Below, one piece after another: positions 1 through 64,000 of a DNA stretch of 64,000 nucleotides; position 1 is the first letter of the stretch; every line of letters starts with the position of its first letter. Below the pieces are notes generated by a model. It was not told where the DNA came from, did not search any database, and saw only the letters and a program-made list of their open reading frames with translations. The translations under genes were made by a program, and so were the position numbers. Source of the DNA: Eledone cirrhosa (Eukaryota); contig OZ024741.1 of assembly GCA_964016885.1 (NCBI GenBank), forward strand, positions 361,460,001 through 361,524,000, read 5' to 3'.

Positions 1-1532
1 TACTGGTTCTACCACTGGAGTCAATACAATCAAATGAAACAAATCCCTTCAATGACTGAATCAAGTAAAAGAATAGAAAAATTAAATGACCACCACCACA
101 TCTTACAAGTTCAACAAAAGTTTAGAAGCTGCCTACAGTAAACCATCTACACACTTCTTTTATTAACTTGTTCCAACAGTAAACACATGGACACAAACAT
201 GCATACATACAACAGGCTTGCACACAGTCCAAGGCTACAGTAGAAGACATGTGCCCAAGCTGCCTCACAGTCAGATTGAAACAACAATCACATAGTTCCA
301 AAGTGAACTTGAAATTCTTATTTTCAAAAATATTTGAAACAAATAAGCAATGTCTCTCATTAGAAATACTAGCAGAAAACCACCCTTCGGATGTTTTCTG
401 CAAGTATGTGTAGTGTGCATATTGATATTATACGCAAATATATATACATGTAGATATGGTGTCAAATAAAAATTAAATTGAGAATATGAACAGAAATTGA
501 AGAGAGACTGTCTTCTGTAATCAGTAAAGTAATCCACGATACATTTAAAAAAGACATTATATATAAACTTCATTACGGCAAAATGTTATGAAAACGAAAA
601 AGGAGAAAATTAGCGACAGAAATATAAACATTATGATGCAAATATATGAACGTTTATATAAGCAATTTGATATAGTGTACGGTTATGTGTTATGATATAA
701 TGGACGCTAACTGGTAGTGTAGACATTTGAAAATTAAAAAAAAATGAATCTTAAAATAAGCTATACAGTGCTTATATATAAAAATATTTATGTTTAATCA
801 ACAGATACAAAATTTAGTAGATAAATTATATAATATTCATTCATGATTTATTCAAAGTACTTATTGTAATAACGTGTTCAGAAAAAATATCCCTGAGTCA
901 CGCAGACCTCCAATCATTAGATAACAATGAAAGGGTTGTCTCGCAACAACTACCAGTCTATTTATGTAGGCTTTAAAAAAAGAAGTACAGCAAAGATGTT
1001 AGTGCTCTGTGTGGTTGGACAGAGTCAATAAGGGGAAGTTTTAACTTAACGTCCTTAACACGCACAAAACTGCAGTAGCAAAATGTTCTTCAAATGTCCA
1101 AAACAGTATTGTGACTACATCAGATTAAAAATTGAAGTCTAGTTTACTGCAAATGTTCACAATGATCTATCCACTAGTAAAGATACTCTAAATAATTGAA
1201 TTAACAAACCCGTTTTTAGATATTTTCTGCTAAATCATTACAGTGTTAAGTGAGAGAAGAAGGCTGCTACTGATTACTATGCTCAGAAGCAACCAATCAG
1301 CAGTCAGTTGTGGTTTCTTTCCAGTCAATGCTGCAGTAGAAGGCTGACTAATGGTAGCATGACAAGAAGTGGTGGAACATTAGAAATATTGAGGGATTTC
1401 TATTATTTTGTGCAAAGAAGAAAAAGAGATTCTCTCTTACATACACTATTATAAAAAATTATTTCAGGAAGATTAAAAAATATTCAAGTTAAATTATTTT
1501 ATTTCTGAATTTATAAACATTTGAGAAAAAAA

Positions 1533-1732
1533 NNNNNNNNNNNNNNNNNNNNNNNNNNNNNNNNNNNNNNNNNNNNNNNNNNNNNNNNNNNNNNNNNNNN
1601 NNNNNNNNNNNNNNNNNNNNNNNNNNNNNNNNNNNNNNNNNNNNNNNNNNNNNNNNNNNNNNNNNNNNNNNNNNNNNNNNNNNNNNNNNNNNNNNNNNNN
1701 NNNNNNNNNNNNNNNNNNNNNNNNNNNNNNNN
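1533..1732. other. Assembly gap (200 N)
   Basis: Run of N; ORFs spanning it are artefacts. Confidence 0.99.
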
Positions 1733-2089
1733 CTTACCAAAATATACCCCCGTCTCACTACCCCCACCCCATCCACACCACCCCTCTCGATGTAAAGTTA
1801 TGTTGGTACCACAACATCCAGTCCTAAATAAATGAGGTCGTGTAGGTGTCACAACAAAAAAAACACAGTCCACGCTGTAATGTGGCCGTGTAGGTAACAC
1901 GGTAAAAACCTCCCAGTCCACACTGTAAACGTGGTTGGTGTTAGGAAGGGCATCCGGCCGTAGAAAACTCGCCAGACAGTCCTATACGAGCAAGACAACC
2001 AATCTTGACTCAAGTGGGAAAATTCCCGTCCAAACCCATGCTAGCGTGGAAGATGGACGTTAAACGATGATGATGATGATGATGATGAT
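1733..2089 (+). mobile_element. RTE LINE 3' UTR fragment
   Basis: Near-identical to 28410-28755 (3' UTR of the long RTE); ends in (GAT)n then (AT)n. Confidence 0.92.
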
Positions 2090-4732
2090 ATATATACATC
2101 ATTTTTTTTTTAAGAAAAGCTTCCTCGGGATGGATGAAGTAATTGGTAATTTACCCCCACTTAGATAAAACAATGTTGTAGAAAAAGCTAACGAACGAGC
2201 ATCTACGTAATTGCTTGACCAGCTAGAATTATTAGCCTAATCTCCCTCATATCACACCGTACAACCTAAGAAAAACAAGCACATTCGTTTATAGTGGTTT
2301 TAGATACACCATGCCAGGAAAAGGAATAGACAGGATGGCCAAGGCTAGAATGCTTTTGATTATAAATCTGTTTGAAGAAACAACACTGCAGAAACCTATG
2401 TCAAAAGTTGTAATCAGGCTACTGAATTAATGCCATATTCCTCCTATGTACGTACACATACACATAGGTTCATACAAAGTTCCTAAACAAAATAAATCAA
2501 TATATAAATCTACATTCGAGACAAGAAAATTGATTCTGAAAAAAATCTGTCCTCACTTTCTAGCATAAGCAAATCAAACAACTGAATTAAATACTTTATC
2601 GTTCCCATCTTCACAGATCAATCTGCCCCCACTCCTCATAAACAATGGTTGAAACGCTTGCTTAAATCTATATATAAATTTGAGCGACCACAATATGTGT
2701 GTTTGTGAATGCATGTGTGTGTAAAAGGAAGGGATGGAGAAAAAACTATAGCAAAACAGTGGCTGGCGTTCCATTTGCTACCCTGTGAGTGATTGATTGT
2801 GTGTGAATGTATGTGTATTTGTGTGAATGTATATTTTTGTAAGTGTGTGTGTTTGTGCATTTATATTTATATAAATATGCAAATTCAAACATGCACACAC
2901 ATACACATAAGCATGTTGAAAAAAATCCTAGTATTAGAAGTTTTCTCGGGCCAAAGCTAAAAGGTTTCCCAAATCCAAAAGGTTAAGTTCAAGATAATAT
3001 CAACAAGCTAGTTGATAACTCCCTAAAATCAGGGCTTGAGAACCTTTTCAGTCTGAAGTGCCGTGAGAGAATGGGGGGGGGGGGGGGTAAATAAAATCTT
3101 TTTTATTTTGGATCTCTTAAGAGCCATTCTAGAGAAGGTGGAGGGGAGGGGAGGAAGAGAAAAGAGGAAAAACGAGAGGAGCGAAAAAGAACTAAAAAGG
3201 AGAGGGAGAGAAAATAAATTCAATTCGTTTTTTTAATTTCGGAGCTCTTTAGAGCCATTCGAGATGAGCTAAAGAACAGCATGTCTTCGGTGCCACAGGT
3301 ACCTGACCTGTCTTATGCCCACTTTTAAAAAGTTCACAAAAATGTAATTAGATGCTAAAAGATGATTTAAATTTTTTTTTTATTTCCGACATAGCCATAT
3401 GGCTACATATTTGTGGGGAGATATAGTCGATTATATATCGACTAGAGTGCCTGGTACTTAATTTATCGACCCAGAAGGACAGTCGATGTAATTACATGTT
3501 GATGCTCTCTCACACACACACATACAAGAGAGAGAGAGAGAGACTTTCGTTTACTTGTAACTTTCTTAACGCATATTTCTTTAAATGAAATTTTGCAGAT
3601 ATATATTTTCGAAAGTGTTGATTAAGGTTGTGTTGGTAAATTTTTCTCAATTCATATTTATAGAAATGACATTACGTTTCTATATAAATTTTATCAGATT
3701 ATCCTGATTGATATTTATTAACACAAAATTGGAAGACATGATGAAAACATTTCCAAATTTTCGTTTAGCCTACTACAAACAAAAATTCGAAAGCATTAAC
3801 AAACAATAATGGAAATATATATTTTTTTTATTATTAACATAATCGCAATCTGCAAATGGAAAAGGTATCTTTACAAAGTTGCATTTAAAAATATGCATCA
3901 TTAAGGAAGTTATGGTGAAAAAAAAAGAGTTTAACGACTATATCGACGAGTATTTTGTACTTCATCGACCCCGGAAGGGTAGAGAGAGACGCTAGCGGTA
4001 GGATTTAATCAAAGAACGTAAAGAAAAGAAGCAAAAATATATTCTCTCCGATTCTACCCATCTACAAGCCTCAGAATTAAGAGTACGTTATAAATCGTAA
4101 TAGAAAATATTGACACATTCATACCTCCTCTAGACATATTAGCGGCGCAAGACAGCTTTAATGTAGTACATATATAGCAAACAACTTCTACACAAACATT
4201 CAAATGTATGTGAAAAGAGACATTAGTAAAGTTTTTATTCTCTTCGCTTCGAGCTCGCTTGACTAATTACAAATAGCAGTCAAACCTCCGCCATCTGCGA
4301 TGCTAACATACTCCGGAAAGAGGTGAATTTTGATTTCTTTTTCTCCTCATCAGGCTCGTAATTTATATTTTTAGAAATTCGGGAGAAAAATCGAAGGAAA
4401 AAGTGTAACGAAGAGAGAGAAAACGCACGCTAATCTCTGATATAAAAAAAGGACGAGATAACCATGGCTTGAATCATCATCATAAGGCAATTCATTATTG
4501 GTCCTAAAAACGATAGCATAATTGGAGGTTTTTAATGATAAACGTTAGACTGCTAGTTCAGTAGCTGATGTGGGAGGAGATTTTTTTTATCTTTCTAGAT
4601 TATAACTTGATTCAAAGGTCCATCCTTATCACTGAGATGCATTAAGGGTACACGTGTCTATGGTGGATTTTCCGATCCAGTCCCGTTTTCGACCAACTGA
4701 ATAACCTACACATTGAGTTAAAAGTGGATACA

Positions 4733-4890
4733 GCATAGGCGATTAGTTCAGAAGTTCGCTTCACAATCACGAAGTTCTGGGTTCGATTCCACTGCGCAGC
4801 ATCTTAGGAAAGTATCTTTTTTACATAGCCTCAAGTCGATCAAAAACTTGAGTGAAACTGAGTAGACGGAAACTTTAGAAGCCAGTCGAA
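4733..4890 (+). mobile_element. tRNA-derived SINE (degraded)
   Basis: B-box-like GGGTTCGATTCC at ~4779 after an A-box-like segment, followed by a non-tRNA body. Confidence 0.6.
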
Positions 4891-5937
4891 GATGGCCTGT
4901 ACCTGCAAAGGTCCAGCCTCGTCACACACTGTAATACTCGGCCCCTTGACCGAACTGGAACACTCATCGTCGAAACCGACGGAGATCCATTTCCGTATCC
5001 GGAGTATTTAACTGTCTACACGTTAATTTCACACGTAGGAATTCAGTTGATCAAACTGTATGCTCATCGTCGAGACCAACTGAGAATTTACCAGATTTAG
5101 GTAAATCAGTGTACAATTCCTCCGATAGGCTTCCGCAGTTATTTCCAATTAAGCTCATAATGCTAGGGTTGAGCCGGTGCTTACCACAGAAAATGTTGCC
5201 ATGAGGTGAGATTGAAAAGTAAACACGGCTATGCCTAAACTATTGGTATCCTAGACTCTGTGGTGCGAAATACGAATTTCAAAACAAATAGCCGATAGTC
5301 TGATTTATTTGGGGTTTGCACATACTCTAAAATATGTGGGGAATTTTAAAAAAAGAGTTAAGTGAAGGCGCAAAGAACTTTCAACCGTGACCATCTCATC
5401 CTTTAAATCAATATCGCAAATGAAGACAACCATGTTTTAAATATATATTTCCGTCCATAGAGGTCTGGGATTTTCAAATTCTTTATTCCAAGGCTTAATT
5501 TTAATTACAAGTTAAAACAAACGTCAATAGAAATAAGGGTAAATAAATCTAAGCTTTTCGGTGTGTGTGTGGTTTTTTTGGGGGGGTGGGGGGTCTAAAA
5601 TAGGCAAAAGACTGAATTTTGACGAAGGATACATCAATGGAATTTGTACTCGGGACATGGGTGATAAATTAAAGTCATACCGAGATAAACTTTGCTATTC
5701 ATCCTTTTGGGCTCCATAAAATAAAGTACTGGACCTGCGCGGTTGATTGGCGTAATTGTTAGAGGGTCCAACGAGAGGCTTTGCGATATTTGTTCAAATC
5801 CCGCTGTGGTAGAGTTAATTCACCGCTTAAATTAACACGGACACTTTTCTTGAGTGCCTTCAGTCACGATTCAGGTTTTAGAATACCTTTCTTTCACTCA
5901 GCAGTTATGTTTGTGTAGTTTTTTCTTGAACTATATA

Positions 5938-6638
5938 CATCATCATCATCATCATTGTTTAACGTCCATCTTCCACGCTAGCATGGGTTTAGACGGGAAT
6001 TGTCCCATGTGAGACAAGATTGGTTGTCTTGCTCGTATAGGAGTCTGGCGGGTTTTCTACGGCTGGATGCCCTTCCTAACACCAACCACGTTTACAGTGT
6101 GGACTGGGATGTTTTTACCATGTTACCTTCACGGCCACATTACAGCGTGGACTGGGGGTTTTTTTTTGTCGTGACACCTACACGACCTCATTTATTTAGG
6201 ACTGGATGTTGTGGTACCAACATAACTTTACAGAGAAAGGGGTGGTGTTGATGGGGGTAGGGGTGTATTTTGGTTAAGAGGTGCCTACTGACTGTAGGTT
6301 TCGCTTTGCACTTAGGCAAGGCGGGTCTTCTGTATTACAGTGTAGCGCCGAAGATCTCGGTCCAGTGACATTGTCTTGGAGAGGTGTAAGTGTGTAAGGT
6401 CGGAATTTATCAAATCGTCCCAGGTTTTCCTGGGTCTGCCTACTCCGTAACTACCGTCAATTTTGATCACCCTGCATTTTTTTATACAGCTGTCGTCTTT
6501 CATGCGCATCACGTGGCCATACCAACGTAGTCTTCTCTCGAGTAAACAGCATCTGATCCCTCATATACCTAATTTCTCACTTAGTTCATTTATGCTTTGC
6601 TGTTCACGTATATTACTATTACACATCCAACGGAGCAT
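5938..6638 (-). mobile_element. 5'-truncated RTE LINE copy (ORF C-terminus + 3' UTR)
   Basis: ORF 6312-6512 (MRMKDDSCIKKCR...GRPRKTW) matches the C-terminus of ORF 26381-28375; (CAT)n tail at 5938; flanked by TA repeats. Confidence 0.95.
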
Positions 6639-6679
6639 ATATATATATTTAAGTATGTAATAAACAACACAATACAATT

Positions 6680-6752
6680 ATTCCATTACCCAAGGTTTCA
6701 CGAAGTCAGACGATTGTAACAGAGGCGTCCGAAGTCGTTCATCAGAAGGAAT
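6680..6752 (-). ncRNA. Type I hammerhead ribozyme motif
   Basis: Minus strand: ATTCCTT-CTGATGA-ACGA..TCGGACG(loop)CGTCTGA..TCGT-GAAACC-TTG-GGTA-ATGGAAT; core, stems I-III and GUA cleavage triplet are all visible. Confidence 0.8.
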
Positions 6753-7010
6753 CTTACATATATATATATAAATTTTCTATCTTCCTCCCATTATTTCTAT
6801 CAGTGTTCGATAAAATAAAGTACCAGTAATGCACTGGTAATTGCTGGCCTTGTGCCTAAAGTAGAAACAATTATTTCTATCAGTGTTGACAAGCAGGTTA
6901 GTGGTCAATTTGTTATCTGTCTTCGGATAATAAAAACATTATCCATCAACCTACCTATCTGCCTAAACCTCTATTCGAGAATGTTGTAATCAAGGAATTA
7001 TCAAATTAAA

Positions 7011-7056
<46 letters not shown>

Positions 7057-7080
7057 ATCCTGATGTAAATTGGAAGGCGA

Positions 7081-7143
7081 CTACAGTAAAAAAAAAAAGG
7101 TACTGATGATTTTTTTACGAATGAAACAGTTCTAGTCCTGTAG
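7081..7143 (+). ncRNA. Degenerate hammerhead-like motif between (TA)n tracts
   Basis: CTACAG..CTGATGA..GAAAC..GTC-CTGTAG; stem II is weak and a poly-A stretch interrupts stem I. Confidence 0.4.
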
Positions 7144-7148
7144 AAATC

Positions 7149-7204
<56 letters not shown>

Positions 7205-7237
7205 CGCCATTCATTTAGCGATTCTGCAACGTCTAAC

Positions 7238-7392
7238 AATAGTTTCTACGATAGCCACAAGGCCAACAATTTTGCAGGGAGAATGTCGATTAAATCGATC
7301 CCAGCACATTACTGGTGTTCTATTTTATCGACCCTGTAAAGAAGAAAGACAAAGTATTTTGTCCGACGCTCTAACGATTCTACCAATTTACC
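7238..7392 (-). mobile_element. Abundant SINE family fragment
   Basis: Motif gtttctac..ggccaacaatttt..gtcgattaaatcgac(c)ccag..actggt..tttatcgaccc recurs at ~3410, 3950, 6803, 7600, 13205, 19820, 28815, 38565, 43310, 45283. Confidence 0.75.
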
Positions 7393-8039
7393 ACAATCTC
7401 AAACGAAGTGTATCTGTTTTTCGAAAGACTAAAACAAAAAATTAGTCGTATCAGTATGGAACGGCAGGTGTAAAAACGATGATTGTGGTGGTGATGATTT
7501 CTACCTCGGGCGCAATGGGAAGAATATAAGCGATTTATTCGATTCCAGAGACAAAACTAGATACAGTAAGCCCTTTGTCCGCCCATTCTAACACCACTCT
7601 AGCTAATTAGACACAGGGTCAGAAATTTGGAGAGAGGGGAAATTCAATTATACCAACCCTAGTACTTGACTGGCACTTTATTTTATGGACTTCGGAATGA
7701 TAAAAGGCCAAGTTGACTTTGGTGGCATTTGAACTCAATATAAAGACCCTAACAAATAACGTAAATGACGTTCTACGAAGATACACGAGCAAGTAGATTT
7801 ATAAAAATACTGGTAAAAATACTCAAAATGACAAGTTATGACTGAATGTGAAAAGCTGTTTTTATTGATATGTGTATTAGATAACTTACTGTACCTACCA
7901 CATAATATAGAACTGGTACATAACCCATAGTTTTATGAAGTAATATTCGGTTTCTTCACCAACAATGCTGTTTATAGATGATATATATATTAAAGAGAAA
8001 AATTTCTCATTTGCTATCGAAATTGTTTAAGCTTAATCG

Positions 8040-10800
8040 TAGGGCATAGTCCTATCAATATAGATATAGAGACGGTGGGGGGAGATAGGTAAAACTGTTG
8101 ACAGAACATTTCCACTCCTGGCCTTATAGTTGTTCCGTGGATTCTAAATGAACATTTTAGAACGTTTTTAACGGAGAGTAGCGTTGACAGACCAACAAAA
8201 ATCCACTACAATTGTTATACATGTTTTCTATAAGTCAGTATTTTTTAATGGTGACGGGCGCCTTAATAAACTACCATTCTACACTCTCTCTAATTGGTGC
8301 TGCCTAAAAAATGTAGTTCTGAAGAAGGGTTAGTTTTTGTTTCGTAGAGTTGGAGGTCAGCAAAAAGGAAGATTTTAAATGAAGAAGTATAGAGAAGCAT
8401 AAACCAACATAGTAATAAGCAGGCGAGATATAGAGAGGACACAGCTCCACAATAGGCCCATGTTGAGGACTGACTATTATTAGTCAGTCAGTCGATGTTG
8501 CGCTCTCCAGCTATAACTATGAAACAATTAATGTCGAAGCTAATCTTTTCACGTACCTCACTGGGTCATCAGGCTGCTGCTTAACACTAATTTGTGTACC
8601 GGTAAACAGATGAGAGTCAAATATACTCCTGGATAGCAAGCTAGCCTATATCAGCTTATGTTCTCCTGAAAGCCTATCTTAAACTAGTCTGTGTTATGTT
8701 CCTTAACTTAAATGCCTGCAGAAGGGATAGGAACTCATTACGTTTGTAATAGGATGTAGTTGTGCTATGTGTGCCCAGGGTTGAAACATTTTCACATCTT
8801 GAATAGCAAACCCTGCGTTTGCCTTACATACTTGGTTATGTGAAAAGTATGGAATCGCCACGGGAGATTAATTAGATCTGGTAGCAAAATAATGGTTTCT
8901 CGGGATATGTAGTGTGTTTTTGGTGTTAAAGACAAATGTAGTGTCTGTTTTGGTAAGTGTAATATACAACTTTGATCTCAAACTTGTATAAATGACTATC
9001 GATCCTATATGATGCTGAATAACTCAGAAAGTGGTTCAATCGCCTAAAATATACACAAACCATGGGGGGGGGGGGCTTCTATATGGTATAAACTTATTTT
9101 AGAAAATAGCAAAACACTACAGAACACAAATACACATAAACTTGCATGTTTTTATGTATAGGTTGGTTTTTCAAAAGGTAGATGAGTACTTCGCTGTGAA
9201 ACATTAATGTTCGAAGTCCAAAAAGTATGGAAGGATGTTCGCGCTTCTATTTGCACGCTGGATGAAATGACACGTATAGCAAAGATTGCAAAACTAATTC
9301 TAAAAACCCATCTCCATCACTAAATAAAGGAAGAAAGCTATATAAATGTAAAGAAACTAATTCAAGATCGTTAGGAAGTTGGAGACGATAAAATAGTTCG
9401 ATAATTATTCGATTCAACATTGCTATAGGACGAATGCGTACATTTGTCAAATTACATGCTATTTAAATTTGTTTTGTAGAGAGATCAATTATATACAAAA
9501 ATATATCTTTTAAAAGCAAAATATACAATAACATAAGAGACAATTTCCTTTAAGGTTAAGATAAACATACATATTAGTTTACATATATATTTGTAGTGTA
9601 AATTACTTTCCAAACCGGAAAAGTAAACAGTTGCTGAGGGAGATCTGGATGTTTTGTGTTTTCCTTTCTTTTGAATAAACCTGGAATTTTTTTTATAGAA
9701 GACTAAGCGAACAGAGTGGTTTAGAGAAAGATGGGAGTTTGGGGGGAATTGTAGTTGAATAGAAGTATTTTAAAGGGTTGGACAAAATTGTGAGAAACAT
9801 GGATTTTTTCCCAAAATTTGCTTAAAAACTAACTCCCAAATAGTTTATTTGCTTGAATTATAGGTCAGTGTTCATCTTGAAGTAGGGAGCACCGACTGAG
9901 TGGTCGAGGGGTTAAACAGACATTCAATGTGAAATACGTTAATGGGATGAAGAAGGGTTGGGAGGGTAGCAGGTCAAATTCTGTTGAATAAATCAACGGC
10001 ACAAGCTGAATAGACAAGTAAAAAGCATCAAATGAGGGTTTTTTTTTTTAATTTCCCTCTCTGAAAGGATAAATATTCATGAAACTATAAGTAGGGAGAG
10101 AAATAGAAAGGAGAAAAGTTGATAAAGTTAAGGTGAAGATGCTACGTGTTGACGATTTTGTTTTAAATGGATAGTTGGTAAAGGATAGATTTGGTATGGG
10201 GTAAGAGAAATGTTTGGATGGGAAGAGGAAAATAATGAGTTACGAAGAGATGTTGAGAACTAGAACTGAGTTTTATTGGGGCATGACTGAGGAATTAGAC
10301 AGGGCTAGGTAAGTAGAGGTGTGAACATGGGCTTCCCCGTAACAAATCCTTCGCACAGCAAGGTGGCATGGAAAGGGCCGGTTAAGCCCTTCTATTCACT
10401 CTTAAACATCAATAGGAAAAAAAACGAAACAAAGAGGCTTACCTGATATACAGGAATCGGGAATTCTAGCTTGGTATTCCTCTCCAACTCTCATTCCACT
10501 CTCTAGAAGATGAAAAAAAGGGGGAGCAAACTAGTAGGTAAACATTATTGAAATGGATAGTCCATGGCTCTTAACAAATGGAGAGTAGTGAAAATGGAAA
10601 ATAATGATGAAGAAAAACCCTTAAAGTGAACTAACTCACCATGATCAGAATCATCAGCAGCACTGCTATCATCAGATATTTGTCCATTAGGACTCCCACA
10701 ACGAGAGCGTCGACCGTTCCGTATATCGTCTGAGCTTTTATCGGCCAAAACCATCTTTTTGTAACTTGGGGTTTCGAAATTATATTTACAAACACTAGAA
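8040..10800 (-). pseudogene. Possible highly decayed non-LTR retrotransposon (L1/Tx1-like?)
   Basis: Unique, coding-like composition; minus-strand remnants resemble APE 'RID..SDH' motifs near 9890-9990; short ORF at 10545-10754. No intact domain. Confidence 0.25.
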
Positions 10801-13204
10801 AAACTTTTCCCCCCTGAATAAATAAATATTTCCCCTCACTTCGTTAAAATCGAACTCTGTTTAAAAAGTCACGCTTGTTGTCCACCTCAAACAATTCGCC
10901 TGAATCTCGGCTTGTTGACAACTCAGTTAAATCATGTCAGTGCGCTTACTAAACTACGTCCACATAAACTTGCTGCTTTTGCACGATTCAGAAAGCAATA
11001 ATTAATAAAACTTTTCAAATCAATTATTTTTCTAAAGAGGTTTCATTTTTATTTTTCTAAATAGGTAACTAGAACAGAAAAGATTCATTAAATTATACGG
11101 CAAAATTTGCGGACTGATATACAAAATACAGTACTATTTTTGCAAATACGGTCAGCGGAAGCCGGGATAACTAGTACTTAAATTGTGGCACACTGGTACA
11201 TGAGTTCTCCAACTGTTATTTTTGTTCTAAAGCAAAGAAAATTTGTAACCAAAGTTTATTTTCTGTAGAAATCTCATTATATAACTTTTGTGGGGTGCAG
11301 GAGTAACATAAAATTAATTTTACTTGAAAAATTCACATATCAGCAATTTCAAGTAATCCGTACAATTTATAATTTTTTTTTCGTTTTCCTTTGTTTATTA
11401 GGATTTTCTTAACTTTCAAATTTACATAGTCTGGAACCCATAACATCCCCATTGTTCCTTATTTGTTTGCAGAAATATAAATATAACAGTCAAATCGTCA
11501 GAAATTGGCATATAGCAACAAAAACATAAAAGTAAGAAATGATGTCTGAATTGTAGGACGTTTGGGCTACCGTATATTTATTTTTCATTACTATTTGGAT
11601 TAGAATATTCTAACAAAAAGCGTTAAAATTTTTAATTTTTATTTTGAATTTGAACTTCAGATCTAATGACTTATAATTAAAGCAGTATTGTGTAAAACCT
11701 GCAAAAATATATTACAACTGATTCCAACAATTAGCAAGATATGTAACAACAATTGTCAGTTGGGCACATGGTCTTTGTAGTCAGTTTGGGGTAAGTCTTG
11801 AAGACCATTTATCGTGGAGGAAATGGTATTTTACCCCTCCCTTTTTAAAAATCCAAATTATTCCTTACCATAGATATACGATTCTGTGACTGTATTTCGG
11901 GTTTTACTAAAGATTTGGTGCTCTTATAGACAGTCCATTGTATCACACAAGCTCTGGTTACGAAGATACAGAAGCTTGGATGTCACAGACGAAGCCAAGT
12001 CAACGAGTTGCAGTTATTGGTAGATACCGTATTTATACATAACCATTGGTTTTCGGGATCTAAGCAATTATATGCTAATGCTTCACAATGTTCGACAGTC
12101 TAATTTCCATTTATTGTCCAGAAGATTGCTTGTTGCTCTTGGTGGGTAACTTGCAAGCGTTCTGGTTTGAAGAGCAATATTTTAATGAAAAGATTGGGGT
12201 AATTTAATCATTTTAAAATTATAAATTGGCTATGATTTTTCAAAACCCCCTAGAAGACATTATGTGTAGGTACTGACTTGTCTGGCCAATTACCGTTTTA
12301 AAGATTTATTTTGAATGCTATCCCGTCGATTATAACCTTTTAGATACATCTGAAATAATCTACTTGCTCAGCTAATACAAACGCTTATTATTATTATTAT
12401 TATTAGAAAAAATAATTATTATTATTATTCGGAAGATATATTCATACGTTGAAATATTTTACTTAGATGCTGTGCTGAATTAGTAGTGGCAACAGTAAAA
12501 TATAGACATCGTTTATTTGACGGTCGACCAATGCCGACAATATAATAGCAAACATTTTACGTACAACGTTTAATACAATGACTGTTTCGTTTTTGTTATT
12601 CTTAAATAACAATAAACTATGGGCGCCATTAAAATACGCTCAAGAGGAACAGAGTCTACAAGTTTGTTTCCATTCCCTGGTGTTGCTATTTCACTTCATA
12701 TCGAGTAGCAAATGACCTCATTAATAATGCCCAGTCTCACTTGTCTTCCCCGATAAATCTTGAATCTTGTGCATGTATAAAGAAATCAATAATTAGACAG
12801 CAATAAGATGTTTCATATGAAAACCTTTCACACTGCTGTTATGCTTTTGTTGGTTGGATCTCCGTCAGTACCGACGAAGAGTGTTCCATTTATTCGAACA
12901 ACAGAACGGCCTGCTCTGAAATTAACGTGCAAATGGCTGAGAACTTCTCAGATACATATATCCTTAACCTGGTTCTCAGGGAGATTCAGCTTCACATTGC
13001 TGGTGCAACTCACTTTTTTGCAGCTGAGTGTTGGACTGGAGCGATCTGAAATAAATATATATGTGTGTGTGTGTGTGTGTATATATACAGGTTGTTAGAA
13101 AAATGTATACACACTTAAACAATATTCTCATAAATATTGCCTGTACAGGTAATCAAAGTGTGTATACATTTTGGGGGTACACCGTATACATATAATATAT
13201 ATAA

Positions 13205-13325
13205 TAGTTTCTACATGTGGCAGAAAGCCAGCAATTTGAAGGGAAGGGGAAAAGTCGATTAAATCGACCCCAGTGAGTGATTAGTACTTTATTTATCGAC
13301 CCCGTAAGGATGAAAGGCAAAGCAT
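13205..13325 (-). mobile_element. SINE fragment (same family as 7238-7392)
   Basis: gtcgattaaatcgaccccag..tttatcgaccccgtaaggatgaaaggcaaag. Confidence 0.8.
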
Positions 13326-13529
13326 TAAAAAAAACACATGGAAAAAATATAGGAAACAAGAGAAGAGGAGACAATCACATGATCTTGGGATCATTATAGT
13401 TTTGGATGCTTTATAATACAAATATATATATATATATCAAATGAAGCATCGGAGTTAAAAACTCACGTTTATCCCTGTAATTTAATGAGCTCAAAGGGAT
13501 ATATATATATGGAACCTCGTTCTTCCCCC

Positions 13530-13930
13530 AACTCTCACATTCACATACAGACACACATGTACACCTACACCCATATACAAACACCACCTTCAGCCCTCCC
13601 CGCTCGGACCCCCCCCCCCCCTCCACTCACCACCACCCTACACGCCTCACACCCTTTCACCCCTTGTTTATTTTTGTTTTTATCTTTATTTTTATTTGTA
13701 CTTTTTTTTAAATTTCCTTTACTCTTTGTAAATTGTTCCTCCCCCTTTTTTATGTCTTTCCACCACTCCCCACACACCCTCGGAACTCTCTTCCTACCCA
13801 CTGTTCTCCTGATGAAGGGCTTATGCCCGAAATATCGTCCTCCACCTCCCACTTTCAAGCATGAAACTAAAAACCATACCATTTGTACTGCCTCTCTGTT
13901 TTTTGTTCTCTGTTCATTTTTTCAACTATA
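13530..13930 (+). mobile_element. Penelope-like pseudo-LTR remnant with hammerhead core
   Basis: CTGATGA-A-GGGC-TTAT-GCCC-GAAA at 13809-13832 (perfect stem II); stem I not evident; ends in (TA)n. Confidence 0.55.
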
Positions 13931-13937
13931 TATATAT

Positions 13938-14387
13938 ATCATCATCATCATCATCTTTGTCCACTTTCCACGCTAGCATGGGTTAGACGGGAGTTGTCTC
14001 ACTTGAGGCAAGGTTGGTCGGGTGACCAGCCGTAGAAAACCTGCCAGATAGTCATCTGGCAGGTTTTCTACAGCTGGATGCCCTTCCTAACACCAACCAC
14101 ATTTACAGTGTGGAACTGGAAACTTTTTACTGTGTTACCTACACAACCACATTACAGCGTGGACTGTGTGTTTTTTTCTCGTGACACCTACACAATCTCG
14201 ATCTCATCTCATTTATTTGGACTGGATGTTGTGGTACCAACTTTATAGAGAGAGGGTGGTGTTGGTGGGAGTGGGAGGATAGGGTAGGGGTAGTGGATTG
14301 GGGTGTATATTTGGTTAAGAGGTGCCTACTGACTGTAGGTTTCGCTTTGTACATAGGCAAGGCGGGTCTTCTGTATTACTGCGTAGC

Positions 14388-14390
<3 letters not shown>
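13938..14390 (-). mobile_element. 5'-truncated RTE LINE copy
   Basis: Matches 28335-28755 (WRYAVIQKTRLA + 3' UTR); (CAT)n tail; both ends lie in (TA)n. Confidence 0.92.
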
Positions 14391-14428
<38 letters not shown>

Positions 14429-14502
14429 TATATATATATAGGTAGAACACTGGAAGGTAATATCCGTTGTGGTAGAGCACTCAGTCCATGGGACGAGTTA
14501 GG

Positions 14503-14651
14503 TAGAAGTGGTAACACAACAGTTAGTTCACCATACCGAGAACAATTGTTTCACCTTAGCGGTATAACCATGTCCATTACGAGCTGAAGATCAGCTAAGG
14601 TGAAATAATTGTTCTCGGTATGGTGAACTAACTGTTGTGTTAACACTTCTA
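14503..14651. repeat. 58-bp inverted repeat enclosing a hammerhead motif (+, 14574-14623)
   Basis: Arms 14503-14560 / 14594-14651; CCAT-TA-CGAG-CTGAAGA..GAAATAATTGTT-CTCG-GT-ATGG; the left arm preserves the palindromic stem III ACAATTGT. Confidence 0.75.
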
Positions 14652-14751
14652 TATATATATATATGTATATAAAAGGTAAACAGAAATAACAACACAATTG
14701 GTACAGTATTTGGAAGGGATATATTAGGTTAACACTTGATATAGCAGGAAG

Positions 14752-14790
14752 AGGGTCTTAATTTTTCGGACGCTAGACCGTCATCAGAAA
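14752..14790 (-). ncRNA. Minimal/degenerate hammerhead motif
   Basis: Minus strand: CTGATGA-C-GG-TCTAGCGT-CC-GAAA; lies between (TA)n tracts. Confidence 0.5.
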
Positions 14791-14797
14791 TATATAT

Positions 14798-15175
14798 ATC
14801 ATCATCATCATCATTTTATGTCCACTTTTCCCTGCTTGCACGGGAACTGATTCTGGCTTGATTTCTACAGCTGGATGCCCTTCCTAACACCAACCTCATT
14901 TACAGTCAGTGCTGGGTGCTTTTTTTCCGTGGCGCCTACATGTCCACTTACAGTGTGGGCTGGGTGCTTTTTTGCCATGGCACCTCCACGACCACTTTGC
15001 AGTGGAATGATATGGACTCCAGTCCCTATCATCTCATTTCTACAGCTGAGTAAACTGGAGCAATGTGAAATAAAGTGTCTTACTCAAGGAAACAACACAT
15101 CACTCAGTCTGAGAATTGAACTCACAACCTTTCGATTGCAAGGCCAATGTTCTAACCACTAAGCCATGTGGCTCC
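14798..15175 (-). mobile_element. Composite SINE: tRNA-like head + conserved core + RTE-derived 3' tail
   Basis: Minus strand starts GGAGCCACATGGCTTAGTGGTTAG (A box) ... GAGTTCAATTC (B box); its 3' part matches the RTE 3' UTR (ggatgcccttcctaacaccaacc) and ends in (GAT)n. Confidence 0.8.
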
Positions 15176-15206
15176 ATACATATAGATATACTCACACACA
15201 CACACG

Positions 15207-15319
<113 letters not shown>

Positions 15320-15332
15320 GTGTGTATATATA

Positions 15333-16328
15333 CTAGTTAAGGTACCCAGCTTTGCCCGGGTGAACAGTTGATAAGAGAAGGCAGGTAGAAAAGAAAACGA
15401 CTGTATTGGATATTCTACCTTGAAAAGTCCTATGTGCTCGTGTTTGCATTGCCTCTTGGTGATTTTCATATTCAACTTCCACTTGTTGTGCTTGTCTTTC
15501 ATCTTGCCTTAATCTTTCTGTTTCCTGTCTCAGGTTCTGTTCACTTTCAGAAAGTTGCGACCGTCTTTCTTGTTGTCTTAATCTTTGTTCTGCTGAATGT
15601 CACAATGTTGACTTGTCCCTTTATTCCCAAGTCTTTTTTTTTATATTGTTCATGAGTTTCTCTTTCACTTGAAGATTTCAACTGTTTGGCAGACATAGAA
15701 ATTCCCCCGATAGATGAACTGTGTTTTGGTGACATGATGAAATTAATTTTCTTGGAAAATATCAGGGGAAAATAGAAATAAATGCAAATAGCAGCCTTGG
15801 AGAATAGGTTGACACTCTATCATCTGAATTAGGTCAATAATAGCATATGACACTATCCTCAAAAAGCTAAATTAATATACACCATAGATTAATTTCAAAT
15901 AGTATCAATTTCTTGGGTTCTGTATAATCAAACACTGGTGAAAACAACTTTATGAAAGCTAACGCAATATTGTTAAACCCTCAACTAATACTTTGATCTA
16001 TAGTTTAAGATGATTCTAGACTTTTGTGGGATGTCATCCACACACATCTTCACTGACGCACATACAGCATCTCCCTTTCACTTTCTCTGCTAATAGTTAC
16101 TTTCTTCCCCCTCTTTAAGGCTACAATAGCATAGTGTCGTCTCACAGTTACACACACACAGCCTCTCTCTCCCACCATCTGAATATCTAACACTTTAATA
16201 GTATCTCTCTCTGTCAAATGGCCTATCTCTCTCTCTCTGCCCCTCTCTTTAGATGTGTGTCTGTGTGTAGTTTTTGTGTGATTAAACCAACCAGCCAAGA
16301 AACAGAAACTTTTCTCTTTTAAATTATA

Positions 16329-16330
<2 letters not shown>
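15333..16330 (-). mobile_element. Non-autonomous Helitron with a decayed coding remnant
   Basis: Minus-strand 3' end: CCCGGGCAAAGCTGGG hairpin, then CTAG|T; 5' end merges into (TA)n; internal frameshifted ORF MSPKHSSSIGG..ETHEQYKK resembles Rep/Hel N-termini. Confidence 0.65.
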
Positions 16331-16363
<33 letters not shown>

Positions 16364-16365
<2 letters not shown>

Positions 16366-16750
16366 GCAAAAGGGATATTTAATTTGTTGGTAATTCACAA
16401 CAAATATATATATTTATAACTGATTCGAAGCACTTGACAGGTTTTCTGGAGTATAATATCGATGATATTAATAAATGGAAACTGTATTTATAAAACCATA
16501 TTTTTTCTACTATATATATTTCAAGAGTACCAAAACTTTGGTACGCTCTCATCAGATAAAATACAAAGTTTGTTTTATAAACTATCCAAGAAAAACTTGA
16601 ACCGCTAAGATCTCCTTCCTGGATATGTCAATATTTATAAAACAATAAAACAAACTTTGTATTTTATCTGATGAGAGTGTACCAAAGTTTTAGTACCCTT
16701 GAAATATATATAATAGAATAAATATGGTTTTATAAATAGTTTCCATTTAC
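16364..16750. mobile_element. Hammerhead-bearing short element with internal inverted duplication (HHR on both strands: 16503-16563 minus, 16660-16720 plus)
   Basis: TATTTTAT-CTGATGA-GAG..GTAC..GTAC..CTT-GAAATATATATA-ATAGAATA; arms 16472-16580 / 16634-16750; homologous to 20143-20375. Confidence 0.8.
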
Positions 16751-17540
16751 ATATATATATATACACACACACACATATATATGTGTGGACGTAAAATGGT
16801 GATAATGATGATATTATATATATATTATATATTACATTCAAAGTTATAGATGTTATGTTTAAGATAATCTCAAACATGCATCTTGTCTTCCAAAGTAAGA
16901 TCAAAGAAAAAATTCAAAGAATAGATCCAAGCATTTAATCATTACAAAATAGTGAATGAGATATATACATACATAAATATCTAATATATATATATTTGTG
17001 CGTGTGTGTGTGTGTGTGTTTCTTATAAAGCGTCCCAAACTATAATAATCCCCGCAAAGACAGCTGATAAGCGGGCATTATTCATGTGCTTATATCTTCC
17101 ACGTTCTCTGTTTCTTATATTTATATTTTCTCTCTCTCTGCACTCACTTCACTGAGAATAGACACGGATCTACCTAGCTCCTCTGTTATTATGGCTTAAA
17201 CCCAACTGCTTTTTTTAACTTGATCTAATTTCTCTTCGGTTACTCACTTACACGTGCCATAGTCCTGTGTTCCCCTTTCTATTGGTATGTTTACTTCTTT
17301 TTTTTTCTTTTTTTCTTCTCCCCTTTTTTCTTTCTTTCTCTTCGCTATCACTTCTTTCCCTCATGGCTTTTTGATAGATAAAAAGCTATAGGTGCGTTAT
17401 GGATAGGTGTTCTGTTTATAATGTGCCAAAACATCCATGATCCATAGTAAACAGCTGACGAAGGGAAACTGTCCCTCTCTTGTTTGAGTCGCCTTACCTT
17501 CTAACACTCGATATCAGTAACCACACAACCTTGCCTTCTT

Positions 17541-17914
17541 CAATCCATATTTTTGTGTACATATATATATATATATGCGTATGTGTGTTATGTATTTCCG
17601 TAGAAAGGGTAAAGGAAAGAAGAGTGCTCTATGTACAGTACAGAGCTATTTAATTATATAATAAACAACACAATATAATTATTCCATTACCTAAGGTTTC
17701 ATGAAATTAGATAATTCTAACGGGGACGATTCTGTTAGAATTATCTAATTTCATGAAACCTTAGGTAATGGAATAATTATATTGTGTTGTTTATTATATA
17801 ATTAAATAGCTCTGTACTGTACATAGAGCACTCTTCTTTCCTTTACCCTTTCTACGGAAATACATAACACACACACGCATATATATATATATATGTACAC
17901 AAAAATATGGATTG
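17541..17914. repeat. ~181-bp near-perfect palindrome with 12-bp spacer, derived from the 6660-6752 hammerhead family
   Basis: Arms 17541-17721 / 17734-17914; the inner parts align with 6660-6730 (GAAACCTTAGGTAATGGAAT half of the ribozyme). Confidence 0.92.
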
Positions 17915-18944
17915 CTACTACAATATATGTGTGTACGCATGAGATACCGCGTATGCATTTATATAGTGTGCTCAAAATATGATTCAATATAGACATGAGT
18001 AAACGAATTATATAGATAGACATCTGTAGGGAAAAAATAATAGAGAAAACAACAAAACAAGGTCGACATGACGGACGATTGGGGGGAGGGGGTGTAGAGT
18101 TGCAAGTTCTCGTACGTACTGTATTCTCGCGACACTAAGTAACGGTAACTGCTGAAGAAGACTGAAGACGTCTTCCCAGTTTATTTGCTCTTTAGATACT
18201 AAATTGTCTTTACTCGTTGGATTTCCCGTCCATATGTGCTTATTATATAGTTTTACGTAAGTATACGCTTTATACTGCTTTTATTAACTGAAGAGAACAT
18301 CTCCATTCTCAGCTAGGAAATACATATAGGAGCTGTAAGTAACGAGAAATAGTGCTACTAGAACGAAATAGTCATATTTTCTGAGGCTTCATTTCGTTAT
18401 TAGGATTTGTTGTCGAATAATTTCGTGATCTCTTACATTTGATTTGATTTTCGTTTTTTTTATGGATGAAAGTTGAAATATTTTGTCGATTCACAAATAA
18501 TGCATATCTTATGTCCGTGTGAAAATGAATAGAACGATCTTCATATTATGTTGAATGTTGAACATTTTTACTGTTGAAGACAGCAAAGCTTTTAATACGG
18601 ATGGAATTTATGTATATATATTCCGTAACAACTCAAGTTTCTATCTGTGTTGAAAGGAAAATAATCATTATTCACATTAAAATCGGTGTAAATTGATTAA
18701 AAAGAAAAGAAAAATATAGCTGCTTTCAGAAAGTATAAGTCAATTACAGTAAAATAAGGGCGGTAGGTTGTTTCACATAGATGTACTTACACACACACAA
18801 AGCCGAAGTAAACGATCCAAATATATTTACAAATTTATTTATCAAGATCGTCTGACAGCCTTCCTTTCTGGTAGAATTAGTATGTTAATGTTCCGAAAGT
18901 ATCTTGTTAGCTGCAATATATCCTTGCAATACTTCTATCAATGA

Positions 18945-19485
18945 AACCATTTCGCCCTTCCTTCCAAAGTATGGCGTAAAAAGAACCGATGATCTATTTA
19001 TCGAAAACAAGACTTGGTTGATATTCAATTTTTGTGATAGGAATCTGGCTTTTGTTTGTCCGTCTGTCTATATTTCTTCGATAGTTATTTCACTAACTAT
19101 ATAAAACTAAAGGAATTCATTGATTATGTATGTATGTGAGTATATATACATATATTTAAGAAACACTCACTTCATTCACACACATATATATAGCACAAGT
19201 AGAAATTAACTATATGGATACACACATACATTATATATATATATGCAGATACATAGAGCTAACCATTTCGCCTTTGCTTCCAAAGTATGGCGTAAAAAGA
19301 ACCGATGATAGACTTGATCTATTTATCGAAAACAAGACTTGGTTGATATTCAATTTTTGTGATAGGAATCTGGCTTTTGTTTGTTCGTATGTCTATATTT
19401 CTTCAATAGATATTTCACGAGCTATATAAAACTTCAGGGATTCATGTATGTATGTGTATATATATATAAGAAACACTCACTTCAT
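18945..19485. repeat. Local direct duplication (~230 bp x2)
   Basis: 18945-19175 vs 19261-19485; near-identical translations TISP(F/L)LPKYGVKRTDD..; 9-bp indel. Confidence 0.9.
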
Positions 19486-20142
19486 ACATCCACATAAATT
19501 TAAACTCAATGTGTTTTGTCTTATAGATACAAATATAGATCTGTCATTTAAGAATAAAAGAAAGGGTGACATTTGTTATACACACACACATATCTATATT
19601 AATGGGTGGGTGAAGTGATTGTTGGTTGTTTTGTTTGGTTCTAATGGAAATATTTCCATGCATCTTTCTAGTTACGAGTTGTTTTATCCATAGAAGACTA
19701 ATATAATTCTGGCTATCAATTGCGCATAACATTTAGATTTAGATCTTACATGTGTATATATTCTGATAGCTGTGTATATAAAGAAATATTAGATAAACTT
19801 CGGTGAACATTTTTCAGGTACAACTTTGCCTTTCATCCTTACGAGGTCGATAAAATAAAGTACCAGTAATGTACTGGGTAATTCCTGGCCTTGTGTCTAA
19901 AGTAGAAACAATTATTTATAGAGATATAATTATGAATTATGGCAATATATTACATTTACCGGAAGATCTATATACATACGTATGTTGTTGAATATAGATA
20001 TATCAATGAATGTATGTTTGAGTGTTATGTGTGTGTATATGTATATATTCAAGTATGTGTTTACATACACATCTCCCCCGCCTCTCTCTCTCTCTCTCTC
20101 TCTCTAGAGAGAGAGATGTGTATGTAAATAAATAAATATATA

Positions 20143-20375
20143 TAAGCAAAGGGATATTTAATTTGTTGGTAATTCAACAGACTCGAAGCAATCGACAGGT
20201 TTTCTGCAGTATAATATCCAGGTGAAACTTGAACCGTTAAGGTCTCATTCCTGGATATGTCAATATTTATAAAACAAACTTTGTATTTTATCTGATGAGA
20301 GCGTACCAAAGTTTTGGTACCCTTGAAATATATATAATAGAATAAATATGGTTTTATAAATATAGTTGCCATTTA
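20143..20375 (+). mobile_element. Second copy of the 16364 element with a type I hammerhead (20284-20344)
   Basis: CTGATGA 20292-20298; stem II GAG-C-GTACCAA/TTGGTAC-C-CTT; GAAA 20325; palindromic ATATATAT stem III; AUA triplet; 8-bp stem I. Confidence 0.82.
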
Positions 20376-20876
20376 TTAATATCATATATTTATATATATA
20401 TATATATATGGTAAATTTATAGAAAAGCACCCGCTGGTGTTCGCTAAGACATTTTTTTTTTTTTTTTGTCGATTGCGAGCATGTTGATGGTCAGAACATA
20501 CTTAGAAAAACATATATATATAAACGGGTTCTTTTCTATAAATTTACTACACACATATATATAGTATGAGTATCGACGTGCATATACACATGCATTTTGT
20601 AGGGCATCCCAGACTTCACGGCGTCTGAAACAGGAATATTTTGAAACGATTACTTGACGGTCCGATTCAGTTTTCTTTTTGTGCTTGGACATTTTCAAAT
20701 CCTATAGTTTTCATAAATCGTCATGCATTGTATTTATTTTGATTAGTATTGGCATCATAAATCGTAAAGAATTTTATTGTGTAAATTGGTCCGTGAAATA
20801 TATATCTGTATATGTTTATACATGTTTGTATGTGTAAATATGTAACTAAAACACACACATATATCATATATATGTA

Positions 20877-23435
20877 TCATAATCATGGTCCATTAACCAC
20901 TTTCGGGGTCGTTGGGACACTGCAGTGCCGAATGCTGCACCATCTGTCTCCATCTCTGACTGTCATGGCTCGTGGCAAAGTTCTTCGGAATCCACTCAGC
21001 TGTTATCAACACACCGCTTCATCTGTCTGCCCCGCCTTCTCTTCTCCTGCACTGTACCTTGAAGAATCGTCTGATCTTGCCACCTGCCTAAACCACCCCA
21101 ACCTTCTCCTCTTCACTGTGGTAAGCATATCTTCAAAGTGGTACGTGCCGAGTGATTCTTTTGTGAACCCCCTCGTTCGTGATGTGTCATGAGAGGAAGA
21201 TTCCTAGGATTCTTCTCTAGAATCTCATCTCCACTGTTTGGATTTCCCATTGCATTTTAGCAGTCAAGGTCTATGACACGCTTGTGTATAGATAGATAGG
21301 AGCAACGCACGTAGGAGTTTTATTTTGCATCTGAAAGTGGTGTTCTTGTCTCTCTAGAGTGGTTTCAGTTTGGCAAGTGTTGTGGCTGTTGGAGCACTTC
21401 TTGCAAGGACCTCTGGCTTGGATCCCTCTTGACTGATGATGGCACCAAGGTACTTGAACTGCGTCAGTCTCCAGCACTTGACCACTGATTTTGATATTTT
21501 TCTTTATTGGATTTGTGTTGTTCATCATTAGCTGGATTTTTCTCGGCGCTGATCTCCATGCCGTGTCTGGTAGGTGTTACGTCTAGGTGGTTCACCAGTT
21601 CAGCGAGTTCCTCTTCACTTCCATCTAGCCCATCAATGAGATTTGGGCCATCTAGCCTACCTGAGATTTGTGACAATTTGTTCTCCTATACTGATTATGC
21701 CGGAATTGTTTCTGGGTTGTCGATCATAATACGCTCAAGGAAAATATTAAACAGTGTCAGTCAGAGGCCTATTGACATGTGGGATCAGTCCCCCATTTCA
21801 CTTTGGACAAGTACCACACTTGAGGTCTTCATGTACAGCTGTTATATGGTGTGGATGATCCTCTGACCCACAATGCATCATGCCACACTCTATAGAAGGC
21901 TTTCTTGAAATCGATGAATTGTTGGCTGTACCTCTCGCACAGAACTCTCAGATAGAAAATCTGTTCTGTGGTGCTCCTTCCTCTGCAGAAAGCCTGCTCT
22001 TCTGCAATGATTTCCTATGCTTGCGACTTCAGCCTGTTCAAGATAACATTTAGCATCACTTTGCTTGTGTGGCTGATAAGGCTGATGGTTCTATCATTTT
22101 GGCACTGTTGTAAGTTGCCTTTCTTGGGGAGTGTGATAATGAGTGACTGAGTCCAAGGTGTTGGCTATTTTCCAGTTTGTCAGATCTTGTTGCAGATTCT
22201 GGTGAAGACAACAATCACTGCCTCTCTTCCATATTTTATCAGTTCTGCTGGAATGTTGTCTGTACCAGCTGTTTTTCCAATTTTCAGTAATTTTATTGTT
22301 GTCTCCACTTCTTCGTGCAGGGCTGGGAAGTCATCCTCATTTGACAATTCCTGACTGATAAGCATACTAGGGTCTCCATGGGTCTGATGGCTGTGCAACT
22401 CTGAGCAGTACTCTGTCCATCTCTCAGTGATGTCTTTTTCTTCTGTGAGGCAGTTTCCTTGCTTGTCTTGGATGGTGCTGATTCTTGAATGTATCTGTTT
22501 TGTGAAATCTTTCACAATTTGAAAGGTCCTCTTGCTGTTCCTGTGCAAGCACTCTTTCATCTCTGTGCACTGTTTCTCTATCCATTCTTCTTTAGCCTTC
22601 ATCCCTTTCCTAATCTTCTCACTGATCACCCTTTAAACTGATGCTCCAGTTGTTTTCTTGATTTTCTTAAGATCTCTTCTTGAGTCACACATTTTAAGAA
22701 TTTCTTCTGTGACCCAAGCAGTGATTTCCAAAGATGTCATTTGCTCTCTCTGTCATCACTGTATTGAACTTTGCTGTCATCATTTCAGCATCACCTTTAA
22801 ATGTGAGCAGAACTGTAAACTTTTCAGGAAGGACTCAGCAATGATGGGATCCTTCAATCTGTCCATGTTGAATTTTAGTCTGGTGTTCTTGCACTTCTTG
22901 ATCTTCTTCAGCCTAGCTCTGAAGTTCAGCAACACCAAGTCATGGTTACTCCCTACATCTGCACATGGGAAAGTTCTTATTTTGGCTTTGCTGATTCCAG
23001 ACTGAAACCGGTTCTGCACCATAGTGTAGTTGATCTGGTGGTGTGTTCCATTGGGGCAGTGCCAGGTCAAGCACCATGTCATTGTAACTGGCAAATTCAA
23101 ACAGGCAAAGTCCTCACTCATTGATTACAGGAAGGTCTACAGAATTCCCACCAATCTTTTACTGCATCCTCGCTCACCATGGCATTCCAATCTCTCCTTT
23201 GTCAATGATGTCCCGGAGTTTTGTGTAGAACTCCTCCATCTGATCATCCTCATAGTCCATTGTTGGTGTATAGGCCTCTACCACTGTAATGTTGAATGGT
23301 GCTGTTTGATGGCAGATGGTGATAAGCTTGCTGGATACTGGGCAGTATCAGAGTTCAGAGTTCTTGATGTTCTTATTGACTAGAAAACCTACACCACGCA
23401 CACGTTTGTTGAGTTCTCCACTGTAATGGAGTTCA
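20877..23435 (-). mobile_element. Decayed RTE (Bov-B-like) LINE, APE + RT remnants
   Basis: Fragmented ORFs: HHQINY..GSNHDLV (APE), ERWTEYCSEL, GKTAGTDNIPAELIK, GMEISAEK; many stops and deletions. Confidence 0.9.
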
Positions 23436-23862
23436 ATCATAATGGTTATATGAATGTGTTCTTTGCCTATGAATGTATATATATATGAGATGTCGGTGAA
23501 AAGTGGGCCCTGACCATTATGATAGAATAACGAAACAATTATTATAAAATTAAAATTAATTTATGGTGCAACCTTGACTTTGTCCTTGCTTACTTATATA
23601 TATATATATATAGTTAATTGCTCTGGTCTTCTTTTCGTCCATTGAGCGCTTGCCGCATATCTCGAAAATTGCGTCTCACTTTGTTTTTGACCACAGCCAA
23701 AATACGATCTCGCTGAAATTATATATATATTTAGTGTTACGTAAATATCTGCTGATATTATGTGACTTTCTGAACATTGCGGATTTAATATCTGCATTTG
23801 TGAAGTTCTGTTGCACAGAAACGATATTGTCCAGGAGTTGAGATTTTTACTTTTATCTCTCT

Positions 23863-24259
23863 AAGACAATGTCACTGGATCGAGATCTTTAGTGCCATGC
23901 AGTTGTACAGAAGACCTGACTGTCCTTGCATACAAACCTACAGTTAGTAGGCACCTCTTTACCCAATGTACACTCCACCCCACACACCCTGCCCCATCCT
24001 CCCTTTTCCGTTCCGTCCACTGTGTCAATGACACAACTGTCCACACTGTAAGGTGGTCGTGTAGGAGACACGGTAAAAAGGCTCCCAGTCCACAATGTAA
24101 ATGTGGTTGGTGTTAGGAAGGGCATCCAGCTGTAAAAAACCTGCCAGAGACACTTTCATATGAGCGAGACATGGTCTCCCGACCATTCCCGCATCAAATG
24201 GAACAAAACCGTCTAACCCATGCTAACATGGAAGATGGTCATTAAGCGATGATGATGAT
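23863..24259 (+). mobile_element. RTE 3' fragment
   Basis: aagacaatgtcactgga.. matches 28311 onward; (GAT)n tail; a short atctcta-like target duplication at both ends. Confidence 0.85.
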
Positions 24260-24424
24260 CTCTACCAAAATAGAGCCACCGTAACTGCTATTAACTAAAT
24301 GTGTGCACTCTGAACACCTGGTTGCAGTTTTATTACTGCAATTCGGCATATTCATAGAGTGAGCTAGATGTTGGCCGGAGAACGTTGACTTAATAGAAGC
24401 AATCTTCGTTACTTTTATAATATA

Positions 24425-25058
24425 CTAGCAGTGGTGCCCGGTGTTGCACAAGATAAGATATTTTTGAACGCGGGCCGCCAACGGACCTAATCGTAGAAAA
24501 ACTGCATGCCTGGACAATATGTATGTAAAGAAAATAAACTGAATACTCTGATGGCTGGATAATCTTTAAGATTTTCCTCGATGAAGCAGGAAAAATGCAG
24601 GTTTTTACCTAATGCAGGCCCTAGGGGATCAAGAAAATTAATTTTTTTTATGTGCATAATATGCCTTGAAATTTTGGAAAAATCGGCTAGACGTAACGCC
24701 TCAAAAAAGTTTTTCACTTAATGCGAGTCCTAGGCCATAAAAAAGTTGGATTTTCTTTGTTCACAGTATGAAGAAGAGACTGACTAATACATAGTTACAA
24801 TTTCAAGGAAATCGGTCTGACGTAACGTCTCAAAAAACCCCCCAAAAGCTGGAAAAAAACCCAGTATTTCACCTGATGCGGGCCCTACGGGATCAAAAAG
24901 TTGAATTTGTTTATGTGCATAACACTCCCTGAAACATAAGTAATACACATGTAAAGTTTGAAAAAAATCGGTTGGGTACTTCTCGAGTTTTAGGGATTCA
25001 AATTCACAGACACATACACACACACACAGACAGACATCCTCAGTTTTATATATATAGA
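24425..25058 (-). mobile_element. Non-autonomous Helitron with canonical ends and internal repeats
   Basis: Minus strand: A|TCTATATATATAAAA ... GTGC-AACACCGG-GCAC hairpin ... CTAG|T; internal repeats such as gcgggccctacgggatcaaaaag. Confidence 0.85.
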
Positions 25059-25191
25059 TTATGTATATTTTATTCACAACATAACACAGAATTACTTGTC
25101 TCCTCTCGATCTTGTTACCTGGATATTTTCACCGCTACCACATTGTAGTGGCTTTCAAACCTCACAGTTTATATATATATGTGTGTATATA

Positions 25192-28100
25192 TAGCGACAA
25201 TGCCAAAGATAAAGACAAATTCACCTCGTGGACGAGAATGCGAGCACTCCTCCTCTTTGTTTCGGCCGCGGATGGCTAACATAACCCCATCTCCCTCTGC
25301 CCCCCACTGCTCCCACCCTCCAAACGCAATCCAAAACTTCAGAGTTGGTACCATGAATGTAGGCACCTTAAAGGGTCGCTCTAACGAGGTTGTAGAAATG
25401 CTTGAACGTAAGGAGGTCGATGTTTGTTGTATTCAAGAGACCAGGTGGAGGGGTGGGTCTGCTAGATTCATTGTGGGTAAAAAAACGATGCTATAAGCTT
25501 TTCTGGGTGGGAAATGACAATGGGCTGGGTGGAGAAGGAATCATGGTAGCAGAAAAGTGGGCAGATAAGATAATAGACGTAAATAGAGTGAACGACAGAA
25601 TAATTAAAATAAGACTTGTCCTCAATAGAACTACGGTGACAGTAATATCTGCGTACGCACCCCAATCCGGACTGCCCGGCACTATAAAAGACAGATTCTA
25701 TGAGACACTGATGCTCACTACCTCCCAAATAACCGACAGTGACTATATAATTATTGCAGGCGACCTAAATGGTCACGTTGGACAACATTGTGACGGCTAC
25801 AACGAAATCCATGGAGGCTATGGGTTTGGTACTAGAAATGAGGAAGGCTCCAGAATCCTGGAATTCTGTGACGCAAATAACCTAACTATCTGTAACACTA
25901 ACTTCAAAAAACGTGACAATCACCTGATCACCTATAGATTGGGGGAACACACAAGCCAGGTAGATTATATCCTTACCAGAAGACGTGACAGAGTGTCTGT
26001 TGTAAACACTAAATCCCTCCCCCATGAAGAATGCACCACCCAACATAGACTGATAATTAGCGACCTAATAGTCAGGACGAGACGTACTAGACAGCAGAAG
26101 AGGACTATCCTCAGGAGAAAAATATGGAAGCTAAAGGACCCCACAGCCAGAAATAAATTTAAAAGCATACTACTTGATGCTTTTGACAGTAAGGAAGAGC
26201 AATTAGAGTCGTACAATATAGAGGAACAGTGGGAATTCCTGAAAGCAAACCTGCTGATGGCGGCAGACGAAGTCTGTGGCTGGAGCAGGCCTGTAGGCAG
26301 GAGGAGAGTAACATGGTGGTGGAACAGTAAGGTGGAGGGGTCAATTAAGGCCAAAAAGCAGGCTTGGAAAGTATGGCGGGATGGGGGGAAGTAGAGAAGA
26401 CTATCAAGTGGCCAGGAGGGAAGCTAGGAGACAAGTGTACTTCGCAAGAAGGGAAGCAGAGGAAAGAAAATTCAAGCATGTTCTACAACGCGAGGACCAA
26501 AAACGTGAGGTGTTCAGAATTGCTAGGCAATGTGTCAAGGAAAACCGTGATATTGTCGGGGAGAAGTGTGTACTTAATGATGACGGCGTACTTGCCATCA
26601 CCGACGCTGATAAGACGGTAGCTTGGAAGTGTCACTACGAAAGGCTACTAAATGAGGAGAATAAATGGGAGAAAGACAGTCTCCCCCACATCGACCCAAT
26701 AGAGGGACCAGCAGTGTTAGTCGAGGGTAGTATAATAAGTAAGGCAATCAAAGATATTAAGACGGGTAAGGCGGCTGGGCCTTCGGAAATAGTTGCGGAG
26801 ATGCTGAAGGCATCTGGAACGGTGGGACACACCATGGTCACCCGGATAGTTAACCAAGTCGTACAGAATGGGGTTGTTCCGAAGGAATGGCGTAGCAGCA
26901 TCATCGTTAACTGTTATAAGGGTAAAGGAGATGCCCTAGATAGGAGTAACTATAGAGGCATTAAATTAATCGACCAGGTCATGAAAGTCACGGAAAAAGT
27001 AATAGCGCAACTAATCAGAGAGAGAATTGATCTAGATGAAATGCAGTTCGGGTTTGTGTCAGGCAAAAGTACCACAGACGCTCTTTTCATTGTACGACAA
27101 CTACAGGAGAAGTACCTAGCTAAAAGTAAACCCCTCTACTTAGCTTTTGTCGACTTGGAGAAAGCCTTCGACAGAGTCCCCCGTTCCATTATCTGGTGGG
27201 CTCTTAGAAAACTAGGTGTTGACGAATGGCTTGTGAGAGCTATACAAGCCATGTATAAAGAAACAGTCAGCAAGGTTAGAATTAACAACGAATATAGTGA
27301 AGAGTTTAGCGTAAAAGTTGGTGTCCATCAGGGCTCTGTTCTTAGCCCCCTACTATTTATTATTGCCCTTCAGGCTATAACAGAGGAGTTCAAGACCGGC
27401 TGCCCATGGGAACTCCTATACGCAGATGACCTAACACTCATAGCTGAATCAATGGCTGAGCTAGAGAAGAAATTCCAAACATGGAAGCACGGCCTAGAAT
27501 CAAAAGGCCTTAAAATTAACCTGGCTAAGACTAAAGTTCTAGTTTGTAAGAAAGAAAATAAGGCGGCGGTCCCTTCCGGGAAGTGGCCATGCTCAGTGTG
27601 TAGGAAAGGCGTAGGTAGAAACTCCATTTTATGTCCCAAATGCAAAGTATGGGTGCATAAAAGATGTAGTGGGATCACAGGTAAGCTAACTAAGAACATA
27701 GATTTTACATGTGGCCGGTGTTCTGGTGCAATAAGTAGCAGCAAGTGCCCACAAAATACTAGCTCTTTCAACTGCGCAGAGGGTTCTATAGAAATAGTGG
27801 ACAGCTTCCGTTACCTGGGTGACAAAATCAGCAGTGGGGGAGGGTGCTCTGAAAGTACAGTAGCTAGAGTCAGAACTGGATGGAAAAAGTTCAGAGAGCT
27901 TATACCACTATTAGCCGCTAAAGGGTTCTCCCTAAAAATGAAAGGCAGGTTGTATGATGCCTGCATACGAACAGCAATGTTGCATGGCAGTGGGACCTGG
28001 GCATTGTGTGCAGAGGATATACGCAGACTAGAGAGGAACGAAGCTTGCATGCTCCGCTGGATGTGTAATAGTAATATACGTGAACGGCAAAGCATAAACG

Positions 28101-28755
28101 AACTAAGGAAAAAATTAGAAATAAGAGGGATCAGATGTTGTTTACTCGAGAGAAGGCTACGTTGGTATGGTCACGTGATGCGCATGAAAGACGATAGCTG
28201 TATAACAAAGTGCAGGGCAATAAAGATAGACGGTAGCCATGGAGTAGGCAGACCCAGAAAAACCTGGGACGAGCTGATAAATTCCGACCTCACACACTTA
28301 CACCTCTCCAAGACAATGTCACTGGACCGAGACCTTTGGCGGTACTCAGTAATAGAGAAGACCCGCCTTACCTAAATACAAAGTAAAACCTACTACAGTC
28401 AGTAGGCATCTCTAACAAAACACACCCCCGTCACACCACCCCCACCCCATCCACACCGCCCCTTTCAATGTAAAGTTATGTTGGTGCCACAACATCCAGG
28501 CCGAAACAAATGAGATCGTGTAGGTGTCACGAAAAAAAAACACAGTCCACGCTGTAATGTGGCCGTGTAGGCAACACGGTAAAAACCTCCCAGCCCCACA
28601 CTGTAAATGTGGTTGGTGTTAGGAAGGGCATCCAGCTGTAGAAAACCCGCCAGACAGTCCTATGCGAGCAAGACAATCACTCTTGCCTCAAGTGGGAAAA
28701 CCCCCGTCCAAACCCATGCAAGCGTGGAACACGGACGTTAAACGTAGATGATGAT
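25192..28755 (+). mobile_element. Near full-length RTE-clade LINE inserted in (TA)n
   Basis: Single APE+RT coding region, 380-bp 3' UTR, (GAT)n tail, TA repeats on both sides. Confidence 0.97.
25200..28375 (+). CDS. RTE ORF: AP endonuclease + reverse transcriptase, broken by two homopolymer frameshifts (~25485, ~26385)
   Basis: TMNVGTL, CIQETRW, YAPQ, GDLNGHVG, QVDYIL, QHRL (APE); FVDLEKAFD, QGSVLSP, YADD, FRYLG (RT); GRPRKTW C-terminus. Confidence 0.93.
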
Positions 28756-28979
28756 ATATATATATAGTATACGAGGATCGGAATTAAGAGTATTCCGCAG
28801 TTCACAGTAATAATAATAATTGTTTCTACTTTTGGCACAAGGCCACCAATTACCCAGTGTATTACTGGCACTTTATTTTATCGACCCCGTAAGGATGAAA
28901 GGCAAAGTTAACCTCGGCAGGATAATAATAATATTAGCTCAAAGAAGAATAGAGAATTTTCTTCTGAGCTCAAATGCAA

Positions 28980-29442
28980 ATATATTACACAACGAGAAGT
29001 GTGTTACACAGTGAAATGTGTGTAAAGAATTATTACAAGTGAGTTTTACCGTTACTGTATAGAGAACAATATCTACAGATTTAGCAATTAAATAGAAAAA
29101 AACTAAGTCAGAATCAAATCTCTGAAGTAGAGTTTTAAATTACCAACCTTATAACTATAAGTTTGCTGATACGAATCTCGTTCATTTGCTGACTGAGGAT
29201 CCTGTGGGCTGTTAAACTGCACATTTCTGTGGTGAAACGAACGAGATTCGTATCAGCAAACTTATAGTTATAAGGTTGGTAATTTAAAACTCTACTTCAG
29301 AGATTTGATTCTGACTTAGTTTTTTTCTATTTAATTGCTAAACCTGTAGATATTGTTCTCTATACAGTAACGGTAAAACTCACTTGTAATAATTCTTTAC
29401 ACACATCTCACTGTGTAACACACTTCTCTTTGTGTAATATAT
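28980..29442. repeat. 204-bp inverted duplication with 55-bp spacer
   Basis: Arms 28980-29183 / 29239-29442; about 3 mismatches seen by eye. Confidence 0.95.
29185..29260 (+). ncRNA. Type I hammerhead ribozyme at the palindrome centre
   Basis: TTTGCTGA-CTGAGGA-(stem II, TGTG..CACA)-GAA-ACGAA-CGAGA-TTCGT-A-TCAGCAAA: 8-bp stem I, 5-bp stem III, GUA triplet. Confidence 0.82.
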
Positions 29443-29459
29443 ATGTATATACATAGGCA

Positions 29460-29780
29460 GCAAATTGGCAGTCGTTAGAATGTCGGATTGTATTTTATGG
29501 TATTTTGTTCCAGCTCTGAGTTCAAATGCCACTGAGGTAAACTTTGTTTTTCATCCTTTCGAGGTCAATAAAACATGTACCAGTCTAATACTGGGAGTCG
29601 ATTCTTCCTCTATGTCTCTGTCTCACTTCCTCTCTCCCACTTTCTATCGTTCTCTGGAAGAAATTTGCTGTTCTCAGGCCAGAAGAGGGATGGGCTCTGC
29701 TAGGTTTAAATTGCCCAAAGAAACACCATATGTCAATATGGCACCCCTACGACTCCATCAAGAGTTATGGGACCATGCAT
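29460..29780 (+). mobile_element. SINE with distinctive 3' tail (second copy at 43870-44078)
   Basis: SINE head/core followed by ttcttcctctat..ggaagaaat..gagggat(g/a)ggctctgc..tttaaat..ctacgactcca..ggacc in both copies. Confidence 0.7.
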
Positions 29781-29791
29781 GTGTATATATA

Positions 29792-31095
29792 TAGGGTGCG
29801 GACGATATTTGTTCGCAAGATTACTGTCTAGGAAAAAATAACACAGTAGTTTTATTTTTTAAGATATATTTATCAAACTTAGGTCAGTTTGTCTTCATGA
29901 CTTGTTCTTTCGATCTCACTCGATAAACCCGCCATTGGCTTTGATGACGGCCTCAAGGCGGCCTCGGAACCGGCTACAGACCTTCGTCACTGTTCCCCGA
30001 CTTAGGCCCCTAAAGGCACTTGTGATCCTGGCCTTCAGATCGTCTTTTGTATTGCAGTATTGCTGTTCGTGTCTCGTTCCACTGCACCCACACAAAGAAG
30101 TCGAGGGGGTTGCAGTCAGGCGAGCTGGGAGGCCAGATATCAGGTGAAGTGTGGTCGACGAAGTTCTCTGATAGCCAGGCCTAGGTCTTTCAGCTGGTAT
30201 GGCAGGGCGCTGAGTCTTGCTGTCACACGTACAGCCTATCTGCAGTTACCTGGTCGATCTAGGGCTTTACTACCTCGCTCAGAACGTGGATGTAGTCATC
30301 GGTGTTCAGCTTGAGGCCCTCAGGGAAGAAGTGAGGTGGCATGATGTCACCTTGACTGCTGACGACACCTAAGACCAATGTTGTCGCTGGAAACTTTGTT
30401 TGCATGACTCTGGGCACGTCTTTGGATGAGACAGCGAGCCACCTGTTGTTCTGGGAGTTGATCTTCTGGTCTTGGCAGAAGTTTTTCTTGTCGGAGAAAA
30501 ACCACCACATGTCTGGCTCCAGTGGATGTTTCAACTTGTTGATCAGCTTCTTTGCGTGCTTCAGTCGCTTTTCTTGCATCGCCTTTGACAGAAATTGTCC
30601 TTTCCTCATCTTGTATGAAAGGTAGCAAATGTCTTCATGTACCACCAGCCTAATGAGCTTTTCATCCACGCCTTTCTCCCTTGCAATGCACGCATCGACT
30701 TGCTAGGTTCATTGTTGATGATATCCTGAACTTCAGCGATGAACTCGGGCGTTCTGCAGGCGTCAGATTGTCGATCATATGTTTTCCTCTCTGATGTTGC
30801 TTCGTAGTCGAATCCTGAATCTTCCAATTCCTTTCTGACCTTTTCCACCATTCTTCTGCTGATGCTGAGAAAGTCTGAAATTTCCTTATTTGTCCTCTCG
30901 GTGCGGATTCCAAGAAGAACTCCGTGTCTCTTCCACAAATTTGGAGGTTCAAAATTATTCATAATCAATTATTCTGAAAATAAATAATGGAAATATAGTC
31001 ACTGTTTTTATGAAGACAAGAGTGTCAACGGAAGTAAAAAAAATTTGCATAAAATTAGCAGTTGAAAATTGCGAATAAATATCGTCCACACCCTG
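29792..31095 (-). mobile_element. Tc1/mariner superfamily, maT (DD37D) transposon with defective transposase
   Basis: 27-bp TIRs (C/T)AGGGTG(C/T)GGACGATATTT(G/A)TTCGCAA; TA target duplication; FFSD..QQDSAPCH-x-SPDCNPLD with 37 residues between D2 and D3; stops and frameshifts. Confidence 0.93.
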
Positions 31096-31229
31096 TATAA
31101 GAATAACATTAAGAAAGATGCTGATGTTACATAAATCGTTTATTCATAATAATTATTTCAAATGTTCTCCCATGCAATCAAAGATGTAATTCATGCATTT
31201 GTTGTTATGAGAATGGTAACTACGATTAT

Positions 31230-32340
31230 GAAAAAATTAATTAAATTCTTCAAAAACATGGGCCTCAGCATAGATATAGACGATAACAGAAAAATAGTTA
31301 ACTTCCTGGACGTAACCCTCAATTTAGAATCCGGCCTCTACTACCCGTACCACAAACCGAACAATATGGGCCACCTCCCACTCTTCGAACTGGAACCCCT
31401 CAGTTCGGGATGCTCCAATCGGCATAGACAATCCAACGGGCAGTGGCGAGCCGTGAGGCACGACCATTCTGTGCCCACGGTAGTTGCATAACGCATACCC
31501 GGACAGAGCAGGTAACGGGATCGAGGCCAACACCAGGAAGCGAACCTGTTCCTGCAATGTCATAAGGTATAACCCCCCCCCCCCTCTCTGCACCGGATTA
31601 CGCAGCAACCTTGTGGCCTCTTTCTTCAGGGCCTTGGATAAGCACTTCCCTAAACAGCACAGGTATTGCACCATTTTCAATAGTCACACAATTAAATTGT
31701 CCTACTCCACAACTAGAAACCTGGCACAAAATTTAGAAACCTTAAACTAGAGTAGATTAAGAAACGTCCATGACTCCGAGGGAGTCAGTAACCAGGATGA
31801 GGCCTACAGCACATGATTCTTCCTTCGATAATAACACTATGGACCGGGCGCAACCACGGAATCATACATCACAATCCGGTAATCCAGGCAGCAACACCTC
31901 CCCGGATTATAATTGTAGAAGCCCTGGTAACTGCCTCTTGGAAGGCAAATGCCTTAGCAGTAACTTAGTTTATGAATGTAGGGTAAGTACCAATAGCTAA
32001 ACCTTCACCTATATCGGGACTATGGTTAATAAATTTAAGGAACGCTGGTACAACCACTGCCACACTTTTAAGAGAATGGATAAGAAAAACAGCACCGCCC
32101 TCGCCGAACAGGTGTGACGACTCAAGCATGACAACATTGGACACACGCTGTCGTGATCTAAGGTCACTTCAGCCCAACTCTATAGGGGAGGAGGGCATGA
32201 CTCATGCAATCTCTGTGTCACCGAAATTATGGAGATAATAAAGATGGGAGCACAAGTTATCAATAAAAGAAATAACCTGTTCAGCACCTACCACCACAGA
32301 TCAACTGGAACCTTCCTCAGACTATACAAATTAGCAATGT
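31230..32340 (+). mobile_element. Penelope-like element relic (RT C-terminal part + Cys linker + GIY-YIG endonuclease)
   Basis: VNFLDVTLNL..YYPYHKPNN; YNPP..LDKHFPK..IFN..TIKLSYS; NCRSPGNCLLEGKCL..VYEC; YIGT..FKERWYNH. Confidence 0.88.
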
Positions 32341-33499
32341 AGATGTACTGGCTATGGTCTAGTACAAAGCTTGACCATGGGAGCTGGGTGTGGCTGCGCA
32401 CTGACCCCAACCTATCCTGGATTGCCTGTGTGCATCCGCCTCAAATCACACTACCACCATTCTGTTATGCACATATAGGATTGTATACACGCGACATGAG
32501 GGTCTGCGTTTTATATCCCTTTGTTCCTTGTTCTCTGTATGTATACCTGCATTATCTATATACCAATATGTATGTTTTTTGTTCCTATATTCTCTGTATG
32601 TATACCTGCATTTCTATTTATATATCAATATGTATGTTTTTTGTTCCTATGTTAGCTACCTACAACTTGCATCCACAGTCTAGTAGTCCCTTTTTGTCCG
32701 GGCGCTATTGTTGCCGTTGTTATTATTCATACCACTGTAGTTACGACTGACTACTATTGTTGTTACTAATTATTATTATGCACTGGGATTATTGCTGGCC
32801 TTGTGCCAAAGGGTAGAAACGATTATTATTACTATAGGAATTTATTTACAGCGACCGACACAAGCAGAACATTGTTTTTAGAAAATTAACGATAAATAGT
32901 GGAAAATTAAAGATAAATAGTGGACAAATAACGTTTAAGTAAGCAAATCTAAGCACGGATATAAATTGTGAACAAATGTGATAAATCTATGTGGTCTGAG
33001 AAAGTGGGTATGTTTTGCAAGATTTTGTGTACCAATCAAATTTCAGGTTTTAAGTTAGGGGCAACGCAGTGTACGGACTACCTGCCTGTGATAAAGGAAA
33101 TTAAATAGTGTGGCTACAGTGGTAGGTATATAAGTGTCAGTATGTTTGTTCAGTTTGAACATAGCAATAAGTAAGTCCTAACCATTGAAAAATGGCCGAA
33201 AAATCACAGCATGATAAACTGGAACCTTATGACCATAAACACATTAACTAAACCTCCTTTAAGGTGACAAATGTTGAAGAAGCATGCGTTTCAGAAACAT
33301 GAGGTAGCTTATGAGAGTACGCATGTAAAAATAAACAAAAAAAAAACGAAGTGTGATCCTAGGTCGGACTTGACCGATATAAATAAGAGTGATTTCACTC
33401 AATGAAGAATACTCGAGTTGTCTGGTTGGTTAGATAATACAAATAAGTGTGATGAAATCTACTGAACACAACTCACTGATGTGTGGTTGACCAGAGGTC

Positions 33500-35010
33500 G
33501 CCATTTCGCACTTAATTGAGGTGCAATTAAATGGGGGAGACAACCGGGTGCAAAAACTAATCAATCATTCGCACAATTTAGGCATGAGTGTGAAATAGCA
33601 CAATCCACATACAGTAGGCGTTAAAGTTTACACCTGGGTTAAATCGCGCTTTCTTGGTTAGGAGTGTGAAATGGCGCCAAAGTTCAAGGAAAAAAATTTA
33701 ACTCCCATTCTGCACTTAATTGTGGGGCAATTACACGGGGGAGACAACCGGGTGCAAAATTAAATTCAATCATCCTAAAGTTAACTAAACAAACTAAAGT
33801 TAAGTCAGGGGGATTTAAAAATGCGCTACTCCATTTGTAGGACATGAGTAACCGATGCATCAACTTTCGTTTAAATTGACTTTTATTTCCAAAAGTTGAA
33901 ATGCTTTGCTGCGACCATATGAACTTTAAAAGTGGTCCAAAGAGGCTCACTGCCCTCCCTAGAGGGTTCCCTTGCAAATTTTAAGTGATAACGAATGTGT
34001 GGTGCTTTATCTTATGGCAGGCAATAACCATTTTGTTTAGTTTTTGTAAGAATCAAGTATAAACTCCCGAGGTTATGGTGCTTTTTTATTGTGGCAGTTT
34101 GAACTCTTATAGGTTAATGAATTGGGCTCATTGTCCCCCAGGGGGTCCTCTTGCTGAATTGAAATTAAAGTAAATGCGCTCCACTGTATCTTCATCTGTA
34201 GTACATGAATAACAACTAAGTCGAAATTCATTTTATTGGACTACCAATTATTGAAGCTATGACGCTTTGCTGCATTACAATAGCCAAATTCAATAAATAA
34301 CTCATCGGGGCTTACTGCCACCCGGGGGTCCCCTTGCTTGTTCCGGGTATAGACAGTGTCTTCAACATCATCTTTACGCAATGGGTAACCAATGTGTCCG
34401 GTAAAGTTAAAATCGAACGTAAACTGCAAAAGTTATCAGGTACTAATACAGTGTTAATGTGAACTTCAATAGATAAGTCGAAGGGGCTTATTACCACCTC
34501 CCCCGGAGTCCCCTTGATAAGTTGAAGTAAAAGTTCATGTGTTCACCTTCCTTTATAAGCTATGGGTAACCAATATGTCTTGCTTCGTGAAAACCAAACA
34601 CCAACTCAAGCAGTTATGACGTTTTATTGCATTGATGATATCAACTTCAACATTCATCAAGTCGGTTTACTGCCCCCCAAGGGGTCCCCTACCTGAATTT
34701 CTGCGCAAGTGCATGCCTGCAAATTTATTTGTAGGCCATAAGCAAACAAAAGATTAATTTTAGTGAAGATGGGAGGCAAACTGCAGGAATTATGGGGCCT
34801 TTATGCAGTAGTACTGCTGACTCCAAGCGAGAGGCTTAAGGGGGTTATCTGCCCCTGGGGGGCCCCACAATCGATGTATGGAAAAATATAATAGCCTACA
34901 ACAATAGGACTTCAGAAACCTATGTATGAAATTTGGTGCAAATCGGTTGTAAAATGTAGAAATGCATGTGGTTACACAGACAGACAGACTTCTTCTGTTT
35001 TATATATATA
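33500..35010 (-). mobile_element. Helitron-like element with diverged ~178-bp internal tandem repeats
   Basis: Right end gaaatttggtgcaaatcggttg..acagacagacagac..tttatatata resembles the 24425-25058 Helitron end; six CCCC-GGGG-CCCC boxes at ~178-bp spacing; left end not found. Confidence 0.55.
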
Positions 35011-35023
35011 TATATACATACAC

Positions 35024-36097
35024 ACATCAGGGTTCGGTCCTCAGCCCGCTCTTGTTCAATATAGTCCTCCAAGCCATAACAGGGGAGTTTAAGACTGGCT
35101 GCCCATGGGAACTTCTCTATGCTGATGATCTGGTTCTTATAACAGAATCAGTAGCTGAGCTAGAGAAGAAATTCTGGCTATGGAAACAGCAGTTGGAATC
35201 AAGAGGACTGAGAGTGAACCTAGCTAAGACAAACGTGTTGATAAGTAGAAAAGGGGACAAAACTTTGATTCCATCAGGGAAATGGCCATGTTTGATATGT
35301 AGAAAAGGAACTGGCATAAATTCTATAAAATGTACACAATGCAGATCTTGGGTACACAAGAGATGTAGTTGGATAGCAGGCAAACTAACAGGTAGGGAAA
35401 ACTACGTATGCAGTAGATGTACAGGGAAAGTTGGCAGTAGTAATCGCAGTGATAAACACAGTTTTCAAATGCAGGTAGGTTCTATAGAAGTGGTTGATAG
35501 CTTCTGGTACCTAGGTGATCAGATTAGCATGAAAGGGGGTGGGGGTGTTCCGAGGCCATAGTATCTAGAATAAGGACGGGTTGGAAGAAGTTTAGGGAGC
35601 TGTTTCCTCTGTTGACAAAGAAGGGTTTCTCCCTGCGTACAAAAGGCCGGATATATGATGCCTGTGTGAGATGCATGATGCTGCATGGTAGTGAGACATG
35701 GGCAGCAACTACAGAGGATATGCGACAGCTGGTGAGAAATGAAGCAAGCATGCTCCGTTGGATGTGTAATGTCAATGTGCGTGAATGAGTTGAGAAAGAA
35801 ACTGTGTAGAGGGATAAGTTGTGGTGTGCAGGAGAGAAGACTGAGATGGTATGGACATGTGATGGGCATGGAGGATGACCGCTGGATAAAGAAGTGCCAA
35901 GAAATCACAGTAGAAGGAAGGCGCAGTAGAGGAAGACAACAAAAAACATGGGCGGAGGTGGTGAAAGCAGACCTCAGATCGCTGAACCTCATGGAGGAGA
36001 TGACGAAGGACCGTGACAAGTGGAGAGATGCTGTGCTGAATAGGAACCGTCCCACCCCTGCAAGCAAGGAAAAGCGGACGTAATATGATGATGATGA
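35024..36097 (+). mobile_element. 5'-truncated RTE LINE, second subfamily
   Basis: HQGSVLSP..YADD..PHD-like Cys cluster..FWYLG; frameshifted; very short 3' UTR ending in (GAT)n. Confidence 0.93.
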
Positions 36098-36107
36098 TAT
36101 ATATATA

Positions 36108-36141
<34 letters not shown>

Positions 36142-36384
36142 TATATTATAGAATTTGAGAGGTACAGAGTTCAATTCACTGTAATAGCTGTTGGCTACTT
36201 TTTCCATATGTAGAGGTATTTTACATGATTGTCAAAGCTATTATTTATAACAATTGACAGTTTATTTTCTGCATTTCAGATTTTCTACATTTCCTAATAA
36301 TTTCAACTCACACAACACTCTGATGGTTTTTTTTACAAATATATATATATATTATTATTATTACTATAGGATAGAATGCCTGAT

Positions 36385-36920
36385 GGTTAAGCTGAAACCC
36401 TTTTGGTGGCATATATCTTTTTAGCTGGTTTCCACCTGGGCTGCAGTCACAAAGTCCTTTTGCCACACATCTTGGTCCAACATCACTGCCTTGAGGTTTT
36501 GGACACAGTCCAGGCCAATGATTTTGATCAGGTTGTCAATGTAGGTGTATCAGTGTTTTCCTTTCCTTACTCCATGAAATGGGTTAACTTGGATGCTTTC
36601 AGTTCAGGGTGTCACACACAATGATCAGATATGCGGAGCCGCCTTTGCATGATTTTTTTCACTGTATTTTGGCAGGTCTGCATAAAGGCATTTATTTGTC
36701 ATGTGTTGCTGCCATTTCACACGAGGAGGGTGCAAGCATAACAGCCTGTCACAATCTAAAGATCTAGCACTCCAAATTGCCTAGAAGGATCATAATCAAA
36801 TGGTTCCTTACAACTGTTGAATCTATACTTTTGTATGGCAGTGAAACATGGATACTGACTGAGAAATTGACAAGCAGGCTAAACAGCTGCTATACAAGGA
36901 TGCTACAAATGGCATTGTAA
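36385..36920. mobile_element. RTE-type LINE 3' fragment with 5' inversion
   Basis: Plus 36722-36918 reads VESILLYGSETW..CYTRMLQMAL; minus 36720-36400 reads its continuation WQQHMTN..LYADLPK..RRLRI..TYIDNL..MLDQDVW. Confidence 0.75.
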
Positions 36921-39900
36921 TTTGATAAAATTTAGCTAATGTTTTGACTCAGTAAAAATATTAAAAAAATTGCAAAATTTTAGCATGTTACTATGTTTTG
37001 TTTTCAAGATATCGCATTTCAAAATTTTACAAGAAACCACCTAATTCTGGTTATGGTGAACATACGTACCTATTCCTAGATATCTCAAGTTCTTCATATT
37101 GAATCATATTGAAATTTGGTACCCAACCCATTTTTGGTGTGAGGAATTAAAAAAAGTTATCAAAAATATCATTTTTGAGTTATTTTGAAAGTATTCATAC
37201 AACAACAAATTTGAAATCTTGAGAGTTAACCTACTGATTTAAACATTTTTTCTTGATACTCTACTTCAATAAGGGTCAATTATATACTGAATAAAACATA
37301 TTTTGTTTTACTTTAATCCATGCAAAAACTGTTTTGAGTTCTCTTAAGCTTCATTATATATATATATTAGGTGTTAACCATTAGTTAGTGATTGTAATGA
37401 AAAATGAAAATGAGTAAATTCTACTTTAATATATCGCTAACCTTTTCTTGCTTAATGCGTCATTCACCCTCAAAATGTCCAATTATATTGAAATTACTTG
37501 AGAGTTTTCTATCTAAATTGTCTACTTAACCTATAGTTTAAAACAAGGTAAATTATTGATTCAATGTAAGATTATTTTGAATTCAATACTGATACTTCGA
37601 ATTGAGTAATAATGACACCAATATAACATATCAGTAAATTTATATACAAGTTTGGACAGAAAAACAAAACATAAAGACATATCTCTTCAGGGTGGTGCAG
37701 AAAATTATTTCAAACAAGAATAATATTGGTCAATACAGTCAGTATGATTTGAATCACGGACATCTAGCAAATATTGTTGTGCAGGTGTTGAAGAAAGGGA
37801 TGGTGCTTTGACGAGAGAAATAATATTTGTAATTAGCACTCAGCATACACCTTTACATCTTGGCAATGAAAAAAAATTGTTTGGGTATGAAGGGTGTATA
37901 AATTTCATTAATAAATCTTTGTGATCACTATCAATTTAGACACCATTCCAATCCAGTTCTGTGCATCGTAAATGTATGCAACAAATATCCTGTAATTTTA
38001 TTTTGGGTACATAACTGGCTGCCAAATTAAACTGTTAAGCAAAGCATATATCCTTTGAAACTCTTTCAGTAGCCATGCATGCAGACGACAGTGGAATAAA
38101 TTGGTGAAAACTTTGGATACTTGGAAATGTTTGTGCTTTAGATAACTTTTTCTCTAAAGTCAACCTCATACTTTGTATGATGTCTTTGTTTACAAACATG
38201 AAGTTAATATCACTTATATTTTGTTGGAAAAACTAGAACATATCTAATGTTGAAAGATTTTGTCACTTGATACACATAAACTAGCTTTCACTGTTATTCA
38301 TTTTGTACTGTCACTGATTCCATCACAAACAGAAATCCCATGTCTTGTAGCCAAAAATTCCATATACATTTGATTTGAAAATCTTTAAAGTGGTGACGTA
38401 AATTAAGAAAATGTTTACAGTTTTTGTTCTGAGCAGCACAACAATCTTAAAAGTAATGAATTTTTGTTGATACTATTAGAAATATTGTCTTTAATATAGG
38501 AAATAGGCTCAGACATAACTTTCCACACAAAATACATATGCTGAAGGTCAACTGATAATATATATATAATTGTTTCTACTTTTGGCACAAGGCCAGCAAT
38601 TACCCAGTACATTACTGGTACTTTTTTTATCGACCCCGAAGTGGGTTTAAGTTCAGTGCTGTGTTTATATTAAATAACAATAGAGTGTAATATAAACAAC
38701 TGGTTATTTCAATGGAACCGTTGGATTTCATCTTGCATAATAAAATTGTAATTTTTGACAAATTCACCAAGGAGAATAATTTCATCTTCACTTAAATTCT
38801 TGTTCAAGAATGATAAGTATTTAGCTTGAGATTTGGTAATGTAAGAATGAGCTGTAAAGGTGTGTAACTTTGAATACGGTAGTGCTATATTGCCAAAGTA
38901 GATAATGTTTGTGAAATCAAATCTGCTCTATCAGTACTTATCTATTGCTTAAAAGTTTATAGTAACTTTTCAAATATGTTTCTACAACTGCTACTCCTGG
39001 ACAAGATGTACAATGATAAATCATACAAATACAATTGTTATGGTCACAATCCTGTCAATAAAATCATGATAAATTTTGTCCAGGTTTGAAGCTTGCAACA
39101 TAAGCTTCATATTTTGGTGATGGGTACAAACACATAGAGTGTGTATCAGAGGCTTCTGCAATGATTCACTGCTTCAGCCTCTTCAAGGTCACATAACATG
39201 CTTTGACATGTTACTTTTTTCCAAGACTTATGTAATCCTTTTTACCAAGCATTAGCTGTGAGTATTCATTACAATAAAATTCTTCTACAAGGGTTTTAGT
39301 TTCACTACTCAATCACTTTCCAATATATCCCGTTGTTCCCTCAAAGTCATAATCTTACACATGGCACCCCTGGATACTCCAAATTCCTTGACTACATACA
39401 TTAGTAACCATGATTTTGGGGTTACTGTGAATATTTGAAGCTTTTGAAAGTGTGTTGAAATACTTTTTTTTAATTCATTTCACAAACTAACTGATCAGGA
39501 TCATCAGCTTTTATTTTCAACTTACTGTTTACTTTATTTTCTCTATCACTTTGTAGTTGATGTTTTGGATCTAGCTTCAGCATTGTAGCAACTTTCTTAT
39601 TTACAGCCGCCTCTACTTGTTCCGTTTTTCATTTCCCACAATTTCTCATTTATTATAGCTTGTTAACCCTTTAACATTTACATTACTCTATTGTATTTTC
39701 ATAGTAAAAGCTTTACCTCACATAATTATCTCACAAAATAATCTCACATAATATTGAATCTATGAGATTTTAAGAATTATACCTTAACATCAGTCTGAGT
39801 AGCCAGTTACAGCCAGTTTGAACAGAAAGCAGTGAGAGAATTCTGGCCGGATACGGCCGGTTTAAATGCTAGAGGATTAAACGTTCTTAAATCATCATGC

Positions 39901-40114
39901 AATTTGGGTATGATACAGTACTTTAAGTATATTTATCAGTCCTTCTGAACATAAAATGCAAAATAAAGCTGAACTCCAATAATTAAAAAATAATCTAAAT
40001 ATCTCTTCTAAACTTATCTCAAATTTCATTGAGATGCTGAAATTACATCCATGTAAGCCCAGTGTGCAATATAGAGATATAAGTATTTCTGCATTCAGTT
40101 TTAATCGTCTTCCT
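36920..40114 (-). mobile_element. Decayed DDE DNA transposon, Sola2-like, interrupted by a SINE and a MITE
   Basis: Minus-strand remnants LGEFVKNYNFIMQDEIQRFH (~38720), DCCAAQNKNCKHFLNL (~38430), ATRHGISVCDGI (~38330), SFHQFIP (~38100). Boundaries are approximate; family assignment is from memory of motifs. Confidence 0.75.
39663..39880. mobile_element. piggyBac-type MITE (family also at 42487-42669 and 44593-44820)
   Basis: TTAA-CCCTTTAACATTTA ... TAAATGCTAGAGGA-TTAA; shared internal sequence in three copies. Confidence 0.8.
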
Positions 40115-41964
40115 CTGTATTTTTAAAAAAGAAATGTTAATTGTTGAATAAGGAGTGGTGGGGATCCCACAATGAGAGAGCAATTAACATGTCATGGAGA
40201 TGGTCTTGAAAAGAGTGAGTTGCTCTTGGCAGTATATTGTGAAATGTGTCTGACTTTTCATGGATGCAGGAGTTAGAAGGGATGCAGATTATAAGTGGGG
40301 AGACATCTCATTGTTGGAGAAGGAAGTGCTGGGTCATTGGGTAACCCTGAAGCAAGTGGGTGATATCTGACACACACATATATATATAATGGGGTTTCTC
40401 AAAGTTTCTGTCTACCAAATTCACTGATAATGCATTGGACAACACAAACAATGTGCCTTTGAAACAAATTTTGTTACCACACAACTGTGATGGACTTGTT
40501 TGTATGCAAAGATAGTGTGCATATGTGAAGATACATGTGCTTGTTCATATGCAAAGATACCTACATTTTGTAAGGGGCAGCTAAAAGTGTTGGCACCTAG
40601 AAGGGCATTTGGCTGTAACACATTGCCTCAAAAAGAAACCTATGATCAGTATGAAATCTATCATGGTATCTGCAAAACTAACTCTGGCTTTAGCAGGGGA
40701 AATGGCCTTCTCCCTTTTGTTACCAACCTGGCCAAAACTGGCTCTGGTTCATACACACAAACATTTATACTCATATAGTTAATGTATTGGAAGATCTTAT
40801 AAACAATTGATATTTTTTTAAGCATATCATTTACATGAATGTAAGCTCTAGTTCTATGAAACCAAATTATTCATTTTAAAAGGTTCCTATTTAAATTAAC
40901 ATCTTTCAACATAATTTTATATAAGAACCATATATTAAGTTACTATCATAGTAATGAAATAATAATTTCAGTAAATCTTCCAAACTTCTTCAGTAGTTAA
41001 TTGAAATAGTATATTTCATAGAAATCTTGTCATTTGTAAAGGTACACACACTTTCCTTAATCTCTTTTCATGAAATTTCGGAATTATTTCACAGCAGTAA
41101 TCAACTGATTTTTTTCCATCTCTCAAACTGTCATGTGATTTACTTCATTGTTAGATTGATCTATTATCTTCATATAAAGCTCAAACCTGTCTTTAGAATG
41201 AACAAAGTCCTAACTGCACCTTAGACTGTTGATAGTTTACATATTTCTTTGTGCTGACAGCCAGTTCTGTTGAGATTGATGAGAAACTTTAGGTTAGAAA
41301 GTAAATATCTACCACAGCTGAATTGATGATTTGTAGCCAACCTATTTGAAATGTCACTGCATATCACGATCATCAATTACTAGTACATTGCTTATTGTAA
41401 TAAGTAATATTTGGTTTCTTTACCAAATTGTATCAAATTATGTTTACATGCACACATATTTGTATATGTGTCTGTGTCCTTATATATATATAATGTAGAA
41501 CACACACACACACACATATATATGTCTATATATAACACACACACACATATATATACCTATGCCGAGACAGAGAGACAGACAACTGTTTGCATGAATGAAA
41601 TAATTGAAAAAAATATTTATCTCCCATATTTTTGTCTTACCTTTTTAACTGATTTCATGAATTCTAGATAATGAAAAAACAAAAAAAAAATAAATAATAA
41701 TTTTGTGAAATTCTAGAGTTTGTGTGACACAGACAAAACAATCCTTATATAGATTGCATTTTTACTCATTTTGTATACATTAATTAATTTTGAAGGACGA
41801 TACTCTGTAAATATCTTAAATTTGATTCTTTTGTTTCTAAAAACAAACTCCATTTTTAATACGGATGTTGCAATTCATCCTAAATAATCATAAATCTTTT
41901 GTTTTCCTCCTTCAGGTAATCATTTTTTCTCAAGTGTGGTCGGATAACACAGAAAGCTGCCAAG

Positions 41965-42066
41965 ATGATGTGGCATGAAGCTCGAAAGCAGGAGCGGAAG
42001 ATCCGAGGTTTAATGGTGGATTATAAAAAAAGAGCTGAAAGGAGACGGGAATATTATGAAAAAATT
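41965..42066 (+). CDS. CLASRP: First coding exon of CLK4-associating serine/arginine-rich protein (SFRS16)
   Basis: (M)MWHEARKQERKIRGLMVDYKKRAERRREYYEKI, nearly identical to the known CLASRP N-terminus; polypyrimidine-CAG acceptor at 41915; GTAAGT donor at 42067 (phase 0). Confidence 0.93.
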
Positions 42067-42187
42067 GTAAGTTGCATTTGTCTAGTTTTTCAAAAAGAAA
42101 AAAAAAACAAAAACATCTTTTTTAAAGAATTTGTTAGAAATTGATTTTTCCTCATGTTTGAAGTTTTAATTTTAGTTTTCTTGGCAG

Positions 42188-43598
42188 TTAACCCTTTTAA
42201 TACCAAACCACTTGAAACTGCTCATAGTTCTGATTTTAAGCTGTTTATTTTTTAATGTCTGACTGAAATCAATAAATGAGTAAAATAATAATTCTATACT
42301 CTGAACAACAGCTTAATAATGAGAAATATTACTAATTACTAAATACCTTCAAATTATTAATTATTTAAAAATTTATAGGTAGTGTCTTTCATTATGTTAA
42401 TAAAAGGGTAAATTTTATTGTTTAACTCTTTCAATACCTGAAATAACAATTGCCTGAAACAACCCTAAGTTCTATGATACAAAACTGTTTAGCATTTACA
42501 TTACTCTATATATACTATTGCATTTTCATGGTAACGGCTTTACCTCACATAATATCGAATCAATGAGATTTTGATAACAATACCTTAACATGAGTATGAG
42601 TGGCCAGTTTGAGCAGAAAGAGGAGACAGAAATCTGGCTGGATACAGCCGGTTTAAATGTTAAAGGGTTTATATTTATCTAAAAACCTTCCATTATTTTA
42701 TGTAAGAACCTTTCAACTTGAGTGCCAAACACTTACTTAATAATGAGAAAGTTACCTCAATGGTTAGAGCCCTCAGCTGGTATCTGAGAGAAATGAAGTT
42801 CAATTCTTTATAGTGGCTGCTGGCCACTATTTTCCATCTATGGTTTTTTTTAGTTTTTTTTTTTAAACCCAATTTTCTAAGGTATTTATAGCAACCAACT
42901 ATTTACAGTTATTTTTTGCATTTGAAATTCCTAAATTTTCTCTGAATGATATTTTACTAAATTCTTCCAAATTCTTGATTACTTTCAAAATGATTTGAAA
43001 GTAACAGGTAATGTCTTTCATTAAAAATATGATAATGAAAAAGTTAATGGTTAATGTTTCTCCATGATGACGTGTAATATTGATCTACAACACAACACAT
43101 TATCATTCCTTTTGAGCAATATCATAGTAGCCTTATATCTAACCTTACCTCTTATGATTTCCTTGGTCTTAACCCTTTTGTTACCTTATTCCTAATAAAA
43201 GACATTGCCCATGATTTTCAAATAGTTTTTTAAAATAATCAAGAATTTGGAGGGATTTAGTAATATAACTAACTTTATGGATTACAGAATTGTTAAAGCA
43301 TCAGACAATTGCTTAACAGTATTTGTTCTGGCTCTTTATGTTCTGAATTCAAATACCGCTGAGGTCAACTTTTCCTTTCATTCTTCTGAAGTCCTTAAAA
43401 TAAAGTACCAGTCAAGAATTGGGATCAATGTAATCGATTTTTCCTTCCCCTAAAATTACTGGTCTTATGCCAAAATTAAAAATCATAATTAAGCTGGTGT
43501 TTCAACCATAAATTATGATGTGAGGTATTTTAGATAAATATAAACACTTTGGAATAAACAACTTTATATCATAGAACCAGTGGTATCAAAAGGGTTAA
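42188..43598. mobile_element. Cluster of nested TTAA/CCCT piggyBac-type MITEs and SINE in CLASRP intron
   Basis: ttaaccctttt..aaaagggtaa (42188-42411), 42422-43025, ttaacccttttg..caaaagggttaa (43168-43598). Confidence 0.7.
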
Positions 43599-45282
43599 TC
43601 TTTACCATCATTACTTATGCCAGCAAATAACCACATAGCACTTTGTAGTTGTTATCTACATACATAGCATATCAATAGCATATCAATATCAATGAGTAAC
43701 CAGCTTTCCTACAGCACATCAACTATGCCCAGCCAGGCTTCTTATCTCACTTTGTGTTCTGCCTTTAATATTTCTTGCACATTCCATGGATCTTACTTAA
43801 CTCATTTCTTTTAAGCCTCTGCAAATCTCCCACATTCCATCTTCAGTATTAACTCGTATGTAGACAGGGAGCAAGTTCAAATCCCATCGAGGTCAACTTT
43901 GCCTTTCATTCTTTCCAAGTTGATATAGTATCAGTTTAGTACTGGGATTGGTTCTTCCTCTATCTCTATTACTTTCTTTGGAAGAAATCAGTAATGTTCC
44001 AACCTGGAGAGGGATAGGCTCTGCCAGATTTAAATGTGTTAAGACAGTGCCTCTACGACTCCAGGAATTAAGGACCCTTTACTTTTTTTATGCGTATTTA
44101 TGTTTTGCTTATCAATATGAGAAAGCTCACTATTTAGGAAATTTCTAGTCTGTATGGATGATTATCATTATATTCAGTTTATATATTCCTAATAAGGAAG
44201 TTATGATCCCACTGCATGTCATCTTGTACTTATGTCTATTAGCATAACCCTGTAAATGAAATTTGGTTGGCAGAAACTGTGTGGAAGCCTATTGGATGGA
44301 TTGTACCTGTAATCCAAAGGTCCAACCTTGTTACATTGTAGTATCTCAAAGATTTTTGCCTAATAACTATGTTATGGGTGTACATATCTATGGAATTCCC
44401 AGCTACTTGCACTTTATTTTAAAGAATAGGACATTCACTTGATTGACCACCTATATGCTCATCTTCAAAACAGACAGAGAATCTATCATCATTATCCATT
44501 TGTAGTATATTTGACAGAAGTTTTAGATGTTTCTGTAAAATGTTAAGATTTAATTTATTTTTACCTTCTGGAAACAATCAGTTAAATTTGAATTAACCCT
44601 TAAGAATTTACATTACTCTATATATACTATTCTATTTTTGTGGTAAAGGCTTTATCTTACATAATTATCTCACATAATATCGAATCTACGAGATTGTGAT
44701 ATTAATTATTTTTAGAACAATACCTTAACGTCAGTACGTGTAGTCAATTACAGCCGGTTTAAACAGAAGTAAGTGAGAGAATTCTGGCCAGATATGGCCA
44801 ATTTAAATGCTAAAGGGTGAAGGGAGTTATTAGAGTATTGGATTAAATGCATTAGTACATATTTTGGCTCCCTGCACTCAGAATTAAAACCCTACTGAAG
44901 TCAACTTTGCACTTCACCCTGCCAGGATTGATAAACAAAGTATCAATCCAGTGGTGGTGGATTGGTGAAATTGTTAGAGTTGAGTGGGTTCAGATTCTGC
45001 TTTTTGGTCACAGGAAAAGCAGTGACACTTCTGCCAGGCGTTGCGGCCATCAGGTAGTATCAGCAATGGAAAGACAAATGGAAACTTAGTTTCTTTAGTC
45101 TGTTCTGGTCACAAAAGAGTTAATGTGTTGATGGACCATTTTTAGCCTTTTATTTCATTAATATTGGTTTGTTTGTTATTACTGTTAGCTGTGTGTTTAT
45201 TTATATTTATCCATATTATATATTTGAGGGTTATGTATTGTTTTTATTTACCATTTCATTCACACTAATCAAAATCAGCAAA

Positions 45283-45460
45283 TAATTTCTACTATAGGCA
45301 CAAGGCTAGCAATTTTGGGGGATGGGGAAGTTGATTAAATCGACCCCAGTGCATTACTGGTACTTTATTTTATCGACTCCTGTAAGGATAAAAGGCAAAG
45401 TTAACCTCGGTTAGATTTGAAGTCAGAACATAAAGGGCCGTAACTCTATGCTTTAAAGCA
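45283..45460 (-). mobile_element. SINE copy
   Basis: atttctactataggcacaaggc..aaatcgaccccagtgcattactggtactttattttatcgac..aaaggcaaagttaacctcgg..tttgaa. Confidence 0.8.
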
Positions 45461-47388
45461 TGGTATAATGTTCATATATTTTCATCTATGTTTTAGACCA
45501 TACAGTATTACATCATTATTAACATCATTTGACCATTTTTCCATGATGGTATGAGTTGAATCGGTCATTAGAAACCAATTCAATGCTTAATTGAATCTAC
45601 TGTTCACCTATAGATGAAGGTGCACAACCCAGTGGTTAGAGTGTTGGACTCATAATAATAAGACTTTGCGTTCTTGAACAAGAGACTTCGTTTCATTTTT
45701 CTCCAGTTCATTTAGCTGAAAAAGAAAAGAAAATGTGTATCAGCAGCAACTGGGGTTAATTCCTGCAATAGACTGGTAGGAGGGAGTCTTTTCATAGTAG
45801 GTCTGGGGCTCCTATCATTAAAACACCCAAGAAACCTTCTATAAGATGAAACCTCATATAAAGCCAGCTAAACATAGGTGTGAGCTGTAACATTAACTAT
45901 CCTCCTTTTCAATGCATTTCATTTTTTGGCATGGTTTCTATCACTAGATGCCCTTTTTAATGCCAACCACTTGACAGCGATCTGCCATCTTTGAAATTTA
46001 ATTTTGCTACAGACAAATTCCATTTGTTATTATTTGCAGTAATATTCTTTTTCATTGAAATGAAGCAGTAATTTGAATAACACAGCTAACTACATTGTTA
46101 AAGATAATAGAATTTTATTCTTACAATTATTCTAATACTGGCTCCACCTACTTAAAAACATTTTGTATTTCATATTACGATGTTTGCAATTCTTGGATTA
46201 CATAACCTATAAACAATTTCAGCAATATTTACTTTTTTATGTTTGTTTTTGCAGTACAAGTGTCTGAGAGGTTTCTTGAAATTTAGAAACACTTATAATA
46301 TCAGACACTTTCATTTTGCAACATGAAGAAAAAATAATCAAATATATAAATATCTTAGATGAGTTAATAATAATTGTTAATAATAATTGTTTAAACAATT
46401 AACCTCACTTTTACACTAGCATCATCATCACATCTGTTTCTTCATGCCTGTATGAGTTAGATGAGTCCTCTCCAGAACAGCTGATCTCCACTAGTTTTTT
46501 TCTTTTATCATTTCCTTTGTGAGGAGTGAAGATACATTGCCTAGTGGTTACGATGTTGGATTTATGATCTTAGGTTATGGGGTTGATTTTTTTAGATTCT
46601 TTAAAATAGGTGGTTTTGTTTCATAGAATCAGAGCCAGTTTTTGCCTGGGTTGGCATCACAAGGATTTATTGGTGTATAGCAGAATCGGTAGAGTGGTGA
46701 GCAGAATACCTTGTGGTATTTGGTTATGTTCCTTTATATTCTATGTTTTAATCCTGCCCCGTGTCACTGTGCCTTTTCATCTTTCCTAAAGCAAGAAAAA
46801 TAAGTATTGTGGTTGATGTATTTGGCTATATTGGAGGTGGCATTGTTGTTGCATGGTCACAGTCCAATTATTGAAATGAGTTAGAGAGAGATTCATTCTC
46901 TTACTTTCAGTAATTGGAATATGGTCATGCAACAATGGGGCCACCTTAAATATATGAAAGACTAAGAGATCCTTAAAACCCTTTGTGAAGAGTGAAGACA
47001 CTGCCTATGATTTTCAAACCATCTAAAAATAATGAAGAAAGATTCAATGGTTAGATCAGAATAAGGAAACAATGTTTCCATTGGTCTTTCTATTGCTGAC
47101 ACTAACTGTACTGTTTAACTCTTAACATACCGAGATGATTCAACAAAAAATATTTAAAAACCAGACTGTTAATTCTTATGTTTATATCTTTACTAGTGAA
47201 CGGGGCATTGCAAACATTTGCAATACATGAAAAACTTCAATTTCTAATGTGAAGCAGTCATAGGGCTTTTTTTATACTTCTCAAGAATGTCTTGATAATG
47301 CAGTTTCATATGGTACAGGATTTAAGAGTTAAAATCATTGTCTAAAATTGATTATATATATGTATACATGTGTGTCCATATATATATA

Positions 47389-47475
47389 TCATCATCATCA
47401 TCACCGTTTTACTTGTTCTTCCATGTTAGCATGGGTTAGGAGGGTTGTCCTGTTGTGGCCAGTGCCCGGTCGGCT
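47389..47475 (-). mobile_element. RTE-family 3' tail fragment running directly into the satellite
   Basis: (CAT)n..ttccatgttagcatgggttag matches 5938-5995. Confidence 0.8.
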
Positions 47476-50400
47476 GATGGTTGTTATGGTGTTAGATGGT
47501 TGTTATGGTGTTAGATGGTTGTTATGGTGTTAGATGGTTGTTATGGTGTTAGATGGTTGTTATGGTGTTAGATGGTTGTTATGGTGTTAGATGGTTGTTA
47601 TGGTGTTAGATGGTTGTTACAGTGTTAGATGGTTGTTACAGTGTTAGATGGTTGTTATGGTATTAGATGGTTGTTATGGTGTTAGATGGTTGTTACAGTG
47701 TTAGATGGTTGTTATGGTGTTAGATGGTTGTTATGGTGTTAGATGGTTGTTATGGTGTTAGATGGTTGTTATGGTGTTAGATGGTTGTTACAGTGTTAGA
47801 TGGTTGTTACAGTGTTAGATGGTTGTTATGGTATTAGATGGTTGTTATGGTGTTAGATGGTTGTTACAGTGTTAGATGGTTGTTATGGTGTTAGATGGTT
47901 GTTATGGTGTTAGATGGTTGTTATGGTGTTAGATGGTTGTTACAGTGTTAGATGGTTGTTATGGTGTTAGATGGTTGTTCAGTATTAGATGGTTGTTACA
48001 GTGTTAGATGGTTGTTATGGTGTTATATGGTTGTTATGGTGTTAGATGGTTGTTATGGTATTACATGGTTGTTATGGTGTTAGATGGTTGTTATGGTGTT
48101 AGATGGTTGTTACAGTGTTAGATGGTTGTTATGGTGTTAGATGGTTGTTACGGTGTTAGATGGTTGTTATGGTGTTAGATGGTTGTATGGTATTAGATGG
48201 TTGTTTCAGTGTTAGATGGTTGTTATGGTGTTAGATGGTTGTTACAGTGTTAGATGGTTGTTATGGTATTAGATGGTTGTTATGGTGTTAGATGGTTGTT
48301 ACAGTGTTAGATGGTTGTTATGGTGTTAGATGGTTGTTATGGTGTTAGATGGTTGTTACAGTGTTAGATGGTTGTTACAGTGTTAGATGGTTGTTATGGT
48401 GTTAGATGGTTGTTATGGTATTACATGGTTGTTATGGTGTTAGATGGTTGTTATAGTGTTAGATGGTTGTTATGGTGTTAGATGGTTGTTACAGTGTTAG
48501 ATGGTTGTTATGGTGTTAGATGGTTGTTATGGTGTTAGATGGTTGTTCTGGTGTTAGGTGGTTGTAATGGTGTTAAATTGTTGTTACGGTGTTAGATGGT
48601 TGTTATGGTGTTAGATGGTTGTTATGGTATTAGATGGTTGTTTCAGTGTTAGATGGTTGTTATGTTGTATATGGTTGTTATGGTGTTAGATGGTTGTTAT
48701 GGTGTTAGATGGTTGTTATGGTGTTAGATGGTTGTTATGGTGTTAGATGGTTGTTATGGTGTTAGATGGTTGTTATGGTGTTAGATGGTTGTTACGGTGT
48801 TAGATGGTTGTTATGGTGTTAGATGGTTGTTATGGTGTTAGATGGTTGTTATTGTGTTAGATGGTTGTTATGGTGTTAGATGGTTGTTATGGTGTTAGAT
48901 GGTTGTTATGGTGTTAGATGGTTGTTACAGTGTTAGATGGTTGTTATGGTGTTAGATGGTTGTTATGGTGTTAGATCGTTGCTATGGTGTTAGATAGTTG
49001 TTACAGTGTTAGATGGTTGTTATGGTGTTAGATGGTTGTTATGGTGTTAGATGGTTGTTACAGTGTTAGATGGTTGTTATGGTGTTATATGGTTGTCATG
49101 GTGTCGCATTGTTGTTATGGTGTTACATGGTTGTTATGGTGTGAGATGGTTGCTATGGTGTTATATGGTTGTTATGGTGTCACATGGTTGTTATGGTGTT
49201 AGATGGTTGTTATAGTTTTAGATGCTTGTTACAGTGTTAGATGGTTGTTACGGTATTAGATGGTTGTTACAGTGTTAGATGGTTGCTAAGGTGTTAAATC
49301 GTTGTTATGGTGTTATATGGTTGTTCTGGTGTTAGATGGTTGTTTCAGTGTTAAATGGTTGTTATGGTGTTAGATGGTTGTTACAGTGTTAGATGGTTGT
49401 TATGGTGTTAGATGGTTGTTATGGTGTTAGATGGTTGTTATGGTGTTAGATGGTTGTTATGCTGTTAGATGGTTGCTATGTTGTATATGGTTGTTATGGT
49501 GTTACATGGTTTTTATGGTGTTAGATGGTTGTTATGGTGTTAGATGGTTGTTATGGTGTTAGATGGTTGTTACAGGGTTAGATGGTTGTTATGGTGTTAA
49601 ATGGTTGTTATGGTGTTAGATGGTTGCTATGGTGTTATATGGTTGTTATGGTGTTAGATGGTTCTTATGGTGTTAGATTGTTGTTATGGTGTTGGATGGT
49701 TGTTATGGTGTTAGATGGTTACCATGTTATATGGTTGTTATGGTGTTAGATGCTTGTTATGGTGTTAGATGGTTGTTACAGTTTTAGATGGTTGTTATGG
49801 TGTTAGATGGTTGTTACAGTGTTAGATCGTTGTTATGGTGTTATATGGTTGTTATGGTGTTAGATGGTTGTTGCAGTGTTAGATGGTTGCTATGGTGTTA
49901 GATGGTTGTTATGGTGTTAGATGGTGGTTATGGTGTTAGATGGTTGTTACAGTGTTAGATGGTTGTTATGGTGTTATATGGTTGTTATGGTATTAGATTG
50001 TTGTTATTGTGTTAGATGGTTATTTCAGCGTTACATGGTTGTTATGGTGTTAGATGGTTGTTACAGTGTTAGATGGTTGTTATGGTGTTATATGGTCGTT
50101 ATGGTGTTAGATGGTTGTTATGGTGTGAGATGGTTGTTATGGTGTGAGATGGTTGTTATGGTGTTAGATGGTTGTTATGGTGTTACATGGTTTTTATGGT
50201 GTTAGATGGTTGTTATGGTGTTAGATGGTTGTTATGGTGTTAGATGGTTGTTATGGTGTTATATGGTTGTTATGGTGTTACATGGTTTTTATGGTGTTAC
50301 ATGGTTGTTACAGAGTTAGATGGTTGTTATGGTGTTAGATGGTTGCTATGTTGTATATGGTTGTTATGGTGTTAGATGGTTGTTATGGTGTTAGATGGTT

Positions 50401-53400
50401 GTTATGGTGTTAGATTGTTGTTACAGGGTTATATGTTTGTTATGGTGTTAGATTATTGTTACAGGGTTATATGGTTGATATGGTGTTACATGGTTGATAT
50501 GGTGTTAGATGGTTGTTACAGTTTTAGATGGTTGTTATGGTGTTAGATGGTCGTTACAGTGTTAGATGGTTGTTACAGTGTTAGATGGTTGTTATGGTGT
50601 TAGATGGTTGTTACAGTGTTAGATGGTTGTTACAGTGTTAGATGGTTGTTATGGTGTTAGATGGTTGATATGGTGTTACATGGTTGATATGGTGTTAGAT
50701 GGTTGTTACAGTTTTAGATGGTTGTTATGGTGTTAGATGGTCGTTACAGTGTTAGATGGTTGTTACAGTGTTAGATGGTTGTTATGGTGTTAGATGGTTG
50801 TTACAGTGTTAGATGGTTGTTATGGTTTTAGATGGTTGTTATGGTGTTATATAGTTGTCATGGTGTCACATTGTTGTTATGGTGTTACATGGTTGTTATG
50901 GTGTGAGATGGTTGCTATGGTGTTATATGGTTGTTATGGTGTCAGATGGTTGTTATGGTGTTAGATGGTTGTTATGGTTTTAGATGGTTGTTATGGTGTT
51001 AGATGGTTGTTACAGTGTTAGATGGTTGTTATGGTGTTAGATGGTTGTTATGGTGTTAGATGGTTGTTACAGTGCTAGATGGTTGTTATGGTTTTAGATG
51101 GTTGTTATGGTGTTAGATGGTTGTTACAGTGTTAGATGTTTGCGATGGTGTTATATGGTTGATATGGTGTTAGATGGTTGTTAGAGTGTTATATGGTTGT
51201 TATGGTGTTAGATGGTTGTTATGGTGTTAGATGGTTGCTACAGTGTTAGATCGTTGTTATGGTGTTAGATGGTGGTTACTGTGTTACATGATTGTTATGG
51301 TGTTAGATGGTTGTTACAGTGTTAGATGGTTGTTATGGTGTTAGATGGTTGTTATTGTGTTAGATGGTTGTTATTGTGTTAGATGGTTGTTATGGTGTTA
51401 GATGGTTGTTTCAGCGTTAGATGGTTGTTATGGTGTTATATGGTCGTTATGGTGTTAGATGGTTGTTATGGTGTGAGATGGTTGTTATGGTGTTAGATGG
51501 TTGTTATGGTGTTACATGGTTTTTATGGTGTTAGATGGTTGTTACAGAGTTAGATGGTTGTTATGGTGTTAGATGGTTGTTACAGTGTTAGATGGTTGTT
51601 ATGGTGTTAGATGGTTGTTATGGTGTTAGATGGTTGTTACGGTGTTAGATTGTTGCTACAGGGTTATATGGTTGTTATGGTGTTAGATGGTTGTTACAGG
51701 GTTATATGGTTGATATGGTGTTAGATGGTTGTTATGGTGTTAGATGGTTGTTACAGTTTTAGATGGTTGTTCTGGTGTTAGATGGTTGTTACAGTGTTAG
51801 ATGGTTGTTATGGGGTTATATGGTTGTTACAGTGTTAGATGGTTGTTACAGTGTTATATGGTTGTTATGGTGTTAGATGGTTGTTACAGTGTTAGATGGT
51901 TGTTACAGTGTTAGATGGTTGTTATGGTTTTAGATGGTTACCGCGTTAGCTGGTTGTTATGGTGTTAGATCGTTGCTATGGTGTTAGATGGTTGTTACAG
52001 TGTTAGATGGTTGTTATGGTGTTAGATGGTTGTTATGGTGTTAGATGGTTGTTACAGTGTTAGATGGTTGTTATGGTTTTAGATGGTTGTTATGGTGTTA
52101 TATAGTTGTCATGGTATCACATTGTTGTTATGGTGTTACATGGTTGTTATGGTGTGAGATGGTTGCTATGGTGTTATATGGTTGTTATGGTGTCAGATGG
52201 TTGTTATGGTGTTAGATGGTTGTTATGGTTTTAGATGGTTATTATGGTGTTAGATGGTTGTTACAGTGTTAGATGGTTGTTATGGTGTTAGATGGTTGTT
52301 ATGGTCTTAGATGGTTGTTTCAGTGTTAGATGGTTGTCACAGTGCTAGATGGTTGCTAGAGTGTTAGATCGTTGTTATGGTGTTAGATGGTGGTTACTGT
52401 GTTACATGATTCTTATGGTGTTAGATGGTTGTTACAGTGTTAGATGGTTGTTATGGTGTTAGATGGTTGTTATGGTGTTAGATGGTTGTTACAGTTTTAA
52501 ATGGTTGTTATGGTGTTAGATGGTTGTTACAGTGGTAGATGGTTGTTATGGGGTTATATGGTTGTTACAGCGTTAGATCGTTGTTATGGTGTTATATGGT
52601 TGTTACAGTGTTATATGGTTGTTATGGTGTTAGATGGTTGTTCCAGTGTTAGATGGTTGTTATGGTGTTAAATTGTTGTTATGGTGTTAGATGGTTGTTA
52701 TGATGTTAGCTGGTTGTTACAATGTTAGATGGTCGCTATGGTGTTAGATTGTTGTTATGGTGTTAGATGGTTGTTTCAGTGTTAGATGGTTGTTATGGTG
52801 TTATATGGTTGTTATGCTGTTAGATGTTTGTTATGGTGATAGGTGGTTGTTATGGTGTGAGATGGTTGCTATGGTGTTATATGGTTGTTATGGTGTCAGA
52901 TGGTTGTTATGGTTTTAGATGGTTGTTATGGTGTTAGATGGTTGTTACAGTGTTAGATGGTTGTTACAGTGTTAGATGGTTGTTATGGTGTTAGATGGTT
53001 GTTATGGTGTTAGATGGTTGTTATGGTGTTAGATGGTTGTTTCAGTGTTAGATGGTTGTTACAGTGCTAGATGGTTGTTATGGTGTTAGATAGTTGTCAT
53101 GGTGTTAGATGGTTGTTACAGTGTTAGATGTTTGCTATGGTGTTATACGGTTGATATGGTGTTAGATGGTTGTTATAGTGTTAGATGGTTGTTATGGTGT
53201 TAGATGGTTGTTATGGTGTTAGATGGTTGTTTCAGTGTTAGATGGTTGTTATGGTGTTAGATGGTTGTTATGGTGTTATATGGTTGTTACAATGTTAGAT
53301 GGTCGTTATGGTGTTAGATGGTTGTTATGGTGTTAGATGGTTGTTTCAGTGTTAGATGGTTGTCATGGTGTTAGATAGTTGTTACAGTGTTAGATGGTTG

Positions 53401-56400
53401 TTGTGGTGTTAGATGGTTGTTATTGTGTTATATGGTTGTTACAGTGTTAGATGGTTGTTATGGTGTTAGATGGTTGTTACAGTGTTACATGATTGTTACA
53501 GTGTTAGATGGTTGTTACAGGGTTAGATGGTTGTTATGGTGTTAGATGGTTGCTATGGTGTTATATGGTTGTTATGGTGTTACATGGTTGTTATGGTGTT
53601 AGATGGTTGTTTCAGTGTTAGATGGTTGTTTCAGTATTAGATGGTTGTTACAGTGTTAGATGGTTGTTATGGTGTTAGATGGTTGTTATTATGTTATATG
53701 GTTGTTACAGTGTTAGATGGTTGTTATGGTGTTAGATGGTTGTTACAGTGTTACATGATTGTTACAGTGTTAGATGGTTGTTACAGGGTTAGATGGTTGT
53801 TATGGTGTTAGATGGTTGCTATGGTGTTATATGGTTGTTATGGTGTTACATGGTTGTTATGGTGTTAGATGGTTGTTACAGTTTTAGAATATTGTTATGG
53901 TGTTAGATGGTTGTTACGATGTTAGATGGTCGTTATGGTGTTAGATGGTTGTTATGGTGTTAGATGGTTGTTATGGTGTTAGATGGTTGTTATGGTGTTA
54001 TATGGTTGTTATGCTGTTAGATGGTTGTTATGGTGTTAGATGGTTGTTATGGTGTTAGGTGGTTGTTACAGGGTTAGATGGTTGTTATGGTGTTAGATAG
54101 TTGCTATGGAGTTATATGGTTGTTATGGTGTTAGATGGTTGTTACAGTTTTAGATGGTTGTTATCCTGTTAGATGGTTGTTACATTGCTAGATGGTTGTT
54201 ATGGTGTTAGATGGTTGTTATGGTGTTAGATGGTTGTTATCCTGTTAGATGGTCGTTACAGTGTTAGATGGTTGTTATGGTGTTAGATGGTTGTTATGGT
54301 GTTAGATGGTTGTTATCTTGTTAGATGGTCGTTACAGTGTTAGATGGTTGTTATGGTGTTAGATGGTTGTTATGGTGTTAGAATGGTTGTTATGGTTGTC
54401 AGGGTGTTAGATGGTTGTTATGGTGTTAGATGGTTGTTATGGTGTTATATGGTTGTTATGGTGTTATATGGTTGTTACAGTGTTAGATGGTTGTTAGACT
54501 GTTATATGGTTGGTATGGTGTTAGATGGTTGTTATGGTGCTAGATGGTTGTTACAGTGTTAGATGGTTGTTATGGTTTTAGATGGTTGTTATGGTGTTAG
54601 ATGGTTGTTATGGTGTTAGATGGTTGTTATGGTGTTAGATGGTTGTTACAGTGTTAGATGGTTGTTATGGTGTTAGATGGTTGTTATGGTGTTAGATGGT
54701 TGTTATGGTGTTAGATGGTTGTTATGGTGTTAGATGGTTGTTACAGGGTTAGATGGTTGTTATGGTGTTAGATGGCTGTTATGGTGTTAGATGGTTGTTA
54801 TGGTGTTAAATGGTTGCTATGGGGATATATGGTTGTTATGGTGTTAGATGGTTGTTACAGTTTTAGATGGTTGTTATGGTGTTAGAGGGTTGTTACAGTG
54901 CTAGATGGTTGTTACAGTGCTAGATGGTTGTTATGGTTTTAGATGGTTGTTATGGTGTTAGATGGTTGTTATGGGGTTATATGGTTGTTATGGTGTTAGA
55001 TGGTTGTTACAGTGTTAGATTCTTGTTATGGTGTTAGATGGTTGTTACAGTGTTAGATGGTTGTTACAGTGTCAGATGGTTGTTATGGTGTTAGATGGTT
55101 GTTACAGTGTTACATGGTTGTTATGGTGTTAGATGGTTGTTACAGTGTTAGAAGGTTGTTATGGTTTTAGATGGTTGTTACAGTGTTAGATGGTTGTTAT
55201 GGTGTTAGATGGTTGCTATGGTGTTATATGGTTGTTATGGTGTCAGATGGTTGTTATGGTGTTAGATGGTTGTTATGGTTTTAGATGGTTGTTATGGTGT
55301 TAGATGGTTGTTATGGTGTTAGATGGTTGTTTCAGTGTTAGATGGTTGTTATGGTGTTAGATGGTTGTTATGGTGTTATATGGTTGTTATGGTGTTAGAT
55401 GGTTGTTATGGTGTTAGATGGTTGTTTCAGTGTTAGATGGTTGTCATGGTGTTAGATGGATGTTACAGTGTTAGATGGTTGTTACAGTGTTACATGATTG
55501 TTACAGTGTTAGATGGTTGTTACAGGGTTAGATGGTTGTTATGGTGTTAGATGGTTGCTATGGTGTTATATGGTTGTTATGGTGTTAGATGGTTGTTATG
55601 GTGTTAGATGGTTGTTACAGTTTTAGAATATTGTTATGGTGTTAGATGGTTGTTACAGTGTTAGATGGTTGTTATGGTGTTAGATGGTTGTTATGGTGTT
55701 AGATGGTTGTTACAATGTTAGATGGTCGTTATGGTGTTAGATGGTTGTTATGGTGTTAGATGGTTGTTACAGTGTTAGATGGTTGTTATGGTGTTATATG
55801 GTTGTTATGCTGTTAGATGGTTGTTATGGTGTTAGATGGTTTTTATGGTGTTAGATGGTTGTTACAGAGTTAGATGGTTGTTATGGTGTTAGATGGTTGT
55901 TACAGTGTTAGATGGTTGTTACAGTGTTAGATGGTTGTTATGGTGTTAGATGGTTGTTATGGTGTTAGATGGTTGTTATGGTGTTAGGTGGTTGTTACAG
56001 TGTTAGATGGTTATTATGGTGTTAGATGGTTGTTATGGTGTTAGATAGTTGCTATGGAGTTATATGGTTGTTATGGTGTTAGATGGTTGTTACAGTTTTA
56101 GATGGTTGTTATGGTGTTAGATGTTTGTTACAGTGCTAGATGGTTGTCATGGTGTTAGATGGTTGTTATGGGGTTATATGGTTGTTACAGTGTTAGATCG
56201 TTGTTATGGTGTTATATGGTTGTTACAGTGTTATATGGTTGTTATGGTGTTAGATGGTTGTTATGGTGTTAGATGGTTGTTATGGTGTTAGATGGTTGTT
56301 ACAGTGTTAGATGGTTGTTATGGTGTTAGATGGTTGTTATGGTGTTAGATGGTTGTTATGGTGTTAGATGGTTGTTATGGTGTTAGATGGTTGTTACAGG

Positions 56401-59400
56401 GTTAGATGGTTGTTATGGTGTTAGATGGCTGTTATGGTGTTAGATGGTTGTTATGGTGTTAAATGGTTGCTATGGGGATATATGGTTGTTATGGTGTTAG
56501 ATGGTTGTTACAGTTTTAGATGGTTGTTATGGTGTTAGAGGGTTGTTACAGTGCTAGATGGTTGTTACAGTGCTAGATGGTTGTTATGGTTTTAGATGGT
56601 TGTTATGGTGTTAGATGGTTGTTATGGGGTTATATGGTTGTTATGGTGTTAGATGGTTGTTACAGTGTTAGATTCTTGTTATGGTGTTAGATGGTTGTTA
56701 CAGTGTTAGATTGTTGTTACAGTGTCAGATGGTTGTTATGGTGTTAGATGGTTGTTACAATGGTAGATGGTCGTTACAGTGTTACATGGTTGTTATGGTG
56801 TTAGATGGTTGTTACAGTGTTAGAAGGTTGTTATGGTTTTAGATGGTTGTTACAGTGTTAGATGGTTGTTATGGTGTTAGATGGTTGCTATGGTGTTATA
56901 TGGTTGTTATGGTGTCAGATGGTTGTTATGGTGTTAGATGGTTGTTATGGTTTTAGATGGTTGTTATGGTGTTAGATGGTTGTTATGGTGTTAGATGGTT
57001 GTTTCAGTGTTAGATGGTTGTTATGGTGTTATATGGTTGTTACAATGTTAGATGGTCGTTATGGTGTTAGATGGTTGTTATGGTGTCAGATGGTTGTTAT
57101 GGTGTTAGATGGTTGTTATGGTGTTAGATGGTTGTTTCAGTGTTAGATGGTTGTCATGGTGTTAGATGGATGTTACAGTGTTAGATGGTTGTTACAGTGT
57201 TACATGATTGTTACAGTGTTAGATGGTTGTTACAGGGTTAGATGGTTGTTATGGTGTTAGATGGTTGTTATGGTGTTAGATGGTTGTTTCAGTGTTAGAT
57301 GGTTGTTATGGTGTTATATGGTTGTTACAATGTTAGATGGTCGTTATGGTGTTAGATGGTTGTTATGGTGTTATATGGTTGTTATGCTGTTAGATGGTTG
57401 TTATGGTGTTAGGTGTTTGTTACAGAGTTAGATGGTTGTTATGGTGTTAGATGGTTTTTATGGTGTTAGATGGTTGTTACAGAGTTAGATGGTTGTTATG
57501 GTGTTAGATGGTTGTTACAGTGTTAGATGGTTGTTACAGTGTTAGATGGTTGTTATGGTGTTAGATGGTTGTTATGGTGTTAGATGGTTGTTATGGTGTT
57601 AGGTGGTTGTTACAGGGTTAGATGGTTATTATGGTGTTAGATGGTTGTTATGGTGTTAGATAGTTGCTATGGAGTTATATGGTTGTTATGGTGTTAGATG
57701 GTTGTTACAGTTTTAGATGGTTGTTATGGTGTTAGATGGTTGTTACAGTGCTAGATGGTTGTTATGGTGTTAGATGGTTGTTATGGGGTTATATGGTTGT
57801 TACAGTGTTAGATCGTTGTTATGGTGTTATATGGTTGTTACAGTGTTATATGGTTGTTATGGTGTTAGATGGTTGTTACAGTGTTAGATGGTTGTTACAG
57901 TGTTAGATGCTTGTTATGGTGTTAGATGGTTGTTATGGTGTTAGATGGTTGTTACAGTGTTAGATGGTTGTTACAGTGTTAGATGCTTGTTATGGTATTA
58001 GATGGTTGTTACAATGGTAGATGGTTGTTACAGTGTTACATGGTTGTTATGTTGTTAGATGGTTGTTACAGTGTTAGATGGTTTTATGGTTTTAGATGGT
58101 TGTTATGGTGTCACATGGTTGTTATGGTGTTAGATGGTTGCTATGGTGTTATATGGTTGTTATGGTGTCAGATGGTTGTTATGGTGTTAGATGGTTGTTA
58201 TGGTTTTAGATGGTTGTTATGGTGTTAGATGGTTGTTACAGTGTTAGATGTTTGCTATGGTGTTATATGGTTGATATGGTGTTAGATGGTTGTTACAGTG
58301 TTAGATGGTTTTATGGTTTTAGATGGTTGTTATGGTGTCACATGGTTGTTATGGTGTTAGATGTTTGCTATGGTGTTATATGGTTGTTATGGTGTCAGAT
58401 GGTTGTTATGGTGTTAGATGGTTGTTACGGTGTTAGATGGTTGTTATGGTGTTAGATGGTTGTTATGGTGTTAGATGGTTGTTATGGTGTTAGATGGTTG
58501 TTAGTGTTAGATGGTTGTTAGGGTGTTAAATTGTTGTTACAGTGTTAGATGGTTGTTATGGTGTTAGATGGTTGTTACAGTGTTAGATGGTTGTTACAGT
58601 GTTAGATGGTTGTTATGGTGTTACATGATTGTTGTGGTGTTAGATGGTTGTTTCAGTATTAGATGGTTGTTACAGTGTTAGATGGTTGTTATGGTGTTAG
58701 ATGGTTGTTACAGTGTTAGATGGTTGTTATGGTGTTAGATGGTTGTTATGGTGTTAGATGGTTGTTACAGTGTTAGATGGTTGTTATGGTGTTAGATGGT
58801 TGTTACAGTATTAGATGGTTGTTATGTTGTTAGATGGTTGTTATGGTGTTAGATGGTTGTTACAGTGTTAGATGGTTGTTATGGTGTTAGATGGTTGTTA
58901 CAGTGTTAGATGGTTGTTATGGTGTTAGATGGTTGTTACAGTGTTAGATGGTTGTTATGGTTTTAGATGGTCGTTATGCTGTTAGATGGTTGTTATGGTG
59001 TTAGGTGTTTGTTACAGAGTTAGATGGTTGTTATGGTGTTAGATGGTTTTTATGGTGTTAGATGGTTGTTACAGTGTTAGATGGTTGTTATGGTGTTACA
59101 TGATTGTTGTGGTGTTAGATGGTTGTTTCAGTATTAGATGGTTGTTACAGTGTTAGATGGTTGTTATGGTGTTAGATGGTTGTTACAGTGTTAGATGGTT
59201 GTTATGGTGTTAGATGGTTGTTATGGTGTTAGATGGTTGTTACAGTGTTAGATGCTTGTTATGGTATTAGATGGTTGTTACAATGGTAGATGGTTGTTAC
59301 AGTGTTACATGGTTGTTATGTTGTTAGATGGTTGTTACAGTGTTAGATGGTTTTATGGTTTTAGATGGTTGTTATGGTGTCACATGGTTGTTATGGTGTT

Positions 59401-62400
59401 AGATGGTTGCTATGGTGTTATATGGTTGTTATGGTGTCAGATGGTTGTTATGGTGTTAGATGGTTGTTATGGTTTTAGATGGTTGTTATGGTGTTAGATG
59501 GTTGTTACAGTGTTAGATGTTTGCTATGGTGTTATATGGTTGATATGGTGTTAGATGGTTGTTATGGTGTTAGATGGTTGTTACGGTGTTAGATGGTTGT
59601 TATGGTGTTAGATGGTTGTTATGGTGTTAGATGGTTGTTATGGTGTTAGATGGTTGTTACAGTGTTAGATGGTTGTTAGGGTGTTAAATTGTTGTTACAG
59701 TGTTAGATGGTTGTTATGGTGTTAGATGGTTGTTACAGTGTTAGATGGTTGTTATGGTGTTACATGATTGTTGTGGTGTTAGATGGTTGTTTCAGTATTA
59801 GATGGTTGTTACAGTGTTAGATGGTTGTTATGGTGTTAGATGGTTGTTACAGTGTTAGATGGTTGTTATGGTGTTAGATGGTTGTTATGGTGTTAGATGG
59901 TTGTTACAGTGTTAGATGGTTGTTATGGTGTTAGATGGTTGTTACAGTATTAGATGGTTGTTATGTTGTTAGATGGTTGTTATGGTGTTAGATGGTTGTT
60001 ACAGTGTTAGATGGTTGTTATGGTGTTAGATGGTTGTTACAGTGTTAGATGGTTGTTATGGTGTTAGATGGTTGTTATGGTGTTATATGGTTGTTACAGT
60101 GTTAGATGGTTGTTATGGTTTTAGATGGTCGTTATGCTGTTAGATGGTTGTTATGGTGTTAGGTGTTTGTTACAGAGTTAGATGGTTGTTATGGTGTTAG
60201 ATGGTTTTTATGGTGTTAGATGGTTGTTACAGTGTTAGATGGTTGTTATGGTGTTACATGATTGTTGTGGTGTTAGATGGTTGTTATGGTGTTAGATGGT
60301 TGTTATGGTGTTAGATGGTTGTTACAGTGTTAGATGGTTGTTATGGTGTTAGATGGTTGTTACAGTATTAGATGGTTGTTATGTTGTTAGATGGTTGTTA
60401 TGGTGTTAGATGGTTGTTACAGTGTTAGATGGTTGTTATGGTGTTAGATGGTTGTTACAGTGTTAGATGGTTGTTATGGTGTTAGATGGTTGTTATGGTG
60501 TTATATGGTTGTTACAGTGTTAGATGGTTGTTATGGTTTTAGATGGTCGTTATGCTGTTAGATGGTTGTTATGGTGTTAGGTGTTTGTTACAGAGTTAGA
60601 TGGTTGTTATGGTGTTAGATGGTTTTTATGGTGTTAGATGGTTGTTACAGAGTTAGATGGTTGTTATGGTGTTAGATGGTTGTTATGGTGTTAGATGGTT
60701 GTTATGGTGTTATATGGTTGTTATGGTGTTAGATGGTTGTTATGGTGTTAGATGGTTGTTTCAGTGTTAGATGGTTGTCATGGTGTTAGATGGTTGTTAC
60801 AGTGTTAGATGGTTGTTACAGTGTTACATGATTGTTACAGTGTTAGATGGTTGTTACAGGGTTAGATGGTTGTTATGGTGTTAGATGGTTGCTATGGTGT
60901 TATATGGTTGTTATGGTGTTAGATGGTTGTTACAGTTTTAGAATATTGTTATGGTGTTAGATGGTTGTTACAGTGTTAGATGGTTGTTACGGTGTTAGAT
61001 GGTTGTTATAATGTTAGATGGTTGTTATAATGTTAGATGGTTGTTATGGTGTTAGATGGTTGTTACAGTGTTAGATGGTTGTTATGGTGTTATATGGTTG
61101 TTATGCTGTTAGATGGTTGTTATGGTGTTAGGTGTTTGTTATAGAGTTAGATGGTTGTTATGGTGTTAGATGGTTTTTATGGTGTTAGATGGTTTTTACA
61201 GAGTTAGATGGTTGTTATGGTGTTAGATGGTTGTTACAGTGTTAGATGGTTGTTACAGTGTTAGATGGTTGTTATGGTGTTAGATGGTTGTTATGGTGTT
61301 AGATGGTTGTTATGGTGTTAGGTGGTTGTTACAGGGTTAGATGGTTATTATGGTGTTAGATGGTTGTTATGGTGTTAGATAGTTGCTATGGAGTTATATG
61401 GTTGTTATGGTGTTAGATGGTTGTTACAGTTTTAGATGGTTGTTATGGTGTTAGATGGTTGTTACAGTGCTAGATGGTTGTTATGGTGTTAGATGGTTGT
61501 TATGGGGTTATATGGTTGTTACAGTATTAGATCGTTGTTATGGTGTTATATGGTTGTTACAGTGTTATATGGTTGTTATGGTGTTAGATGGTTGTTACAG
61601 TGTTAGATGGTTGTTACAGTGTTAGATGCTTGTTATGGTGTTAGATGGTTGTTATGGTGTTAGATGGTTGTTACAGTGTTAGATGGTTGTTACAGTGTTA
61701 GATGCTTGTTATGGTATTAGATGGTTGTTACAATGGTAGATGGTTGTTACAGTGTTACATGGTTGTTATGTTGTTAGATGGTTGTTACAGTGTTAGATGG
61801 TTTTATGGTTTTAGATGGTTGTTATGGTGTCACATGGTTGTTATGGTGTTAGATGGTTGCTATGGTGTTATATGGTTGTTATGGTGTCAGATGGTTGTTA
61901 TGGTGTTAGATGGTTGTTATGGTTTTAGATGGTTGTTATGGTGTTAGATGGTTGTTACAGTGTTAGATGTTTGCTATGGTGTTATATGGTTGATATGGTG
62001 TTAGCTGGTTGTTATGGTGTTAGATGGTTGTTACGGTGTTAGATGGTTGTTATGGTGTTAGATGGTTGTTACAGTGTTAGATGGTTGTTATGGTGTTAGA
62101 TGGTTGTTATGGTGTTATATGGTTGTTACAGTGTTAGATGGTTGTTATGGTTTTAGATGGTCGTTATGCTGTTAGATGGTTGTTATGGTGTTAGGTGTTT
62201 GTTACAGAGTTAGATGGTTGTTATGGTGTTAGATGGTTTTTATGGTGTTAGATGGTTGTTACAGAGTTAGATGGTTGTTATGGTGTTAGATGGTTGTTAT
62301 GGTGTTAGATGGTTGTTATGGTGTTAGATGGTTGTTATGGTGTTATATGGTTGTTACAATGTTAGATGGTCGTTATGGTGTTAGATGGTTGTTATGGTGT

Positions 62401-64000
62401 CAGATGGTTGTTATGGTGTTAGATGGTTGTTATGGTGTTAGATGGTTGTTTCAGTGTTAGATGGTTGTCATGGTGTTAGATGGTTGTTACAGTGTTAGAT
62501 GGTTGTTACAGTGTTACATGATTGTTACAGTGTTAGATGGTTGTTACAGTGTTAGATGGTTGTTATGGTGTTAGATGGTTGCTATGGTGTTATATGGTTG
62601 TTATGGTGTTAGATGGTTGTTATGGTGTTAGATGGTTGTTACAGTTTTAGAATATTGTTATGGTGTTAGATGGTTGTTACAGTGTTAGATGGTTGTTACG
62701 GTGTTAGATGGTTGTTATAATGTTAGATGGTTGTTATAATGTTAGATGGTTGTTATGGTGTTAGATGGTTGTTACAGTGTTAGATGGTTGTTATGGTGTT
62801 ATATGGTTGTTATGCTGTTAGATGGTTGTTATGGTGTTAGGTGTTTGTTACAGAGTTAGATGGTTGTTATGGTGTTAGATGGTTGTTATGGTGTTAGATG
62901 GTTGTTATGGTGTTAGATGGTTGTTAGGGTGTTAAATTGTTGTTACAGTGTTAGATGGTTGTTATGGTGTTAGATGGTTGTTACAGTGTTAGATGGTTGT
63001 TATGGTGTTACATGATTGTTGTGGTGTTAGATGGTTGTTTCAGTATTAGATGGTTGTTTCAGTATTAGATGGTTGTTACAGTGTTAGATGGTTGTTATGG
63101 TGTTAGATGGTTGTTACAGTGTTAGATGGTTGTTATGGTGTTAGATGGTTGTTATGGTGTTAGATGGTTGTTACAGTGTTAGATGGTTGTTATGGTGTTA
63201 GATGGTTGTTATGGTGTTAGATGGTTGTTATGGTGTTAGATGGTTGTTACAGTATTAGATGGTTGTTATGTTGTTAGATGGTTGTTATGGTGTTAGATGG
63301 TTGTTACAGTGTTAGATGGTTGTTATGGTGTTAGATGGTTGTTACAGTGTTAGATGGTTGTTATGGTGTTAGATGGTTGTTATGGTGTTATATGGTTGTT
63401 ACAGTGTTAGATGGTTGTTATGGTTTTAGATGGTCGTTATGCTGTTAGATGGTTGTTATGGTGTTAGGTGTTTGTTACAGAGTTAGATGGTTGTTATGGT
63501 GTTAGATGGTTTTTATGGTGTTAGATGGTTGTTACAGAGTTAGATGGTTGTTATGGTGTTAGATGGTTGTTTCAGTGTTAGATGGTTGTTATGGTGTTAG
63601 ATGGTTGTTATGGTGTTATATGGTTGTTACAATGTTAGATGGTCGTTATGGTGTTAGATGGTTGTTATGGTGTCAGATGGTTGTTATGGTGTTAGATGGT
63701 TGTTATGGTGTTAGATGGTTGTTTCAGTGTTAGATGGTTGTCATGGTGTTAGATGGTTGTTACAGTGTTAGATGGTTGTTACAGTGTTACATGATTGTTA
63801 CAGTGTTAGATGGTTGTTACAGGGTTAGATGGTTGTTATGGTGTTAGATTGTTGCTATGGTGTTATATGGTTGTTATGGTGTTAGATGGTTGTTATGGTG
63901 TTAGATGGTTGTTACAGTTTTAGAATATTGTTATGGTGTTAGATGGTTGTTACAGTGTTAGATGGTTGTTATGGTGTTAGATGGTTGTTATGGTGTTAGA
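47476..64000. repeat. 19-bp satellite (GATGGTTGTTATGGTGTTA; main variant ..TTACAGTGTTA), ~870 units, with higher-order repeats
   Basis: Period 19 read directly; identical variant blocks at 57983, 59252 and 61702; continues past the window end. Confidence 0.99.

What the first reader, a model, noticed from the sequence alone, without database searches (positions are those of the whole stretch)
28980..29442. 204-bp hairpin whose loop is the 5' two-thirds of an intact-looking hammerhead
The spacer begins right at the 5' strand of stem I (TTTGCTGA), and the left arm is complementary to the ribozyme's stem III and cleavage-site strand. A + transcript could therefore fold either as a ~200-bp dsRNA or as the ribozyme, which are mutually exclusive. 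The ~3 arm mismatches suggest recent origin. Long dsRNA would be an ADAR/Dicer substrate, relevant if the host is a coleoid (inference).
Basis: partly seen in the sequence, partly recalled or inferred. Interest (0 to 1): 0.75.

Follow-up and report, generated by a model that had tools for sequence, protein, structure and literature searches.

The report
Hairpin scar of a retrozyme insertion
The hairpin is real and is one of many head-to-head copies of a small non-coding, ribozyme-bearing repeat that was likely pasted in by a Penelope-type enzyme, so it is likely not a switch; what stands out is family-wide: the two arms of each classifiable hairpin end at two different fixed sites, and the ribozyme has a predicted long latch helix that this copy has lost.

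Summary
The 204-bp arms (3 mismatches) and the type I hammerhead motif are confirmed. The locus is two 5'-truncated copies, joined head to head in a (TA)n site, of a dispersed, ORF-less ~545-nt tandem unit (non-LTR retrozyme type; about 1,300 candidate fragments in the genome). 87 of 135 loci examined have such an inverted arm, and 23 of 117 mask their hammerhead the same way. It is not a balanced switch: the ribozyme fold costs 38.8 kcal/mol inside the hairpin, and this copy lacks the family's 5' flank. Two family-level results are new to my searches. First, copies end at one of two fixed sites about 100 nt apart (A, B), and inverted pairs are A+B in 60 of 60 classifiable cases, 8 of 8 in a sister family and 5 of 5 in a coding Hydra-clade Penelope element, which points to Penelope-type, two-primer insertion of retrozymes. 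Second, the hammerhead has a 2-bp stem II whose large loop pairs over ~20 bp with the 5' flank, kept with different sequences across the superfamily (2,079 motif hits, control 11). Cleavage, expression and editing were not testable; raw-read support for the junction was inconclusive.

The parts
28754..28766 (.). (TA)n target tract at the left end
   Evidence: sequence; family ends abut (TA)n
28767..28818 (-). Outer half of the ~100-nt tail of the left (inverted) copy; its end at 28767 is the family's fixed end B
   Evidence: 100% match to unit positions 308-364; profile hit 28757-28840
28819..28921 (.). Later insertion (~110 nt) of a very abundant unrelated repeat (SINE-like; label recalled) into the (TAA)n run of the tail
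   Evidence: other copies skip 109-115 nt here, depth far higher; same site interrupted in L015
28922..28979 (-). Inner half of the tail of the left copy (hairpin just after end A)
28980..29183 (-). Left arm: 5'-truncated inverted copy, unit positions ~55-258; carries all 3 arm differences
   Evidence: majority letters in reads match the right arm at 28993, 29015, 29079
29183..29184 (+). Head-to-head junction; the direct copy starts here with only 2 nt of the family's 5' flank (1 shared base)
   Evidence: comparison with 29 other loci; upstream extension 2 nt
29185..29260 (+). Type I hammerhead motif: stem I 29185-92/29253-60; core 29193-99 and 29234-37; U.U at 10.1/11.1; 2-bp stem II 29201-02/29231-32; 28-nt loop II 29203-30; stem III 29237-41/29247-51; predicted cut after 29252
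29203..29224 (+). Loop II strand that pairs with the 5' flank in complete family copies (partner absent at this locus)
   Evidence: 20 pairs, 90% paired, 4 with compensatory change
29239..29442 (+). Right arm: paired part of the direct copy, ending at the family's fixed end A in a TA-rich tract

Best explanation
The locus is two 5'-truncated copies of an ORF-less, hammerhead-bearing ~545-nt repeat unit joined head to head in a (TA)n tract, and it was likely made in one insertion event by a borrowed Penelope-type reverse transcriptase/endonuclease. Shown: the unit, its tandem forms, two fixed 3' ends A and B about 100 nt apart, one of each in every classifiable inverted pair, and arms that each hold sequence the other lacks. 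Inferred: the enzyme nicks both strands of the (TA)n site, one nick primes copying at internal site B and the other at site A of the same or a like RNA, both copies stop early, and repair joins them with a few bases of overlap or gap. The hairpin and the masking of the ribozyme are by-products. If transcribed from upstream, the RNA is predicted to form the long duplex and not to cleave; this copy is likely a dead end.
For: 1,244 and 1,317 candidates, best 40 at 94-100%. Period 549 in L019, two-ribozyme dimers spaced 548 and 547; longest stop-free stretch 64 codons on the sense strand. 87 of 135 distinct loci have a head-to-head arm, 1 tail-to-tail; 60 of 60 classifiable pairs are A+B, none AA or BB (34/34 first, then 25/25 in 40 loci fetched afterwards). 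Sister family 8 of 8 among 24 loci; coding element 5 of 5 where both ends were in view, tail ~100 nt, with the Hydra-clade motifs RWK, DKT, CxCx5C, CxxC, CxH. In 27 of 59 pairs, this one included, the A arm reaches further 5' while the B arm has the tail. Arms of one locus are closer to each other than to the family median in 37 of 41. Junction gap -10 to +12 in 69 of 75. Inverted 5'-truncated copy, one-sided tail and (TA)n bias are described for endonuclease-bearing Penelope elements (PMC8557442, PMC3846280); the tail is the stretch between two RT start sites (PMC11167929). Folding.
Against: No coding partner that shares sequence with the unit was found in 38 loci of one Hydra-like group. 27 of 87 inverted loci could not be classified; two of them (L009, L154) run past A on one arm and have B on the other and may be B+B with later damage. 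The tail is ~100 nt, not the published 30-40. In vitro, the lizard Poseidon element showed no difference in start site between the two strands, which does not predict strict A+B. Samples were the best or first hits, not random. No contig listed bridges this junction (inconclusive).
Confidence: 0.87

Rival explanations
1. Selected RNA switch or host-used element: the transcript chooses between ribozyme and long dsRNA, feeding ADAR or Dicer.
For: The folds are mutually exclusive; the loop holds 71% of the motif; a read-through RNA would be a ~200-bp duplex. A slight excess of junctions just upstream of stem I (11 raw, 8 after removing 3 indel artefacts, against 4.2 per bin).
Against: 38.8 kcal/mol gap; 23 of 117 loci mask the ribozyme likewise; the 5' flank is lost; the setting is a mosaic of repeats; no A>G excess among private changes (2.02 vs 1.99 per 1000 for T>C; at most 3 per arm in 172 arms).
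Confidence: 0.05
2. One arm is a fold-back copy of the other made in DNA during insertion (self-priming), not a second copy from RNA.
For: Self-priming was proposed for Penelope inverted repeats (PMC3846280); arms of one locus are alike; junctions have small overlaps.
Against: A plain fold-back needs one arm to contain the other. Here and in 27 of 59 pairs each arm holds sequence the other lacks; B further in 31, tie 1. It survives only with an added switch back to the RNA.
Confidence: 0.12
3. Assembly or long-read fold-back artefact.
For: No listed contig of runs X1-X4 bridges the junction.
Against: The arms differ at 3 places, all on the left arm; the left copy has ~100 nt more plus an inserted repeat; the flanks differ; the layout recurs with a strict end rule in 87 of 135 loci. 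The runs hold only 0.33-0.65 of the stretch's words and a filter drops records.
Confidence: 0.03
4. The unit is the truncated end of an unfound coding Penelope element rather than an independent ORF-less element.
For: Same tail length, target and end rule as the coding Hydra-clade family; most copies are truncated.
Against: After end B the sequence runs 187 nt straight into the next hammerhead in all long copies read; full two-ribozyme dimers exist; no ORF beside the unit among the long ORFs listed for 80 distinct loci.
Confidence: 0.1

Closest known systems
Metazoan non-LTR retrozymes (Cervera and de la Pena 2020, PMC7229834; Li et al. bioRxiv 10.64898/2026.07.22.740005)
   Same: Non-coding tandem unit, low GC (36%), one type I hammerhead per unit, dimers with two ribozymes, co-occurring with coding Penelope elements.
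   Different: Unit ~545 nt against ~170-400 nt; mostly dispersed, truncated and inverted copies; fixed double 3' ends. The passages I read give no tail or inverted-arm anatomy for retrozymes (the 2026 preprint has 0 occurrences of 'tail'; PMC7229834 has 0 of 'inverted'). Circular RNA and cleavage untested here.
Insertions of endonuclease-bearing Penelope-like elements, Hydra clade (Craig et al. 2021, PMC8557442; Arkhipova et al. 2013, PMC3846280; Frangieh et al. 2024, PMC11167929)
   Same: Head-to-head inverted 5'-truncated copy, partial tandems, tail on one arm, (TA)n targets, hammerhead near the end.
   Different: No ORF; tail ~100 nt, not 30-40; the tail is described as optional or often one-sided, here it is one-sided in every classifiable pair.
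Pseudoknotted hammerheads (Perreault et al. 2011, PMC3088659)
   Same: 2-bp stem II, U10.1-U11.1 tolerated, base-paired contact joining the ends of stems I and II.
   Different: Published pseudoknots in the passages read are 4-6 bp; here the flank:loop II helix is ~20 bp with only 6-11 nt left to close stem II, too long to form whole in an active monomer (geometric inference).

Membership tests
Non-LTR retrozyme | Type I hammerhead in a short tandem unit | tested here: met
   period 549
Non-LTR retrozyme | [quoted passage not shown] | tested here: met
   for the family: L167, L168, spacing 548 and 547; not for this locus
Non-LTR retrozyme | No protein coding; GC below 45% | tested here: met
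   longest stop-free stretch 64 codons sense, 125 antisense; GC 36.5%
Non-LTR retrozyme | Monomer of about 170-400 nt (typical size, not a strict rule) | tested here: not met
   545-549 nt against the range
Non-LTR retrozyme | Self-cleavage and accumulation as circular RNA | not testable with these tools
   no RNA holder listed; circular fold z -1.8 against 40 shuffles
Penelope-type insertion | Adjacent inverted 5'-truncated copy, head to head | tested here: met
   87 of 135 loci, 1 tail-to-tail
Penelope-type insertion | Tail at one end | tested here: met
   60 of 60 A+B; length ~100 nt differs from 30-40
Penelope-type insertion | AT-rich or (TA)n target | tested here: met
Autonomous Penelope-like element | RT plus GIY-YIG ORF | tested here: not met
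   none in the unit; no protein remnant of P0001
Autonomous Penelope-like element | Ends shared with a coding partner | tested here: inconclusive
   none in 38 loci of one Hydra-like group; other groups not examined
Type I hammerhead | Core CUGANGA / GAAA / NUH with stems I and III | tested here: met
   stem I 99% paired, one pair changed on both sides in 11 of 99 rows; stem III 98.8%
Type I hammerhead | Stem II opening with a standard 10.1-11.1 pair | tested here: not met
   standard pair in 7 of 99 rows; U.U here, a tolerated variant
Type I hammerhead | [quoted passage not shown] | tested here: inconclusive
   flank:loop II helix in complete copies; partner strand absent at this locus
Type I hammerhead | Match to an Rfam hammerhead model | tested here: not met
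   none at E<=1 in the window or E<=10 in 29170-29280
Type I hammerhead | Cleavage after GUA | not testable with these tools
   needs an assay
MITE / terminal-inverted-repeat DNA element | Two identical fixed termini, constant length | tested here: not met
   the two termini differ (A, B), inner ends vary freely

The most novel reading that the evidence does not exclude
This genome holds a superfamily of at least two thousand retrozyme hammerheads with a built-in latch: a ~20-bp helix between the 5' flank and loop II forms first during transcription and keeps the ribozyme off until its far half is opened (by the Penelope protein or by a neighbouring unit), leaving the near half as the activating pseudoknot; and the elements are inserted by an asymmetric Penelope complex in which one DNA strand always primes at site A and the other at site B of one RNA.
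Probability: 0.3. Interest if true: 0.72.

Novelty: new variant of a known kind. Interest (0 to 1): 0.44.

Why it matters
The locus itself is an ordinary insertion scar. The family matters for two open questions. How animal retrozymes move has rested on co-occurrence and phylogeny; here their copies carry the insertion anatomy of Penelope elements, shared with a coding family in the same genome. How Penelope elements make inverted copies is unvalidated; a strict one-A-one-B rule, with arms that cannot be copies of each other, gives a sharp prediction for the existing in vitro system. The latch helix offers a testable reason why Penelope-linked hammerheads cleave poorly alone. Because about two thirds of sampled copies are hairpins, the family is also a likely source of long dsRNA where transcribed.

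Tried and rejected
Rfam: no hammerhead match; the miRNA-family hits are below threshold and reflect hairpins. Public runs: no RNA holder listed, which says nothing on expression. Laying reads: two stretches laid; no listed record bridges 29183/29184 (36 records not shown) and the one exact contig over the left boundary has only 17 letters on one side, so neither counts. My early idea that 29184 is a fourth arm mismatch was dropped: the family has A there. Rival stem II registers: a helix inside loop II is 98% paired but has 1 compensatory row; a hairpin just before GAAA is 83.5% paired with none; the alignment's own consensus fold kept stem I and the inner helix and gave no hammerhead core. 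The flank:loop II helix gave 33 two-sided cells against 11.8 in shuffles, but rows are related and pair-type counts did not beat shuffles; across clusters 19 of 26 loci beat at least 198 of 200 shuffles, only 13 of 26 beat every cross partner, and 7 failed (two have lost the flank). Rows dropped before counts: 13 duplicate loci; 9 of 96 and 15 of 118 hammerhead rows with truncated or unmatched flank, 4 identical rows each; 27 of 87 inverted loci unclassifiable. Junctions at the cleavage site: 2 of 174 ends within 3 nt. ADAR footprint: none. Partner search: blastn, profile and tblastn against 38 loci found only a sister retrozyme inserted in L181. Pfam did not name the coding element and the protein atlas gave no answer; its Hydra label rests on motifs. 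The bacterial promoter scan is not informative here. Host identity was not tested.

Full report
Observation. The inverted repeat is there: arms 28980-29183 and 29239-29442, 204 bp, mismatches at 28993, 29015 and 29079. The 55-nt spacer holds the first 54 nt of a type I hammerhead motif, 29185-29260, with the predicted cut after 29252. Rfam does not score it as a hammerhead.

What it belongs to. The stretch 29185-29448 has 1,244 candidates in the own genome; the 40 scored are 96-100% identical. Reading the flanks shows a unit of about 545-549 nt that runs back into itself, with no ORF, GC 36.5%, and true two-ribozyme dimers. The exact hammerhead pattern has 212 copies, control 0. That is the layout of a non-LTR retrozyme (PMC7229834: passages and section 14; bioRxiv 10.64898/2026.07.22.740005: first fifth of the text and passages), though longer than the 170-400 nt reported.

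How the hairpin arose. Copies end at one of two fixed places, A (unit position ~257-263) and B (~362), both beside (TA)n. Of 135 distinct loci, 87 have a head-to-head inverted arm and 48 are single (26 A, 21 B, 1 other). Of the 87, 60 have both ends classifiable and all 60 are A+B. The first count was 34 of 34, and 40 loci fetched afterwards gave 25 of 25. 27 could not be classified; two may be damaged B+B cases. At this locus the right arm ends at A (29442) and the left copy runs on through the tail to B (28767), with a later ~110-nt insertion in the tail. A sister family with a 523-539-nt unit gives 8 of 8 A+B among 24 loci. A coding element with an intact 894-codon frame and Hydra-clade motifs gives 5 of 5 where both ends were fetched, also with a ~100-nt tail. 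An inverted truncated copy, a tail often at one end and (TA)n targets are known for endonuclease-bearing Penelope elements (PMC8557442: passages and section 11; PMC3846280: passages), and the tail is the stretch between two internal RT start sites (PMC11167929: passages and second part of the main text). In 27 of 59 pairs, this one included, each arm holds sequence the other lacks, so a plain fold-back does not explain them; arms of one locus are closer than the family median in 37 of 41. I infer two primings, one at each site, in one event. The partner enzyme is not identified: 38 loci of one Hydra-like group share no detectable sequence with the unit.

Is it a switch? With the left arm present the ribozyme fold costs 38.8 kcal/mol and stems I-III have probability 0.0; 15 nt of arm already remove stem I; alone the motif is 10 kcal/mol above its best fold in a model without tertiary contacts. 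The masking is common: 23 of 117 loci, or 5 of 30 and 11 of 40 among copies taken largely in genome order. Junctions in the first 10 nt upstream of stem I number 11 of 118, 8 after removing three indel artefacts, against 4.2 per bin (p about 0.07): at most a weak excess. No A>G excess is seen in private changes. Expression could not be tested.

The ribozyme. In 99 family rows stem I is 99% paired with a two-sided change in 11 rows; stem II is CC/GG under a pair that is standard in only 7 rows; and the 28-nt loop II pairs with the ~24 nt upstream of stem I (20 pairs, 90% paired, 4 with two-sided changes). Rows are related, so this is not a probability. A looser pattern finds 2,079 motifs, control 11. 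In 26 loci that fall into 9 loop-sequence clusters, the own flank pairs with loop II better than at least 198 of 200 shuffles in 19; 7 fail, two of them because the flank is gone. Two-pair stems II, U.U at 10.1-11.1 and pseudoknots that are needed for speed are known (PMC3088659: passages). A 20-bp helix with 6-11 nt left to close stem II seems too long for an active monomer (my geometric inference), and in 6 of the 7 complete copies of this family whose folds I printed with the full flank it is the lowest-energy fold, opening the core. I propose that the near part is the activating contact and the whole helix an off state. Penelope-linked hammerheads are reported to cleave poorly alone, as dimers or with protein help (PMC4209133: first quarter of the text). 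This copy keeps 2 nt of the flank, so a test of 29185-29260 alone would not represent the family.

Artefact? Unlikely on internal grounds: different arm ends, three left-arm changes, an insertion on one side, different flanks. Reads neither confirm nor deny the junction.

Novelty. Eight searches and the passages read gave no report of Penelope-type double ends in retrozymes, of a strict A+B rule, or of this long flank helix; an octopus repeat annotation has no mention of hammerheads or retrozymes (PMC13282606: passages). Subscription papers are not covered, and I did not open supplements, where hammerhead structures of Hydra elements and mussel retrozymes may bear on the helix. Earlier notes of this scan describe similar stubs; they are unchecked and are not support. 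The host is called an octopus only in those notes; I did not test it. SINE-like and mariner-like labels are recalled.

Verdict. The locus is an ordinary scar of a retrozyme-type family with Penelope-type insertion; the family's end rule and ribozyme layout are a new variant worth testing. Interest 0.44.

Noticed in passing
window 16485-16738, 20292-20328: Another fold-back (94-nt arms) with a minimal hammerhead core in both arms, and a third copy at 20292; a different family.
   Followed up: no
window 14503-14651, 17541-17914, 46826-46955: Further fold-backs beside TA tracts; the window has 15 hammerhead-core matches against 2.6 expected.
   Followed up: no
window 25396-28375: LINE-like element on the + strand in two frames, with RT and a PHD-finger match.
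   Followed up: partly
window 29788-31099: Broken transposase-like frames between 31-nt inverted repeats (mariner-like, label recalled).
   Followed up: no
window 31153-31491: Fragment of a Hydra-like Penelope RT; 23,453 candidates in the genome, some in frames of 850-900 codons.
   Followed up: yes
L169, L172, L173, L177: Coding Hydra-clade copies with inverted arms of 1.6-3.6 kb at ~100% identity, so likely very recent; a minimal hammerhead lies ~70 nt before end A.
   Followed up: partly
L181:3923-4640; L187-L210: Sister retrozyme family (1,902 candidates) with the same ribozyme layout; its tail opens with a hairpin whose base resembles that of this family.
   Followed up: partly
window 28819-28921; L015: The (TAA)n run in the tail is hit by the same abundant repeat in more than one copy.
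   Followed up: no
window 47476-64000: Satellite of a 19-nt unit, 870 copies, strong strand skew.
   Followed up: no
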